DNA of 58,641 nt from a virus (Duplodnaviria; Caudoviricetes). The notes beneath the pieces were generated by a model that saw nothing but the letters and a program-made list of their open reading frames with translations, made no database searches and had not been told where the DNA came from. A program made the translations under genes and the position numbers. Below, in pieces: positions 1-58,641 of this stretch. How positions within the stretch are numbered: the first letter of the stretch is position 1; every line of letters starts with the position of its first letter. The stretch is from positions 1 through 58,641 of IMG/VR virus record IMGVR_UViG_3300022906_000004. One strand, 5' to 3'.

Positions 1-11
1 TCCGGGCGGGT

Positions 12-137
12 GGGTTGCGGTCGGGGCTGGTCACTTCGAGAACAGGGGGAGCGGGGCGGGGCAGGCGCGCATGACCGGGAAAGCCGAGGTGGCCGACTGG
101 GGCCGCCTGGGCTCCCGGGTACCGGCCGGGCCGGGCC
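12..137. repeat. Terminal direct repeat, left copy (circular assembly overlap)
   Basis: 126 bp identical to 58516-58641; the preceding 11 bases also match 58505-58515 with 3 mismatches; ORFs read through the junction. Confidence 0.9.
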
Positions 138-474
138 GGGTGTAGTTGCAGCGCACGGCGGCCATCTCGACGCCGTACCGGTACACGTAGACGGTGCCCG
201 CGTCGAACACGTAGGCCCACTGGGTGTCGGTGCTGGACGCGTAGCGCCACGGCCAGTCGACGGAGCCGTTGGGGGCGCCGTTACGGGTGGTGCCGATCAG
301 GTCGTGGACCTCGGCTTCGAAGTCCTCCGGGCTGTACACGTCGTCGGCGATGGACTGGAATCGGCCCCACACGTCGATGTCCTCGGGGGCGCCAGCGGTG
401 GGGAGGCTGCCCAGGTATTTGGCGTCGGGGCCGCGACCCAGATAGAAGTCTGCGGGGGCGTGGGCGAGGTTCAT
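31..474 (-). CDS. Hypothetical protein
   Basis: ATG after GAGGAG RBS, ATGA overlap with upstream gene, protein-like composition (MNLAHAPADFYLG...). Confidence 0.75.
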   Translation of the reverse strand: MNLAHAPADFYLGRGPDAKYLGSLPTAGAPEDIDVWGRFQSIADDVYSPEDFEAEVHDLIGTTRNGAPNGSVDWPWRYASSTDTQWAYVFDAGTVYVYRYGVEMAAVRCNYTRPGPAGTREPRRPQSATSAFPVMRACPAPLPLFSK

Positions 475-845
475 GATCGGTAGCTCCTCGGGTGGATGCT
501 GCATCCGGGTGTGCGGCAGTCGAACGCGGCGTGCGGGCACAGTTGCTGGCAGGACAGGCAGCGGCAGGGCGTGACGGGGTTGGCGCTGAAGTACTCCAGC
601 ATGTCGCTGGCGGCGCCGTGGGCCAGGGTGCCGTGCGGGTGGCGCCGCTTCTCGTGAGCCCAGAACTGGAGGTTGTGCTGCCACGTGACGTAGCGGTCGT
701 GGATGGCCTGGCCGTAGGCGTTGGCCTGCCGTGCGCGGCGGCCGCGCCGGAGTCGGCCGATCGGCCCCCGGAGCGCCCAGATGAGCGCTCCGGGGATGAT
801 CGCGAGGCCGATGAGCTGGCCCAGGGTGTAGGCGACGGCGTTCAC
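471..845 (-). CDS. Membrane protein with Cys-rich C-terminus
   Basis: GTGA overlap with 842..1339; N-terminal hydrophobic helix; CRCLSCQQLC..C..C. Confidence 0.7.
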   Translation of the reverse strand: MNAVAYTLGQLIGLAIIPGALIWALRGPIGRLRRGRRARQANAYGQAIHDRYVTWQHNLQFWAHEKRRHPHGTLAHGAASDMLEYFSANPVTPCRCLSCQQLCPHAAFDCRTPGCSIHPRSYRS

Positions 846-1339
846 GAGGCGGGCCGGGGGTTGGGGCACTCGGGGCAGTCCATGCGAGCGCGGGCCGGGG
901 CGCTCTTGTGCCACGGGTTGGCGCAGGGCGGCACGTCGGGGAACGTGAGGCTCATGCCCACGAGCTTGGCGGACCGCAGGGTGTTCAGGTAGACGTCGTG
1001 CGCGGAGCCGAGGTAACGCACGCGGATCCGGTCGGCGTAGCCGGGGCCGTGGCGGTGGGCCAGCAGGATGACGGAGTCGACCATGGCGATGCCGTGCTGG
1101 CGCTCGACTCGGGTGCCGCCTGCGTTCTCCCAGCTGATCTCCACGGGCAGCGTCCTCTTGGCCGCCGTGATCAACGCCTCGCACGTCTTGACGTCGATGC
1201 CGGTCAGGTCCGACATCTCGAACTCCAGGTCGTGCATGCCGATCCAGTCGGAGGTGTGCGTGGAGTTGTCGACGACCCAGCCGACGCTTTCCCACGTGAT
1301 CTCCGAGAGGCGCTTCCAGGTGTTGGCGGTCTCGCTCAT
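842..1339 (-). CDS. Hypothetical protein (cassette gene)
   Basis: Directly follows conserved promoter/leader element. Confidence 0.8.
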   Translation of the reverse strand: MSETANTWKRLSEITWESVGWVVDNSTHTSDWIGMHDLEFEMSDLTGIDVKTCEALITAAKRTLPVEISWENAGGTRVERQHGIAMVDSVILLAHRHGPGYADRIRVRYLGSAHDVYLNTLRSAKLVGMSLTFPDVPPCANPWHKSAPARARMDCPECPNPRPAS

Positions 1340-1410
1340 GATCTTGGTCCTTCCCTCGGGGGTTGTTCCTTGCTGTGTTCACAGTACCCCACTGGCGCAG
1401 TGGGTGTCAA
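1340..1410 (-). promoter_or_regulatory. Conserved promoter/operator/leader element
   Basis: TTGACA-18 bp (CCCACTG..CAGTGGG dyad)-TACTGT..GGAACAAC..GAAGGACC..ATG. Confidence 0.85.
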
Positions 1411-1817
1411 CACGGGTGTTCGCGGCCGCAGGACTCGCATAGCCAGTACTTGCCGCCCCGGCGGTTGAGCCGCTCCACGGCGTCGGGCAGCGACGTCTCC
1501 CGGGAGCAGTAGCGACAGAACACCACAGGCGCGGTCGGGAAGCCCGGATCGTGCCCCTGGCAGGCGCAGCGACCACAACGACCCCAGAGTCCATCGGCAC
1601 GCTCAGGGCGCGCGTGCGACAGCAGAGGATGGCCGCAGGCGTGACTCGGACCGGGCTGCGGGCCGACCTCGGGCGAGGAGCCCTGTAGGGCGGCGGGCGG
1701 GTGCAGGAGGGTGATGCAGGTGACGTCCGAGAAGGCGTACAAGACGCCTCGGTAGCGGGTGGCGATGACGCCGCCTCGCATGTACGCGGTGCGGCTGTCG
1801 TCGAACTCGGGGCCCAC
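1407..1817 (-). CDS. Cys-rich (Zn-finger-like) hypothetical protein
   Basis: GTG after GAGGAGG; CGRCAC, CRYC, CESC motifs. Confidence 0.65.
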   Translation of the reverse strand: MGPEFDDSRTAYMRGGVIATRYRGVLYAFSDVTCITLLHPPAALQGSSPEVGPQPGPSHACGHPLLSHARPERADGLWGRCGRCACQGHDPGFPTAPVVFCRYCSRETSLPDAVERLNRRGGKYWLCESCGREHPC

Positions 1818-1840
1818 GGCGGGCACCTCCTCGGGATATG

Positions 1841-1877
1841 CCGCAGCCCCGCCCGGGGAAGCTGGGCGGGGCTGCGG
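1841..1877. terminator. Stem-loop, putative terminator
   Basis: 14-bp inverted repeat just downstream of 1885..2241. Confidence 0.6.
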
Positions 1878-1884
1878 GTTTCGA

Positions 1885-2241
1885 TCACCAGGTGTAGGTC
1901 TCCCGGGCGCCGAAGTCGGACGTGGTGATGTGGCCAATTCGGTAGTCGATGCCCACCGGGGTGTCCTGCAGCATCGACGTGCCGTGGTCGATCAGGGCAC
2001 CGAGGAGGTAGCCGTAGCGCCTGGCGGTGGCCTCGCTGGCCGGGACGCACAGGGTGATGGCGCGGGGGCCCTCCACCTTGACCTTGACGTTCCGGTAGAT
2101 CCACTGGACCATCCGGTACTCGCGGGCGGTGTAGACGCACGAATCGCGCATGGCGTCGAGCCGGTGGGGGATCTCCTCGCGGATCGTGGTCGCCAGGGCG
2201 TCGGTCATGTCCTGGTCGGTGATGGCGTCGAGGTTGATCAT
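1885..2241 (-). CDS. Hypothetical protein (cassette gene)
   Basis: Follows conserved leader element. Confidence 0.8.
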   Translation of the reverse strand: MINLDAITDQDMTDALATTIREEIPHRLDAMRDSCVYTAREYRMVQWIYRNVKVKVEGPRAITLCVPASEATARRYGYLLGALIDHGTSMLQDTPVGIDYRIGHITTSDFGARETYTW

Positions 2242-2330
2242 CTCGGGTCCTTCTCTCTGTGGAGTTGTTCCGTTGCCGCTGGCGTAACTCTACCCCCTGC
2301 GGTTGTGGGTGTCAACCGCAGGGGGTAGAG
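2242..2330 (-). promoter_or_regulatory. Conserved promoter/leader element embedded in an 18-bp perfect hairpin
   Basis: TTGACA(2310-2315)-17-TAGAGT; hairpin 2288-2330; GGAACAACTCCACAGAGAGAAGGACCCGAG-ATG. Confidence 0.85.
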
Positions 2331-2337
2331 ACTTCGG

Positions 2338-2703
2338 TCAGTCGCCCGACGTGACGATGACGCCGTCCGGGAGCGGCATCCACGCCGACAGGTTCGAGCC
2401 GTCGCGCTTGATCATGACGCCGCGCCCCGCCTCCCGTTCGAACACCCGGGAGTGGATCTCTCCGGTGACCGTGCGACGGCCATCGGCCCACGTCACCGTC
2501 ACCCGGTCCAGGATCTTGAAGCCCTCCAGGCCGCTGTCCATCTCGCGGAGGGAGTCGGCCATCTTGGCCGGGAGGTGCACGACCTCGCCGTCCATGTGGT
2601 CGAGGCGGACGTAGACGCGCAGCTTGCTCGTGGTGGCGATCTCGAAGAACTCGCCACTGCGGGAGAGGTTGGTGCGGGCGCTGGTGCCGGTGACGTTGAA
2701 CAT
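2338..2703 (-). CDS. Hypothetical protein (cassette gene)
   Basis: Follows conserved leader element. Confidence 0.8.
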   Translation of the reverse strand: MFNVTGTSARTNLSRSGEFFEIATTSKLRVYVRLDHMDGEVVHLPAKMADSLREMDSGLEGFKILDRVTVTWADGRRTVTGEIHSRVFEREAGRGVMIKRDGSNLSAWMPLPDGVIVTSGD

Positions 2704-2771
2704 GTGCTGGTCCTTCCGGGGGGGTTGTTCCGCTTAGGGAGAGACTAGCCCACCGCGACCATGGGTGTCAA
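2704..2771 (-). promoter_or_regulatory. Conserved promoter/operator/leader element
   Basis: TTGACA-18-TAGTCT..GGAACAAC..GAAGGACC..ATG. Confidence 0.85.
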
Positions 2772-3077
2772 CTCCCTGCGCAGCACCTTCTGCGCGGGAC
2801 CGACCTGGCCGCCCTGGTGGCACTGACACGGCAGGCACGCGGGGCGGATATTCCCGCGCCGGTAACTGCCGCCATCCACGCCCAGCACAATCCGGTCCGG
2901 CGAGACGTTGCTGGCGTCGAGCACATACAGGCAGCGCGGGGAGCGCTGCAGGAAGCACGCCACGTGCTCCCCGTCGCCGTAGCGCTCGACCAGCCACTCC
3001 CGGCGGCGACGACGCGAGTAGCTGGACCCGCGATCGTTGCGGTTGCTACGTGAGCGGCGATCCGCACGTCGAGCCAT
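2745..3077 (-). CDS. HNH endonuclease
   Basis: Arg-rich N-terminus, C..C, DRI..G..GGSYRRGNIRPACLPC pattern typical of actinophage HNH proteins. Confidence 0.75.
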   Translation of the reverse strand: MARRADRRSRSNRNDRGSSYSRRRRREWLVERYGDGEHVACFLQRSPRCLYVLDASNVSPDRIVLGVDGGSYRRGNIRPACLPCQCHQGGQVGPAQKVLRRELTPMVAVG

Positions 3078-3082
3078 GGCTA

Positions 3083-3262
3083 TCAGCGGCCGCACTGGGG
3101 TGCCGCGAGTCCGGGCGACACCGGACCGGTGTCGCCCTTCACGTGCGTGACGCCCGGCGTACGCAGGGTGCCGCAGGCGCACACGGTGGCCGGGTTGTGC
3201 GTGCCGCTCTGCTGCTGGGCCGCGAGTTTCTGACGTGCCTTGCGGGTGACGCTCTTGCTCAT
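3083..3262 (-). CDS. Small hypothetical protein
   Basis: ATG after GAAAGG; fills the gap in the operon. Confidence 0.55.
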   Translation of the reverse strand: MSKSVTRKARQKLAAQQQSGTHNPATVCACGTLRTPGVTHVKGDTGPVSPGLAAPQCGR

Positions 3263-3273
3263 GGACAGACCTT

Positions 3274-3699
3274 TCAGGGGAGGGGCACGGAGCCGGGAGG
3301 CAGCGCGCCGTGGTTGAGCAGCTCCACGGCCGCGTCGGCCGTGAGCGGGCCCGTGGCGGCCCGGTGACGCGCCCGTGCCGCCCGGCTTCCCGGGACGTCG
3401 GGACGGCCGTTGTGGACGTGCACGGCGAGCAGGCCGTTGGCCACCGACGTGAGGCAGTCGGCCGGGATGGTCACGTCCCCGTCGTCGGACTGCAGCACGA
3501 CGGAGCCGTCCTCGTCCAGGCGCCAGCCCCACAGGGGAGCGGCTTCGACGACTTCGGGGCGGTGCTCGTTCAGTGGCGCCACGAGCCAGGGCTGGGTGCC
3601 AGTGGCGTGAGGGAGCGGGTGCTGGCCGGAGGGGATCACGGGGTCATCCTCGGGTGGTTGAAACGTGTCAAGGTGATCTAGCTGGTCGAGTGCAGACAA
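3274..3699 (-). CDS. Hypothetical protein
   Basis: ORF track; protein-like composition; start uncertain. Confidence 0.65.
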   Translation of the reverse strand: MSALDQLDHLDTFQPPEDDPVIPSGQHPLPHATGTQPWLVAPLNEHRPEVVEAAPLWGWRLDEDGSVVLQSDDGDVTIPADCLTSVANGLLAVHVHNGRPDVPGSRAARARHRAATGPLTADAAVELLNHGALPPGSVPLP

Positions 3700-3700
3700 G

Positions 3701-3730
3701 CCAGGGGGGCCGGTTTCCCGGCCCCCCTGG
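3701..3730. terminator. Stem-loop, putative terminator
   Basis: 13-bp perfect inverted repeat right after the stop of 3734..3907. Confidence 0.65.
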
Positions 3731-3733
3731 GTT

Positions 3734-3907
3734 TCAGCCCCGCAGGTGTTCGGGGAGGACGTGGTCCGATTCGCCGCCGCAGAGGCAGGTCCAGACCTCC
3801 ATCTGGACTCCGCTCCCGGAGGCGCTGGCGACCGTTTCTCCGGTGAAGGCGTGGCCGGTGTGGATGGTGTCCATGTCTTCGGGGGAGTAGCACGGGTTGG
3901 TCTGCAT
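3734..3907 (-). CDS. Small hypothetical protein (cassette gene)
   Basis: MQTNPCY..., 57 aa; ATG positioned by the conserved leader. Confidence 0.75.
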   Translation of the reverse strand: MQTNPCYSPEDMDTIHTGHAFTGETVASASGSGVQMEVWTCLCGGESDHVLPEHLRG

Positions 3908-3979
3908 CTCGGGTCCTTCTCTCTGGAGTTGTTCCCTGCTGATGTGAACTACTCTACCCACCCCCGACGTGGGTGTCAA
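3908..3979 (-). promoter_or_regulatory. Conserved promoter/operator/leader element
   Basis: TTGACA-17-TAGAGT..GGAACAAC..GAAGGACCCGAG-ATG. Confidence 0.85.
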
Positions 3980-4018
3980 CCCCCTGGCGGCACCCGCGTC
4001 AGGGTTCACTCGAACGGA

Positions 4019-4231
4019 CTAGCGGCCGGGCCGCAGGAACCCTGGGGCCAGGTCGTGCCAGGCCCGCGAGGCCTCGGCGGGCGGGTCGCGCACCAGGTGC
4101 CACGGCTCCCTGTGATGGTGGCCGCCCGGCTGACGACGGATGGCCCGGGAGCGGGCGCGGAGCCCCTCGGGGCCACCCGAAGGGCTCTCCAGGGCGCAGC
4201 CGCAGCGGGAGCACTCGCCAGCACGGATCAT
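4019..4231 (-). CDS. Small hypothetical protein
   Basis: ATGA overlap with upstream gene; CSRC motif. Confidence 0.45.
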   Translation of the reverse strand: MIRAGECSRCGCALESPSGGPEGLRARSRAIRRQPGGHHHREPWHLVRDPPAEASRAWHDLAPGFLRPGR

Positions 4232-4605
4232 GAGAGCTTGACCGCCCCGACCTCCACGAGGCTGACCGCCAGCAGGTGGTAGCACACCCGGGCGTTCTGA
4301 CCCGCCGGGCAGGTGCACAGCTGGCGGTCCGTCCGATAGGTGCCGTTCTGCGTGGTGACCGTGTAGAAGCTGTCCGAGGCGTTCTTGGCCACCCCACCGG
4401 CCTGCAGGAGCGCCACGGCCTTCTCCGCCAGCGCCTCCGAGGTGAGCTTGGCGGCCTCCTCGACGGCCGCGCGGTACTTGCGCTCGCACACTGGGCCGCG
4501 CCCGCGTTCGATGCTTTTCGGGTCCTTCAGCACCCGGTGGCAGCGGGAGCAGATGCCGGTGGGCGCGAGCGCCTCGGCGACAACATCCTGGGCGGCGGTG
4601 GTCAT
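4228..4605 (-). CDS. DUF6011-like Zn ribbon plus SWIM Zn-finger protein
   Basis: CSRCHRVLKDPKSIERGRGPVC and CTCPAG....CYH motifs. Confidence 0.7.
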   Translation of the reverse strand: MTTAAQDVVAEALAPTGICSRCHRVLKDPKSIERGRGPVCERKYRAAVEEAAKLTSEALAEKAVALLQAGGVAKNASDSFYTVTTQNGTYRTDRQLCTCPAGQNARVCYHLLAVSLVEVGAVKLS

Positions 4606-4674
4606 CTCGGTGGTCCTTCCCTTGGGGTTGTTCCGTACACGAAGGACCATACCCATCGCCGTCATGGGTGTCAA
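4606..4674 (-). promoter_or_regulatory. Conserved promoter/operator/leader element
   Basis: TTGACA-17-TATGGT..GGAACAAC..GAAGGACC..ATG. Confidence 0.85.
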
Positions 4675-4677
4675 TCC

Positions 4678-4857
4678 CTAGGGGTGGACCACCTGCAGCT
4701 GCTCGTGCATCGCGTCAATGGACTCCCACCAGGCGTCATACTGGCGCTCCCGGTGCAGCCACATCAGGTCAGGCAGGGCGCTGGTCCACGCGTAGGCGGC
4801 GGACCACCCGCTGGCGGCCACGGCGGCCGCCAGCAGGATCAAGGCCAGGGCGATCAT
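4678..4857 (-). CDS. Small membrane protein
   Basis: ATGA overlap; MIALALILLAAAVAASGW hydrophobic helix. Confidence 0.65.
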   Translation of the reverse strand: MIALALILLAAAVAASGWSAAYAWTSALPDLMWLHRERQYDAWWESIDAMHEQLQVVHP

Positions 4858-5282
4858 CGCTGCGCCTTGAGAACGGCGAGGACGTCGACACCGAGGTCGG
4901 TCAGCGGGTTGTAGTTGACGTCCGCGTACATGAGCGGGTCGACCAGCTTGCGTGCCAGCAGGGCGACGACCGTGCCATGTTTGACGGTGCCGGAACAGAC
5001 GATTGCCAGCCTGTCCGGGTCCGGCTGACGATCGGCTTCGTAGGCGGTGCGCGCCTGGTCGCAAACGGGGCTGGTCTCGCAGTATTCGAGAGTTTCCACG
5101 TAGGCGCCAAAGTCCAGACTCTCGTGCCCCTGGCAGTAGTCGGCCGGGTAGTCCCACTCCGGCTCCGGCGGGGCGGCCTCGGCGGTCAGCAGTGCGGCGC
5201 GCATGGGGCCGCTGAGTTCGGCGGCCAGGAGCTGGGCGCGAAGCGTCCGCGCAGTGGCGTTGCTCTGCTCGGTTGTCCTCAT
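4854..5282 (-). CDS. Hypothetical protein (cassette gene)
   Basis: ATG positioned by the conserved leader. Confidence 0.8.
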   Translation of the reverse strand: MRTTEQSNATARTLRAQLLAAELSGPMRAALLTAEAAPPEPEWDYPADYCQGHESLDFGAYVETLEYCETSPVCDQARTAYEADRQPDPDRLAIVCSGTVKHGTVVALLARKLVDPLMYADVNYNPLTDLGVDVLAVLKAQR

Positions 5283-5353
5283 GATCTTGGGTCCTTCCCT
5301 GTCGGGTTGTTCCTGACACACGCAATGTAGCCCACGCGCGCAGTGGGTGTCAA
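5283..5353 (-). promoter_or_regulatory. Conserved promoter/operator/leader element
   Basis: TTGACA-18-TACATT; leader identical to the one before 45716. Confidence 0.85.
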
Positions 5354-5357
5354 GCAG

Positions 5358-5882
5358 TCAGCGTGCGCGCACCGCGCGCGCGATGGCCTGCAGCGACTCC
5401 GGGGAGGTGCCGCCCTCGGACGCCACCGATTCGAGGGCGGCGGCCACGGCCTCGGACAGCGCCCGGGATGGGTGACCGTCCTCGTGGGCCGTGCGGTGCG
5501 CGAATCGGGCAGCCCGTACCGCGCACCCGGCGCGCTCCTTTTGGAGCTGCGTGAGGGGCTCGGGCGGCTCGTCTGCGACCTGCGGGACCGGGACGGCGGC
5601 CTGTACCTGGGCCAGGTAGCGGTAGACGTCGCGGCCACGGCTGGTCAGCAGGTGCCTGCGCAGTTCCGGTTGAGCGTGGACGGGGAGCAGGAGGTTTCTG
5701 CCCATCAGGGCCAGGACGGTGTCCGCGCGGGCGTTGGGGGTGTTCCGGGTGACGTACATGACGTCGGGCGCGATGACGGTCGCCGAGAGTAGTGCGGCGA
5801 CCATGGTCGGCGAGAGTTCTTCCGCCCTCAGTCGGGTCGCCAGCGCCCTGCTCGCGGCCATTGTCGGCTCTGTTGTGTCCAT
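5358..5882 (-). CDS. Hypothetical protein (cassette gene)
   Basis: ATG positioned by the conserved leader. Confidence 0.8.
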   Translation of the reverse strand: MDTTEPTMAASRALATRLRAEELSPTMVAALLSATVIAPDVMYVTRNTPNARADTVLALMGRNLLLPVHAQPELRRHLLTSRGRDVYRYLAQVQAAVPVPQVADEPPEPLTQLQKERAGCAVRAARFAHRTAHEDGHPSRALSEAVAAALESVASEGGTSPESLQAIARAVRAR

Positions 5883-5955
5883 GATCTTGGTCCTTCCCTC
5901 GGGCGGGGTTGTTCCTGATGCGCACACGGTAGCCCACGTGCGCAGTGGGTATCAA
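5883..5955 (-). promoter_or_regulatory. Conserved promoter/operator/leader element
   Basis: TTGATA-18-TACCGT..GGAACAAC..GAAGGACCAAGATC-ATG. Confidence 0.8.
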
Positions 5956-5956
5956 G

Positions 5957-6028
5957 TGGTGAATGGGCCGGAATCGAACCGACGTCTCCAGGTGTTAGCT
6001 GGTGCATGGACCACTCTGCTATCCATTC
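5957..6028 (-). tRNA. Atypical tRNA with AAC anticodon (Val-like), possibly pseudo
   Basis: D-loop AGTGG, T-loop TTCGATT, encoded CCA; only a 6-bp acceptor and 4-bp anticodon stem; loop CTAACAC. Confidence 0.55.
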
Positions 6029-6254
6029 GCCCCTGTTGCCTCGCGCGGCCACACGCTTAGCAGAGCAGGGTTCATGTCGCTGGGCTCCCCTGGCCAACCG
6101 GGTTGACGTTCAGCGACGCGCGCAGACCCACCGGTGCCGGTCCGGTCCTCCGCCGTGTTCCCCCGAGGCGCGACCCTCGGGGTACTAGGGCAGGGCTCAC
6201 CTGAGCTGGGCCCTAGGAGGCTCCTTCCGGTTCGCGGCCGGTCGTCTCCTCCAG

Positions 6255-6326
6255 CAGTGCGTACGGGGGTCGAACCCGTGTCTCCGGGATGAGAACCCGG
6301 TGTCCATGCCTCTGGACCAACGCACC
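6255..6326 (-). tRNA. tRNA-Glu(CTC)
   Basis: Full cloverleaf: GGTGCGT/ACGCACT, CCGGG-TTCTCAT-CCCGG, ACGGG-TTCGACC-CCCGT; no encoded CCA. Confidence 0.85.
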
Positions 6327-6382
6327 TCGGTGCCGCCGTTGTCGATCACCTCGCCCCGGCGGCTAGGACGAGAGAGCTGTAG

Positions 6383-6456
6383 TGCTCCGTACGGGATTCG
6401 AACCCGCAAACTCCGGCTTGAAAGGCCGTCGGGTCTACCGGTTCCCCTAACGGAGC
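6383..6456 (-). tRNA. tRNA-Glu(TTC)
   Basis: Cloverleaf GCTCCGT/ACGGAGC, anticodon loop CTTTCAA, T-loop TTCGAAT. Confidence 0.85.
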
Positions 6457-6460
6457 AGGC

Positions 6461-6556
6461 GGGGATGTGCTGCCGTTACACCACACCGGCAGGCTTGCGA
6501 TCACAGACGCGATCCTCGGGCCCCATCAGGCAGGGATTCGAACCCCAACCTTCCCC
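6461..6556 (-). ncRNA. Circularly permuted tRNA-like RNA (YrlA-like topology)
   Basis: Order 5'-GGGGA, T arm (GGTTCGAATCC), closed acceptor-like stem, D arm (TGGTGTAACGGCAGCAC), TCCCC-3'. Confidence 0.6.
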
Positions 6557-6863
6557 TAGCTCGGTGGGCGGTCGCCGGTGTCCGCTCCCGAGGACCGGCG
6601 ACCGCCCGTGTCCACTCCAGGCTGTGACGCACCTCCCCGTTTCTCGTCTGGGGTGCAGACGGGTCAGCCCCTGACCTCCAAGACGGGGTGTGACCCTCGC
6701 TTCCGGGAAGCCGGACACGAAAGCAGGAGGGCGGTAGAAACCCTCGGTTCCTGCGGATCGGTCCGGATGGAGGTGAGCGAGCTAAGGGCCCGGTAGCTGT
6801 CACCTTGTACCGGGCAACCCCCGGCTTCCGACCCTTGCGGGTCCGTAGGTGACAGGGGAGCTA

Positions 6864-7006
6864 TGGGCTGATCGTCCGGCGGGATTCGAACCCGCGTGCG
6901 GCGGGGTGCACAGTCGGGCCCCATCCGCTCGTCCTGGCTACACCGCCCATGCACGGGTTCACGCTCCAGGAGTCCCGTTCGGCCACTCGGGCACGAACGA
7001 TCAACC
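6864..7006 (-). ncRNA. tRNA-like RNA with extended acceptor, enlarged anticodon arm and long variable arm
   Basis: 13-bp terminal stem, D arm TGCCCGAGTGGCCGAACGGG, T arm GCGGG-TTCGAAT-CCCGC, ends in CCA; no 7-nt anticodon loop. Confidence 0.65.
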
Positions 7007-7169
7007 GTTGACCCCTCGGGCGGGCGCACCGCTTCGCGCAGGTGATTCCAGGGCCCTGGCCTGCGGCCAGTCTGTCCACGCCCCGTAGGGATCTTGGTGC
7101 GCACGGGCAGTAGGTCCTATCCAGGCGAATGGCTACACCATCGTTGCCCGTGCGCAGTCTGTGGAGTTG

Positions 7170-7607
7170 TCAAGGTCCGGGGTCGAGGCTGGCGTTTCCC
7201 GTTTCCGGTCCGGCTGGCCTGACAGGGACGACACTACCCACGTCGCCCGGGGGTGTCAAGCTGGCGGTAAGGCTGTTCGCTTTCGCTAAGCCCACCCAGC
7301 GCACCGCCTGCCGGATCAGGGCGTCCCCGTCGTCGAGAAGCACCACGAGGCGGCCCAGGCATGGCGGGCACCAGTAGCGGGCGCCAGCGTCGCCGGAGCC
7401 CGCCCAGCTTGCCCGGACGTGCGGCCAGTGCTGCGCCACCTCCAGCGCGACCTCCTCCACGCCCCTGTGCACGAACACGCCACACAGGGGTGCGTTGTCC
7501 TGCGTGCGCACCTTCCTACCTGGCCGATAGCCGGGCAGGTGCAGGTGGATTCGACCGGCGCCTGGAGGCGCGAGGGCGACGAGCGCGGACAGGTCAGCGG
7601 TCGTCAT
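7170..7607 (-). CDS. Hypothetical protein
   Basis: MTTADLSALV...; LCG and WCPPC motifs; overlaps upstream stop. Confidence 0.6.
   Translation of the reverse strand: MTTADLSALVALAPPGAGRIHLHLPGYRPGRKVRTQDNAPLCGVFVHRGVEEVALEVAQHWPHVRASWAGSGDAGARYWCPPCLGRLVVLLDDGDALIRQAVRWVGLAKANSLTASLTPPGDVGSVVPVRPAGPETGNASLDPGP
7231..7259 (-). promoter_or_regulatory. Promoter of the RNA cluster
   Basis: TTGACA-17-TAGTGT with the CCC..TGGG dyad; no RBS/ORF downstream. Confidence 0.75.
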
Positions 7608-7878
7608 AGCGGAACACCACCTGCGCCTGCGGGCCCGCCTGTCGCAGGGAGGCCTCGACCGCCTGGTCCATGAACCGCTGCATCTGTTGCCGCCCCTCGT
7701 GCCACTCCTCGGAGTGCTCGACGCGGAACACGGGATGCGTTTCGAGGCGCGGCAGGGAGAACACAGGCGGCGCCGGTTCGGCGGCGGCACGGATGGCGGC
7801 CAGGCTCTCGGCGCTCACGCCCTGCGGTTGCGGCCTGGCCATGAGGTCCGCGAGGGAGGCCAGCCAGTCGCCGTCCAT
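7594..7878 (-). CDS. Hypothetical protein
   Basis: TGATG overlap with upstream gene. Confidence 0.65.
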   Translation of the reverse strand: MDGDWLASLADLMARPQPQGVSAESLAAIRAAAEPAPPVFSLPRLETHPVFRVEHSEEWHEGRQQMQRFMDQAVEASLRQAGPQAQVVFRYDDR

Positions 7879-8285
7879 CAGATGGTGCCGAAGCGGCCGA
7901 AGTCGGGAAGTACCCGCTCCCCGTCCGCCCGGCCGAACAGGTGCAGCGCGTGGGCGTTGATATTGATGTGCTCGGCGGGCGGCGCGAACACCTGGTACGC
8001 CCAGCCGGAGCCGAACGCGGCGACGTGCAGCTTGGTCAGCTCCTCGTAGGTGGGCATGCGGTCAAGGTGGGCGATGGACGCGTGAACCCACAGGTGGTCG
8101 GGGTCGCTGTCGTGGTCGCGGGTGATGATGACGCTGCTGCCGCGCGGCCTGCTCAGCATCTGCCAGCCGCAGCACCCGAACGCCTGCGGCGGCCACCAGT
8201 GGTCTTTCCCGCTGAGAGCCCACCGCATGTGCTGCGCGTCCACGCTGGACCGAACGGTCTCGCAGGTCTTGGGGTTGATGTTCAC
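7878..8285 (-). CDS. Conserved phage protein (DUF7694-like)
   Basis: WVHASIA..RMPTYEEL....F....AYQVFAPPAEHINI..HALHL pattern; GTGA overlap. Confidence 0.7.
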   Translation of the reverse strand: MNINPKTCETVRSSVDAQHMRWALSGKDHWWPPQAFGCCGWQMLSRPRGSSVIITRDHDSDPDHLWVHASIAHLDRMPTYEELTKLHVAAFGSGWAYQVFAPPAEHININAHALHLFGRADGERVLPDFGRFGTI

Positions 8286-8545
8286 GTTCGTGCGGCCTCT
8301 CGGTAGGCGATGGGACAGCAGTGGTGCTCGGGGGCGTGGAACTTGTGCCAGTGGTCGGCGGCGCCGCGCATGCACCGGACGAACGCGTGGTCATCAGGAT
8401 TGCCGGAGCGAACCCAGTCGGTCCACCGGTTGAGCTGGTGGTGACCTCGGTGGCGCGGGTGGTCGCTGCAGGTCCAGCGCCACCCGCGCCTGCCGGATTC
8501 GGTGACGTGGGGCGCCACGCGAATGGGCCGCGTGCTGGCGGTCAT
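8282..8545 (-). CDS. Hypothetical His/Cys-rich protein
   Basis: Coupled overlaps at both ends. Confidence 0.6.
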   Translation of the reverse strand: MTASTRPIRVAPHVTESGRRGWRWTCSDHPRHRGHHQLNRWTDWVRSGNPDDHAFVRCMRGAADHWHKFHAPEHHCCPIAYREAART

Positions 8546-8718
8546 GTCGGCGGCTGGGCCCTGGCCGCGCCGTACTGGTCGGCGTAGGCGTCGGCGACCG
8601 TGTGCAGCATGGCCACCACCTCCGCGTGGCTGGTGACAGTGCCCTCCGCCAGTTCGTGCATCTCGCCGTCATCTACCTGGGCGTACAGGCGGATGCGGGT
8701 GGGCGTGTTGGCGGTCAC
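8542..8718 (-). CDS. Small hypothetical protein (58 aa, not in ORF track)
   Basis: GTG after GAAGGGG; MTANTPTRIRLYAQVDDGEMHELAEG...; ATGA overlap downstream. Confidence 0.6.
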   Translation of the reverse strand: MTANTPTRIRLYAQVDDGEMHELAEGTVTSHAEVVAMLHTVADAYADQYGAARAQPPT

Positions 8719-8720
8719 GG

Positions 8721-9041
8721 CTACCCCTTCTCCGGGTGCGGCTTGTCGTCGAGTTGCTGCCCGAGGGCGGCGCGTGCCAGGCTGGCGTGTTCCATGCGCG
8801 TGACCAGGTCGCTGGCCCAGTCGATCAGCTCGGAGGGGTTGGGCGCGTAGGGCGCGTTGTCCACCTTGCCCACTAGACCCTGTTCTCGACCCCGCCCCTT
8901 GTACACCGTCCAGTCGTTGTCACTGGGCCCCATGACCTGCCGGATGGTCACGTAGCTGTCGCCGCAACCCACCTCCAGGACGCGCGCCATCACGACCACG
9001 TCGGGTGTGTCGACCTCCAGCACGATCGTCTGCCTGGTCAC
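8721..9041 (-). CDS. Hypothetical protein
   Basis: GTGA overlap; protein-like. Confidence 0.7.
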   Translation of the reverse strand: MTRQTIVLEVDTPDVVVMARVLEVGCGDSYVTIRQVMGPSDNDWTVYKGRGREQGLVGKVDNAPYAPNPSELIDWASDLVTRMEHASLARAALGQQLDDKPHPEKG

Positions 9042-9586
9042 TGCGGGACGCCCTGCGGCCCGTAAAGCGGGTAGCGCACGCTAACCCAGGACCCGGCCGG
9101 GTAGGTGGCCACGAGGCGACCCTGGCCGTCCACGACGTCCAGGGTCGGCGTGTGACTGTCTCCGTAGGTCGTCCACGCCATGCCCTCGACGTCACCGTGG
9201 GTGTGGATCTCTCTGACGCCTTCGAACGGCCTGTCCACGGTGACCTCTATCGCCACGCGGCGCGGGTCGGGGGTCGCGCCCTCCTCGGGGGCGGTGGCGC
9301 CGGGCCGGGGCGACGGCCGCAGGCGGGACACCTTGGCCGCCGCCTGCGTCAAGCTCGTGGCGGCGGCCTCGGCGACAGTGCGCAGGGTGTCGGCGGACTG
9401 CACGGTGTACGCCTTCACCATGGTGGGGCCACCCGGCCCGCCGGTGTCCACCCACGCGGCGTCGGTCGGCGGTTCAGTGTCGGCGTGATCCTCGCGCGGC
9501 ACGTACCGGCCGGTGACGGCCTCGTCGGGCGCGTAGTAGGCGACGGCTTGCACACGGTCGCCCCGGCGGGGCTCGTGGTCGGACAT
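9038..9586 (-). CDS. Hypothetical protein
   Basis: ATG after GGAGG. Confidence 0.7.
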   Translation of the reverse strand: MSDHEPRRGDRVQAVAYYAPDEAVTGRYVPREDHADTEPPTDAAWVDTGGPGGPTMVKAYTVQSADTLRTVAEAAATSLTQAAAKVSRLRPSPRPGATAPEEGATPDPRRVAIEVTVDRPFEGVREIHTHGDVEGMAWTTYGDSHTPTLDVVDGQGRLVATYPAGSWVSVRYPLYGPQGVPQ

Positions 9587-9600
9587 GGGTTCCTCCAGTG

Positions 9601-9810
9601 TCAGGCGGACTCGCGCAGTGCGGGCCCTGAGTCGGTCTGTGCGGGGCGCTGGCCATCCTCGGCGGTCAGCCCCAGGGCGTCGAGCAGTTGAGCGGCGTCC
9701 GTCGCGCTGACGGCCGCCGTGGCCACCAGGCGGGCGGCGCGTCGGCGTTCCTCCGCGCTGATGTGCGGGAGCTGCGTCAGCGCGCCGTCCACCCAGCTGG
9801 CGATGGTCAC
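9601..9810 (-). CDS. Hypothetical protein
   Basis: GTGA overlap. Confidence 0.6.
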   Translation of the reverse strand: MTIASWVDGALTQLPHISAEERRRAARLVATAAVSATDAAQLLDALGLTAEDGQRPAQTDSGPALRESA

Positions 9811-10373
9811 CGGGGCTTGGCCAGCTCGGCGGCCACGTTCTTGGCGATGATCTCCTGCACGCGCTTGTGGACTTCCTTGCGGGCCGCCGAAACCACGGTG
9901 CCCAGCTCTCCGCGCATGGTTTCGTTGGCGACGGACCCGATCAGCTCCGCGAGGTTGTTCGGGGTCTTGTCGTACATGTCGCGTGACCGGTTGGTCTTGG
10001 TGCCGTTCAGGAACGCCTCCAGCTCCAGCCGGATCAACTCCCGGATACTGGTCGGCTCTCCGCGCTTCTCGTTCCAGGTGGTGGTGCGCTGAACGGGCAG
10101 CGCCATGGCGGCTTCGACCTCGGCTGTTACGCGCTCACGCACGAGTTCGTTGCGCAGCCGGTTCGCGGTCTCGCGTGCTTCGGCGTGCCACTCGGGGTCA
10201 GCGGTGACGAGAAGCTGGCGGGCAGCCTCGGTAACGACGGCGCTGCGCATCACCGCGCGGACGTCCACGGGGTCGCCGTCGAGGTCGGCTGGCTCGACGA
10301 ACAGGCTGTCGATGTCGAGGGACACGTTGACGGAGTGCTGCAGGACGGGGGGCTTGGCCATGCGGGTGCTCAC
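9807..10373 (-). CDS. Hypothetical coiled-coil protein
   Basis: GTGA overlap; helical composition. Confidence 0.75.
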   Translation of the reverse strand: MSTRMAKPPVLQHSVNVSLDIDSLFVEPADLDGDPVDVRAVMRSAVVTEAARQLLVTADPEWHAEARETANRLRNELVRERVTAEVEAAMALPVQRTTTWNEKRGEPTSIRELIRLELEAFLNGTKTNRSRDMYDKTPNNLAELIGSVANETMRGELGTVVSAARKEVHKRVQEIIAKNVAAELAKPR

Positions 10374-10456
10374 TTTCCGGGGATGCCGCCGGTGGCGGCA
10401 ATGAGGATGATCACGAAGACGACGACGGCGATCAGCTGGCCGCCGGTGATGCGCAT
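10370..10456 (-). CDS. Very small membrane peptide (28 aa)
   Basis: TGATG/GTGA coupling on both sides; single TM helix. Confidence 0.55.
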   Translation of the reverse strand: MRITGGQLIAVVVFVIILIAATGGIPGK

Positions 10457-11124
10457 CAGTTCTGATCCTTCAGGTCGCGGACGGCGGCTTGGGACTCGCG
10501 CCGTAGCGCGGTGACCCGGGTGTGGATCTCGGCGAGGACGTCGGGGAGCGGCAGGGTGGGCACGCCGAACTGCAGTTTGGCTACCGCCGCGAGGAAGTCG
10601 CCGAGTTCTTCGAGTGCACCGGCTGCACCGAGCTGGCCTGCAGGAAGGGTGCGCAGTAGGGCCTGATGAAAGCCGGAGTTCTCGGCGTGCTGCCAGACGA
10701 GTGCGGCGGCCTGGCGGAGGGGCTCCCGGAACGGCTCGGGGAGGCTGTCCCATGTCGCGCCACGTTCGCGCACGATGTCGGGTAGTGCGGCCAGCCAGCC
10801 GTGGTAGGCGAGTGCGCCCAGGCGGTCGGTCTCGTCGGCGGGCCGTACGTCGTCTGGGGCGCGCCGGTTACTGTCGGCCGCGCGGGCGACGGCGGGCGCG
10901 TAGGCGTCCTCCCACCCGGGGATGACCTCCAGGTAACGGTCGCGAACCTGACCGTCAATGGAGAAGAGGACGTGCCAGCGTAGCCCGGGGATGGGCGGGT
11001 GCTGGGCGGTCCACTCGGCGCGCACGCGCTCGGCGTGCTCGCGGGTGAATATGGTCGCTCCAGTGTCGGCGTCGGTGATGGCGTCGGCGTCGATGCTGAT
11101 GTTCTCGGGGGTGCGGTCAGGCAT
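10456..11124 (-). CDS. Hypothetical protein
   Basis: ATG after AGGAG. Confidence 0.75.
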   Translation of the reverse strand: MPDRTPENISIDADAITDADTGATIFTREHAERVRAEWTAQHPPIPGLRWHVLFSIDGQVRDRYLEVIPGWEDAYAPAVARAADSNRRAPDDVRPADETDRLGALAYHGWLAALPDIVRERGATWDSLPEPFREPLRQAAALVWQHAENSGFHQALLRTLPAGQLGAAGALEELGDFLAAVAKLQFGVPTLPLPDVLAEIHTRVTALRRESQAAVRDLKDQN

Positions 11125-11143
11125 GCGTGGCTCCTGATGATGA

Positions 11144-11308
11144 TCAGGACGGCGGTTCCGAAACAGGCCACTTGGTATCGGCGGTGGTGCCGGTGTCGGG
11201 GCCTGGCTTCGGGTTGGGCTGGTTGGGCCCGGTGTCGTCCGGTGATTCGGGTGCGCATTGCTGCTCCTGCTCGTGGACCAGCTGGTCGTAGATCGGGGTG
11301 TCGGACAT
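11144..11308 (-). CDS. Small Pro-rich protein (54 aa, not in ORF track)
   Basis: ATG after AGGAG; MSDTPIYDQLVHEQ... Confidence 0.55.
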   Translation of the reverse strand: MSDTPIYDQLVHEQEQQCAPESPDDTGPNQPNPKPGPDTGTTADTKWPVSEPPS

Positions 11309-11322
11309 CGCCACTCCTGGTG

Positions 11323-11363
11323 CCGACCCCCGCGCCGGAGGGGGTTCGCGGCGCGGGGGTCGG
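11323..11363. terminator. Stem-loop, putative terminator
   Basis: 15-bp perfect inverted repeat. Confidence 0.6.
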
Positions 11364-11366
11364 AGG

Positions 11367-11552
11367 TCAGCTGTTCTCCTGGGCCTGTCGCCAGGAGGGT
11401 TTCCGCTTCTCTATGGCCGCTTTGGCCTGCTCGGCGACTTTGGGATCGTGAGGCGCTGGACCTTCCCCGAAGAACTTGTCGCGGACTTTCGCCACCTCGG
11501 CGGACGGTGGGGGGCCGTGGCCGTCGGGGCCGTGCTGGTCGTTGCTAGTCAC
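11367..11552 (-). CDS. Small hypothetical protein
   Basis: GTGA overlap with the His/Cys-repeat gene. Confidence 0.55.
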   Translation of the reverse strand: MTSNDQHGPDGHGPPPSAEVAKVRDKFFGEGPAPHDPKVAEQAKAAIEKRKPSWRQAQENS

Positions 11553-11731
11553 TGCGAGCAGTTGAGCGTCGACTTGTAGCACGCGGCGTAGGCGTGCGAG
11601 TGCACCGCCTTGGAGCAGGTCAGGACCCCTTTGTAGTTGTAACAGTGGTCGTCATGTGAGTGCTCGGCCGTGGAGCAGTTCAGTTCGGACCTGTAACACC
11701 CGCTGTCGTGCTTGTGCGTACTGTCGGCCAC
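11549..11731 (-). CDS. His/Cys-repeat small protein (HxHxxxCY x3)
   Basis: GTG after GAAAGG, downstream of its own promoter; HKHDSGCY, HSHDDHCY, HSHAYAACY. Confidence 0.7.
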   Translation of the reverse strand: MADSTHKHDSGCYRSELNCSTAEHSHDDHCYNYKGVLTCSKAVHSHAYAACYKSTLNCSQ

Positions 11732-11766
11732 TGGGAGCCTTTCGATCGGTGACTGGGTGTCCGTCG

Positions 11767-11795
11767 ATTCTACCCCCAACGTATGGGGGTGTCAA
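11767..11795 (-). promoter_or_regulatory. Family promoter without the leader
   Basis: TTGACA-17 (CCCCCA..TGGGGG dyad)-TAGAAT. Confidence 0.8.
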
Positions 11796-12120
11796 CCTCC
11801 AGAACGCGGAGCAGCTCCAGCGCTTCGCGGGTGACGCGCCACGGCTGGCCGTCGGTCACGTCGCGGCTTCGGCGCCAGCGCACGCCAGCGCGCCCGGTGT
11901 CCACTCCGGTCTCCAGCCTCGCGACGCCACGGGCGATCGTGACCCGCAGGGCCATCAGCCCGCAGTGTCGAGTGAGGATGGTGGCGGTGCTGAAGTCCTC
12001 GCCGTGGAATCCGTTGAGCTGCAGGATGCGCTCGCACGATTCGACCGTGCGCGGCTGCAGCCAGGCGGTCCGGGGCGACCGCGTGCTGGCCTCCTGGACC
12101 ACCGTGTGGCGGGGTTTCAC
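11770..12120 (-). CDS. Hypothetical protein
   Basis: GTGA overlap with 12117..12599. Confidence 0.6.
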   Translation of the reverse strand: MKPRHTVVQEASTRSPRTAWLQPRTVESCERILQLNGFHGEDFSTATILTRHCGLMALRVTIARGVARLETGVDTGRAGVRWRRSRDVTDGQPWRVTREALELLRVLEVDTPIRWG

Positions 12121-12599
12121 CGGTCTGCGGCGCACGCGGTGGCGGCCACGTCCATGGCGGCCTGGCGCTGCTCGCGCTCGCGCTCGACGGAGGCCGGGAG
12201 GGCGTTGGTGTAGTAGGTGAACCTCACGCGCAGCTGCCTGTCGTTGCTCATGCTGACGCTGTAAGAGGCGGCGCCGAGGGCTCCTGAGATCCTGCGGGCC
12301 CAACGCTCCACGGTGTCGTCGTTGTACTGACTCGCCGGGAAGTTGTAGTTCGTGGTGAACTGCTTCATGCCCAGGGCGTCGCGCATCTCCGGCTCCAGCA
12401 GCCAGGCTTTCACGCCGTCGACGCCGCCGACCTGGCGCTGGGACATCAGGTCCATCACGTCCTGGGGGAGCAGGTCGAACGCGGCCACCCGCAGGCCGCT
12501 GATCGCGTCCTCGATGACCAGGGACAGGTACAGCTCTGGCTCCTGGTTGGAGGTGACCGGGGTGAGGCGCATGGTCAGGCGCGCGTTGTGGTTGGGCAT
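12117..12599 (-). CDS. Hypothetical protein (cassette gene)
   Basis: Follows conserved leader. Confidence 0.8.
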   Translation of the reverse strand: MPNHNARLTMRLTPVTSNQEPELYLSLVIEDAISGLRVAAFDLLPQDVMDLMSQRQVGGVDGVKAWLLEPEMRDALGMKQFTTNYNFPASQYNDDTVERWARRISGALGAASYSVSMSNDRQLRVRFTYYTNALPASVEREREQRQAAMDVAATACAADR

Positions 12600-12665
12600 T
12601 GGGTGGTCCTTCCGTGTGGTTGTTCCGGAGATGTCAAGCTACCCCATGCTGCCCGTGGGTGTCAA
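12600..12665 (-). promoter_or_regulatory. Conserved promoter/operator/leader element
   Basis: TTGACA-18-TAGCTT..GGAACAAC..GAAGGACC..ATG. Confidence 0.85.
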
Positions 12666-13116
12666 GCCCTGTCCTCTTGGCCTCCAGCTTCGCGATCACC
12701 CGCTGCACCTGCGGTGACTCGGGCAGATACCGGCGACCCGCTGGCGACCTCCACGAGCCGTCGTCGTTCATGCGCCACGCCTCCGGCGGGTGCGCGGCCC
12801 TGCGCTGCACCGGCCCGCGCTTGCGGGACATCTTGGCGCCCGCCAGCGGGTCATCCGCCACATGTTCGGTCAGCCGGTCCTGATCGTAGTTCGCGCCGTG
12901 CGCCATGGCGTAGCTCGCAATCTCCACCTCCGTGAAGGCGTGGGCCACGGTGTTGGCGAGCTCGGCGGCCGTGCGCGCATGCCCGGCCCAGCCGCGCGCC
13001 AGCGGACTGGAGATCCGGATTCCGCCGCCGGGGAGGATCTCCGCCTGCAAGGGGATGGTCCTTACGCGCTGGCCGGGCCGCAGGCCGGGGAGGCGGTGGT
13101 TGTCGTACATGCTCAC
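12634..13116 (-). CDS. Hypothetical protein downstream of terminase
   Basis: GTGA coupling with terL. Confidence 0.7.
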   Translation of the reverse strand: MSMYDNHRLPGLRPGQRVRTIPLQAEILPGGGIRISSPLARGWAGHARTAAELANTVAHAFTEVEIASYAMAHGANYDQDRLTEHVADDPLAGAKMSRKRGPVQRRAAHPPEAWRMNDDGSWRSPAGRRYLPESPQVQRVIAKLEAKRTGLDTHGQHGVA

Positions 13117-14723
13117 CTCCGGGAGTAGGCGCTACTGGTCGGCATCTGGGTGCGTGCGCCCTTGAACTGGTGACGCGGGACGCTGCTCGTTGCGGTCATC
13201 AGGTCGGAGCCTGTGCCGTGGCCGTCGAGGTAGAGGACGGTGTAGACGACCGCGTCGAGCCGGTCAGGAGATTCCTTCTGGTCGGTGGTCCACACGCACA
13301 GCTGGTCCTCCAGGTGCTTGTGCTCCCCGACGTGACTGACGTTGCCCTGCTCGTATACGGCGCTGACGGGTTCCGCGCGGACCCGCTTGCCTTTCTTCGC
13401 CCGGATGGATTCGATGGTCATGGTGGAGCCGTTGGCCTGCTTGCGGGCGGACCGGATGCTGCTCGGTATCCACTCGCCGCCGTTGTTGACCTCCACGATG
13501 ACGGCGTTGGCGTCCCAGTCGTCGTAGGCCTGAATGACCTTCGCGACCACCATGTCCGGGGTGTCGCGGATGGTGTAGTCGGCCAGCACGTAGAAACGGC
13601 CGTCTCCGGCGCGGCCGGTGACGATGATGCCGGATTCGTCGGCGTCCTCGGTGCTGGTGACGGCCGGGTCCACGCCGACGACGATCGAGTGCAGGGTGAT
13701 GCCGAGGAGCGCCAGTCCGGCGACGATGGCCTTGGCGACGCCCCGACACTCTTCCGTGGTGCGTTCGATGGTCTCGGGGTTGGTGTCGCCCCACTGCGCG
13801 GAGTGATCGATGCCGATGCGGTTGCCGTCGAGCCATGCCCGCTTCCACAGGGCGCCGGGCATGTCGTCGAGCAGGTCACCGCCCAGCTCTTGGCGGCCCA
13901 GTCGTGTGCCGTCGTATTTCGAGTGCAGCTTACGGAGGGTGACGGCGGGCAGGTTGGCCGCGTTGTCGTCGGTGGTGCCTCGGGACTTCGCGCAGCGGGG
14001 GTCCGCCAGCATGTCCTTGATCACCACCAGCGGTAGCGGCGTGGTGGACGCGACCAGGCGCGGGTGCTTGCCGAGGCGCAAGCCGAATCGGAGCATGTCG
14101 AGCGCGTCGCTGGCGGCTTTGACGACCTGGGCTAGCTCCTCCACCCATGCCATGTGGTGCTGAGGTCCGCGCAGGCGGGCGGGCTTCTCGGAGCTGAACA
14201 GCTTGGCGCGGCTCTTGGTCTCCGTCATGATCAGTTCGCCGATGGACCGGTTCCATGTGTAATCACGGTCTACCACCAGGCCCCACCGCTCGAAGATGGC
14301 GAGGATGCCGGACTCGCCTTCGATGCAGGTGTCTCGCGCGTCGGCGTAGGTGGGCGCGAGCACGGCGATGCGCCACCGCCGGTTGAGCACGAGGGCGGCT
14401 GCGACCTCCTCGGCGCAGGCGCGGGTTTTCCCCGTTCCCCGGCCGCCGAGGTAGAGCCAGTCGTCCCAGTCGCCCGAGGGGGCGCGCTGTTCGGGCCTGC
14501 AGGTGGAGCAGGCGTGGCACTTCGCGCACACGGCGCCGTGGATGTGACAGGGCTGTCCGGGCCCGGCCCAGTTCGGCGCCATGGCTGCGGTCGGGTGCTT
14601 GTCGGCGTGCGGGCTCTGGCAGTCGGCTGACCGCCACTCGCCGATGTACTTCAGGAACGCGGGCCGGATGCGCTTGTGGGCGGCGGCGCTGAACCGGTCG
14701 GCGAGTGATCCCAGGGTGGCCAT
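13113..14723 (-). CDS. terL: Terminase large subunit
   Basis: Walker A GGRGTGKT, LRGPQHHMAWVEE Walker B, nuclease VVGVDPA, SPDRLDA. Confidence 0.95.
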   Translation of the reverse strand: MATLGSLADRFSAAAHKRIRPAFLKYIGEWRSADCQSPHADKHPTAAMAPNWAGPGQPCHIHGAVCAKCHACSTCRPEQRAPSGDWDDWLYLGGRGTGKTRACAEEVAAALVLNRRWRIAVLAPTYADARDTCIEGESGILAIFERWGLVVDRDYTWNRSIGELIMTETKSRAKLFSSEKPARLRGPQHHMAWVEELAQVVKAASDALDMLRFGLRLGKHPRLVASTTPLPLVVIKDMLADPRCAKSRGTTDDNAANLPAVTLRKLHSKYDGTRLGRQELGGDLLDDMPGALWKRAWLDGNRIGIDHSAQWGDTNPETIERTTEECRGVAKAIVAGLALLGITLHSIVVGVDPAVTSTEDADESGIIVTGRAGDGRFYVLADYTIRDTPDMVVAKVIQAYDDWDANAVIVEVNNGGEWIPSSIRSARKQANGSTMTIESIRAKKGKRVRAEPVSAVYEQGNVSHVGEHKHLEDQLCVWTTDQKESPDRLDAVVYTVLYLDGHGTGSDLMTATSSVPRHQFKGARTQMPTSSAYSRR

Positions 14724-14737
14724 GGTGCGGCCTGTGG

Positions 14738-15430
14738 TCAGGCCGGAACCACGGAGAGATGGCGGGCGAATGCCACGGCCACTTTCTCGCGCGTGGTCAT
14801 GTCGGTGATGGCGATCCCGGCCTCGTCGAGCGCGTCGAAGAACCCGTCTTCGATCATCTTGGATTGCCGCTCGGTGACGGCGGCCAGGCGGTCGTCGATG
14901 TTCAGGCGGGCGATCTTGAACAGGAAGTCACCGGCCCGGTCCATGGCGCGCTCGAACAGCTGGACCACTGCCTTGGCCGCTTCGCCGTACTCGCCGGACG
15001 TGTGGAGCCGGTCCAGTTCCTCGACCTTGATCCGCATCGTGTCTTTCCAGGCCAGCACTTCACCGGCCAGTTCCTTGAGCGCGGTCAGCGGGTCGTGCAC
15101 CGGCCCGACGTCCATCCCGGCGAGGAGGTCACGCATGTCGGCCTCCACGCGGTCCTTGGCCACCTTCTGCTTGGACTTCGGAGAGCTGCCGCCGTGCATG
15201 CGGCAACGGCTGGCCCCCTTAACGCTGTACGTGTGACACACGCCGCCGGGCGCGTTGCGGGCCCTGGCGCTGCAGCGCGGCTTGCCGTCTTTGCCGTACA
15301 GGGTGCCGTCGTCGTCGAGCCGGTAGCCCTCACGGATGTGCGGTGAGGGCGGGGGGCGGTGGGCGCGGTAGTCGTCGAGGTTGGTCGGCTCGGGAACGTC
15401 GTCGGGGCCCTGGTCGTCGTGGTCGCTCAC
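14738..15430 (-). CDS. terS: Terminase small subunit
   Basis: C..C..RCRMHGG motif; position upstream of terL. Confidence 0.75.
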   Translation of the reverse strand: MSDHDDQGPDDVPEPTNLDDYRAHRPPPSPHIREGYRLDDDGTLYGKDGKPRCSARARNAPGGVCHTYSVKGASRCRMHGGSSPKSKQKVAKDRVEADMRDLLAGMDVGPVHDPLTALKELAGEVLAWKDTMRIKVEELDRLHTSGEYGEAAKAVVQLFERAMDRAGDFLFKIARLNIDDRLAAVTERQSKMIEDGFFDALDEAGIAITDMTTREKVAVAFARHLSVVPA

Positions 15431-15469
15431 GTGGCCCTCCTGGCGTCTGGTCGATCATCTTCTGGCGCC

Positions 15470-15497
15470 ATGATACCCCCTCGAACGTGGGTCACAA
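15470..15497 (-). promoter_or_regulatory. Degenerate family promoter for terminase genes
   Basis: TTGTGA-CCCAC..GGGGG-TATCAT (16-bp spacer). Confidence 0.5.
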
Positions 15498-15881
15498 TCC
15501 GGCGCGCTGCGGGGCGCCAGCAACAGGCGACAGCTCGGCAATGATCTTGAGCCAGTCGGCAGGGCGCCACACCTCGGCGAACGAGCCAGCCTCGCGCAGC
15601 CAGCGCTCTTGCTGCGGCTCGACGACGCCGGTGTCAGTCTTCAGCTCCCGCAGGAGCACGACCCCGCCCCTGGCCAGCACGAGGTCGGGGAGCCCGGCGT
15701 CGCCTTGCATGGGCACGCCCCACCGTCCGCTGGCCAGTCGCACGGCGCGAGGGTGGTACACCAGCCACCGGTAGAGGTGGGCGACCTCGACAACCGCGTC
15801 CTGGAATTCGCCCTCGGATGCGAACGTGGGCAGGGCCCCGGCCTGGGGTGCCGGGGCCCTGCGCGTTCGTGCCTTCGCCAC
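15492..15881 (-). CDS. VRR-NUC (PD-(D/E)XK) nuclease
   Basis: SEGEFQ, GLPDLVL, RELKT, QERW, VWRPADW motifs. Confidence 0.85.
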   Translation of the reverse strand: MAKARTRRAPAPQAGALPTFASEGEFQDAVVEVAHLYRWLVYHPRAVRLASGRWGVPMQGDAGLPDLVLARGGVVLLRELKTDTGVVEPQQERWLREAGSFAEVWRPADWLKIIAELSPVAGAPQRAGL

Positions 15882-15884
15882 GCC

Positions 15885-16706
15885 CTACTGCTCGGAGCCG
15901 GGAACCTTGGCGATGGCGTCGAGTGACGCCTGGGGGACCACGAGGACCGGACCCCACGCCTTGATCAGGGCAGGGCCGATCGGCGCTGGGATGTAGCACC
16001 GGAGCGCCGACGTGGGCTCGTCCTCGGCGGTCCTCAGCTCGGGGTCCAGCTTCACCGCGTAAGTGTGGGCGGACAGGTCGCCTCGCATCAGCACGACGTT
16101 GCTTGCCATGTCTTCGATCTCCTCCACTGTGGTGCCGACGACGCGGACGGCGTCCCTGAACTCGGTCATGTTGTAGGTCTTCTCCGGCGCGAAGCCGGGG
16201 TCCCACTTACCGGTGACGCTGGTCTCCGCGTGTGCCCGGATGCGCTCGACGTCGCCCCTGCCAACCACGTCTGCCACGGCGCGGCCCCAGATGACGGCTG
16301 TGCGGTGCTGCACTCCGAGCATCGGGACCGTGCCGGGGTAGACGACCTCCAGCCCCAGTACGCGCCGGTTGAAATTCTTCGTGACCGGTAGCGGCCCCAT
16401 CGACCGCCCGCCCGACTCCCCGGCATGGTTGGCCGGGTGTGCGGCGATGATGGTTACCGATCCGTCGTCGTTGCCCGCGTAGTTGCTCAGCGGGCCACGC
16501 AGGTCCGGCCTGCCGTTGATCAGCAGGTTGCCCACGCCGGTGCCCGGCATGGCAATCCCGAAACCGGTCGCGGTGTGGTGGATCAGGCCGCCCTCATAGG
16601 AGGACGTCTGGCCATTGCCCCGGTCCCGCCAGCCGGACGCCTCCCGAACGACGATCCCGGCGGCCCGCAACCGGGCGTTGACCTCCAGGCAGACAGCTAC
16701 GCTCAC
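15885..16706 (-). CDS. Endolysin, N-acetylmuramoyl-L-alanine amidase
   Basis: GWRDRG, IHHTA, GRPDLRGPL, ANHAG, GLEV, AHAE..GKWDP motifs. Confidence 0.85.
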   Translation of the reverse strand: MSVAVCLEVNARLRAAGIVVREASGWRDRGNGQTSSYEGGLIHHTATGFGIAMPGTGVGNLLINGRPDLRGPLSNYAGNDDGSVTIIAAHPANHAGESGGRSMGPLPVTKNFNRRVLGLEVVYPGTVPMLGVQHRTAVIWGRAVADVVGRGDVERIRAHAETSVTGKWDPGFAPEKTYNMTEFRDAVRVVGTTVEEIEDMASNVVLMRGDLSAHTYAVKLDPELRTAEDEPTSALRCYIPAPIGPALIKAWGPVLVVPQASLDAIAKVPGSEQ

Positions 16707-17125
16707 GACGTACGCGCCTCCTCGTGTCGAGTGTCGGGGGCTGGGCCCGCGTGAGCCCAGCCGTCGGGGCCGTACACGAGCCGCTGCATGGCGCCGTGGC
16801 TGCAGGCGACCTCGGCGACACGGGGGGCGCCGGTGGGCTTGGCCAGGTTCACGGTCAGCGCCACCCGCTTGGCTTCGATCAGGTCCACCTGCAGCCTCAT
16901 GGCCTCCGAGCGGACCAGCATGGCGTCCACCAGCACCGGCAAGAACAGCATGGCGACCAGGAACAGTAGCCCGGTCGCGACCCAGCTGAGCGAGGGGCCC
17001 ACGGCCAGGGATGCCAGCAGCACGCCAGACAGGACGCGCTCCGGCTTGGTCATCAGGCGGGCGAACTCGGCGAGACGCTGGACATACCCGCGCACCCAGA
17101 GCACGAGGGAATCGAGCGCGGTCAC
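16703..17125 (-). CDS. Membrane protein (possible lysis accessory)
   Basis: Two hydrophobic segments; coupled to the endolysin. Confidence 0.65.
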   Translation of the reverse strand: MTALDSLVLWVRGYVQRLAEFARLMTKPERVLSGVLLASLAVGPSLSWVATGLLFLVAMLFLPVLVDAMLVRSEAMRLQVDLIEAKRVALTVNLAKPTGAPRVAEVACSHGAMQRLVYGPDGWAHAGPAPDTRHEEARTS

Positions 17126-17913
17126 GGCTTCCTCCGAGGCGGGTCGAACGGGACGTTGCGACGGGACTTGCCGGTCACGTAGACGAGCCTGGTGCCGCCG
17201 AACAGCCGGTCAACTACGCGTTCGTCGTAGCGGGCCCAGATGTTCTCGCCGAACAGGTTCGTGGTGATGATGTTCGGGCGGCCGTTGGCGGCGCGGGACT
17301 GCGACAGCTTCATGAGCCGGTCGCCTTGGAAGTCCGTTTCCCGCTCGGCGCCGAAGTCGTCGAGCACCAGCACGGGCGCAAGCTCGAACTGCAGCATGTC
17401 CATGTCGAGGCCGTCATGGGAGGGCTTGACGGAGTCTACGAACTCCTGGGCGGTGCTGAAGGTGACGGGGATCGAGTCCTCGGTGAGCAGGATGCGGGCA
17501 ATGGCGGCGGCCGTCCACGTCTTGCCGGTCCCCTTCGGGCCCATGAGCACGAGGCCGGGCGGCACGGCGCCGGTGGCGCGGGCCTTCCGGAACTCGGCCA
17601 GCCAGGCCAGCACGGCGTCCGCCCAAGGCTCGTCGGGGATGCGCGCATTGCGGTAGATGGCGGGCAGGCGGGACGCGAGGATCTCCGCCTGGCGTTCGAT
17701 GCGCTCACGGTGCAGCTCGGCTTCCTTGGCTGCCAGCAGCTGGTCCGCGCGCTGTCGGTTGGCGGGGTTGGTCATGTCGATAGTGGCGGGATCAACGCCG
17801 CCGTGGCGTGCGGCGAGGTTGGCCACGACCTGGGAGATGGGCGCACGCGGCGTGGCCGCGCGCTTGCTGGCCCGTCGCTCTACCTCGGCGCGTAGCCGAG
17901 CGCTGTCGTCCAT
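17122..17913 (-). CDS. DnaC/IstB-like AAA+ helicase loader
   Basis: GPKGTGKT, LVLDDFGAE, IITTN, DRL; leaderless ATG after its own promoter. Confidence 0.9.
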   Translation of the reverse strand: MDDSARLRAEVERRASKRAATPRAPISQVVANLAARHGGVDPATIDMTNPANRQRADQLLAAKEAELHRERIERQAEILASRLPAIYRNARIPDEPWADAVLAWLAEFRKARATGAVPPGLVLMGPKGTGKTWTAAAIARILLTEDSIPVTFSTAQEFVDSVKPSHDGLDMDMLQFELAPVLVLDDFGAERETDFQGDRLMKLSQSRAANGRPNIITTNLFGENIWARYDERVVDRLFGGTRLVYVTGKSRRNVPFDPPRRKP

Positions 17914-17919
17914 GCCCCA

Positions 17920-17948
17920 ACCATACCCATCATCGCTATGGGGCACAA
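17920..17948 (-). promoter_or_regulatory. Family promoter (leaderless) for the DnaC-like gene
   Basis: TTGTGC-17 (CCCAT..ATGGG dyad)-TATGGT-6 nt-ATG. Confidence 0.6.
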
Positions 17949-17954
17949 CCGTAG

Positions 17955-18929
17955 TCACGCAACACCAACCTGCAGGTAGCGCTCACGCAGTGCCGTGACG
18001 GCCGGGTCGGCGGACAGCTGGGCCAGCTCGGCATCCTGCCGCCGGTCGCGCTCCACCCATCCGGGGTGATCTTCGGGAACGGCTGGCGTGTTGCCGCTGC
18101 CGGTCCGGCGCCTGCGGATCATCTTGACCTGCGTGGCGATGTTCGCCCAGTGACTCCGGCCCAGCTCGGCGGCGGCGGCCAGTAACTCCTCCTGGGTGGC
18201 CTCCTGCTTGCGCAACAGCGCGTTCGTGTCGCGGGCGATCCGACCTTTGTCCGCGCGCAGCGGCTCCTCGCCCTCGGCGTGGTGCTGGCGCCAGCTGTCG
18301 ACGTAGGCGGCGATCACCGCCTGAGCCCCCTGCGGCTTCCGCTGCTCCGCCGGAGGCGGCTCGGGACTCTCCACGTCGAACAGCTGGGCCTGAGCCGGGT
18401 CAGTGGCGATGGGCATCGGTTCCTCCTCGGGTGTCGCGTGACCCTCGATGGAGTCGGCGTCAGCCGCTCCCCCGGAGGGTTGGTCTTCTTCTCCAGTAGA
18501 GGAGTCCCTACGGGACCTGGTCTTCTTAGGTGGCGCAGATTTTGAGTACGCAGATTCTGCGCATGGGCCCGACGGTACGTCGTCGGCGGACAGCTGGGCC
18601 AGCTCGGCATCGGTGAAGGGGGTGTCACTCACCGCGTACGCGGTTCCGATGACGCGCCCGTTCTCGCGCACGATCTTGCTGGCCAGGTAGCCGTCCTGCG
18701 CGAGGTCGCGGAGGGCGGCGCGCACGGTGTTGACGGACAGGCCGGTGGCGGTCGCCAACTGGGCTTGCGTCTGGATATACCCGGCGGCGTGGGACAGCAC
18801 GAGGGCGCCAACGCGGAAGGCTCGCAAGCTGATCTTGGCGTCACGCACGAAGCTGTTGCGCAGGGTGGTGAAGTTCTTCAGCGGCCGGTGGTACCGGGTT
18901 ACGCCTACTGTCGAGAGGGGTGCTACCAT
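17955..18929 (-). CDS. Replication initiator, N-terminal HTH
   Basis: FTTLRNSFVRDAKISLRA..LATATGLSVNTVRAALRDL..GYL; adjacent to DnaC-like gene. Confidence 0.8.
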   Translation of the reverse strand: MVAPLSTVGVTRYHRPLKNFTTLRNSFVRDAKISLRAFRVGALVLSHAAGYIQTQAQLATATGLSVNTVRAALRDLAQDGYLASKIVRENGRVIGTAYAVSDTPFTDAELAQLSADDVPSGPCAESAYSKSAPPKKTRSRRDSSTGEEDQPSGGAADADSIEGHATPEEEPMPIATDPAQAQLFDVESPEPPPAEQRKPQGAQAVIAAYVDSWRQHHAEGEEPLRADKGRIARDTNALLRKQEATQEELLAAAAELGRSHWANIATQVKMIRRRRTGSGNTPAVPEDHPGWVERDRRQDAELAQLSADPAVTALRERYLQVGVA

Positions 18930-18950
18930 CGCCTCACTCACTTTCGTTGG

Positions 18951-18990
18951 GCCCCTCGGTGACTGGCAGGTCATAAGCCGAGGGGCTTTT
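18951..18990. terminator. Stem-loop in the rep leader (terminator/regulatory)
   Basis: GCCCCTCGG..CCGAGGGGC followed by TTTT on +. Confidence 0.5.
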
Positions 18991-19017
18991 CGTTTGTCCG
19001 GAGCCTACACCTGGTGA

Positions 19018-19431
19018 TCAGGTCGCCAGACCCACGTCTCGCGGTCGCCGCATGTAGCGGTGCGGCACGGACCAGTAGCCGGGGTCGCCGAGGAGCACCC
19101 AGCGCTGGAAGCGCTCGGGGAGCAGGCCGCCCAGGAGTACCGGCCACAGGATGGCCTCATAGTCAGGGGTGTGCTTGGGCACCAGGTAGCCCCTGTTCTG
19201 CGACCACTGCCGCCGCCCGTGCACCGAGTCGGGTCCGCCGTTGTGGACCGTCGGGTCCAGGGCCAGCAGGTTCCACAGCTCGTCCACGCCGCCCCGACTG
19301 GTGCCCCCCATGCCCTTGTTGCGTCGGTGGTGCATGTCGAAGGTGTCGTAGTCGAGCGGCTGGCCGCTGATCTCGCAACGGCCTTCGCAGCGCTCCCACA
19401 AGGGCATGCGCTGGTCACTGAGCTTGGTCAT
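19018..19431 (-). CDS. HNH endonuclease-like protein
   Basis: RCEGRCE, MHHRRNKGMGG, NLLAL..H..VH; leaderless ATG. Confidence 0.75.
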   Translation of the reverse strand: MTKLSDQRMPLWERCEGRCEISGQPLDYDTFDMHHRRNKGMGGTSRGGVDELWNLLALDPTVHNGGPDSVHGRRQWSQNRGYLVPKHTPDYEAILWPVLLGGLLPERFQRWVLLGDPGYWSVPHRYMRRPRDVGLAT

Positions 19432-19437
19432 GGCTCC

Positions 19438-19490
19438 ACGGTAGACTGTCGCCCGTGCACTTGTCACCCCATGCCGTTGTGGGGTAGATT
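19438..19490. promoter_or_regulatory. Divergent promoter pair at the strand switch
   Basis: + TTGTCA-18 (CCCCA..TGGGG dyad)-TAGATT; - GTGACA-18-TACCGT-6 nt-ATG. Confidence 0.65.
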
Positions 19491-19513
19491 GACCACCAGA
19501 GAGAGGAGGCAGC

Positions 19514-20149
19514 GTGGCAAAGGAACCAGACACCCACAACGTGGACGTCAGCATCCGAACCCTGGTCATGAGGGCGGCACGCAACCGCGTCCAGATGATC
19601 CGCCAGTTCGAGAAGGCCGCCACCGGCGTGGCTAGCACCACCATGGCGTCAGTAGGCAGGGAGATCCTGACCAACTGGAGGCCGGAGAAGACCAGAGCCG
19701 TTGGCAGGGTGCAAGGCGCACCCACGGACGCCGCAGGCAATCGGCTCACCGAGCGCGGACACCGCAAGTACACCAAGAGCGACATGGACGCGGTGCCCGA
19801 GTTCGACTCGGCAAACGGCACGCGCGCCGTACGCGCCGCGCAGCTGTTGAACCACCTCCGGCGCGTCTCCGACCCAGCACGCGGCACCACCCTCGGGCCC
19901 ATCGCGGCCGTCCGCAAGGTCATCGAAGCCGAGGGGCTGGCGGACTTCGAGATCCAGGACAAGACGCTGGACAAGCACCTCAGCGCGGCGGAACGCGCGG
20001 TGCTGAAGCCGCTGCGGTTCACGCTCCCCGAGAACGTGTACAGCAGGATCGTCGCCCGCCTGAACGACAACGGGTGCACCGTCACGCGGGCCCTGGAGGT
20101 CGGACTGGAAGAGTTCGCCCGCACCGGCAAGACCAACCCGGAAGGATGA
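19514..20149 (+). CDS. Putative DNA-binding regulator (possible ribbon-helix-helix repeats)
   Basis: GTG after GAGGAGG; first gene of the + operon; basic; PLRFTLPENVYSRI..TVTRALEVGLEEF resembles RHH. Confidence 0.6.
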   Translation: MAKEPDTHNVDVSIRTLVMRAARNRVQMIRQFEKAATGVASTTMASVGREILTNWRPEKTRAVGRVQGAPTDAAGNRLTERGHRKYTKSDMDAVPEFDSANGTRAVRAAQLLNHLRRVSDPARGTTLGPIAAVRKVIEAEGLADFEIQDKTLDKHLSAAERAVLKPLRFTLPENVYSRIVARLNDNGCTVTRALEVGLEEFARTGKTNPEG

Positions 20150-21681
20150 CACACCCGATGCCCGACCAGAACGACACGCCGCCCACTAAGCGCATGACCA
20201 CCGCCGAGGTGGCGGCACTCGCCCAGCAGATCGACAGCCGCCTGGACGACCTGTCCGCCGTCGTCACCGACGTCTCGACCCGACTGCAGGACATCGGGTC
20301 CGGCTCGACGTCCGGCGCCCCCACCGGCCCGACCGCCGACCAGGTGGATGCCCGCATCCACGAGGCACTGGAGCCCCTGCACGACGAGGTGCACACGCTG
20401 CGCGGCCAGCTGGCCGCCGTCGAGTCGCCCAGCGGCACCGGCATCGAAAGCAGCCTGGGCGCACGCCTGGACGGCACCCTGGCCCGCCTGGAGGACGTGG
20501 AGCGCAAGCTGGCGGCCACGGACCCCGGCGCGCTGGCGGAGCGTGTGGCCACCGAACTGCATCCAGCAGTCGCCGACCTGCGCAAGCGCCTCGACGCCGT
20601 CGAGGAGTTCGCCAAGACGCTCGACGCCGACCCCGTGTCGCACACCCTCGCCGAGGACGCGCTGGCCGACCAGGTGCAGGCCGCCGTGGACCGGGCCCTG
20701 GCCGACATCTCCACCGCGTCGGACGCCAACCACTCGCGCATGGAACAGCTCGTGCGCGAGTTCGCCGACCTGCGCCAGCACGTCGAGACGCACGGCACGC
20801 GCGTGACGAACGCCCTTGTCGCCGAGGTGGCAGCCTCCCTGCCCGCCAGCGTCGCCCCGACCGTCGGCGGCCTCGGCGCCTCCCGCAAGGTGCTGCAGGT
20901 GATGCGCGCCGTGACGCACATCGCCAAAGAGAAGGAAGCCAACCTGGGCAAGGGCGGCCGCTTCAACTTCCGGGGCGTCGATGACGCGATGGACGCGGTG
21001 GGCCACGCCATGCGCGAGGTCGGCCTGACGCTGTCCACGGAGATCCTCGACCGCGAGACCACCCTGACCCCGATCACCCAGTCGGGCACCGACAACGGGA
21101 AGCCCTGGGAGCGCACCGTGGTCTGGGCAACCAGCGTGGTCACCGCCCGCTACACCTTCATTGACCCCGAGGACGGCTCCACGCACCCGTTCGAGATGGT
21201 CGGCGAGGGCCGCGACTCCTCGGACAAGTCCACCAGCAAGGCCACGTCCATGGCGATCAAGTACGGCCTCTTTCAAGCGCTCATGATCCCCGTGAACGGC
21301 CTGGACGACGCGGACGAGGCCCCGCCGCAGACCATGGCCACCACCCAGCGCCCCGCCGACACGACCGCGAACCCGCGCCAGCAGACCAGCGCACCGGCGC
21401 CACAGTCGGAACGGGTCGGCGAGGAGAAAGCCGCACGTGGCCGCGACGCCCTGAACGCGATCCGCAACGTCTACCGCGTCGAGGGCGGCCCGCAGGCCCA
21501 GTACAACCGGCTGGTGCAGATCATGCAACAGGTCAGCTCCGAGGGGCTCCTGGACCTCGCAGTGGAGGGCTCGACGCTCAACCAGCACGGGGAGGCCGCG
21601 ATGCGGACCCTGCAGGCGCCACCGCCACCGGATGACGCCCGAGCGTCCACCGAGCCGCCCGAGCCTCCGGATGGCTACTGA
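20146..21681 (+). CDS. erf: ERF-family ssDNA-annealing protein with long N-terminal coiled coil
   Basis: FNFRGVDDAM, GEGRDSSDKSTSKATSMAIKYGLFQALMIP..DDAD motif. Confidence 0.8.
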   Translation: MTHPMPDQNDTPPTKRMTTAEVAALAQQIDSRLDDLSAVVTDVSTRLQDIGSGSTSGAPTGPTADQVDARIHEALEPLHDEVHTLRGQLAAVESPSGTGIESSLGARLDGTLARLEDVERKLAATDPGALAERVATELHPAVADLRKRLDAVEEFAKTLDADPVSHTLAEDALADQVQAAVDRALADISTASDANHSRMEQLVREFADLRQHVETHGTRVTNALVAEVAASLPASVAPTVGGLGASRKVLQVMRAVTHIAKEKEANLGKGGRFNFRGVDDAMDAVGHAMREVGLTLSTEILDRETTLTPITQSGTDNGKPWERTVVWATSVVTARYTFIDPEDGSTHPFEMVGEGRDSSDKSTSKATSMAIKYGLFQALMIPVNGLDDADEAPPQTMATTQRPADTTANPRQQTSAPAPQSERVGEEKAARGRDALNAIRNVYRVEGGPQAQYNRLVQIMQQVSSEGLLDLAVEGSTLNQHGEAAMRTLQAPPPPDDARASTEPPEPPDGY

Positions 21682-22424
21682 TGAGCCTCGACGACGAGGG
21701 TGTCGAGGCCCTGGCCGCTGGCGATCAGCCGACCGCGCAGCACTACGCCAGCCTCCTGCTTGCACGGGCCGTGTCGATCCTGTCGGCCGCCGGGCACTCG
21801 AACTGCCCGATGCTGAAGCAGGCCCGCTACGTGCCCGAGTCGGGCGCCGTGGTGTGCGGGTGCGGCGAGTTCGCCCCGTGGTCCGACGACCCGGAGCAGC
21901 CGCCATGGGAGCCGGATGTGCGCGGTGACGCCGTCGAGGCCCCGGAGATGGGTCTGCCCGCGCCCGGTCATCCCCGGGGCGGACACGATCTCCCCGTCGC
22001 GGCGGACCCGATTCAGGCCACCCTTGCGCTCATTGACCCGACCCAGATCTACACCCCCGAGGACGTCGAGCGGCACATCCTCGAAGTCCTCTACCGGCTG
22101 GAAGTCGGGGCCCTGTTCGAGCGCGAGACCATCGAAGCGGCGTCCGCCACCGAGACGGCCTTCAACCGCAAGTTCAACGCCGTCGTCGACAGCTCCGATC
22201 AGTCGTCCGCCGACCGGCGCAAAGCCGAGGCGATGGTCAAGGCCGACGCCGAATACGAGGCGATGATGCGCGCCAAGATGGTGAAGGAAGCCGTCAAGCA
22301 GACCATGCACAACCTGCGCGCCGTGCTCTCCGGCTACCAGTCCACCGCCCGATCCGTCGGCAGTACCTACCAGGCTGGCGGCTCCCAGGGTGCCCCACAG
22401 CAGCGGGACGGGCGTCCGTGGTGA
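21681..22424 (+). CDS. Hypothetical protein with helical C-terminus
   Basis: TGATG coupling to erf. Confidence 0.75.
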   Translation: MSLDDEGVEALAAGDQPTAQHYASLLLARAVSILSAAGHSNCPMLKQARYVPESGAVVCGCGEFAPWSDDPEQPPWEPDVRGDAVEAPEMGLPAPGHPRGGHDLPVAADPIQATLALIDPTQIYTPEDVERHILEVLYRLEVGALFERETIEAASATETAFNRKFNAVVDSSDQSSADRRKAEAMVKADAEYEAMMRAKMVKEAVKQTMHNLRAVLSGYQSTARSVGSTYQAGGSQGAPQQRDGRPW

Positions 22425-22524
22425 GCCGCGCGCGCCTGTGGTGGTGGCGCCTGCGGAAGCCCTCGCGCTACTTCCTGCACATGATCACACCGAACGTCCG
22501 GCGACCGCGCAAGAGGAGGTCCCG

Positions 22525-22953
22525 GTGAGCCGGTACCGGACCGGGAACAAGAACCCGCGCAACATCTACCTCGTGGACGACGACGGACACGAAGTGCACG
22601 TGGGCGTCATGTTCGACCCGCTCGACGGTCCGCGCACCGCGAGGGCGCTCAACCAGGTGATCAATGTCGCGCCGGAAACCAACGCGGCACCAGGGTTCGG
22701 CGCGGCACAGAGCGAGAGCGCCACGGTCATCGTCGTCGGCCCCTCTGGCACGTGGGTCTACGTCAACGCTCGTGCCGATCTGTCGACCGAAGCGGTGTAC
22801 GAACCGGGCGGTGGTCTCGTGGCGCCTCCACGCGTGCTCGGTCACGATTTCACCATCAGCGGCATCTGCGACTTCGTTACCTGGACGGCCGCAAGTCGCC
22901 GGGACGTCAACGAAAGCCTTGTCAACCACCCGACCGACCAGAAAGAAGGCTGA
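22525..22953 (+). CDS. Hypothetical protein
   Basis: GTG after GAGGAGG; RYRTGNKNPRNIY. Confidence 0.65.
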   Translation: MSRYRTGNKNPRNIYLVDDDGHEVHVGVMFDPLDGPRTARALNQVINVAPETNAAPGFGAAQSESATVIVVGPSGTWVYVNARADLSTEAVYEPGGGLVAPPRVLGHDFTISGICDFVTWTAASRRDVNESLVNHPTDQKEG

Positions 22954-22957
22954 CCAC

Positions 22958-23347
22958 ATGGGATGGTGCAGCGCAACAGAGATCATGGACGCCGCCGTGG
23001 AGGCGGCCGACCGCGCCGTCACGGCGGCCTGGCAACTCGCCAGCGGCAACGAGGGCGCACGGACGCCCGTGTTCGCCAACGCCCTGCAGGCGGACCCGAG
23101 CCTGCGCGCGAAGCTGGACGACGTGATGCGGCCGTTCGTCGCCGCCATCGCCGAGAAGTTGCGCGATGGGGACTGGGACTGCGTCGAGGAGTCCCACCAC
23201 TTCGACCGGTTCCGCCAGGAGATGCTCGGCCACAACGACGACGACATGGCCGAGTGGTACCGCGAGCAGCTCTCCGTATCCGTAGACCCCGACCTCGTTC
23301 GTGAATATGCACAGTGCATGGCCCAGATCCTGGAAAGGCGCCTCTGA
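22958..23347 (+). CDS. Hypothetical protein
   Basis: ATG after GAAGG; MGWCSATEIMD, DGDWDC. Confidence 0.7.
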   Translation: MGWCSATEIMDAAVEAADRAVTAAWQLASGNEGARTPVFANALQADPSLRAKLDDVMRPFVAAIAEKLRDGDWDCVEESHHFDRFRQEMLGHNDDDMAEWYREQLSVSVDPDLVREYAQCMAQILERRL

Positions 23348-23844
23348 TGGCTGGCGAGATCGTCGTCCACCTGGACGGCACCCTGGTGGCAGACCCCGAG
23401 CTGCGCTTCACGCAGTCCGGCGCAGCCGTCGTGAACGTGACGGTGGCCCAGAACGAGCGGCGCCTGAACAAGGAATCCGGCAAGTGGGAAGACGGCGACG
23501 CCGTCTTCCTGCGGTGCAACGCCTGGCGCCAGTTCGCCGAGAACATCGCCGAGTCACTCAGCAAGGGTGACCGCGTGCTCGGCTACGGGCGTCTCAAGCA
23601 GCGCTCATACGAGACCCGCGAGGGCGAGAAGCGCACCGTTTTCGAGGTGGAGCTGGAAGCCCTGGGCCCGTCGCTGAAGTTCCGCACGGCCACCGTGAAC
23701 CGGCCCGACCGATCGCAGTCGACCAGCGGCCAGGGCGGCGGCTACCAGAGCGGCTCCGCACCGGCCAACGACCCGTGGGGTTCCGCCCCGCCGCCGAGTC
23801 CGCAGGGTTGGGGCGGCGGGTTCTCGGACGAGCCGCCGTTCTAG
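23347..23844 (+). CDS. ssb: Single-stranded DNA-binding protein
   Basis: ADPELRFTQSGAAV, AENIAESLSKG, LKQRSYETREGEKRTV, C-terminal DEPPF. Confidence 0.95.
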   Translation: MAGEIVVHLDGTLVADPELRFTQSGAAVVNVTVAQNERRLNKESGKWEDGDAVFLRCNAWRQFAENIAESLSKGDRVLGYGRLKQRSYETREGEKRTVFEVELEALGPSLKFRTATVNRPDRSQSTSGQGGGYQSGSAPANDPWGSAPPPSPQGWGGGFSDEPPF

Positions 23845-23861
23845 GTCGAGGAGGAGAGAGT

Positions 23862-24392
23862 ATGAACGCACCGAAGTCGTTCGATTGGGCGCAGGCCGCG
23901 CGCACCACCCGCGAGGGCATGCAGGGGCAGCGGTTCGCCACCATCCTGTCGTCCGAGAACGCGCCAGGGACCCCCAACTGCAAGGTCATCATCACGATGG
24001 GGGCAGGAAAGGTGTCCAACCTGCACGTGCACCACGCCACGGACGTCTACGTCGATGTGATCGACTGCGGCCTGCAAGGTGTGCTCACACTGGCGGGCGA
24101 CCAGTTGCAACACGAGATCTGGACCTACCGGAACCAGACCCTGTGGATTCCGCGCGGCGTGCCGCACGTGGCCGTCTACCCGAGGTCCGAGGGCAACTCG
24201 CCGTCGCCGGACGTGTACGCGATCGAGACGCGCACGACGTCCTCGGCGGTGGCTGACGTGGTCCCGCTCGACGACATGGCTCCGCTGCTCATGAGGCGCC
24301 TGCGACAGCTGGGCCTTGCGGGCCTCGTGACGCCGTCTCCGCAGATGGCGGGTTACCGCCCGGACGAGTCGTCCTGTTTCCCGTCGCTGTAG
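23862..24392 (+). CDS. Cupin-domain protein
   Basis: LHVHH..D and LWIPRGVPH cupin motifs. Confidence 0.75.
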   Translation: MNAPKSFDWAQAARTTREGMQGQRFATILSSENAPGTPNCKVIITMGAGKVSNLHVHHATDVYVDVIDCGLQGVLTLAGDQLQHEIWTYRNQTLWIPRGVPHVAVYPRSEGNSPSPDVYAIETRTTSSAVADVVPLDDMAPLLMRRLRQLGLAGLVTPSPQMAGYRPDESSCFPSL

Positions 24393-24421
24393 CTGCGTGG
24401 AGGGTGGGCGCCAACCCCGTG

Positions 24422-24486
24422 TTGACACCCACCCTCTCCATGGGGTAACTTCGGTGCCACAGGGAACAACGACCACGGAGGACCCA
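24422..24486 (+). promoter_or_regulatory. Conserved promoter/operator/leader element
   Basis: TTGACA-18-TAACTT..GGAACAAC..GGAGGACC..GTG. Confidence 0.8.
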
Positions 24487-24783
24487 GTGACCATCACCCT
24501 CACCCCGCAGGCCCGGCAGGTCATCGCCGCCCGCGCCCAGCGTGCCCGCGCCCAGCTGGCCCACCTGGCCGACGCGGACGGCAACATGTTCACCGCGTTG
24601 GAGCTGGCGCGCATGGCCGACGTCGACGCGATCGACTTCGCCGACGCGTTCGGTCTCGACCTCGACCAGCAGCCCACCGTCTGCACCTCCCGCCGCATCC
24701 ACGACGCGCACGGCACGTGCAAGGGCCTGGACGCCGAGGGTGTCATCGACCTGGTCGACCGCATGCTGGACGACGCGCTGTGA
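24487..24783 (+). CDS. Hypothetical protein (cassette gene)
   Basis: GTG positioned by the leader. Confidence 0.75.
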   Translation: MTITLTPQARQVIAARAQRARAQLAHLADADGNMFTALELARMADVDAIDFADAFGLDLDQQPTVCTSRRIHDAHGTCKGLDAEGVIDLVDRMLDDAL

Positions 24784-25106
24784 GCGCCGGGAGCCGCATC
24801 GCGGAACGCTACCGCCAGTGGGACCCCAACCGGCTGCAGGATCTTCGCGAGGAGACCCGCAACCCCAGGGTCCTGGCCGCCATCGACATCGTGGTGGCCG
24901 AACGTAAGGCCGCCCACCAGGAGGCGTTCGACGCGACGCAGATCGTGCTCGACGCGACCGGCGGGCACTCCGCGCTGGACCTGCACGCCACCGCCATTGA
25001 CCGGTCCATCCGGCACTGGGACGCCGGTCGGTGGCTCGAAGCCGAACGCGCGATGGGTGTCGCCGACGCACTGTGGGACTACCTGCGCGAACGGTCCGAC
25101 ACCTGA
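24780..25106 (+). CDS. Hypothetical protein
   Basis: GTGA overlap. Confidence 0.7.
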   Translation: MSAGSRIAERYRQWDPNRLQDLREETRNPRVLAAIDIVVAERKAAHQEAFDATQIVLDATGGHSALDLHATAIDRSIRHWDAGRWLEAERAMGVADALWDYLRERSDT

Positions 25107-25222
25107 TGTGGATCTCACTCCACCTGAGCCTGACCGGAGCCGTGGCCGGGGGTGCGACGCTGTTCGCCCTCGGCTACGGCTTCGGCCGGTTCCACGACAC
25201 CCGACGAAAGAAGCGACCATGA
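25106..25222 (+). CDS. Small membrane peptide
   Basis: Coupled both sides; TM helix plus basic tail. Confidence 0.55.
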   Translation: MWISLHLSLTGAVAGGATLFALGYGFGRFHDTRRKKRP

Positions 25223-25467
25223 GCAACAACGTGACCCCTGACCAGGGTCTGAAACTGGCCGAAGACGGCCGCCTGCACACCGCCCAGTGCGTGAGCGAAG
25301 GGTGGTCCCTGCTCGACTGGGACGTGGACTGCGTGCGCGTCGGCGTCCCGTCCGGCGGCAAGGCGGCCGCCCTCGGGGAGCGCGCCCTGTTCGTCACGTC
25401 GCTGGCCGTGCTGCCGATCGTGACCACTGGCCTGGCGGTCGTCGAGCGGGTGCGCCGTGACCGATAG
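25219..25467 (+). CDS. Hypothetical protein
   Basis: ATGA overlap. Confidence 0.6.
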   Translation: MSNNVTPDQGLKLAEDGRLHTAQCVSEGWSLLDWDVDCVRVGVPSGGKAAALGERALFVTSLAVLPIVTTGLAVVERVRRDR

Positions 25468-25903
25468 CCGTCGTCCGCCCCGGACCGTCACGCTGCTTTG
25501 GTGCCCCACTTGCGGTCGAGACGACCGCTTCACCGACATGAAGCGCGGCGCAGGACGGCACTTCGCCTCCGACGGCAAGTGCCCCGGCGAACCCGAGGAG
25601 ATCTCCTACATGATCCCTCGCGTGCCCGAACCGCTGCCCGTCTCGTCCGGCGACGGCACGAACGAGCTGGACCGCCTGGTCTCCGTCCTGCGGGTAAGCG
25701 TGATCGTCACCCCGGCGTTACATCACATCGGCAGGCCGAACGAGACCAGCACCCGGGCCGAAAGGGTCATGCGGCTGGAAGCCAGTCACGCCGAACAGCT
25801 GGCGGTCATGATCGGTATTCACGGCCCTGCCATGGCGAGCGCGCTCGGCGAGATGATCGCCCCGCACCCACGCCCCAACCCGCACGATGGGTGGCTGCGA
25901 TGA
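25457..25903 (+). CDS. Hypothetical protein with CPTC Zn motif
   Basis: Overlapping neighbours. Confidence 0.65.
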   Translation: MTDSRRPPRTVTLLWCPTCGRDDRFTDMKRGAGRHFASDGKCPGEPEEISYMIPRVPEPLPVSSGDGTNELDRLVSVLRVSVIVTPALHHIGRPNETSTRAERVMRLEASHAEQLAVMIGIHGPAMASALGEMIAPHPRPNPHDGWLR

Positions 25904-26577
25904 CCAACGACCTGGACCGCCTGCTCTCCAACGAGCTGGTTGACGGCCTCCCTGACCCCCAGGACCTCAAACGGGTGGTCAAGGAACGCGTTGCCCTGGC
26001 CTACGCGGACCTCCACGCGGCCCGTGGCGAGGTGTTGAAGCCGGAGGATACCTTCGACCTGCACCGGCGCCTGCAGGCCACCAGAGAGCAGATGGACGGC
26101 TACGCGCGCGGCTTCAAGGAAGTGGCGACGCTGATCGGCCAACTGCAGGAGGAAGAGCTGGTCGAGGCGGTCGGCGAACAGGACGGCATCCCGACGTCCG
26201 GCCTCACCATCCCCACCGCCGGTGGCGACATCGTGGTCAAGCCGTCGTTCAAGCGGGTGAACGACATCGAACCCGACCAGGTGCGGGCCGCGATCGTGCA
26301 CGGCATCACCGAGGCGTGGATCGAGCCGGTCGAGCACGCCGCCGTCCACTCAGCTGACCTCCTGGAGGACCGTCTGCGGGAGATGCTCGAACAGGCGCTG
26401 TCCATGCTCGTGGCCACCGGAAAGTGGGAACCCCAGGTCTCCAAACTGAAGGCCACGGCCGCCGAGTGGGCGCGGAACGGCCACGACGACCTGGCGGCCA
26501 GGCTCATAAAAGCGCACAAGGTCCGCCAGCGCTATGAGGACAAGGTGGACGTCACCAGGAAGGCGCCGAAGACATGA
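25900..26577 (+). CDS. Hypothetical protein
   Basis: ATGA overlap; helical. Confidence 0.75.
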   Translation: MTNDLDRLLSNELVDGLPDPQDLKRVVKERVALAYADLHAARGEVLKPEDTFDLHRRLQATREQMDGYARGFKEVATLIGQLQEEELVEAVGEQDGIPTSGLTIPTAGGDIVVKPSFKRVNDIEPDQVRAAIVHGITEAWIEPVEHAAVHSADLLEDRLREMLEQALSMLVATGKWEPQVSKLKATAAEWARNGHDDLAARLIKAHKVRQRYEDKVDVTRKAPKT

Positions 26578-27080
26578 ACCCCACCCAGGCGGCGATCACG
26601 CGGGCACTCGGGCTGGCGGTGATCCTCGACGTCGAGCACACGCCGGAGGAGCTACACAAGGCGTTCCGCGCGGTCCGGCACGAGCTGCGCACCCTGCAGG
26701 GCATTCACGTCCCGCAGGCGCCGGAGCGCCCGTCCGAACTGAAGTCGGCCCGGACCGGGCGGGCGACCCAGCCGGGGAGCCTGCGGCACAAGATCCTGGG
26801 CGCTCTCACGTTCCACCCCATGGCGGACTTCGAGATCGTGACGGAGTTGCGGCGCGACGCGCAGGCGCCCAGCCTGCACGACGTCCAGCGGCGTCGCCAC
26901 GAGCTGATGGCCGCCGGATGGGTGGAACCCGCGCTGCTGGGCAACAGGGTGCGCAAGGTGGTGCAGCCGTCTACGCGGCGGGAGTGCACGGTGTATCAGC
27001 TGACGGACCTGGGGATGGCCGCGTTGCGGCGCCTGCGGTCGGGTCAGCAGGCGCTGTTCCCGCTGTCGGGGGCGTCCTGA
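26574..27080 (+). CDS. Putative winged-helix DNA-binding protein
   Basis: RRRHELMAAGWVE..VYQLTDLG wing motif. Confidence 0.6.
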   Translation: MNPTQAAITRALGLAVILDVEHTPEELHKAFRAVRHELRTLQGIHVPQAPERPSELKSARTGRATQPGSLRHKILGALTFHPMADFEIVTELRRDAQAPSLHDVQRRRHELMAAGWVEPALLGNRVRKVVQPSTRRECTVYQLTDLGMAALRRLRSGQQALFPLSGAS

Positions 27081-27211
27081 TGTTCCGGGACGAGGTACTG
27101 GGGTGGGCGGCCACGGTCGGGCCGGGCGTGGTGTGGACGTTGGCGCTGCAGTTCGCGGTGATGCTACTGGCGGTGTGCCTGGCCTGCTGGAATGACGTGG
27201 ATAACGAGTAG
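27080..27211 (+). CDS. Small membrane protein
   Basis: TGATG overlap; hydrophobic. Confidence 0.55.
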   Translation: MFRDEVLGWAATVGPGVVWTLALQFAVMLLAVCLACWNDVDNE

Positions 27212-27222
27212 GTCACGACCAC

Positions 27223-27296
27223 TTGACACCCACGCTCGCCATGGGTAATGTTCTCCCTGTCAGCAGGAACAACCCCCCGAGGGAAGGACCAAGATC
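27223..27296 (+). promoter_or_regulatory. Conserved promoter/operator/leader element
   Basis: TTGACA-17-TAATGT..GGAACAAC..GAAGGACCAAGATC-ATG. Confidence 0.85.
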
Positions 27297-27722
27297 ATGG
27301 CGAACGAACTGCAGGTCGGCCAGTACGTAGTCGGACAGCTCAACCGCGCGGACGGCAACCACGTCCCCTTCCGGGGTCGCGTCGCCTCCACCCACGCCGC
27401 CAACCTGAACGGCTTCGCCATCGCCATGGTCGTCGTCGACTGCACCGACGGCCGCCGCCGCCAGGCCTTCGCCACCGACGTGAAGGCGCTCCCGCAGGTC
27501 ACCGCCCGCGAAGCCGTTCCCGGAACCCGTATCGACCTGCCGCACACCGGCTACGTCGGCCACCGCCCGGTCGTCGGTGCCACCACTGTCTACGTCCGCC
27601 AGTGGACCAAGGCAGACGGCCCGTACGCCAACCTGATGGCCAGCGACACCCCCGACGGTCCCGCCACCTACCGGGGCATGTTCCTCGCCGACCAGTGGCT
27701 GCAGCTGGGCGACTGGGCCTGA
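27297..27722 (+). CDS. Hypothetical protein (cassette gene)
   Basis: ATG positioned by the leader. Confidence 0.8.
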   Translation: MANELQVGQYVVGQLNRADGNHVPFRGRVASTHAANLNGFAIAMVVVDCTDGRRRQAFATDVKALPQVTAREAVPGTRIDLPHTGYVGHRPVVGATTVYVRQWTKADGPYANLMASDTPDGPATYRGMFLADQWLQLGDWA

Positions 27723-27735
27723 CGGACACCGCAGT

Positions 27736-27768
27736 AACGGAACAACTCCACAGAGAGAAGGACCCGAG
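27736..27768 (+). promoter_or_regulatory. Leader element without promoter
   Basis: AACGGAACAACTCCACAGAGAGAAGGACCCGAG identical to the leader before 2241. Confidence 0.8.
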
Positions 27769-27951
27769 ATGTTCGAGCCCATGTACCGACGCCCCGCCAA
27801 GAACGGCGACGAGCAGGACGCCTTCAGTCGCAAGGCCCGCAAGCACCTGGCCTGCCTGCAGCGCGCTGGCGTCGTCCACGCCACCAAGCGCGTCGCCGCC
27901 CGCCGGGACCGCAGGACCAACCGCCAGAACCTGCGGCAGTTCGCCATCTGA
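27769..27951 (+). CDS. Small basic protein
   Basis: ATG positioned by the leader; GDEQDAFSR. Confidence 0.7.
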   Translation: MFEPMYRRPAKNGDEQDAFSRKARKHLACLQRAGVVHATKRVAARRDRRTNRQNLRQFAI

Positions 27952-27956
27952 CACGA

Positions 27957-27993
27957 GAGAGCCCCCGCCAGTGACCAACTGACGGGGGCTCTC
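27957..27993. terminator. Stem-loop between convergent operons
   Basis: GAGAGCCCCCG..CGGGGGCTCTC inverted repeat. Confidence 0.7.
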
Positions 27994-28042
27994 CCACGTA
28001 CACCCGATGTCCGACCGCTGATGACGATCAGGCGCCACGATA

Positions 28043-28408
28043 TCACCCAGCGCGGAACCCCCGCTGCGCTGGCGGCAACGGGCCATCGGGGCCGTTGCCC
28101 TCGAAGGTCTCCACCGTGGAGCGCAGCACCTGACCCTCCACGTACTGCGGCGCCGTGTTCGCGCCGATCACCAGCCGCGTCAGCCACGCGGGCAGGCGCG
28201 GCTCCAGCCAGCGAACCACCGCGTACCACGCCAGCGTCACGCCGCCGACCACGGCGGCCAGGATGTACGGGTTCGCCAGTAGCTCGTGCACCGCCGGGGC
28301 GCGGGTGGCCAGGAACGTCAGCAGGTAGCCCCACAGCAGCGGGACGCCGGTGCGGATCCACGACAGGCCCCAGTCGCGCACGCTCTGGGGTGTCTCGGGT
28401 GTCGTCAT
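28043..28408 (-). CDS. Holin-like membrane protein
   Basis: SWIRTGVPLLWGYLL, WYAVVRWLE..P.Y pattern; two TM helices; end of the late operon. Confidence 0.7.
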   Translation of the reverse strand: MTTPETPQSVRDWGLSWIRTGVPLLWGYLLTFLATRAPAVHELLANPYILAAVVGGVTLAWYAVVRWLEPRLPAWLTRLVIGANTAPQYVEGQVLRSTVETFEGNGPDGPLPPAQRGFRAG

Positions 28409-28422
28409 CGTCTCCTCCTCGT

Positions 28423-28773
28423 TCAGCGGGCCAGCTGGCCCGTCTCGCGTTCGGCTCGGATCGCGGCGGCCACGGCGGCCACCAGCTCGGGGTCTACGCG
28501 CGGCTGCTCGGCGACCTCCAGCGGCACCCGGCCTGGGCACGGCCACTCTTTGTCGCAGCCCCCGCACAGGTCCGGCACGCCGGGGTCCTCGACGATGCGC
28601 AGGAAGTGCGCCACGCCGTCGTCGTCCACGTTCTCGCCGACCACCGGTACGGTGCGCGCGTCACGCCCGCTGCCGACCACGGTCAGCACGTCTGTCAGGT
28701 CGGTGTCGTCGGGGGCAGGCTCGGGATACAGCTCATTCACGTGGTCAACGGCCGGGTCACGGTCGGCGGTCAT
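28423..28773 (-). CDS. Hypothetical protein
   Basis: ATG after GAGGAAG; CGGC..WPC. Confidence 0.65.
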   Translation of the reverse strand: MTADRDPAVDHVNELYPEPAPDDTDLTDVLTVVGSGRDARTVPVVGENVDDDGVAHFLRIVEDPGVPDLCGGCDKEWPCPGRVPLEVAEQPRVDPELVAAVAAAIRAERETGQLAR

Positions 28774-28803
28774 TAGGTCACTTCCTCGCAGTCGTCGGGG
28801 CGG

Positions 28804-29349
28804 TCAGTCCAGCAGTTCGGCGCACGCGTCGCGCGGAGCCTCGGGCAGCGGGTTACTCGACTGGGTCTTGCGCTGCTCGGCGCGCGCCTTCTGGTGCGCC
28901 TCGACCGCGCTGCGGACACGCTCCTGGCCTTCGGCGGGGATGTCGTCGTAGGCGTCGAGTACGGCCTGGAAAACCGCGTCGAGCTGGTTGGCGGCGTCGG
29001 TGTTGGCTTCCCGGGTGGCGCTGAGCGTGTCGGCCAGGGCGTTGCTGTAGCCCGCCACGCACGCGGTGAGCCTGTCCTGGTTCCGACTCATGATGAAACC
29101 CATGGAGGCCGTCACCAGGCCGATCACTACCACGGCCCCCGCTATTGAGATCAGCGTCCCGCGACCCGGGTGCCACGGGCGCGGCCGTTCGTCGGGCCCT
29201 TCCGCCCCGGCGTCGGGGGCGCCCTCCTCGGTGCTCATCTGCTCCTCGATTCGGATTGTGGCACGGGTCAGTCGACCTCCGAGGTAGCCCAGAAACAGGC
29301 AGGCGAGGTTCGAGCCGACCAGCACCAGAATGAGGTCTGGAGTGCTCAC
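28804..29349 (-). CDS. Membrane protein (lysis region)
   Basis: Two TM helices followed by a Cys-flanked helical domain. Confidence 0.7.
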   Translation of the reverse strand: MSTPDLILVLVGSNLACLFLGYLGGRLTRATIRIEEQMSTEEGAPDAGAEGPDERPRPWHPGRGTLISIAGAVVVIGLVTASMGFIMSRNQDRLTACVAGYSNALADTLSATREANTDAANQLDAVFQAVLDAYDDIPAEGQERVRSAVEAHQKARAEQRKTQSSNPLPEAPRDACAELLD

Positions 29350-29585
29350 TGTGCATCCTCTCCCCGGTCAGCGCTGCCACTGTCGCCGTTGCTGCGGGAG
29401 CGCCCTACCGTGATACCGAACGAGGCGCCGATGACCGTAGCCAGGAGGCCGGTCACCACCAGCAGTGGAGCACTGTTGGCCGGGTCACGCAACGCGGCCA
29501 CCACGGTAGCCAGCCATCCGAGCGCCACCACCACGGCCAGGAAGATCAAGACGGGGCGAGGGAGCAGCGGGTCTCGGCGGTTCAC
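29346..29585 (-). CDS. Small membrane protein (lysis region)
   Basis: Two TM helices; GAGGT RBS. Confidence 0.7.
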   Translation of the reverse strand: MNRRDPLLPRPVLIFLAVVVALGWLATVVAALRDPANSAPLLVVTGLLATVIGASFGITVGRSRSNGDSGSADRGEDAQ

Positions 29586-29671
29586 CTCGGGTACCTCCAG
29601 TGATCTGGACCTCTACGCCCCCACGGGTAGGTGGTCGGGAATTGCGTTCTCGTCAGCCCGGAAATGGGCGA

Positions 29672-29989
29672 CTACTGCTCCTGACTGTATTTCATGATGA
29701 ACTCGTCCGCCTTCACCACCTCGGGGTTGCCTGCCCACGTCTCGCCTGGAGGGAAAGTGCCGCCGTTTACCAGCCAGTCGCCCACGTTGAGCGTGTAGCC
29801 AGGAGCAACGGTGATCGTGCTGGCCTCTGGGTCGTGGACAAACGGTGGCCGTGTCTCGTGCTCGTATCCCGGGCGCGGCGGGGGCGGCTGCGGGAACCAC
29901 GCCAGATGGAAGGCTCGACACTCCTCGACGTTGGACCCGTTCCACTGCTCCGCCGCATAAGTGGGCGTATTTGCTTTACACGTGATCAC
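29672..29989 (-). CDS. Hypothetical protein after tail genes
   Basis: GAAAGGG RBS; AEQWNGSN, VGDWLV. Confidence 0.65.
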   Translation of the reverse strand: MITCKANTPTYAAEQWNGSNVEECRAFHLAWFPQPPPPRPGYEHETRPPFVHDPEASTITVAPGYTLNVGDWLVNGGTFPPGETWAGNPEVVKADEFIMKYSQEQ

Positions 29990-30004
29990 TGTTTCCCTTT
30001 CGCA

Positions 30005-30796
30005 TTACGGCCTGGAGAATGGCGAATACATTCGGCAATGGTAGGGCCTAGGGGTGATCCCTCCCGTGCCGCCGGTCTTCCACATATGCCATTCGACGTT
30101 CACGTAATCGGAGACGTCGAGGATACTTTTCGCGTCCACGATCCACTGCCTGTTACCGCCTCCGCTCCCGGACACGGTGGCGGTGTTGAGAGTGACGCCG
30201 CCACCCGATACACGCAGGTAGGTAGACCAGGTGGGCGTGCCACCGGCCGTACCCCACGCCACGCTGACGTCCACCTGCGTGCCGGTCAGGTTGCCTGAAC
30301 CGGAGAACACCACGACGTCCGAACCGATCTGCACGCCGTTGGGGTCGATAGTCTCGCGCTGGTAGAGCACCAGCGCGGCGTCCGGGTACGCGCGCCCCCC
30401 GTTGAAGCCCTCGGCGTAGACCAGCTTCCCATCGGCGTCGTGCATGTAGACCCGCTGGCGGAGCGGCTCCCCCGCCACGGGGTCGAAGTCGTAGAGCGTG
30501 AACACCTGCGTGTGGCTCGGATCGTCACGCCAGAAGACGATGCCGCGTTGCGGGAGCGGGTTGCCGAAGTCGTCTGTCAGGTTGCGATCGTCGGGGGAGA
30601 ACTCGCCGAACCACGCGTAGTCACTGCCGTAGTTGCCTCGGAAGCGGGTGAGGCCCCGGTCGATAACGGAGTCCACGAGCGGGTTGTTGCGCATCACCTG
30701 GTCCGCGATGCGGCGGGTCTCGGCGACGGCATCCACGATGGTGGACTCGCGCGGCGTGTAGACCCCCTGCAGGGATCTGGGGTCTACGTCAACCAC
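30005..30796 (-). CDS. Minor tail protein
   Basis: Position; beta-rich Gly/Thr C-terminus. Confidence 0.7.
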   Translation of the reverse strand: MVDVDPRSLQGVYTPRESTIVDAVAETRRIADQVMRNNPLVDSVIDRGLTRFRGNYGSDYAWFGEFSPDDRNLTDDFGNPLPQRGIVFWRDDPSHTQVFTLYDFDPVAGEPLRQRVYMHDADGKLVYAEGFNGGRAYPDAALVLYQRETIDPNGVQIGSDVVVFSGSGNLTGTQVDVSVAWGTAGGTPTWSTYLRVSGGGVTLNTATVSGSGGGNRQWIVDAKSILDVSDYVNVEWHMWKTGGTGGITPRPYHCRMYSPFSRP

Positions 30797-32354
30797 CCTG
30801 CACCGTGTCCCCTCCACCGGCTAGCACGAGCTTCACGGTCTCACTGTTGGGGCCCTCAGGGGGCGTGACCGTCCACCCCATTATGCGCGTGCGGTAGGTG
30901 ACGTCCCGGTCGCCGTTGGGTCCGTCGGAGTTTGTCCAGTCATCGGTGCTGAACAGCGCGTCGTCACCCAGGGCGTACGTGCCGAAGTATGGAGGCTTGT
31001 CGCCGCGCACCTCGACGGCGTCAAGGTACTGCTCGTTGGCGTAGGTCTGGACGAGTTCACTGATCACGTAGGCCTGCAGGGTGTCGGCCCGGGACACGTC
31101 GGGGTTGCTGTACCGGGCCTCGGTGATCAGGAAGCCGTTCGCCCAGTCGCTGCTATTGGTCGCCAGCGCGCGCAACGCGTCCGTGTCGTATCCGGCGCCC
31201 TGCCCCCACATGGCGTTGGCGACACCCTCGCCGTTGTAGATCGGGTTGGCGTCGATCACGTTGCCCTGACCGCTCACTCGGTAGACGAACCGGGGTATCT
31301 CGTCCTCGCCGTACACGCGGCCCAGGCGCGGGTAGCCCATCACGTACTGGCACCGGAAGCTGACCGCGTCGATGGCCGTGGCGCCCTCGTTCAGGCGCAC
31401 AGAGGTATACCAGTCGTAGCCGTCGTCCACCTTGCTGCGGTCCTGGTGAGCGGTCAGCAGGTTGGTCTGCTGGTCGCGCTTGTAGGCGAAGTCGTGCACG
31501 CGGAGGGTCATGGCGGTGGGCGGATCGATGTTGATCCACCCGGGCCACAGGTTGATCACCTCGACGACGTCGCCGGTTTGCGACAGGGTGCTGAGTGCTG
31601 GCGTCACCACGATGGCCCACAGGCCGCCGCCGTCGACGAGCTGCGTGACGTTGAAGATGCTGACCAGTCCGCTGGCGTCGGTGCGGTAGCTGCCGTCCAG
31701 CGCCCGCACGCGCACGTACCCGCCCAGCGGGATGTCCTGGGCGTCGGCCGCTGCGACGACCACCCGGTCCACGCTGCCCGCGTTGACTGTCGCCGTCGCC
31801 GTGCCGTACGTCGAGGGTGGCCCGATCTGGGAGAAGCGGTCCGGCGTGAGCAGGTCCTGCACGATCTCTGTCCGGTCGGCCTGCGCCCACACGAGGTCGC
31901 CGCCCGCCATCGGGCCGGTGATCAGCCGTCGCGACCAGCCAAACTCGACGGTGCGCGCCGTGATCTCCCAGCGGCCAGTGCCAGGGACAGGCTTGCGCTC
32001 CCACACCGTCCCGTGCCAGACGGCGGTGTGCTCCCACTGGTCGGTGTCTTCGTTCACGAGGACGGACCGGACGACCACGATGCCGGTCTTGCGAGGCAGT
32101 ACCAGCTCCCAGGGGTTCATGGAGCGCACGTCGGCGTCAGCCAGCTGCAGGGAGCACTTGAGCTCTCCGACGCCCTTCAAGACCTGCGAATAAGCCACGC
32201 CCGACAGCGGCAGGGGCGCGTTGCTGATCACGGTCGGGTCGCCCCGGTAGTAGCTGACTGGCCAGTAGCTGTAGCTGACCACCTGTTCCTCAGGCAGGTC
32301 GTAACTGCTGGCCGCCGCCGCTGCGGCCAGTCCCAGGGTCTGCGGGCCGGTCAC
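30789..32354 (-). CDS. Minor tail protein (Tal/hub-like)
   Basis: Position; AVWHGTVW, YPRLGR, GTYALGDD..RIMGWTV pattern. Confidence 0.8.
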   Translation of the reverse strand: MTGPQTLGLAAAAAASSYDLPEEQVVSYSYWPVSYYRGDPTVISNAPLPLSGVAYSQVLKGVGELKCSLQLADADVRSMNPWELVLPRKTGIVVVRSVLVNEDTDQWEHTAVWHGTVWERKPVPGTGRWEITARTVEFGWSRRLITGPMAGGDLVWAQADRTEIVQDLLTPDRFSQIGPPSTYGTATATVNAGSVDRVVVAAADAQDIPLGGYVRVRALDGSYRTDASGLVSIFNVTQLVDGGGLWAIVVTPALSTLSQTGDVVEVINLWPGWINIDPPTAMTLRVHDFAYKRDQQTNLLTAHQDRSKVDDGYDWYTSVRLNEGATAIDAVSFRCQYVMGYPRLGRVYGEDEIPRFVYRVSGQGNVIDANPIYNGEGVANAMWGQGAGYDTDALRALATNSSDWANGFLITEARYSNPDVSRADTLQAYVISELVQTYANEQYLDAVEVRGDKPPYFGTYALGDDALFSTDDWTNSDGPNGDRDVTYRTRIMGWTVTPPEGPNSETVKLVLAGGGDTVQGG

Positions 32355-33436
32355 GCGGGCACCATCTCCACCGTGAGTGTCGAGGTGTTCAGCGCGTCCA
32401 GCGCGAACACGCGCATAGCCTGCACACTCGCCGAGTTACGTGCGTGCAGGCGGATCGTGTGGGCGCCGGTGAGCACGCCGGTGTGCGCGGTCGGCACGAT
32501 CGCCGTGGGGGACGCCTGGCTGGCACCCCGGTCCACGCTGTATGAGTTGCCTCGGCTGATCGCGTTCGTCTGAAAGTCCGTCGAGTCGAGCGTCACCGAA
32601 GCTGAGATCGGGTTGTTGGGCTGGTTGGCGTTGACCATCGCCCAGTCGATCGAGCCGGATGTGCGCACCTTGTACGCGAACAGCGGGTCAGGCACGGACA
32701 CGCTGGCGATGATCGCCTGCGCGGACGCGTTGAGCGGGTTCACGGCCGTGATGCCGGGCATGGCGAACGCCCAGCCGCTGCAGCCGCGCCAGGCCGCGCC
32801 ATCCCACACGCGCAGGCGCGGCGGGTACACGCCAAGCGCGTTCAGTAGCTGCGTCTCCCCGATCATGGTCCCGTTGTCGGCGACCTGGTTGTTGAACGGC
32901 TGATACACCGAGCCCATGACGGCGGTGCGCTTGCGGAGGTCCGCGAGCACGCCGGTCGTGGTGCCAGCGCTCACCGTCACCCGCCACAGGGGCGCGAAGC
33001 TGGACGGCAGCGTGGGGTCGGCGGGGGTGCCAGCGGCTGGCGTGCCCTGAACCACCGCGAGATCCGCCGAGTTCACGACGCCGGTATAGAACGCGTCCTG
33101 CACTCGCACGCCGATAATGTCGATGCGGTTGGTGGTGGGGCTCGACGGCGTCACAGCCAGGGTCTGCCCTGCCGTGTTCAACACCAGGTAGTCGCCACCC
33201 TGGGACGTGAACGTGTTCTCGACGAGTGCGATGCCCTTGCCGATGGTGACGTCCCACAGCGTCATGCTGCTGGCGAACTGGCGGGCGGACTGGCCACCGA
33301 GCACGCCGGATCGCGCGGCCACGTCGCTCGTGCTCAGCGTGGTTGGCAGGAACCGGGCGCTGATCTGGTGCAGTCGATCAGAGCTGGCCGGGTAGGTGCC
33401 AGCCTGCAGGTACGCGGGCGGGTTCAGGATGGCCAT
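32351..33436 (-). CDS. Minor tail protein
   Basis: NRIDIIGVRVQD..VVQGTPA..P.LP..PLWRVTV pattern of actinophage tail proteins. Confidence 0.8.
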   Translation of the reverse strand: MAILNPPAYLQAGTYPASSDRLHQISARFLPTTLSTSDVAARSGVLGGQSARQFASSMTLWDVTIGKGIALVENTFTSQGGDYLVLNTAGQTLAVTPSSPTTNRIDIIGVRVQDAFYTGVVNSADLAVVQGTPAAGTPADPTLPSSFAPLWRVTVSAGTTTGVLADLRKRTAVMGSVYQPFNNQVADNGTMIGETQLLNALGVYPPRLRVWDGAAWRGCSGWAFAMPGITAVNPLNASAQAIIASVSVPDPLFAYKVRTSGSIDWAMVNANQPNNPISASVTLDSTDFQTNAISRGNSYSVDRGASQASPTAIVPTAHTGVLTGAHTIRLHARNSASVQAMRVFALDALNTSTLTVEMVPA

Positions 33437-33440
33437 GGGG

Positions 33441-34361
33441 TTACTCCGAGGTCGAGCGCCAGATGACGCGCAGGTTTGCGGACGGGTCGAATGAGCCGGA
33501 GGAGGCGCGCCACCGGAGGTTGTTGACGCCAGGCACGAGCACCCACGGCCTACCTACCAGGCGGTAGTTCGCGGGGGTCACGCGCCCGGTCCGGGAGTCG
33601 ATGGTCACGACGTCACCGGCGGCGATGTTGCCGACCACCAGGAAGCTACGGCCCGTGGTCTCGTTGTCGATGATCGGGCTGTTGACCGGGCCAGTGATCT
33701 CGAACAGGGGCCAGGCGTCGACATCGCCGGTGTTCTCCGCCTGGCCGATGCCGCCGGGGTTGGTGCTGGCGCCGTAGGTGTAGCTGTACGTCTTCGAGTA
33801 GGTGCGGCCGGACACCGAGTCCACGGGCAGGCCGATGTCCACGAACTCGGGCGGCCCGCTCGACAGCTTGTATGGCGGGTTCGCCGCCACGAGCGAGAAC
33901 CGGATCTGGGTGGCCACGCCGCCCATCGCCGTGCCGTACACGGGGGTGGCGCGGAAGTCGCCCTGCGCCCTGCAGATCATGGCCAGCCGTCGCTCCTGGC
34001 CGAAGTCATACTGCTCCCACACCACGCGCTTGCGCGGGCCCAGCTTGCGCCTGACGGCCGCGATGGCGCGACGGAGCGTCGCAGGGTCCGGCGCGACGAT
34101 GGCGCCCTGCACGGGCAGCATGCGGGGCGCGATGGACTGCGGGCCGTCCAGCCCTCCGTCGCGACCGCCGGAGGTGTCGATAGGCGTGATGAACTCCAGG
34201 CCTTCCCACCCTTCCGGTTCGGCGACCACGATCTGGGTGCCGTCCGGCCAGGTGGTGTTCAGCCAGACATCCGAGGCGTCCGTCACGAAGTCGTCACCGA
34301 GCCGGTATTGGCCTTCCTCGGGAACGGCCGGGAGGTGGGCGTTGGGGTTCGGTGCGGTCAT
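33441..34361 (-). CDS. Distal tail protein (Dit-like)
   Basis: Directly after TMP; NTGDVDAWPLFEITGP, LVPGVN. Confidence 0.8.
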   Translation of the reverse strand: MTAPNPNAHLPAVPEEGQYRLGDDFVTDASDVWLNTTWPDGTQIVVAEPEGWEGLEFITPIDTSGGRDGGLDGPQSIAPRMLPVQGAIVAPDPATLRRAIAAVRRKLGPRKRVVWEQYDFGQERRLAMICRAQGDFRATPVYGTAMGGVATQIRFSLVAANPPYKLSSGPPEFVDIGLPVDSVSGRTYSKTYSYTYGASTNPGGIGQAENTGDVDAWPLFEITGPVNSPIIDNETTGRSFLVVGNIAAGDVVTIDSRTGRVTPANYRLVGRPWVLVPGVNNLRWRASSGSFDPSANLRVIWRSTSE

Positions 34362-36940
34362 AGGGTCACCCACTGGTCGTCGACACCGGCCTGGACGGGA
34401 TTGCGGCGCACGCCCAGCGTGGAGGCGCCCGAGAGGACATCCCCGTAGGCGCGCTTGACGACCTGGTGCGTGAACTGCTGCAGGTCGGTCCCGGGCCGCA
34501 TGATGTTCGTCTGCTGGACCACGACCCCGCCGTTGCCCAGAGCGCGGGCGGCGTCGAGGTCGTCGGCCGTCGGGTTGGCCAGGGTGACACTCGGCGCGGT
34601 GACCGATGCCGCGTCCACGGCGGCCTGGGCCATCGCAGCGGCCGCCTCGGCAACCGAACTGGTGGAGCCCTCCAGGCCCTTGACCAGACCGGCGCCGACC
34701 ATCTCGCCGATGTACTCGAACACCTTCGAGGGTGACGCCATGCCCAGCAGGTCCATGACGATGTTCTTGGCGTCGTCAACCAGGCCACGGAAGAAGTTCA
34801 GGATGCGCTCGACCATCGCCTTAAGGCCATTCCACAGGCCCATAAGAATGTCCTTGCCGATGTCGTATAGCCACGATCCCGCGTTCTTGAAGAAGCCCAG
34901 GATTTTGCCGGGCAGGTCACGGAAGAACGCGAGTGCGTTACTGATTCCGTTTCCGATCCCGTCGATCATATTCTTCATGCCGTTTTTGATGGCGCTCACC
35001 AGGTTGGACATGGCGGTCTTAATGGCGCTCCAGATGTTGGAGCCGAATTCCTTCGTTTTCTGCCACATGCCGTCGAGTCCGCCGGAGAAGAATTCCCCGA
35101 TCCCGTTCCACGCTGCGGAGACCTGCTCGGTGATGGTCTCCCAAATCCCGGTGAAGAAGTCGGCTATCCCGGTAAATATTGTGCGGATGACGTCGTCAAT
35201 CCCGGTGACTACTGACGTGATCACGTCAAGCATGCCGGTGAAGATTGTCATCAGGAATTCGAGCACCGGAATGAATACGTCGAGCAGGAATCCGGCTATG
35301 TCGCTGATTATCGGGATCATGACGACCATCAATTCAGCCCATTGCTGAATGTATGGCAGAATGGCCTCGACAATCTCGATAAAGCGGGGCATCAAATCCG
35401 TCACCATCTGGATTAATGGCGGGATTATGGGTAGCAGCGCCTCGACCAGCTGCACGAACAGCGGCGCAAGTGGGATCATCGACGTGAACAGGTCGGCGAA
35501 CGCCTGGCCGATGTCCTGAATCATGGGGCCCAGCGTCGGCATGGCGCTATTGATGGCGTCCGACAGGGCGTCGAAGAACGGGCCCAGGGCGTCGAGCGCC
35601 GTGGCGAACGCGTCGGCCACGGCCTGGATGATCGGGCGCAGCGATTCGAGCAGCCTGCCGAACACCTGCAGCAGGGGCGCGAGAACGGGCCCCACGATCT
35701 CCGCGACGTCGGCCAGGATCGGCAACAGGACCGAACCCACGATGCTGATCAGCTCGAAGAAGGCGGGCCCCAGTGCCTCGACGACGCGCTGCATGGACTC
35801 GAAGAAGCCGCCGAAGGCCTCCTGTCCGTCGGTGCTCCCCGTGAAGTCCTCGAACCGCTGCGTCATCTCCTGGATGCGCTGCAGGAACCCCGCGCCCTCG
35901 GCGTTGGCCGCGCCGATGATGTTCCGGATGGCCCCGAAGACGTTGCTCGCGATCTCGCCCAGTGCCCGCATGGCGTCGATAGAGCGCTGGAAAAACGCCT
36001 CCAGCTCACCGCTGCGGGCGGCCTCGGAGATCCGCCGCGACAGCCCGGTGATCCAGTTGTTGAGCGACTCCGTCAGGCCGGGCAGGAACGTGGAGCCGGT
36101 GGTGATCAGGTCCAGGAGGACGCTCACGGCTGGGCGCAGGGCGCCAGCCAGGTTGCCGAACGCCATCTGCAGCTGCGCGGAGAAGACGCTGACCTTCTGC
36201 ACCTGCGCGCCCTGCAGCATGAAGTCCGCTGTCTCGCGGGCGGCCATCCCAGCCTGCCGCGCCACGCCTTGGAAGCCAGCCGTCACGATGGGCAGATAGG
36301 TGTCCGCCAGCGGGCGCACCACGGCCGCGAGGTCCCGGAATAGGGCCTCCTGGACCTGCAGGCGCATCTCGTCGAACGCAGGCTTGACGTCGCGCACAGC
36401 GCGGGCGAACTCGCGGGCCGCCGGAGAGAGGTTCTGCAGGGCCTCCTCGAACGCGGCGGCGTCTCCCGAGGCGATCGCGGACATGGCGTCACCCATGCCC
36501 TGTAGGCCCAGCTTGATAGCCGCCGTACTGGCCTTGAAGGCGGCGAACGCGGCGGGTAGCAGGCCCACCACTCCGGCGGCCTGCGCGGCGGCGCCGACCA
36601 GGGCGCCCAGCCCGAGAACCAGCTGGGTCACTCCGGCCAGCGCGCCGATCGCGGCCGTGCCGATCAACAACAGCTTGGCGCCCGATAGCGCGGCCGATGC
36701 CGCCCTGCTGGCGATGCCGCCCAGCCCGGACGCGATGGACGCGAAGCTGCCGCGCATTCGCTTGCTGTCCCGGTCGGCGTCGTCGGCCATCCCCCGCGTG
36801 GGGGAGTCGAGGTCAAACTGGGTGGCCTGGGCGTCGCGCATCGCCATCCGGATGACCTGGCGAATCTCCAGCGCCAGACCCTTGCCGTCGATGCGGAGCC
36901 TGACGCCAGCCTCGGCGATTATCCGCGCGATGCCTGCCAC
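34358..36940 (-). CDS. Tape measure protein
   Basis: 860 aa Ala/Gly/Ile-rich helical repeats; C-terminal LGMASPSKVF. Confidence 0.9.
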   Translation of the reverse strand: MAGIARIIAEAGVRLRIDGKGLALEIRQVIRMAMRDAQATQFDLDSPTRGMADDADRDSKRMRGSFASIASGLGGIASRAASAALSGAKLLLIGTAAIGALAGVTQLVLGLGALVGAAAQAAGVVGLLPAAFAAFKASTAAIKLGLQGMGDAMSAIASGDAAAFEEALQNLSPAAREFARAVRDVKPAFDEMRLQVQEALFRDLAAVVRPLADTYLPIVTAGFQGVARQAGMAARETADFMLQGAQVQKVSVFSAQLQMAFGNLAGALRPAVSVLLDLITTGSTFLPGLTESLNNWITGLSRRISEAARSGELEAFFQRSIDAMRALGEIASNVFGAIRNIIGAANAEGAGFLQRIQEMTQRFEDFTGSTDGQEAFGGFFESMQRVVEALGPAFFELISIVGSVLLPILADVAEIVGPVLAPLLQVFGRLLESLRPIIQAVADAFATALDALGPFFDALSDAINSAMPTLGPMIQDIGQAFADLFTSMIPLAPLFVQLVEALLPIIPPLIQMVTDLMPRFIEIVEAILPYIQQWAELMVVMIPIISDIAGFLLDVFIPVLEFLMTIFTGMLDVITSVVTGIDDVIRTIFTGIADFFTGIWETITEQVSAAWNGIGEFFSGGLDGMWQKTKEFGSNIWSAIKTAMSNLVSAIKNGMKNMIDGIGNGISNALAFFRDLPGKILGFFKNAGSWLYDIGKDILMGLWNGLKAMVERILNFFRGLVDDAKNIVMDLLGMASPSKVFEYIGEMVGAGLVKGLEGSTSSVAEAAAAMAQAAVDAASVTAPSVTLANPTADDLDAARALGNGGVVVQQTNIMRPGTDLQQFTHQVVKRAYGDVLSGASTLGVRRNPVQAGVDDQWVTL

Positions 36941-37293
36941 CTCCCTGGGTTCGCCTGGACCGGCATGCCGGGAATGGGCGGCCTGGCGGTGGACGGAATC
37001 TGTGGACGTCGCGGCTTACCGGCCCGCGTGGCGGGAGCCATGGCCGCATGTCCGCCAGCCTCGACTCCTGCCCCGCGTCCGAGCTTCCCCGCGAGTGCGG
37101 CATGCTCCGGGCGCCGTCCCCAGGTCTCCCGGGCCCCTTCCGGATCGATCATGGCCTCTTTGATCACGATCTGTCGGTTGAGATTCTCCAGCACCTGGTG
37201 GGGCGCATCGGCGTATGCCGCGTAGACGGCATCTAGCCACACGCTTGCGGGCACTGTCGCATCGATGTCCGCAAGAGCGAGGCGGCCGCGCAC
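36919..37293 (-). CDS. Tail assembly chaperone, second (probably frameshift-extended) ORF
   Basis: Between TAC and TMP; -1 frame open back across the end of 37338..37970; no strong RBS. Confidence 0.6.
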   Translation of the reverse strand: MRGRLALADIDATVPASVWLDAVYAAYADAPHQVLENLNRQIVIKEAMIDPEGARETWGRRPEHAALAGKLGRGAGVEAGGHAAMAPATRAGKPRRPQIPSTARPPIPGMPVQANPGRWQASRG

Positions 37294-37337
37294 ATACGGG
37301 CCTGCGATGGGGTCTTCGGTAATCCCGTGGAGCAGGA

Positions 37338-37970
37338 CTACCGTCGCGTAGGGCGGTCGGCTACCTGCGCAAGCAGCTTCTTGTAGACCATCTGCAGCTG
37401 TTCGAGGTCGAGCACGAGTTCCTCATCCTCGTCCATCAGGTAGGCGAACCGGCGCCGCGAGGAGCCACGCTCGAACTTCAGTAGCTCGTTGACCCCCGCG
37501 CCGTCGATCGGCTCCCCGTCCGGTCCGGTAAAGAGCAGGTCGGGGTCGTCAAGGTCGGCGTCGTCAAGGTCGGCGTCGCTGGTCTCTGTGGCGGCCACCG
37601 CGTCCACAATCCGCCGCAGTGGTGGCGTGGGCTCGTCGTCGAATGGGTCGAATGGGCGATCCTTGGGGGTCTCGTCGTCGGTCTCGTCGTCGGACCGGGG
37701 CGGGGCGTACCGGGTGGGCCGGTAGTTGGCGGGCGTGCCGTCGTCGTCGGCCAGCGCCTTGCGGATGCTCCGCACCATGCCTTCGATGGCGCGCTCCGGC
37801 TTGTGCGTGGCGGACAGCGTGTAGCTGAGCCCGCCAGCGTCCATCGACGGGTACGCCTTGAACTCGTGCGGCACGGGGTCGTTGCCCCGGTAGAACTCCA
37901 GGATGAACTCCCACGTCTTGCGTGGGCCGCTCTGGTACCGCTTCTTACTGCGAATGACTTCGAGTGCCAT
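37338..37970 (-). CDS. Tail assembly chaperone
   Basis: Position; GAAGGG RBS; ends in RPT motif. Confidence 0.7.
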   Translation of the reverse strand: MALEVIRSKKRYQSGPRKTWEFILEFYRGNDPVPHEFKAYPSMDAGGLSYTLSATHKPERAIEGMVRSIRKALADDDGTPANYRPTRYAPPRSDDETDDETPKDRPFDPFDDEPTPPLRRIVDAVAATETSDADLDDADLDDPDLLFTGPDGEPIDGAGVNELLKFERGSSRRRFAYLMDEDEELVLDLEQLQMVYKKLLAQVADRPTRR

Positions 37971-37986
37971 GCTGGTGGTCCCTTCG

Positions 37987-38433
37987 TTAAATACTTCCGC
38001 CGTCATACAAGCTTTTGGTGAGGAAGCCACTTCCGCGCGTTCCGGGGTGCATGACCGTGCGGCGGAACACGACACGGCCATTGACTACGAAGCGTAGTGC
38101 CTTGCGACGTCGCGCCCTGATCACGTGTGGCCGTGACCCCTGGTCGAGGATCACCGGCACCGTGCGCGGGCCGCCGTCGGCACGTCGCGCTCCCGCCTTG
38201 CCCGCGATCACGTCGGCGTGCGGGTACCGCCGGACGCTCCGACTGACCTCCTCCCGGATGGTGGTCAGGGTGAAGCCGCTTCTCACCTGCACGCGGAGCT
38301 TGGCCAGCCCACTGATCAGGAATGTCCGGTAGCGCAGGTCGCGCATGACGCCCTCGTGGGGGTCGTTCGCGAACCCCATCGGCTCCCCGGGGAGGAGCCT
38401 TATCTGGGTAGTTACCCAGCGGTACCCGGCCAC
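37987..38433 (-). CDS. Neck/tail-completion-like protein
   Basis: GSRPHVIRARRRKALRF..VMHPGT motif; position. Confidence 0.7.
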   Translation of the reverse strand: MAGYRWVTTQIRLLPGEPMGFANDPHEGVMRDLRYRTFLISGLAKLRVQVRSGFTLTTIREEVSRSVRRYPHADVIAGKAGARRADGGPRTVPVILDQGSRPHVIRARRRKALRFVVNGRVVFRRTVMHPGTRGSGFLTKSLYDGGSI

Positions 38434-38435
38434 GA

Positions 38436-38978
38436 CTACTCCAGTCCGGCGCAGGTCACGATGGCCACGCCGGTGAGCCCGACGTAGCCGCCGGACGCCT
38501 CGCCAGGCTCGATCACGCCCAGCTGCACCGAGCTGGCGCCGTCGTTCGGCAGGCTCTTGTACGTCCGGGACGCCCAGCGCACGAGCGCCTGGGAGAGCAT
38601 GCCCGCGTCCGTCATGAACCGCTCCCCGGCGGCCTGCAGCTCCTCGACGCTCGGGGGCGTGGACGTGCGGCCGGACGGCGTGGGGATGCAGCGCACCAGG
38701 GCGATGTTGAACACGGCGTGCCGCACGGTCATGATGCTGGCCGGAGTGCCCGCGCGGGGCGTGCTCGGCGGGGCGGCGTCCTGCGCCGGGCCGAAGCCGA
38801 CACCGGCCAGGGAGATCACCAGTTGCTCACAGTCCCACGGCGTGCTGGCCGGGTCGCCGAACGCGACGTAGCGACGGTCGGGCAGGGGCGCGGCAGTGCC
38901 GCCCCAATGCGACTCGACGGCATCCATGATGGCCAGCGCGAGGGAGCGTACGGCGATGCCCTGGCCGGGCAGGCTCAT
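38436..38978 (-). CDS. Tail terminator-like protein
   Basis: PWDCEQL, VRCIP, GGYVG; position. Confidence 0.65.
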   Translation of the reverse strand: MSLPGQGIAVRSLALAIMDAVESHWGGTAAPLPDRRYVAFGDPASTPWDCEQLVISLAGVGFGPAQDAAPPSTPRAGTPASIMTVRHAVFNIALVRCIPTPSGRTSTPPSVEELQAAGERFMTDAGMLSQALVRWASRTYKSLPNDGASSVQLGVIEPGEASGGYVGLTGVAIVTCAGLE

Positions 38979-39526
38979 GCGGTCCCGCCCGGGATGACGC
39001 CGTCCCGCTCCAGGGTGGCGATGATGTCGGTGCGGGTGAGCGTCGCCCACTGCGCAAGCTCGGTGCCGGTGGCCCGTGCGGCGAACGCGCGCCACGTGTC
39101 GGCGTCCGAGCCGGGACCGTTGCGGGGCGGGACGTCCGCGTCGGGCTGCTCGACGGACCCCACGAAGTGCCAGCCACTGGAGGTCTCGCCGTCGGGCTGC
39201 CCGCTGGGCTCCTCGGCGCTGTCCTCGGTGCGGTCGCCCTCGCGCCATTCGTAGAAGTGGCCGGTACCGTCCTCCAGGGTCGGGAGTCCGGCGTCCGGAC
39301 CTTCGGTGGCCAGCTGCTCCCGGAACTCGTCCACGAGGGTCTGGCGGCGCTCCAGCTCGTCCAGCTGCGGCACCTGGTTGGCGTCTTCCTCGTGGCCGGT
39401 GACGTGCAACTTGACCAGCTCCACGAACCGGTCCGCGTGCTTTCCGGCGAAGGTGCCCGCCTCGGCGCGCTTCAGGTTCTTGATGTGGAAGGGGTCATGC
39501 GCCGGGGCGAACGGGTCAGACTTCAC
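38975..39526 (-). CDS. Hypothetical acidic protein
   Basis: GAGGAG RBS; PPRNGPGS..WRAFA C-terminal motif. Confidence 0.7.
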   Translation of the reverse strand: MKSDPFAPAHDPFHIKNLKRAEAGTFAGKHADRFVELVKLHVTGHEEDANQVPQLDELERRQTLVDEFREQLATEGPDAGLPTLEDGTGHFYEWREGDRTEDSAEEPSGQPDGETSSGWHFVGSVEQPDADVPPRNGPGSDADTWRAFAARATGTELAQWATLTRTDIIATLERDGVIPGGTA

Positions 39527-40316
39527 GGATGGCTCCTCGTTTCATCAGGCGTGGTACGTCAGGCGACCATACCTCTGCCGTCTGTGGGCGTCGGTAGGGA
39601 TTGACCGCCTCCAGCCACATGTCCACGAGCGGCAGGCCGGTGCGGAAGTCGGGGCGGTCGGTGGACTGCAACTCCATGGTCAGGCCCTGCCGGGTCACTG
39701 ACACCGTGTTCGGGGGAAGGCGGCATTCGTCGCTACCTGACCGGTCCAGAAGGATCTCTATGCCCAGCTCGATGGCGGCGTCCCTGCCCCCTGCGGGAGG
39801 GGGGTCGCCGAACCGGTAGGTGACCTCGGTTTCGCCGGAGCAGACGTTCCACCCCTGGCCGTCGGTGCGGTTCAGCCAGCCGTTCGGGCCCATGTCCCAC
39901 GCCAGGAAGGTCTCGCCGCCGATTGTGACCTCGACGACGCTCGTGACGTTCGAGCGCGGCAGGCGCACCGATGTGGGGACGACGATGTGGCGGCCGGTCC
40001 ACGGCGTGGGGTAGGGGCGGCCGTCGACCCAGACGGCGTAGGTCCAGCACGAGCAGCGGCCCCACGATGGGCTGTAGGGCCAGATGCCGGTCCCGGGCTG
40101 CGGCGGGTAGGAGCGGAGGACCGCGTCCTCTTCGCAGCCGCCTCCGAGCCACTGGCGCCCGGAGAACGCCCACAGCAGTTCGCTGGCGCGCAGGAGGGCG
40201 GCGTCTATCTGCTCCACGGTGAACCCGCGCCCGGTGAGGTCGGCCAGCTGGGCGACGGTGAGGTCAGCCGACGTCGCCCAGGGCGAACACAGGACGTCGG
40301 AGGTGGGGCTGGTCAT
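39516..40316 (-). CDS. Head-to-tail adaptor
   Basis: ASELLWAFSGRQW, CRLP..SVTRQG, TGLPLVDMWLEAVNP..VWSPD. Confidence 0.8.
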   Translation of the reverse strand: MTSPTSDVLCSPWATSADLTVAQLADLTGRGFTVEQIDAALLRASELLWAFSGRQWLGGGCEEDAVLRSYPPQPGTGIWPYSPSWGRCSCWTYAVWVDGRPYPTPWTGRHIVVPTSVRLPRSNVTSVVEVTIGGETFLAWDMGPNGWLNRTDGQGWNVCSGETEVTYRFGDPPPAGGRDAAIELGIEILLDRSGSDECRLPPNTVSVTRQGLTMELQSTDRPDFRTGLPLVDMWLEAVNPYRRPQTAEVWSPDVPRLMKRGAIREV

Positions 40317-40399
40317 GGGCTCCTCCTGCAGGCGTGGGGGTGAGCGTCCGTGGGAGACGGACACTCACCCCCACATTTTCCCTGGGACCACCAGGGGAT

Positions 40400-41362
40400 C
40401 TATGCGGCCACCTCGACGAACCCGGGGGACAGGTCGGGGATGGTCGCCACGCGGGCGAACTGCCACACGCGGTCGGACTCATACGGCCAGTCCTCGGCGG
40501 GGCCGGAGCCCCAGTTCTGGTTCTGCTCGCTCCAGCCCTCGAAGCCTGGCAGCAGGGCGTTCTCCCCGTTGAGCGCCCAGGCGTCGGACGGGCGGACCTT
40601 GGCGCGGGGCAGCACCCAGTGCAGGTAGGGCAGGTTGGCGGCGTAGCTGCCGTCCTGAATCGCGGCAGTCCAGAACTCCAGGCCGACACCGTTCGGAACC
40701 GCTTCGCTGCCGACCTCGGGGGCCCGGTAGCCGACGTCCGTCAGGTTGTTGCCGGGCGTGCCGGTCGCCACGGTCACGTCCGGCGAGGTGCCGCCCGTCA
40801 GGCCCGCGCCGCTGGCCGTCATCTGCGGCACGTTGCCCACCGCCAGCGCGAACGTCACCGTGTATGGGCCGCCCGCGCTGCCTGACACGGTGACGTCGCC
40901 GTCTTCGATGCTCGCCAGCGACTCCAGCGCGGCCTTGACAGTCGCGAAAGCCGCATCGAAGGCGATGGGCTCGGTGGTGTCGCCGTCGAACGTCAGGGTG
41001 AACGTGCCGCCGGTCGGCGTGCCGGTGATGGTCACCGTCTGCACCTCGGCGGTGGCTTCGCCGGTGCTGATGACGTCGCCACCGATCGCGAACTCTAGGA
41101 CGTTTGGGTCCGGGGTACACACCTGAAAGTCGGAGATCGTTCCCCGCTTCAACGTGTCGGGCGCCCGGTAGGTCAGGCACACCCGCCCCGAACCGGACTT
41201 CTGGATGATCTCCGTGCCCTCTTCGTACTCCAGGCCGATGGACACCGCGACCAGGGCGTCCGATACGTAGCACGTGTCGGTGCCCACGATCGGGACGCCC
41301 AGGACGTCGATCTTGGTCATGCGCATGCCGAGAGCGAAGAGGCTCCCAGAGCCGTCATACAT
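40400..41362 (-). CDS. Major tail protein with inserted EVQ-type (Ig-like) domain
   Basis: SGRVCL..DTLKR, LEFWT..YLHWVLP, NQNWGSGP motifs. Confidence 0.8.
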   Translation of the reverse strand: MYDGSGSLFALGMRMTKIDVLGVPIVGTDTCYVSDALVAVSIGLEYEEGTEIIQKSGSGRVCLTYRAPDTLKRGTISDFQVCTPDPNVLEFAIGGDVISTGEATAEVQTVTITGTPTGGTFTLTFDGDTTEPIAFDAAFATVKAALESLASIEDGDVTVSGSAGGPYTVTFALAVGNVPQMTASGAGLTGGTSPDVTVATGTPGNNLTDVGYRAPEVGSEAVPNGVGLEFWTAAIQDGSYAANLPYLHWVLPRAKVRPSDAWALNGENALLPGFEGWSEQNQNWGSGPAEDWPYESDRVWQFARVATIPDLSPGFVEVAA

Positions 41363-41376
41363 GGCTTACCTCCTAC

Positions 41377-42525
41377 TCACGGCGTGGGCGCCGGGTCGGT
41401 GATCTGAATGGCGAAGAGGCTGCACGGGTCGAAGTAGGCCGCGAACAGCCTGTCAGCCACGTGGATGATCTCGTTGGCCTGGTGGTCCACCAGCGTCTCC
41501 GTGACAATCTCGTCCAGCCGCACGACGACCGGGCTGGTGGCGTACATCCACAGGCCCTCTTCGACGGACGGGGCGACCCCTGGAGTGGTGGTGGCGACGC
41601 CGACCGCCGGGGCGGTGCCGCCGGTGAGGCCCGCGCCGCTGGCCGTCATCTGGGCCACGTTGCCCATGTCGGCCGGGAACGTCACCGTATACGGGCCGCC
41701 CGCGCTGCCTGACACGGTGACGCCGTCGAGGTTCGATAGCGCGTTGAGAGCGTCCTGGACCGCCAGCGCGGACCCGTTGAAGGGGATGGCGGCCGTGGCC
41801 TCTGCCGAGTAGGTCGCCGTCCACGTCCCGCCGGTGGGGCCGCCGGTGATGGTGATCGTCTGGACTTCGGAGGTGCCGGGCACGTCGGGGCCACGGCCTG
41901 AATATCCGGCGTCCGCGACCACCCGGGCGCCGGTCACGGTGCGCAGCAGAGGCCCTTCGGCGACCAGGCCGCCGTTCGTCGCGATGACCTCCGCAAGCCG
42001 GATCGGCATGTGGGTGAACACGTTCAGTCCGAGTGCGGCCTGCCGTGCCGTCTGCTCCAGCATGCCCAGCCCCGCGTTGGGGTCCCACACTCCCGGGATC
42101 ACCTCGGCGTCCGGGGAGGCCAGGTAGGCGTTGACCTGGCCTGTCGCCAACGGCGTGTCGTAGGGGTTGAGCAGGGTCTGCGTGCCCAGCTCCAGTTCCC
42201 GGGCGACAAAGAACGACGTCGCGCCTTCCGCCTGCCGACGCACGCGCGCCTGCGACTGCGGGCCGCGCCCGGACCGGGTGGAGCAGTGGTCCTCGACGCG
42301 GAAGGCGGTCGGCCGGTAGAACGCCAGGCCGTCCTCGCCGTCACCGGCTGGCGGGTCTTCGAACTCGGAGCCACATGGGTCGAACGTGCGCCCCTGCGGG
42401 CAACGTTCTGGGCGCCAGGAGACGCCCTGGTGCCAGCGCTCACCGTCGTTGGGGGTGATCGCTGCGGCAACGAGGGTGCCCGGAACTGGTCGGTCGGCCG
42501 TGATCGGCTCAATGGGAGCGAACAT
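41377..42525 (-). CDS. Capsid pentamer-like protein with inserted EVQ-type domain
   Basis: RWHQGVSW, LRTVTGARVVADAGY, WMYAT, ADRLFAAYFDPC; follows the major capsid gene. Confidence 0.7.
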   Translation of the reverse strand: MFAPIEPITADRPVPGTLVAAAITPNDGERWHQGVSWRPERCPQGRTFDPCGSEFEDPPAGDGEDGLAFYRPTAFRVEDHCSTRSGRGPQSQARVRRQAEGATSFFVARELELGTQTLLNPYDTPLATGQVNAYLASPDAEVIPGVWDPNAGLGMLEQTARQAALGLNVFTHMPIRLAEVIATNGGLVAEGPLLRTVTGARVVADAGYSGRGPDVPGTSEVQTITITGGPTGGTWTATYSAEATAAIPFNGSALAVQDALNALSNLDGVTVSGSAGGPYTVTFPADMGNVAQMTASGAGLTGGTAPAVGVATTTPGVAPSVEEGLWMYATSPVVVRLDEIVTETLVDHQANEIIHVADRLFAAYFDPCSLFAIQITDPAPTP

Positions 42526-42556
42526 GCGTCAACTCCTCCTCTCCAGGAAGGTGGAG

Positions 42557-42595
42557 AACCGGCCCGCCTCCGTAAGTGGCGAAGGCGGGCCGGTT
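42557..42595. terminator. Stem-loop between capsid and pentamer genes
   Basis: AACCGGCCCGCCT..AGGCGGGCCGGTT. Confidence 0.6.
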
Positions 42596-42600
42596 GCCGG

Positions 42601-44460
42601 TCACGGGGTGCTGTCGGCCGTCGCGGCGGACTCGCCGGTCGGCTGGACCTGCAGCACCAGGTGAATGGACTCGACGCCTCGGAACGCGGTCGTCTCGAAG
42701 GACTCCGAGAACGTCTGGAAACGGTTCTGCCCGTTGAGCGTGGAGTCACGGACCACGCCCAGGTCCAGCGTCCCGCCGTCGAGGTAGAGCCAGTCGCCCT
42801 CGCGGAACAGCACCGTGGACACCGGCGTCGGGAACCCGGGCACCGGGCTGTTCGTGGCCAGCAGCGTGTAGAACTGGGCCGGGGTCACGATGTCCGTGCC
42901 GAGGTCCACGTCCGGCGGGTTGATCCCGTCGAGGTGAAAAGTCACGTTGACGTTGCGGACGGCGAACCAGCGCGCCATCTCCTCGTCGGCGACCGCGAGC
43001 GACACGAGGCCGTCGCCGACCATCTGCATCGCGATGTCCGCGCGGAGCATGTCGCGGAACCACAGCGGGCAGATCCACCGCAGGGGCGCGTTGTCGTTGA
43101 GACGGTGCACGTTGCGGTAGTAGGCGATCATCCTGTCAAGGGTCGGCAGGGTGTCGCGGACCGCGCCCAGCACCTTCGTGCTGTACACGTTCTTGGACGC
43201 GGTGGTCAGCTGGGTGAGCAGCCGGTTCTCCGCGAACCGCGCGTGCGCGATGCGCTGCGCCGCGATGGTCGAGTCCATCCACTCCGGGTCGAACCGGGTG
43301 CTCATGTTCGAGAACGTGAGGCACTGGTAGATGGCGTCCACCTCGGCGGACAGCACGCCGGGGCAGTCGATTTCGACGCACGTCTTGGGCACGAGCGGGT
43401 CGGCCTCGTCGTCGGTCGGGGTCCACACGCCGATGCCACCGGTCTGGGTGACGCCGCGCAGGGCCGGGCGCCACTGGATGCCGCCACGCTCGGCGCCGAA
43501 CCGGGTCAGCGCGTCGCGGACCGGGCGGTCCTCGTCGCCGACGGTTTCGATGTCGTAGAGAGTCTCCAGCGGGGCGCACAGGCCAGCGGCCGTGAGGGCG
43601 TCGCCGTCGGGGCCCACCGCCACCTGGACTTCGGTGGACTGGTTTGCCAGGGCGTGCGTGCGCTGCGCCTTGCGAACCACCTTGTCCACGGTCGCCATGT
43701 TGGTGAACGCGGAGACGCCCCGGCGCAGCATGCGCTCCTCGGGGTACTCGGTGCGGATCGTGGCCACGGCGTAGCGCTCGTAGCCGCGCACGTTCAGGCC
43801 GGAGACGGCCTGGCCCTTCTGGGAGAACGCGTTGATCAGCTGTTCGCGGCTCAGCTGCTGGCCCGGCTCGACGCCCGGCACGCCACCAACTGCGGTGGTG
43901 CGCATGGTGGCGCGCGGCAGGCCGGTCGCCACGGCGCCAGCAGGTGTCTTGTTGACGCCACCCAGAGGGCGGCGCGCGGAGGCGGTCACGGCGCCCTCCC
44001 CGGTGTCGGTGGTGTCGCCGTCGCCCTCGGGCGCGGCAGGCTTGTCGCCGTCCCCTGCACTGGCCTGGCCAGCGGGGTCCACGGTCGCGGGGTCGGTGGG
44101 GTCGGGGGCGCCTTCACCGGCGGCGGGCGCGGGCGACGCTGGCGCGGTGGCCGGTGCTCCCGCCTCGGGGGCCGCCGGGGCTTCGGGGGCCGCCGGGGCG
44201 GTGAGGTCGTCCATCTCGGCGAACTGGGCCGACTGCTTGTCGGCCAGCTGGGAGCGGCTGACGGTCTCCGCCTTCAGCTGCTTGGCTGCCGCCAGCAGGA
44301 CGCCGAAGCGCTCGACACTCTCCTGGGTGGCGGGCTTGCCCGCGTACTCGGCCTGCAGCGCCTCGCCCTCGGCACGGATCGCGGCCAGTGCGGCGCCAAT
44401 CTCGTCCGTGGTGGCTTCCTCCAGGCGGCCCAGAATGTCCGCGTTGAACTTCGCGGTCAT
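42601..44460 (-). CDS. Major capsid (hexamer) protein with N-terminal scaffold-like region
   Basis: LTAAGLCAPLETLYDI, RGGI, LDGGTLDLGVVRDSTLN.NRFQTFSESFE; ATG after GAGAGG. Confidence 0.9.
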   Translation of the reverse strand: MTAKFNADILGRLEEATTDEIGAALAAIRAEGEALQAEYAGKPATQESVERFGVLLAAAKQLKAETVSRSQLADKQSAQFAEMDDLTAPAAPEAPAAPEAGAPATAPASPAPAAGEGAPDPTDPATVDPAGQASAGDGDKPAAPEGDGDTTDTGEGAVTASARRPLGGVNKTPAGAVATGLPRATMRTTAVGGVPGVEPGQQLSREQLINAFSQKGQAVSGLNVRGYERYAVATIRTEYPEERMLRRGVSAFTNMATVDKVVRKAQRTHALANQSTEVQVAVGPDGDALTAAGLCAPLETLYDIETVGDEDRPVRDALTRFGAERGGIQWRPALRGVTQTGGIGVWTPTDDEADPLVPKTCVEIDCPGVLSAEVDAIYQCLTFSNMSTRFDPEWMDSTIAAQRIAHARFAENRLLTQLTTASKNVYSTKVLGAVRDTLPTLDRMIAYYRNVHRLNDNAPLRWICPLWFRDMLRADIAMQMVGDGLVSLAVADEEMARWFAVRNVNVTFHLDGINPPDVDLGTDIVTPAQFYTLLATNSPVPGFPTPVSTVLFREGDWLYLDGGTLDLGVVRDSTLNGQNRFQTFSESFETTAFRGVESIHLVLQVQPTGESAATADSTP

Positions 44461-44599
44461 GCTCTTGGTTCCTCTCATGCGTGGGAGCGGAGAGCGTGAC
44501 ACGGCTGGGCCGATGGGGCGTCTCAACGCGGCTGGGCCGGTGGGGCGCGGTTGTTCTCCGTGAGCAGGACGCTAACGGAATGTGGGCGTGGGTGTCGCG
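44461..44599 (-). promoter_or_regulatory. Capsid leader with promoter-like site and direct repeat
   Basis: GCGACA-CCCAC..-TAGCGT, GAACAAC, twin GCCCCAyCGGCCCAGCCGyG repeats. Confidence 0.45.
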
Positions 44600-44624
44600 T
44601 GGGGTCTTGCATGTGTGCACAGCA

Positions 44625-44659
44625 GTGAACCCCGCGTCCTGGCGATACGCGGGGTTCAC
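44625..44659. terminator. Stem-loop, putative terminator
   Basis: 13-bp inverted repeat GTGAACCCCGCGT/ACGCGGGGTTCAC. Confidence 0.65.
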
Positions 44660-44669
44660 GGTCAGGGGG

Positions 44670-44987
44670 TCAGGTGAGACTCTTGCGCTTGCGCTTGAAC
44701 TCGTCCGCCTTCGGGCACGTCTTGTAGTGGTTGGTGCGGAGCTTGACCCCGGCGGCCAGCATGGCGACGCGAATGCCGCGCTTCTCGATACGGCCGCCGC
44801 GCAGCGCGGGCCGGTCGCTGCGCGGGTCCATCTCGATCAGGTAGGTACCGGCGTCGGCGTTGGGCGTCGGGTCAATGATCGTCCAGACCTCGGCGTCTTT
44901 CTTGGTCTTGCCGGGTACCTTCACGAACGCCACGTCTGCTCCGCACCCCTTGCAGGTGCGAATCAGGCTCAGGGGGATCTCGTTCAT
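44670..44987 (-). CDS. Zn-ribbon protein
   Basis: CKGCGA..IDPTP..G..HYKTCPKADEF motif; ATGA overlap. Confidence 0.7.
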   Translation of the reverse strand: MNEIPLSLIRTCKGCGADVAFVKVPGKTKKDAEVWTIIDPTPNADAGTYLIEMDPRSDRPALRGGRIEKRGIRVAMLAAGVKLRTNHYKTCPKADEFKRKRKSLT

Positions 44988-45181
44988 TCCGCCACCGACA
45001 GGCTCGAATGTAGCCGGAGCATGAAGGCGCACGAGCCGCAGACGTGGGCCGTGGCGGTGGCGCCCTTGGAGCGGCCACGCGTGATGGTGACCGTCAGTTC
45101 CTGCGTGGCTTCCCGGGTGCACGGGGGGATGGGTTCGGCGAACAGGTGGTCTTTGCTGCAGACCCTTGTCGTGGTCTCCAT
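44984..45181 (-). CDS. Small Cys-containing protein
   Basis: ATG after GAGGA; VCGSC. Confidence 0.6.
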   Translation of the reverse strand: METTTRVCSKDHLFAEPIPPCTREATQELTVTITRGRSKGATATAHVCGSCAFMLRLHSSLSVAE

Positions 45182-45192
45182 GGGCGTGGTCC

Positions 45193-45321
45193 TCACGGTC
45201 GGACGGCGTGCCACCAGTGCGCCCAGGTCGCCAGCCCGATGGCGCCGTAGATGCCGATGCGGAGCAGTAGGCCGTGGAGCGCGTCCCGTCGGGTGTACGG
45301 GCGGTGGGCACGTCTGGTCAT
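45193..45321 (-). CDS. Small membrane peptide (42 aa, leaderless, not in ORF track)
   Basis: ATG 6 nt after TACAGT -10 box; one TM helix. Confidence 0.5.
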   Translation of the reverse strand: MTRRAHRPYTRRDALHGLLLRIGIYGAIGLATWAHWWHAVRP

Positions 45322-45327
45322 GACGCC

Positions 45328-45410
45328 ACTGTAGCCCCGGGTTGACACCCACGCAAGGGATGGGTAGTGTTCGTCGCGTCAGGAACAACCCCCCGAGGGA
45401 AGGACCCCCG
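45328..45410. promoter_or_regulatory. Conserved element on + overlapping a divergent - promoter
   Basis: + TTGACA-17-TAGTGT..GGAACAAC..GAAGGACC; - TTGCGT-17-TACAGT. Confidence 0.8.
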
Positions 45411-45620
45411 ATGTTCAACGTCATCGCACACGACATGCTCACCGCCCAGGCCGTGGAACTCACCACCGAGCAGCGCGCCGAACTGGTGAAGCGCTGCGAC
45501 CGCCAGCGGCGGTTCGCCACGGCCGCCAGCGGCTACGTGTGCATCGACAAGCAGTCGATGCAGGTCAACGTCTACACCCCCGAGGGCGCTCGTATCGGCT
45601 ACCTGACCTACTGGCTCTGA
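45411..45620 (+). CDS. Hypothetical protein (cassette gene)
   Basis: ATG positioned by the leader. Confidence 0.75.
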   Translation: MFNVIAHDMLTAQAVELTTEQRAELVKRCDRQRRFATAASGYVCIDKQSMQVNVYTPEGARIGYLTYWL

Positions 45621-45624
45621 CATC

Positions 45625-45715
45625 TACTAGCCCCCTGCGGTTGACACCCACAACCGCAGGGGGCTAGTATCATCTCAGCACCAAGGAACAACCCGACAGG
45701 GAAGGACCCAAGATC
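45625..45715 (+). promoter_or_regulatory. Conserved element embedded in a 19-bp perfect hairpin
   Basis: Hairpin 45625-45669; TTGACA-18-TAGTAT; leader. Confidence 0.85.
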
Positions 45716-45883
45716 ATGAAGAACAGCACCGCAGGCCAGCTCCCCACCAAGCCTTGCGCCCAGGCGTACAACACGTGGAACCCGAGCCACCGGGCCCACG
45801 ACTGGCTCTGCAAGCAGGAGTTCCCCGAGGTTGACGCCCGGTGCCCCGGCTCCGTCCTGAAGTCGCGCACCAGCGCCCGGTAG
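45716..45883 (+). CDS. Small hypothetical protein (55 aa, cassette gene, not in ORF track)
   Basis: MKNSTAGQLPTKPC..H.AH.W.C..CPG; ATG positioned by the leader. Confidence 0.7.
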   Translation: MKNSTAGQLPTKPCAQAYNTWNPSHRAHDWLCKQEFPEVDARCPGSVLKSRTSAR

Positions 45884-45890
45884 TAGAGCG

Positions 45891-45970
45891 CTACCCCCTG
45901 TTGACACCCACGGTCAACGGGGGGTAGTCTTGTCTCAGCAGGAACAACCCCTCCCGGAAGGACCAGCACC
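45891..45970 (+). promoter_or_regulatory. Conserved element embedded in a 15-bp hairpin
   Basis: Hairpin 45891-45927; TTGACA-18-TAGTCT; leader. Confidence 0.85.
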
Positions 45971-46378
45971 ATGACCAGCACGATCAGCCTCACCATGAAC
46001 GAGATCGGCAAGGGCGTCGCCGAGGTCTACGACGGCACTTACCAGGTCGGCCTCATCACGTGGAGCCCCAACCCGGTCAGCGGCATCGTCTCGACGTGGT
46101 ACGCCACGTACGCGAACGGCGACGAGACCGTCACCTGCATGAGCCGGGACGAGGCCCTGGAGATACTGCGGCTGCAGCACGCGGCCGTCCGCCGGTTCTC
46201 GCGCTCCCTGCGGTCCATCCGCCCGGCGGGCCAGGAGGGCCGGGAGCGGGACATCACCGTCGACTGGGACCGGGGCTACAACACGGCCCTGCGTGACGTC
46301 GAGCGCCTCCTGCAGGAGGTCGTGGGCGTGGCGCCAGACGGCGAGGGGTTCACGGCAATCACCCGAGAGGAGCGCTAG
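45971..46378 (+). CDS. Hypothetical protein (cassette gene)
   Basis: ATG positioned by the leader. Confidence 0.8.
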   Translation: MTSTISLTMNEIGKGVAEVYDGTYQVGLITWSPNPVSGIVSTWYATYANGDETVTCMSRDEALEILRLQHAAVRRFSRSLRSIRPAGQEGRERDITVDWDRGYNTALRDVERLLQEVVGVAPDGEGFTAITREER

Positions 46379-46381
46379 ACG

Positions 46382-46543
46382 GTGACAAAGAAGAAGCCGC
46401 CCGAGGAACACGGCCGCCCAGGTCGTCCCCCGGGCGGCGTCGGGGCGGTCAAGAACTCGAAGTGCCCCAACGGGCACGTCGCCAACACCCAGAATCAGTG
46501 TTTCGACAGCACCTGTGTGCACTACGTGCGCAAGGGCCTGTGA
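46382..46543 (+). CDS. Small Cys-containing protein (53 aa)
   Basis: GTG after GAGGAG; CPNGH..C...C; GTGA overlap. Confidence 0.55.
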   Translation: MTKKKPPEEHGRPGRPPGGVGAVKNSKCPNGHVANTQNQCFDSTCVHYVRKGL

Positions 46544-46668
46544 GCGACGAGAAGCCGGACCAATCCCAGGACACCACCCGGGACTGGTCCGGCGAGGAAG
46601 TCCAGGCGCTGCAGGCGCAGCGCCAGCGGGAAGCCGAGTTGCTGCGCAAGCAGCGGGAGAAGGAGTAG
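46540..46668 (+). CDS. Small charged protein
   Basis: GTGA overlap. Confidence 0.5.
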   Translation: MSDEKPDQSQDTTRDWSGEEVQALQAQRQREAELLRKQREKE

Positions 46669-46672
46669 CCCT

Positions 46673-46786
46673 GTGGCCGACAAGCCGACCGACGAGGAGA
46701 TCCTGGCCGTGATCGCGGCCAAGGAACTGGAGGACGCGCTGGACGTCGACGCCGCGCAGCCGCCAGCGGACGCGGGTGACGAGTGA
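46673..46786 (+). CDS. Small acidic protein (37 aa)
   Basis: GTG after AAGGAG; GTGA overlap downstream. Confidence 0.5.
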   Translation: MADKPTDEEILAVIAAKELEDALDVDAAQPPADAGDE

Positions 46787-47016
46787 GCAAGTCGAAGCCG
46801 CGCTGCCCGCGCACCAGTACCGACCAGCACGCCAGCGGCTGCTACCAGGTGCACTACCCGGCGTGCAACAAGACCGAGCACACGGAGCACCTGGATCGGG
46901 CCTGCTACTACCAGAAGGGGCCCAACGAAGGGCAGCTCAAGTGCACGACCCCGCTGCACACCCACGACCGCGAGAAGTGCGCCGAGGCCATCGGCCCACT
47001 GTGCGGCGGCACGTGA
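46783..47016 (+). CDS. His/Cys-repeat small protein
   Basis: QHASGCY, HTEHLDRACYY, HTHDREKC; resembles 11549..11731. Confidence 0.7.
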   Translation: MSKSKPRCPRTSTDQHASGCYQVHYPACNKTEHTEHLDRACYYQKGPNEGQLKCTTPLHTHDREKCAEAIGPLCGGT

Positions 47017-47094
47017 CCCGAAGGTGAGGTGATCGGAATGCGGGCCCGTCCGGACAAACGAGACGTTTGGGTGCACCGGACGGGCCCACGCATG

Positions 47095-47268
47095 TCACGA
47101 CACGCTATCGGCCGCCACGAACAGCGCGATCGCCGCCAGCACGGTGGCCGCCCCGGCGAGTACCCACCGCACTCTGGTGAAGCGGGCGTTCGGGGCCGGT
47201 GGCAGGACCACCGCGAGTCCGAGCAGCAGCACCGCCAACGGCACCATGATCACCTTGAGCGTGTCCAC
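47095..47268 (-). CDS. Small two-TM membrane protein (not in ORF track)
   Basis: GTG after GAGGAGG; two hydrophobic helices. Confidence 0.6.
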   Translation of the reverse strand: MDTLKVIMVPLAVLLLGLAVVLPPAPNARFTRVRWVLAGAATVLAAIALFVAADSVS

Positions 47269-47277
47269 AGACCCTCC

Positions 47278-47517
47278 TCATTCGGTATCAACCTTGCTCT
47301 GGTCCTCCGGGACCGCGATCCCGTTGTCCTCCAGGGCCTGAATCAGCACCGCCTGAAAGCGCAGCCGGTCAGTCCGGTCCTGGTTCACGATCGTGTGGAT
47401 AGCCTTGGCGTCCCGCTTGACGGGAAGCAACACCTTGAACGTGGCCGCCGCAGTGACGCTCGCGGTCAGCAGGCCCGCGAAAGCCGCCATGCCTCCGAAT
47501 ACCGTGCCCCACTCCAC
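47278..47517 (-). CDS. Small membrane-anchored protein
   Basis: GTG after GAAGGGAG; TM helix then IHTIVNQ. Confidence 0.65.
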   Translation of the reverse strand: MEWGTVFGGMAAFAGLLTASVTAAATFKVLLPVKRDAKAIHTIVNQDRTDRLRFQAVLIQALEDNGIAVPEDQSKVDTE

Positions 47518-47528
47518 GCGGACTCCCT

Positions 47529-50018
47529 TCAGCTCTTGGCCTTCTTCTCCTCCCAGGACGCCACGGCCGCGCACGCCTCCGCTCGACTGCCCGCGTTGAC
47601 CTGCTGGCTACCTGGCCAGTTCGTGTCTCCGGTGCTGCACATCTTCTTCGCCGCGTTCACGGCCGTCGCGATGGCCCGCGACTGGTCCATGCCCTTCTCC
47701 TGCAGGTGCTTCGCGATGCGCTTGATGTACTTCGGCAGGCCACCGGCCTTGGTGACCCAGTTCGCCTTCTTCGCGAACGCGTCGTCATTGGTGGCCGCGA
47801 ACACCTCCGCCCACTCGTCGGCGAACTCGCCTCCCAGCCACGGATGGTCGGCGTTGAACGCCAGCAGCATGTCCACCTCGTGGGCTGACTGCATGGCCGC
47901 GTAAGTGGGGGCGTCGTCGGTGAGCGTGACCAGCTGGTCGGCGGCCACGCCCTGCATCATGCCGTACAGGGCTGTCAGTCGGTCCGTCACAGGCTCCTCC
48001 GGTGGGGGCGGGCTGGCGGCCAGGGTTCCGGCGGCCACGAGTGCCAGCGGCTCCCCGGACGCCACGAGTGCCCGGAACGGGACCGGGAATCCGGGGCTGT
48101 TGACCGCGAGGGCGGCCACGAGTTCGAGGTTGCCGCCCCGCTTGCGCCAGTCTCCGGACAGCGCGGCGCCCTTGATCTTGTAGGCGGTGTCGTCGTCGAG
48201 GTGCGGCATGACCCGACCGGCCACCCAGATGCCGAAGGCGTCTTCGCCGACCGCGATTTCGGCGGCCGCCGTGCACGTGTTGTCGTAGTGGGCCGCCACC
48301 TCGGCGATCGACATGCCCTTCCGGATCGCGGCGTGCCCTCCACTCCCGGGCGCCCGGGAGACGCTGGCGTAGCCGACCGGCACGGTGACGCCGTTGCCGT
48401 CCGCGTCCCGTGCCCGCGCCCCGTGCACCCGGAACTCGGCGTAGTTGGTGGCCGACCGTGGCGGGGTGGTGCAGCGGTCCGCGAACGCCGTGTGGCAGGT
48501 GCCCCACAGGGCCATGTGCCCGAACACGCGGCCGTCGTCGGTGACCGTGAACGGCGTGGGCCCGTCCAGGCGCGGATCCTCGAACCACTCGACGGGCGGC
48601 AGGTCGGCCGCCGAGGCGACCAGCACCGCGCCGCCGCCGCCCAGTGGGTAGTCGGTGACGTCGTCACCGATGGCCACCCGGATGCGGTCGAACACGACCG
48701 GCCCGGTGTAGGTGACCTGCCGGGGGTCGAGGCCGTATCCGGCGGTCACGTGCGGGACGAACGGCTCGTGCTGCAGGGGGAAGTTGACGTCGCCGACGGC
48801 GTTGCGGACGGCGTGCACGACGTCGTTGCGGAGCCATTCGATGGCTTCGCGGTCGCCCTTGCCGTCGAGCAGGTACACCGTGGCCGGGTCGTGGCCGTTG
48901 TCGCCGTTCGGGTTGAAGATGGCGTGGGCGAAGATGCCCGCCTCCAGTGGCCCCTCCTGCGGCTTGCTGCGGGAGATCTTGCCGCCGCGCACCTCGGATG
49001 GGTCGCCTCCGGTCGCGGCTATGCGGGCCCGCTCGACTTCGAGCATGGCCTTCTGGTCGGTGAGCGTGAGAGCGGCCCGGTGGACGGCGGCCACCATGTC
49101 CGGCTCCCACGTGTCGACCTGGTCGCCGAGGTACGCCAGCGTCAGGTGCAGCTCGTCAGCGGTGTCGCCGCCGGGCACCACCAACATCTGCGGGTTCGCC
49201 GGAACGAGCGCGACCATGCCGGAGGTGGAGAAGTCCTGTTCGACGGGCCCGCCAGCCGGATAGGCCTCCTCGAAGTCGAAGGACTGCCGCTCGACGTCGC
49301 TGCCCGCGCCGCCCGGGAAGTGCAGCCCCTCGATAGCGAAGTGCTCCTGCACCTGACAGCCGTGGCAGAGGTCGCCGAGTTCGGCGGACAGGAACATCGG
49401 CGTGGCGGCCGACGCGACCAGCTCGTGCTCCTCGCGGGTCGCGCCGATGTCGACGCCGTCGAGGGTGATGTAGGCGCCGGAGAACGCGGGGATGCCAACG
49501 AGCGTGGTGGCGGCGATGACGGACCGCTGCATGGAGATCCGGGCATAGTCGGCCTGGTCGGCCAGCTCCCCGTTGGGGCCCTGGAATTCGGCCACCACTT
49601 CGGTCATGTCGACGGAGTTGCCGCGCAGGGCGCCGTCTTTGACCAGCTGGAACGCGCTCTTGGCGGGAGGGGCCGGGACGTCCTTGTATATCCAGCCGCG
49701 TCCGACCCAGGCGAAGGTGCCTTCGGGCAGCGTGCTGCCGTCATATAGCTGAGCCTCCGGCCCGGGGATGCGCTCGGCGCTGGTGATCGCTCCGACGTGC
49801 CAGGTGGCGGCGTCGCCAGTGTCGCCATGCGTAGACCGAGTGGCCGCGTACATCGGGAAGGGGAGGTCGCGTACTTCGACACTGCCAGGCTCGATATAGC
49901 GACGGTCGGAGGTCTCCAGGCCCTCGATCACCATCACGGGCAGCACAACGGGCACGGCGCCCTCGGGCACGTCGCTGGCGGCGGCCGTGGCGTCCGACTC
50001 GACGATGGATGCGGTCAC
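47529..50018 (-). CDS. Capsid maturation protease-like protein with inserted 2H phosphoesterase domain
   Basis: EGLETSDRRYI..LPFP, IAATTLVGIPAF, GRVFGHMALWGTCH, GEDAFGIWVAG, LSGDWR..LELVAALAVNSPGFP; HLT and HVT 2H motifs; position between portal and capsid. Confidence 0.75.
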   Translation of the reverse strand: MTASIVESDATAAASDVPEGAVPVVLPVMVIEGLETSDRRYIEPGSVEVRDLPFPMYAATRSTHGDTGDAATWHVGAITSAERIPGPEAQLYDGSTLPEGTFAWVGRGWIYKDVPAPPAKSAFQLVKDGALRGNSVDMTEVVAEFQGPNGELADQADYARISMQRSVIAATTLVGIPAFSGAYITLDGVDIGATREEHELVASAATPMFLSAELGDLCHGCQVQEHFAIEGLHFPGGAGSDVERQSFDFEEAYPAGGPVEQDFSTSGMVALVPANPQMLVVPGGDTADELHLTLAYLGDQVDTWEPDMVAAVHRAALTLTDQKAMLEVERARIAATGGDPSEVRGGKISRSKPQEGPLEAGIFAHAIFNPNGDNGHDPATVYLLDGKGDREAIEWLRNDVVHAVRNAVGDVNFPLQHEPFVPHVTAGYGLDPRQVTYTGPVVFDRIRVAIGDDVTDYPLGGGGAVLVASAADLPPVEWFEDPRLDGPTPFTVTDDGRVFGHMALWGTCHTAFADRCTTPPRSATNYAEFRVHGARARDADGNGVTVPVGYASVSRAPGSGGHAAIRKGMSIAEVAAHYDNTCTAAAEIAVGEDAFGIWVAGRVMPHLDDDTAYKIKGAALSGDWRKRGGNLELVAALAVNSPGFPVPFRALVASGEPLALVAAGTLAASPPPPEEPVTDRLTALYGMMQGVAADQLVTLTDDAPTYAAMQSAHEVDMLLAFNADHPWLGGEFADEWAEVFAATNDDAFAKKANWVTKAGGLPKYIKRIAKHLQEKGMDQSRAIATAVNAAKKMCSTGDTNWPGSQQVNAGSRAEACAAVASWEEKKAKS

Positions 50019-50476
50019 GGCTTGGGCTCCCTCTGCTCTTGGGCCAGGATGTTCTCACCGATACGCACGGCGGCCTCGGTTCCCTCGGTGCGCGCCAGGT
50101 CGCGGGCCACCGCGTCGCGGGCCCGCTGGTCGGCGTCGGCCTGCAGGCGCTGCAGCGCGGAGCGGAACGGGTCGTCCGGCTTGGCGATCGAACGCACGAG
50201 CGCGGAGATGCCCTCTTCGAGGTGGGTCTTGGCGATGTTGGCCCACCGCTGGTCGGTGCCGTCGCGCAGGACGATGGCGGCCCACACGTCGGCCACGTTC
50301 TCCTGCAGCTCTTTCACGGCGTTGATCAGCTTCACGTCGTCGGCCGGGAGGTCGCGGTAGCCGCGCACGCCCTGGGCGGTCGGGGTGGGCCCGTAGCCTG
50401 GCTGCCCCGCCGGTTGACTCGGTGGCGTGTCCACCGACTTGATCGGGTGGCCGTGGCTGTACTGGTCGGGGGTCAC
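50015..50476 (-). CDS. acb2: Acb2-like anti-CBASS cyclic-nucleotide sponge
   Basis: GYRDL..INAVKEL..RWANIAKTHLEEGISALVRSIAKPDDPF matches the Acb2 family signature as I recall it. Confidence 0.8.
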   Translation of the reverse strand: MTPDQYSHGHPIKSVDTPPSQPAGQPGYGPTPTAQGVRGYRDLPADDVKLINAVKELQENVADVWAAIVLRDGTDQRWANIAKTHLEEGISALVRSIAKPDDPFRSALQRLQADADQRARDAVARDLARTEGTEAAVRIGENILAQEQREPKP

Positions 50477-50601
50477 GCTGTCTCGCCTTCCTCGGTGTCT
50501 GGCTCCTCCAGGACGACGACCGGCGTCGTCTCGTCCGTCGGCCACCGTTCGTCGATGGGCTCCTCGCGAACCGGTTCGGGGGTCGCGGCCTTATCGGGCA
50601 T
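50473..50601 (-). CDS. Small acidic protein (42 aa, not in ORF track), candidate ART immunity protein
   Basis: ATG after GGAGGT, overlapping the ART stop; GTGA coupling to acb2; Glu/Asp/Pro-rich. Confidence 0.55.
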   Translation of the reverse strand: MPDKAATPEPVREEPIDERWPTDETTPVVVLEEPDTEEGETA

Positions 50602-53600
50602 GGTTGGTCACCTCCGCTGTCACACGTCGTGGGCGCCGTCCGTCGGGGCCGCTGTCGCCCACGATCCGCAACGTCCACCCGCGCCCGCCCAGTAGCTCGG
50701 CTTCCTGTGACGCGTCGGTCAGTACCTCGTCGTCGGGCGCGAACTGGGAGAGGCGCACCATCGGCGCACCAGCCGGTACCCGGATGTCGAGCACCATGCC
50801 GCCGTCCGCTGAGGGCCGGTGCTCCGCGAACCGCTGGGCGATGCGCTCGTCAGCGGTGGTGGACAGGAAGGCGTCATCGCGCCACTCCAGGCCGGTCAGG
50901 TCGCCGTCGACGCGGTCGCCGAACATGGCTCGGGGGTCTTTGATGCCCCGGTGGGTGACGATGTCGGACGTCAGCTTGGACTTGTCCAGGGCGCTGTCCA
51001 TCTTGGCCACGGTCTCGCGGTTGAAGTCGCTGCCGGAGCCGGTGCGCAGGTAGCGGTTGGTGTGTTCGTAGCCGGGGCCCTTGTACATACGGAGGATGTC
51101 GACTTCGCTGTCGATGCCGGGGTCGCCGTTGACGCGCAGCTCGGGGCTGGCCATGCCCAGGGGGGCGGCTTTGAGGGCGTCGCGCCCGCTGGCGGGGGCG
51201 TCCTTCGTTTCCCGCTTGGCTGGCTTGGCGCGGGTCTTCTTCGCGGGCCCGGCCCCGGTGGTGGAGCCCTTGGCCTTTTTGTCGGCCTGCTCCTGTTCGA
51301 GGCGCTTGCGGGTGGCGGGCCGCATCTTGTGCGGGTAGTTGGGCGTGCCGGGCTTGCCGTGCAGGAAGTCCTCGCGCAGCGCGGTGACGGTGTCGCTGGT
51401 GGGCGGGGTGGCCGTGAGGGACATGGCGGAGGCGCCGCCGTCGGGGAGCGCGTACACCGTGAACCACGAGCACAGGCATCCGGCGTGGTCGCCGGGGTGA
51501 TACCAGGGGGAGCCGATCCACTCGTCGCCCGGCTGGACTGCCAGCACGTCGTCGGACCAGCTGGTGAAGCGCTGCCCGTCGAGGTTCTCGTGCGGGTGGA
51601 ACGTGTTGCGCGGCATGTAGCCGTAGCGCCACTCCATGCCGACGTGGACCGCGCCCCGGTCGCTCAGGGTGCCGCGCACGGTGGAGCCGTTGCCGAGGCC
51701 GGTAACGGGGAGCCCTTCGGCGGTCTGGTCGCCGCCGATCTCGGCGAGGGCGTCGCGCACGAGCCTGGGCGGGATGTCGAAGTCTGGGACCTCGCCGGGC
51801 ACGTCGACGCCGTCGCCGGTGCGGAACATGACCTGCTCCAGGTGGGCGTCAAGGGAGTCCTGCAGGCGCGCCCACGCGGGGTCAATGCGGGCCTCCATTT
51901 CGGCGGCCATCTGGCGGGTGATGACCTGCGCCTCCAGGCTGTCATCGGACAGGCCAAGCATGCGCTGTACGCGCCGGGCGACCTTGCGGGCGGCGTCGCG
52001 CACGAGGGTGGCGAACTTGCCGGACAGGCCCTCCCAGGCGCCCGCAAGCAGGAAGCGCTGCCCCGCGTTGAGCGCCAGACACTGGTCAGGCCCGAGGGCG
52101 GCCGCCCACCGATCCACGGGCAGCGTCTGCAGCTGGGCTCGGACCTCGTTGGCCAGCTTGGGGCTGGTGGCCTTGGAGCGCAGGCGGGACCCGGCGCGGC
52201 GCAGCGCCTCTTTGGCGGCCTGGTCGGCGGCGGCCAGGATCTGGTCGCGTAGCGCGGTGTCGATGTCGCCGAGGTCGCGGGCCGCCGTCGCGTCGAGGGT
52301 GTAGTTCGGCAGGTAGGTGACGCCATGGCGCTGCCCGGTCACGAACCGGTCGACCTGGTCGGGGGTGCCCACGAGCGGGCGGACGTCGGCGGCGGCCAGC
52401 TGTAGGGGTTCGTCCTGCGGCAGTCCGAGCAGGGCGGCGTGCACGCGCGGGGATGACACGCACTGGCCGGTCGCGTCGGCGTACGAACCGCACGCGCAGG
52501 TGTTGGGCCACGGGTGCGCGGAGGCGGCGATCCCGTCGGGCGCGGTGGCGGGGGCGCCGGTGCCGCCGGGTGCGCTGCTGTCGCCGTTGCCCTCTCCGGC
52601 GCGGGTGCCGATCTCGCCCTGTCGTCCGTGCGGTCGGCTGGTCGAGGACGGGAACACGGGTAGGTCGGCGACGCCTTCCTGCTCGGCGTGCCAGGCGAGG
52701 ATCGCGGCGGCCGTGGCCTGGTCTACGCCGTTCTTGGCGGCGATCAGCTGCAGGGCCTCTTCGGCGGTGGGGGCGTCGCCGTCGTTGAAGCCGAGGGCTT
52801 CGCGTCCGGCGGCCGGGCCGATCAGGATGCGGTCGAGGGCGTCGAGGGCATCCTGGCGGCGGTTGGGGTTCTCGGTGATCTGCCCGGCGTCATACCAGAT
52901 GCGGACGCGCGCCAGCAGTTCCGGCGGGTACTGGGTGGCCAGCGCGGTCCGCAGGAACGAGCCGGTGAGGCTGTCGACCATGAGCCGAATCGAGGGCTCC
53001 AGGTGGTGGCGGAACGTACTGTGGTCGATCTGCCAGGCGGTCCAGTGGTTGGCGTCGGCCATGCCGGTGAGGATCTCCGGCGGGATGTCGAGGCCGTTGG
53101 CCATGCGCCCGAGGGACTTCGCCAGCTTTTCGAGCAGCAGGGGGGACTCTTCGCGTTCGAAGCGCTCGAAGCGGACGGCTTTGATGTCGTCGGCGGTGCC
53201 GGTGATGACCATGGGGACGACGCCGCCAGCGTCGCCCTCGTTGGCGATGGGTGCGAGCAGCGCGGCCTCGAAGTCGGCCATCCACTGCTTGCGGCGCCCT
53301 TCGGGGGTGTCGTCCTCTTCCCTCATGTTGCGACTGGTGGCCATGCTGTCGGGGACGAACAGGGCGCCGTTCTGCATGATGCGGGAGCGGGACACGGCCC
53401 GGAGTTCGCGGCCGACCAGGCAGATGTCTTCGAGGACGTCGCCGAGGGCGTTCAGGGCGGAGTCGCCGAGGTGCGGGTAGGCCGGGTGGGGCACCCACAG
53501 GCGGTGGATCTCTTCCTTGTCGAGGTTGAGCTTGCGGGGCTGGCCCAGCTCGTTCTTGATCGTGATGCTGTTGCCTTGGATGTCGACGGCCTCGACTGAC

Positions 53601-54190
53601 CGGATCTTCCACTCCTCCTGTCCGGTGAGCGGGTTGGTGAAGCCGTGCAGCCAGCAGTCGCCCGCGACGTCGTAGTTCTCCGACCAGACGCCGAGGAACT
53701 CGTAGCCCGCCCCGAGGGGGAGGCGCGCCAGTTCGGCTTCGGCGGCGGCGCAGAAGTCCTCGGGCAGGGTGACGCGCTTGGCCTTCTCTGGGTCGTCGTC
53801 GTTGCGCAGCGACACGGGGATCGGCTCGTCGTCGTCGTCGATGATCTCGGCGACGTAGAAGCGGACGCGGGAGATGGCTCGTGCCCGGAACTGGAGGGCG
53901 TACCGGAGTTCGGCGATCATGTCGCGGTAGCGCCACGCGAGTGCCTGCCATGGCTGGCGGTTGCCTGCCGCGATGCGCAGCTGCTGTGCGGACATCTTGC
54001 CGATTTTGACGCCGGATGCGCGCAGTACCGAGGGGGCGCTGCGTGCGTACTCGACGCGTTCGAAGGACTGGCGCAGGCGTGCGATGGCGCCGGGGTCCAC
54101 GCTGTCCTCACGGCCTTGCGCGGCACGGTGGACGGCGGCGCGCTGGGCGTCGTCGAGGGTTTCGGCGAGGGCGCCCCACCTGCTGCTCAT
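50591..54190 (-). CDS. Portal + MuF-like + ADP-ribosyltransferase fusion
   Basis: Portal motifs (WQALAW, IHRLWVPHP, GLDIPPEILTG.ANHWTAWQI); MuF-like W..H..LDG..HPGDHAGCLC; C-terminal THRG, FLSTT, EAELL. Confidence 0.85.
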   Translation of the reverse strand: MSSRWGALAETLDDAQRAAVHRAAQGREDSVDPGAIARLRQSFERVEYARSAPSVLRASGVKIGKMSAQQLRIAAGNRQPWQALAWRYRDMIAELRYALQFRARAISRVRFYVAEIIDDDDEPIPVSLRNDDDPEKAKRVTLPEDFCAAAEAELARLPLGAGYEFLGVWSENYDVAGDCWLHGFTNPLTGQEEWKIRSVEAVDIQGNSITIKNELGQPRKLNLDKEEIHRLWVPHPAYPHLGDSALNALGDVLEDICLVGRELRAVSRSRIMQNGALFVPDSMATSRNMREEDDTPEGRRKQWMADFEAALLAPIANEGDAGGVVPMVITGTADDIKAVRFERFEREESPLLLEKLAKSLGRMANGLDIPPEILTGMADANHWTAWQIDHSTFRHHLEPSIRLMVDSLTGSFLRTALATQYPPELLARVRIWYDAGQITENPNRRQDALDALDRILIGPAAGREALGFNDGDAPTAEEALQLIAAKNGVDQATAAAILAWHAEQEGVADLPVFPSSTSRPHGRQGEIGTRAGEGNGDSSAPGGTGAPATAPDGIAASAHPWPNTCACGSYADATGQCVSSPRVHAALLGLPQDEPLQLAAADVRPLVGTPDQVDRFVTGQRHGVTYLPNYTLDATAARDLGDIDTALRDQILAAADQAAKEALRRAGSRLRSKATSPKLANEVRAQLQTLPVDRWAAALGPDQCLALNAGQRFLLAGAWEGLSGKFATLVRDAARKVARRVQRMLGLSDDSLEAQVITRQMAAEMEARIDPAWARLQDSLDAHLEQVMFRTGDGVDVPGEVPDFDIPPRLVRDALAEIGGDQTAEGLPVTGLGNGSTVRGTLSDRGAVHVGMEWRYGYMPRNTFHPHENLDGQRFTSWSDDVLAVQPGDEWIGSPWYHPGDHAGCLCSWFTVYALPDGGASAMSLTATPPTSDTVTALREDFLHGKPGTPNYPHKMRPATRKRLEQEQADKKAKGSTTGAGPAKKTRAKPAKRETKDAPASGRDALKAAPLGMASPELRVNGDPGIDSEVDILRMYKGPGYEHTNRYLRTGSGSDFNRETVAKMDSALDKSKLTSDIVTHRGIKDPRAMFGDRVDGDLTGLEWRDDAFLSTTADERIAQRFAEHRPSADGGMVLDIRVPAGAPMVRLSQFAPDDEVLTDASQEAELLGGRGWTLRIVGDSGPDGRRPRRVTAEVTNHAR

Positions 54191-54203
54191 TCAGTCCTCC
54201 GGG

Positions 54204-54620
54204 TCAGTCGCGGGTGCCGAGGAGTCCGACCACGGCGGAGATGGCCAGCGGCGTGGCGGCCCACATCCACCAGGTGCCGGTGCTGGCGAGGAGCGCGCAG
54301 GCGACGGACACGTAGAGGCCGGTGCACCAGTAGCAGGTGGCGAGGTAGGCCAGGGGTGCCATGCCTTCGTATGCGTCGAACTCGCGCTGCTCGCCAGCGG
54401 TCACTCCTCGTGGAAACTCGAAGCCGGAGGCCTCGCGCACTGTCTCGTTCTGGCGGGCCACGGCGAGCCCGGCGGGCCACCGCTCGTTGGCCCAGGCGAC
54501 GAACCGCGCTCGCGCCACGCCGAGGGGGAACGCGTCGGCGACGATGGACCGGGTGATCCGGAACGCGGCCAGCATGGTGACGATCAGGCCGGATGCGGTT
54601 TCAATCCATCCCAGGTCCAT
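54204..54620 (-). CDS. DUF1360-like membrane protein
   Basis: AAFRITRSIVAD, LATCYWCTGLYVS; precedes portal. Confidence 0.7.
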   Translation of the reverse strand: MDLGWIETASGLIVTMLAAFRITRSIVADAFPLGVARARFVAWANERWPAGLAVARQNETVREASGFEFPRGVTAGEQREFDAYEGMAPLAYLATCYWCTGLYVSVACALLASTGTWWMWAATPLAISAVVGLLGTRD

Positions 54621-54622
54621 GG

Positions 54623-55465
54623 TCACCTCCCTGCCGTGGTGTCGGCCAGCTTGACGGCGTCCGCCCACGAGATGCGGTTACGGGTCCAGGCCGGTGTCCA
54701 GTTCTTCAGCTTGCGCGCGGAGCACCCGCACCCGCCGTAGGGCTGGACGTTGACCTGGCCAGCGCTCGTGAAGATCGGGATACCGGCGTTCATGGCAGCG
54801 TATCCAGTGACCGGTTCCTTGGTCTTCGCGAAGTCCACCCCCGCATACCAGGCGGGGGTGGCGCCGGTGGTGAACGTCTCCGGCTCGGCGGGGGCGGTGC
54901 GGTACACGTAGAGGCCCTGGGGCGTGAGGAACACCTTGCACGTGTTCCATGGGGTGGCGCCGGGTTCGGGCCGGAAGTAGGCGGGGAACCACTGGGCGAT
55001 GACGGCGGTAGGGATGGGGATGCGGGTCAGCTCTCGCACCGTGGCGACGGTGGCGGGGTCGCTGGTCTCGAACTCCATGTTACCGGCGGGTACGGGTGCG
55101 ACCTGCGGATTCTCGGCACCCTCCTGCCGCGCCACCGCCTCGGCGCCCGGGTCGGCCGCCTGCTCGAACGCCCGGTCGAACTCCAGTTCGATCCCCGAGT
55201 CGTCCGGCTTGAACTCCAGGTGAGCGACGCCCGGCTGGCGTACCGGCTCCCCCACGGGAGCGCCCTCCTGGTCAATGCGCTGCAGGCTGAGACCCTGCGC
55301 CTGGGCTGCGGCGGCGGTCTTCCCGCCCTGACGTCCGGCAAGCCGGATGCTCTCGGCGAGCGGGCCCGTGCCAGCGGCGAAGCGGCTGGGCTCGTCGCCA
55401 CCCTTCGCGGCCGTGGCCTTCTTCGCCGCTGGCGTCCGGCTTGCCGGTGTCTTCCTGGGTGGCAT
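54623..55465 (-). CDS. Hypothetical protein
   Basis: ATG after AGGAGG; C-terminal GGCGCS..LKNW. Confidence 0.7.
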   Translation of the reverse strand: MPPRKTPASRTPAAKKATAAKGGDEPSRFAAGTGPLAESIRLAGRQGGKTAAAAQAQGLSLQRIDQEGAPVGEPVRQPGVAHLEFKPDDSGIELEFDRAFEQAADPGAEAVARQEGAENPQVAPVPAGNMEFETSDPATVATVRELTRIPIPTAVIAQWFPAYFRPEPGATPWNTCKVFLTPQGLYVYRTAPAEPETFTTGATPAWYAGVDFAKTKEPVTGYAAMNAGIPIFTSAGQVNVQPYGGCGCSARKLKNWTPAWTRNRISWADAVKLADTTAGR

Positions 55466-55512
55466 GGCTTCCTCCTGGTCGGGCCGGGTGCGTCTGGGGA
55501 TCATCCTACGGC

Positions 55513-55549
55513 CTGAACCCCCGCGCCGGTGTGGGGCACGGGGGTTCAG
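55513..55549. terminator. Stem-loop, putative terminator
   Basis: CTGAACCCCCG..CGGGGGTTCAG. Confidence 0.6.
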
Positions 55550-55559
55550 TGCGTGGGGT

Positions 55560-55709
55560 TCACGCAGGCCGGTTGACCTGCTCGGGGTGGGGTTGCGCGC
55601 CTGGCCCGCGTCGTCCGGGCCGCCACCATGCGGGGCACCTGCGCGTGAGCACGAGGTGGTTTCCGGTGCGGGGGTGTTGGCCGGTGTGGCAGTGCGGGCA
55701 GGCGTTCAT
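55560..55709 (-). CDS. Small Cys-containing protein (49 aa)
   Basis: ATG after AGGAGG; CPHC. Confidence 0.45.
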   Translation of the reverse strand: MNACPHCHTGQHPRTGNHLVLTRRCPAWWRPGRRGPGAQPHPEQVNRPA

Positions 55710-55722
55710 GGGCCCTCCTGGG

Positions 55723-56646
55723 TCAGCTGGTCATCTGGAGGATTCGGGGGGTGGCTGGTGGGAGGCTGGTTCGGTGCTGGCGGGCGGTTCCTGCCAGGAC
55801 GTTGTTCATCCACTGCTGGATGTCGGGTTGGCCGATGTCGAGTGCGACTCCGCGTCCGGGGGCGCCGTCGAGGCCTTCGGTGCAGCTGTCGTAGTTCTGG
55901 TCGCCGTCGCCGATGACGGAGAGCCGCAGGATGGGGCTGCCGTCGAAGTCGGGGGATTTGAGTGGGGCGCCGCTGTCGCCGAGGCAGCCCATGGTCTTGC
56001 TGTTGGTGATGTGGCTGAAGCACACCTGGCTGGCGACGATGGCGTAACAGCTGGGGTCGTTGACGGTCTTGGCGACCATGGTCTGCAGTGGGCCTTGGTA
56101 CCAGCTGCTGCAGGTCTGTCCGGGCGGGCCGTCGCACACCCAGCCGTAGCCGTAGGCCTGGGTGACGGCTCCGAGGGGCAGGGATGGCTTCTCCCACTTC
56201 ATGACCTGCACTGGGTCGCCGTCTGGGGCGGTCAGCGGGGTCTCGTTCTCCAGGAGCATCAGCATGCCGTCGTAGGCGAGGGTGTTCGGGTCGAACGCGG
56301 GGTTGTACCAGAACTGTCCTGGCACCACCTTGATCTCCGCGTACTCGCCGTTGCCGGTGGTGTTGTCGGTGCCGCCGATGCGGGCGGTGGTGTCACCGGC
56401 GCCGGGGGCGGTGAAGGAGTAGACGCAGTGGGCGGCGGTGAAGACCCAGCGGGTTTTGTTGGGGTGGCCCTGCTTGTCGTCGATCAGGGTGCCGGTGCAC
56501 CGGTTGCGGTTGGGGTTGTCGGTCCACAGGGACACGGCGCCCGGGTTGGTGGCGGCGTCGCTGCCGTTGACGATGGCGGGCGCCGTGGTGGGTGCTGCCA
56601 GCAGGCCGGTCAGCACGATCACCAACCCCAGGATGATCTTTCTCAA
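55723..56646 (-). CDS. Secreted trypsin-like (S1) serine protease
   Basis: Signal peptide, mature IVNG start, CTGTLI, TAAHC, YDGML, GDSGAPL catalytic triad. Confidence 0.9.
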   Translation of the reverse strand: MRKIILGLVIVLTGLLAAPTTAPAIVNGSDAATNPGAVSLWTDNPNRNRCTGTLIDDKQGHPNKTRWVFTAAHCVYSFTAPGAGDTTARIGGTDNTTGNGEYAEIKVVPGQFWYNPAFDPNTLAYDGMLMLLENETPLTAPDGDPVQVMKWEKPSLPLGAVTQAYGYGWVCDGPPGQTCSSWYQGPLQTMVAKTVNDPSCYAIVASQVCFSHITNSKTMGCLGDSGAPLKSPDFDGSPILRLSVIGDGDQNYDSCTEGLDGAPGRGVALDIGQPDIQQWMNNVLAGTARQHRTSLPPATPRILQMTS

Positions 56647-56691
56647 GGTGATTGCTCCATTTCCTCGCGCCCCCGGGTGGGGACGTCGTCT

Positions 56692-57600
56692 TCAGGTGGT
56701 CGCCACACCGAGGCTGTCGGGGTCGCCGCCGGGCTTCTGCCCGGCGGCCAGGACCAGCCAGGCGGCATCGGGGATGTCGTGCCGGGAGCCTGCCACGTAC
56801 CGACGGTAGCGGGCCTGCCCCATGGCTTCGAACGTGCCGGAGTCGATCTCGACCCAGGCGCGGTTCCTGGCGTCCCAGGACCACAGGGTGGCGCGGTCAC
56901 CGGGCGCGGGGAGCGCGGACGGGCTCGGGTCCTGCACAGCGGGGATGACCTCGGTGGCGTCGGGCACCGGGCCGGTAAGGTCGTCCTGCGATCGGACGCG
57001 CTGGCCGGTTCCGGGCGTCGGCATCTGCTGCGCGGGGCTGAAGGCCGACCAGTGCTGCACGCCGGGGGTGCCGGGCAGGAACTCGCGGGGGATGTCGAAC
57101 GCCTCGGCGAGCTTGCCGGTGGGCGGGGTGTCGCTGTCCGGGGGGAGGAGTCCGGCCGCCTCCATGGCGACGTACAGCTCGCCGGTGGCGTGCATGGCGT
57201 CACCGAGGGCGTTGCGGGTGGCGTTGATGGCGTTCGCCAGCTTCTGGGCGGCCTCGACGAACCGTGCCATGCGGGTGCCGTAGGACAGCTCGACGAAGTG
57301 GCCGCTGCAGGCGCAGTTCGCGTACTCGGTGCACACCTGCTGGCCGTCCACCTCCTTGTGGCGCCAGCGGCGGTGACCGCAGGTGGCGCACTCGTCCTGC
57401 GCGCCGGGGTCGCTGGGTCCGGTCGTGTCGGTCACGGTCGTGTCGGTCACGGTCGCCTCCTCGGGCGGTCGGGGGTGGCCGTACTGCCAGCAGCGGCCAG
57501 TGGCGGTGTCGATGGCACTGCCGCACGGCCCTCGCCTGTTGGCCCACGAGGGGAAGATGCTCGTCTGGCACCACTCTGGCGTCGGGTTACGCGAGGGCAT
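56692..57600 (-). CDS. Hypothetical Cys-containing protein (alternative start 57450)
   Basis: RBS at both candidate starts; CATCGH..C...CAC motif. Confidence 0.65.
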   Translation of the reverse strand: MPSRNPTPEWCQTSIFPSWANRRGPCGSAIDTATGRCWQYGHPRPPEEATVTDTTVTDTTGPSDPGAQDECATCGHRRWRHKEVDGQQVCTEYANCACSGHFVELSYGTRMARFVEAAQKLANAINATRNALGDAMHATGELYVAMEAAGLLPPDSDTPPTGKLAEAFDIPREFLPGTPGVQHWSAFSPAQQMPTPGTGQRVRSQDDLTGPVPDATEVIPAVQDPSPSALPAPGDRATLWSWDARNRAWVEIDSGTFEAMGQARYRRYVAGSRHDIPDAAWLVLAAGQKPGGDPDSLGVATT

Positions 57601-57607
57601 CGCGTCC

Positions 57608-57847
57608 TCACTCCTGACCGCTGGGCTGGGCGTGCTGGGCGAGGTACTCGCCGACCGCTTGTCGCATGTCGCGGTAGGTGGTGTCGGCGGCCAGGCGGTC
57701 GATGTGCTCGGCGCCGTCCTCGCGGGGGTCGGCCGTCCACGCGGAGGCGCCCCAGCACATCTCGCGGCTCGGCGGGTCGTCCTCTTTGCCCCAGGCCACG
57801 ACCGTGCCGTCACCGGCTACCAGGTACTCGAACACGCAGCCGCTCAT
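57608..57847 (-). CDS. Hypothetical protein
   Basis: ATG after GGAGG. Confidence 0.65.
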   Translation of the reverse strand: MSGCVFEYLVAGDGTVVAWGKEDDPPSREMCWGASAWTADPREDGAEHIDRLAADTTYRDMRQAVGEYLAQHAQPSGQE

Positions 57848-57849
57848 GG

Positions 57850-58170
57850 TCAGCAGTCCTCCGGGTAGGTCGCGCAGTAGTCGGTGAGGTCCGGGTAGCT
57901 GTCGGGCAGCTCGTTGACGGTCGCGACCATGGCGACGATCAGGATCACCCAGAAGATCACGCCCAGGTAGCCGAGGACGAGCCCGGCGATGGCCATGCCG
58001 CGCCCGTCCTTGCGGTTGCGCTTGACGTCACCCAGGGCGACGTGGCCGAAGATCACGGCCAGCAGGCTGAAGCCGACGATGCCCAGGACCATGGCGGCGA
58101 TGGCCATGCCGCTGGTCTGGCGGACGATGATCGGGCGTGCCTCGACGCCCTGGTGGTGCTGGTTGGTCAC
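57850..58170 (-). CDS. DUF4190-like membrane protein
   Basis: TSGMAIAAMVLGI..AVIFGHVAL..GRGMAIAGLVLGY signature. Confidence 0.8.
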   Translation of the reverse strand: MTNQHHQGVEARPIIVRQTSGMAIAAMVLGIVGFSLLAVIFGHVALGDVKRNRKDGRGMAIAGLVLGYLGVIFWVILIVAMVATVNELPDSYPDLTDYCATYPEDC

Positions 58171-58217
58171 GGGGTAACTCCTGGTTTCGGTCGGGTTGTC
58201 GGGTGGGGTTGCGGAGG

Positions 58218-58493
58218 CTAGCGACGTGGACCGTAGCGGTACGTGACCACGCCGGAGGCGATGACGCACAGGGCCAGCCAGCCGAACATGCCGCTGAGCA
58301 GCTGCAGCCAGTTGCCCGTTAGCAGTGTCAACAGGGCGGACGGCAGGAGCACGAGGCCGGTGATGAGCGAGACGGCCAGGGCCATGACGCGTCGGCCGCG
58401 CTCCGCGTTCGCCTTGGCGTCGGCGGCGGCCCGGTCGTGGCCGTTGGTGTTGCCGGAGGCGGTCGCGGCGTTGCCGGGGTCGGGGATGGGCAT
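58218..58493 (-). CDS. Two-TM membrane protein
   Basis: ATG after AGGAG; two hydrophobic helices. Confidence 0.65.
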   Translation of the reverse strand: MPIPDPGNAATASGNTNGHDRAAADAKANAERGRRVMALAVSLITGLVLLPSALLTLLTGNWLQLLSGMFGWLALCVIASGVVTYRYGPRR

Positions 58494-58515
58494 GAGGGGG
58501 ATTCTCCTGGCGGTC

Positions 58516-58641
58516 GGGTTGCGGTCGGGGCTGGTCACTTCGAGAACAGGGGGAGCGGGGCGGGGCAGGCGCGCATGACCGGGAAAGCCGAGGTGGCCGA
58601 CTGGGGCCGCCTGGGCTCCCGGGTACCGGCCGGGCCGGGCC
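58516..58641. repeat. Terminal direct repeat, right copy
   Basis: Identical to 12-137. Confidence 0.9.

Follow-up and report, generated by a model that had tools for sequence, protein, structure and literature searches.

Why does a phage head-morphogenesis unit carry an Acb2-family gene, an ADP-ribosyltransferase (ART) domain and a 2H phosphoesterase domain side by side, and do these parts act as one counter-defence device? The locus lies in the window, by which we mean the whole stretch of DNA analysed, a complete phage genome of 58,641 bp. Of siphovirus type and 58.6 kb long, the genome belongs to an uncultured high-GC phage that probably infects an actinobacterium. The locus is a head-morphogenesis unit that runs from portal to protease on the minus strand, where all features described below are found. 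Directly upstream of the portal gene, as in relatives L001-L005, is the gene of a 154-aa DUF1360 membrane protein (54204..54668; PF07098, E 3.3e-5; phrog_781, 1.2e-18). The four consecutive ORFs described by an earlier sequence-only reading are all present: a portal, middle region and ART fusion of 1199 aa (50591..54190; GC3 0.91), a proline-rich, acidic mini-ORF of 42 aa (50473..50601), a predicted Acb2-family cyclic-oligonucleotide sponge of 153 aa with N- and C-terminal extensions (50015..50476), and a prohead (capsid maturation) protease polyprotein of 829 aa (47529..50018). On the 3′ side of the protease gene are a 79-aa ORF with a hydrophobic stretch (47278..47517; identified by reading the sequence, no Pfam family) and a hydrophobic ORF of 57 aa (47095..47268), whose weak Pfam matches to membrane proteins fall under the cut-off. 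The unit is closed by a strong hairpin (47040..47089), probably a terminator though it lacks a U tract, whose free energy of -36 kcal/mol (z -4.67) was equalled by 0 of 200 shuffles.

The junctions within this block do overlap. The portal fusion and the mini-ORF share 11 nt, with a GGAGG 9 nt 5′ of the mini-ORF ATG, and a common GTGA joins the mini-ORF to acb2 and acb2 to the protease gene. Such overlaps are nevertheless not above chance in this genome, as a crude gene set shows overlaps at 17 of its 47 adjacent same-strand pairs, 11 through NTGA, and the idea that coupling fixes the stoichiometry of the products is not supported by an arrangement that is the norm. GC3 is 0.86-0.91 in the three long ORFs, and 35 of 42 third positions of the mini-ORF are G or C by hand count. 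The longest ORF in the acb2 frame begins at 50545, and a GTG at 50476 yields the 153-aa product; the latter start is favoured because the upstream extension (50477..50545) has G or C at only 11 of 23 third positions (hand count).

The 1199-aa protein opens with a portal domain (aa 50-516; 52643..54043; phrog_776 portal protein, E 1.1e-81), followed by a middle region (aa 521-1020; 51131..52630) that occupies the place of MuF in related head modules and is kept, with an invariant G-D-H-x-G-C-x-C stretch, in L001-L005, L011, L014 and L016. The MuF label previously given to this region failed every HMM and profile test: PF04233 has no match at E<=1, NCBIfam gives none, and hhalign probabilities are 0.1% against Mu gp30 and 7.7% against the MuF-like protein of Gordonia phage Twonlo. 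The sole lead comes from the ESM Atlas, where 9 of 30 matches lie in clusters with 47% of members carrying PF04233. The ART domain that had been proposed at the C terminus (aa 1027-1176; 50663..51112) is genuine; it is of the Alt/VIP2 type and has the R-S-ExE motif (R1081, S1110, E1163-x-E1165). It matches PF03496 (E 1.4e-10, 41.2 bits, cut-off 23.4), its PDB matches include Vip2 (1e-6) and ExoT (9.6e-5), and the R, S and second E are invariant in a five-sequence alignment. One of six close relatives carries the domain.

The mini-ORF follows the ART. It has no family match in profile searches (Pfam, PHROG and NCBIfam among them), and its positional homologue, of 40 aa, is confined to L004/L027, which alone among the relatives also has the ART. 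The description of an acidic peptide fits the ORF of the window (net charge ~ -11, hand count); acidity is not characteristic, however, since the sole homologue is basic (~35% identity, hand count). The mini-ORF occurs in both ART-bearing genomes and in none of the four ART-less relatives examined (L001, L002, L003, L005), three of which have a 29-aa hydrophobic ORF in its place. It thus travels with the ART and not with Acb2, an association seen in two genomes at ~35% identity.

Sequence and model comparisons give good support to the view that the 153-aa protein is a genuine Acb2-family member, as its signature had suggested, and it would be expected to bind ligand. Its Acb2/Tad1 hairpin core (50180..50362) matches PF24729 over the whole model (1-58 of 58; E 3e-13, 50.2 bits, cut-off 27), and the family profile retrieves p26 (PaMx33 Acb2) at 2.7e-12 and T4 Vs.4 at 0.65 from the PDB, with no further chain, and hence no Tad1 chain, at E<=10. 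Against the 76-aa Pseudomonas phage 5400 homologue, hhalign gives a probability of 99.2% (E 1.2e-19), with 71 gap-free columns and 39% identity. Equivalents of Y11, K26, R67 and T74, described as ligand contacts in the accessible part of PMC10312549, are all four present in the alignment; the same source gives JBD67 Acb2 affinities of ~99 nM for cGAMP and ~3.5 nM for cA3. Across 41 homologues, K55 and R77 are invariant and Y40 is found in at least 90%. The T74 equivalent does not reach this 90% level of conservation, and trinucleotide binding may therefore vary among members. The structural model is a helical hairpin (mean pLDDT 82) with helices at 45-70 and 76-98 (block pLDDT 87-98) and a long C-terminal helix (residues 103-147), while the N-terminal extension, with its conserved P-G-Y-G-P-x-P-T, is modelled poorly (residues 27-37, pLDDT <50).

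Gene order around acb2 is stable among relatives. All six distinct close relatives (L001, L002, L003, L004/L027, L005, L025) have the gene between portal fusion and protease, and their adjoining protease gene encodes an N-terminal domain, a 2H domain and a protease domain; the order is identical in L011, which is more distant, and acb2 is also tied to head genes in L014 and L016. The linkage to head genes seen in the window is thus shared by its relatives. Acb2 tails come in two alternative conserved forms, both ending exactly at the protease start, and the tail coding region contains the GGAG-type ribosome-binding site of the protease gene. Among 13 more distant acb2 loci examined, two have replication-type surroundings (L029, L038) and four have no clear context (L008, L013, L018, L022), so acb2 does not always lie in a head module. 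The portal-fusion/protease junction is an accessory-gene hotspot, with acb2 as its constant resident in this clade.

The 829-aa protein matches phrog_18402 (3.2e-74), in agreement with its description as maturation-protease-like, and tblastn finds matches in 1101 phage records, where the annotations listed for the matched stretch include maturation protease (head or capsid), RNA ligase and hypothetical protein. Its N-terminal domain (aa 1-235; 49314..50018) has no Pfam match and is kept beside the protease domain in L001-L005, L011, L014 and L016. The 2H domain (aa 236-470; 48609..49313) is followed by the protease domain (aa 471-680; 47979..48608; phrog_18402), in which H509, H562 and S621 are invariant across 40 aligned sequences, and by a C-terminal region (aa 681-829; 47532..47978) with 40-50% identity in L001-L005. 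Maturation normally degrades or expels prohead proteases, so it is uncertain whether the mature head keeps the 2H fragment. The premise that prohead proteases trigger CBASS late in infection is supported by the available portions of a preprint (10.64898/2026.03.04.709575), in which they activate CD-NTases, and of 10.1101/2023.05.21.541620.

The 2H domain is real. Its two HxT motifs (H291-x-T293, H423-x-T425) have histidines that are invariant in 34 family members, PF13563 matches with E 1.5e-5 (25.5 bits, cut-off 27), and the family comprises 1030 cluster representatives at E<=1e-3, with 349 cultured phage records, all of them actinophages. Among the 150 best representatives, ~39 carry the protease domain and 3 an ART; 60 long representatives without a recognised partner gave Pfam matches to Portal_Mu (3), Phage_portal (2), ART (2), Zeta_toxin (2), GNAT (2), ClpP (1) and MuF (1). 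One protein, P0159, combines the 2H domain with an ART and an NCRC motif, which we take to be typical of MuF.

The sequence-only reading took the 2H domain for an Acb1-like nuclease, active in the cytoplasm at a late stage of infection, that would cleave CBASS or related cyclic oligonucleotides alongside the sponge, with both timed to the alarm-triggering protease; the usual loss of prohead proteases on maturation leaves room for such late action. HxT/HxT is the catalytic set of Acb1 (PMC9117128, as far as accessible), hhalign to T4 Acb1 reaches 85.3% probability (E 6e-6) over 114 columns that cover both motifs and a C-terminal PVV-x-DR stretch, and the Acb1 model PF23474 is touched by 4/34 and 1/60 members of the family. 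The late activation of CD-NTases by prohead proteases also fits, and Iyer et al. proposed degradation of immune nucleotides by head-fused 2H domains (accessible parts of PMC9503650, PMC5512222). However, E. coli ThpR aligns equally well (83.5%, E 8.3e-6), and, as the domain is about equally far from the two, cleavage of cyclic nucleotides is conceivable but not supported. LigT-type enzymes lead the PDB profile search (8e-5 to 7e-3) with Acb1 at 0.059, PF23474 has no match in the window's own domain, 132 residues separate the two histidines of this 235-residue domain versus 69 in Acb1, and 2H and acb2 each occur without the other. The HxT/HxT domain thus stands, its assignment as Acb1-like over generic 2H is unsupported, and we consider the combined scheme unlikely.

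A LigT/ThpR-type enzyme acting on RNA ends or 2′,3′-cyclic phosphates would instead work against RNA-cleaving defences or on an ADP-ribose-linked product of the ART, with no role on cyclic oligonucleotides. This would suit the best PDB matches (2′-5′ RNA ligase and RNA 2′,3′-cyclic phosphodiesterases), the PF13563 and PF02834 matches in 31/34 and 12/34 family members, and the direct 2H-ART fusions noted above; the accessible part of PMC5512222 weighs an RNase role for MuF-/portal-fused 2H domains beside 2′-5′ oligoadenylate degradation. It is a doubtful choice all the same, with the domain's HMM scores all under curated cut-offs (25.5 vs 27, 19.8 vs 23.3 and 18.4 vs 65.7 bits) and the similarity to Acb1 equally good. 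Alternatively, the Acb2-like protein would serve head assembly or scaffolding, resemble Acb2 in its helical hairpin alone and sequester no signal. Such a role could explain the long C-terminal helix and the small-gene position in related head modules, held for instance by the 73-aa gp14 of Twonlo, yet the four retained contact residues, the gap-free identity to a JBD67-type Acb2 and the homologues outside head modules make it very improbable.

A reading of the four genes as a single integrated unit is likewise not supported: the ART is present in a minority of relatives, the proteases of L014 and L016 lack the 2H domain beside an acb2 gene, and the 57 phage records that the Acb2 protein matches include no actinophage, as opposed to all 349 cultured records of the 2H family. 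The account we favour, and regard as rather probable as a whole, joins a late sponge, a head-tethered ART and 2H, and an ART-linked mini-ORF as independent modules. The 153-aa protein would be a soluble Acb2-type sponge with the core of the short JBD67-like form, expressed from the late head transcript, its gene bearing the protease ribosome-binding site at the 3′ end, and would sequester cyclic di- and trinucleotide signals as protease and capsid proteins appear. ART and 2H, tethered to the portal fusion and the protease as proteins inside the prohead, would most likely be packaged and released with the DNA into the next host. The 42-aa ORF would belong to the ART cassette, possibly as an inhibitor or chaperone restraining the ART in the producing cell, and acb2, ART and 2H would be independent mosaic acquisitions and no single co-evolved machine. 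The accessible parts of PMC9503650 and PMC5512222 describe ART and 2H domains fused to MuF or portal and propose that these are packaged, ejected and active at the outset of the next infection, an alternative that the sequence-only reading overlooked; head-fused ART/2H domains and their proposed role against nucleotide signalling are already published.

Compared with known systems, the window's sponge belongs to the same Pfam hairpin family as Acb2 of PaMx33/JBD67 (PDB 8H2J, 8IXZ 'p26') and T4 Vs.4. It shares the contact residues and the core length of the short 76-aa Pseudomonas form, to which it adds the N-terminal extension and a ~45-residue C-terminal helix. The homologue of Pseudomonas phage 5400 follows the endolysin gene and that of Aeromonas phage MQM1 sits amid replication genes, whereas the gene here fills the portal-fusion/protease gap. 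T4 Acb1 (gene 57B, adjoining ipI and 57A) is an anti-CBASS nuclease of the 2H type with the same HxT/HxT tetrad; it is a stand-alone protein of ~150 aa, while the window's domain lies inside a protease polyprotein and has a ~45-residue insert. Gordonia phage Twonlo and other Dexdertvirus-like actinophages (identity <= ~42%) have the same order of membrane protein, portal, MuF-like gene, small ORF and ~900-aa protease with the same 2H family, then two small ORFs and a ~630-aa major capsid protein, as here; Twonlo encodes portal and MuF-like protein in separate genes, lacks an ART and has gp14 in place of acb2. Features shared with MuF-/portal-fused effectors ('polyvalent' proteins, MuF polymorphic toxins) and with T4 Alt, a head-packaged ART, are an Alt/VIP2 ART placed C-terminally on a head-internal carrier, a small co-inherited ORF behind the ART and a 2H on a head protein. 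The window differs in that its carrier has no demonstrable MuF homology, the 2H carrier is the prohead protease, and acb2 lies between the two carriers. The parts are of known kinds and the arrangement alone is new: an actinophage-like lineage has an Acb2 homologue encoded immediately upstream of its prohead protease, a kind of protein reported to trigger CBASS.

The sequence-only reading had assigned an Acb2 signature to the 153-aa protein encoded at 50015..50476 (-), and every sequence test made places this protein in the Acb2 family. PF24729 matches it at 50.2 bits (cut-off 27) over model positions 1-58 of 58. Against the PDB, the protein alone retrieves p26 (PaMx33 Acb2) at 9e-6, and a profile of the family retrieves p26 at 2.7e-12 and T4 Vs.4 at 0.65, with no Tad1 chain, nor any chain beyond these two, matching the profile at E<=10. 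Known Acb2 proteins are anti-CBASS hexamers that bind three dinucleotides and two trinucleotides. A profile alignment (hhalign) with a 76-aa protein of Pseudomonas phage 5400 (99.2%, E 1.2e-19, 39% identity) runs through 71 columns without a gap, which argues that the core of the window protein is the short form of Acb2. PaMx33 Acb2 has ~19 residues that the window protein lacks; these were at one point taken as a deletion, a view dropped because the 76-aa Pseudomonas homologue aligns without gaps. In phage JBD67, the acb2 gene is 228 bp long and its product is reported to bind 3'3'-cGAMP at ~99 nM and cA3 at ~3.5 nM, with Y11 and K26 in the dinucleotide pocket and R67 and T74 in the trinucleotide pocket (PMC10312549). 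All four of these residues align to identical residues in the window protein. Across the family, K55 and R77 never vary and at least 90% of members have Y40; the position equivalent to T74 falls outside the columns conserved in at least 90%. AlphaFold2 models the protein with a mean pLDDT of 82.1; helices 45-70 and 76-98 form a hairpin of high pLDDT, followed by a further helix at 103-147, and the N-terminus is poorly modelled.

A large protein collection holds 41 Acb2 homologues, several of them on contigs of ~58-60 kb, and a P-G-Y-G-P-x-P-T segment before the core is conserved among them. None bears a descriptive name, and the few that are labelled read 'hypothetical protein'. Among the 57 INPHARED phage records that match the Acb2 protein, there is no actinophage. 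One homologue, 54% identical over residues 28-114, lies at 8001..8261 of a 123,761-bp Actinophytocola sp. contig from an actinobacterial MAG (L021); it may be a prophage and could hint at the family's host range.

Linkage of acb2 to head genes, as proposed from the window, extends to the relatives. In six of six close relatives (L001, L002, L003, L005, L025 and L004/L027, the last a single relative present as two copies), acb2 lies between the portal-fusion and protease genes, and the protease has the same order as in the window: an N-terminal domain, the 2H phosphoesterase domain and the protease domain. Among 13 more distant acb2 loci, seven have late or structural surroundings. L011, whose portal is 42% identical, keeps acb2 in the portal-protease slot and carries the 2H domain at the protease N-terminus; L014 and L016 have acb2 upstream of the portal gene, ~0.7 kb away, and a protease lacking the 2H domain. 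The remaining four place acb2 after genes like major tail protein (L007), between terminase and portal (L012), between major tail protein and tape measure (L015), and between a peptidase and an endolysin (L019). Replication-type surroundings are seen in two of the 13, beside Erf and SSB genes in L029 and beside a methyltransferase gene in L038, and four (L008, L013, L018 and L022) were left unclassified. The canonical homologue follows the endolysin gene in Pseudomonas phage 5400 and sits among replication genes in Aeromonas phage MQM1.

The slot between portal fusion and protease also receives other genes. These include a 29-aa hydrophobic ORF directly after the portal fusion (L001 7727..7816, L003 3468..3557, L005 4282..4371 and L027 ~7428..7517), which is missing from the window, a 122-aa ORF in L004/L027 and a ribbon-helix-helix ORF in L011. 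The slot behaves as an accessory-gene hotspot in which acb2 is the constant resident. At the C-terminus, the Acb2 proteins of this clade have one or the other of two conserved tails, encoded in the window at 50015..50060 (-) and located at 8349 in L001, 8373 in L002 and 4171 in L003. The tails occur nowhere else in the loci; they end at the protease start and encode the GGAG-type ribosome-binding site of the protease, so it may be the protease leader, and not the function of the sponge, that their conservation reflects. The idea that they form a shared capsid-targeting peptide was discarded on the same grounds, the motifs being confined to Acb2 ends that overlap the protease ribosome-binding site.

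All four ORFs of the proposed block were found on the minus strand, the three long ones with coding-type GC3 of 0.86-0.91: a portal fusion (50591..54190), a 42-aa ORF (50473..50601), acb2 (50015..50476) and a protease polyprotein (47529..50018). The 42-aa ORF starts 11 nt before the stop of the portal fusion, and a GGAGG lies 9 nt ahead of its ATG. A shared GTGA joins its stop to the acb2 start (GTG at 50476), and another joins the Acb2 stop to the protease start (GTG at 50018). We prefer 50476 as the probable acb2 start over a longer ORF from 50545, since the 23 extra codons have G or C at only 11 of 23 third positions by hand count, where the overlapping 42-aa frame has 35 of 42, and since the homologues open with the same N-terminal motif. 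The overlaps do exist but do not set the block apart: of 47 adjacent same-strand pairs in a crude gene set of the window genome, 17 overlap (11 by NTGA). A search for sigma-70-like promoters was negative on both strands, and inside the block there is no minus-strand terminator pattern. The unit closes with two small ORFs that have hydrophobic stretches and then a hairpin (-36 kcal/mol, z -4.67), beyond which plus-strand ORFs at 45716..45883, 45971..46378 and 46783..47016 converge on the hairpin; the major capsid gene thus lies outside the portal-protease unit. Between the protease unit and the major capsid gene, ~2.5 kb (44527..47030) is occupied by small ORFs on both strands, none of which matches a family, and a gap of 2.6-3.3 kb occupies the same place in L002 and L004.

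The portal fusion bears the ADP-ribosyltransferase (ART) claimed for it: its C-terminal 170 residues match PF03496 at 41.2 bits against a cut-off of 23.4, and the best PDB matches are Vip2, at the top, followed by ExoT and ExoS. An alignment of five sequences has R1081, S1110 and E1165 invariant, with E1163 two residues before the last of these, so that an HMM score above cut-off and an R-S-ExE motif together mark the domain as Alt/VIP2-type. A shifted D-x-E motif obtained by pairwise phmmer against Vip2 was rejected, as the five-sequence alignment puts the invariant glutamate in E-A-E. Among the relatives, only L004/L027 has an ART of the window type; a scan with the single protein found no further bearer, and a scan with a two-sequence alignment only re-found the L004 contig. 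By tblastn, this ART appears in L004 (IMG/VR) at 6782..7314 as two pieces in different frames and in L027 (metagenome) at 6781..7314 as one piece.

L004/L027 alone also has a 40-aa ORF at the same overlapping position as the 42-aa ORF, the two having M-P, T-P, I-x-x-R-W, D-E and P in common (~35% identity by hand count). The sequence-only reading had described an acidic mini-ORF; the ORF stands, but acidity is not a conserved trait, because the L004/L027 homologue has a net positive charge. An ESM Atlas search with the mini-ORF gave no usable match. Being present in both ART-bearing genomes and, among the relatives, only there, the small ORF travels with the ART and not with Acb2. In MuF polymorphic toxins, a co-inherited small cognate gene neutralises the toxin domain. 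The small ORF may likewise be an inhibitor or chaperone of the ART, as the two genomes suggest. MuF polymorphic toxins are the topic of PMC5576092, and fusions of Alt/VIP2-type ARTs to MuF, with packaging and ejection proposed in the manner of T4 Alt, have been described (PMC9503650, PMC5512222).

Residues 521-1020 of the portal fusion, which had been labelled MuF, are conserved in nine genomes and include an invariant G-D-H-x-G-C-x-C stretch that may resemble the NCRC motif of MuF. The identification with MuF (PF04233; SPP1 gp7 / Mu gp30) was nevertheless dropped, since the region has no MuF match at E<=1 in Pfam or NCBIfam, BLASTP is not significant and two hhalign runs gave 0.1% and 7.7%. 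ESM Atlas offers the only MuF hint, which we treat as a lead, and tblastn of residues 521-1199 against INPHARED found no match. In Gordonia phage Twonlo, a gene annotated as MuF-like occupies the equivalent place in an otherwise parallel head module, and the middle region is a positional analogue of that gene, nothing more.

Residues 236-470 of the protease polyprotein form a 2H domain with an HxT/HxT tetrad (H291, T293, H423 and T425); both histidines are invariant among 34 family members, and each threonine is shared by at least 90% of them. Acb1 is a 2H anti-CBASS nuclease that cleaves cyclic oligonucleotides. What defines it in print is an HxT/HxT tetrad together with a compact fold and a lid at the C-terminus (PMC9117128). 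The two HxT motifs noted from the sequence hold, but a specific closeness of the window 2H to Acb1 over other 2H clades was not borne out, with ThpR scoring alike: the 2H profile finds LigT at 8e-5, PH0099 at 3e-4, ThpR at 7e-3 and Acb1 at 0.059 in the PDB, and hhalign gives 85.3% over 114 columns for T4 Acb1 and 83.5% over 57 columns for E. coli ThpR. The window 2H matches PF13563 and PF02834 only and not PF23474 (Acb1), a model touched by four of the 34 relatives (best E 1.2e-4) and one of 60 long members. It also falls short of every LigT/ThpR cut-off (25.5 vs 27 for PF13563, 19.8 vs 23.3 for PF02834 and 18.4 vs 65.7 for TIGR02258), and its LigT/ThpR membership, as judged from these scores, is at the superfamily level only.

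The 2H family is large, with 1030 cluster representatives at E<=1e-3, and the domain behaves as a mobile module. Within the best 150 of the 1030, 95 have no other domain of the window's proteins, ~39 have the protease domain and three have an ART; Pfam models on 60 long members reveal portal domains (5), ART (2), Zeta toxin (2), GNAT (2), ClpP-type proteases and MuF. The family representatives P0159 (691 aa), P0134 and P0185 combine 2H and ART in single proteins, and P0159 has what we take to be an NCRC-type MuF motif further upstream. The two modules can thus ride one carrier elsewhere. Searched alone against phage records, the 2H domain gave 349 matches, all in cultured actinophages, and the matches listed are annotated as RNA ligase, as head maturation protease, or as a fusion of capsid maturation protease with a MuF-like protein. 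RefSeq labels T4 Acb1 (gene 57B, L045 1953..2411) 'RNA ligase' as well, as in many actinophage 2H records, and it has probably been inherited from the superfamily name, 2'-5' RNA ligase.

The protease belongs to phrog_18402 (3.2e-74), with H509, H562 and S621 invariant in 40 domains, as expected of a prohead (capsid maturation) serine protease. Since the protease domain has no Pfam match and a sequence search of the PDB with the whole protease found none, its catalytic assignment is one that we infer.

The window spans an entire genome, 58,641 bp on one contig with ~70% G+C, and no near-identical DNA record for it or for the block was found in INPHARED. PHROG matches describe a siphovirus-type phage, with an endolysin (15885..16706, -), an Erf-like protein (20074..21681, +), Dit (33441..34373, -), a tape measure (34358..36940, -) and a major capsid protein (42601..44526, -) followed by two paralogues like major tail protein. 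The terminase large-subunit gene, also assigned by PHROG (13113..14723, -), does not adjoin the head module and is ~36 kb from the portal gene in the linear representation. Upstream of the portal gene, 55723..56646 (-) encodes a trypsin-family protease (PF00089, 8e-13) with a weak lipoprotein-signal match, neighboured by genes for small membrane proteins, DUF4190 (57850..58269) and DUF1360 (54204..54668). By tblastn, the head protease matches 1101 phage records, and the organisms listed are all actinophages (Mycobacterium 705, Gordonia 207, Microbacterium 132 and others), the best matches being only ~40% identical over half of the query. These matches and those of the 2H domain make an actinobacterium the likely host. 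A portal scan of prokaryote genomes for prophage relatives gave only a distant 28% match on a 4.4-kb MAG contig.

Gene order, family membership, residue conservation and synteny across the clade are observed directly; what they suggest on mechanism is a working model. In this model, the sponge would be made from the late head transcript and would soak up CBASS-type signals as the protease and capsid proteins appear, a timing in keeping with published work in which prohead proteases switch on CD-NTases at a late stage of infection (10.64898/2026.03.04.709575, 10.1101/2023.05.21.541620). The ART and 2H domains, covalently joined to prohead-internal proteins, would be packaged and would act at the start of the following infection, although the 2H domain could instead act in the cytoplasm before assembly. 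The sequence-only reading had gathered these components into one wired counter-defence system, a view that the relatives do not support: the Acb2, ART and 2H modules vary independently among them, so we read the three as separate acquisitions at the hotspot. A layered head-operon defence against cyclic-nucleotide immunity is a further reading, which we regard as unlikely. The sponge, whose gene contains the protease ribosome-binding site, would be translated just ahead of the CBASS-sensed protease, and the 2H domain of that protease would destroy the same signals, either in the cytoplasm or once delivered to the next cell. Were it true, making the trigger would be coupled to the phage's own means of countering it. 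Separate acquisition remains our preferred reading.

Compared with known systems, all the parts are of known kinds. Head-fused 2H domains that are injected to degrade immune nucleotides have already been proposed (PMC5512222, PMC9503650), and a full-text literature search pairing '2H phosphoesterase' with 'capsid maturation protease' returned nothing. We have found no description of Acb2 homologues from actinophage-like genomes, nor of a constant position for acb2 immediately before the prohead protease gene. Of 588 papers matching Acb2 and actinophage terms, the 15 listed contain no Acb2 occurrence, a weak negative, and supplementary tables may list such homologues; the text of PMC12393519 has no mention of Actinobacteri-, Mycobacteri-, Streptomyces, Actinomycet-, capsid or portal, and the Acb1/Acb2 passages of the preprint 10.64898/2026.03.04.709575 say nothing on gene neighbourhood. 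Work on Acb2 sponges has so far concerned phages of Gram-negative hosts, and the well-conserved homologue described here defines a clade of ~41 proteins in high-GC, actinophage-like genomes. Its position upstream of the prohead protease offers a natural test case for whether phages time the sponge to the trigger. A head-protein domain that is very common in actinophages (349 records) and usually carries the label 'RNA ligase' is a 2H phosphoesterase equally close to Acb1 and ThpR, and its substrate merits assay in cultured Gordonia or Mycobacterium phages.
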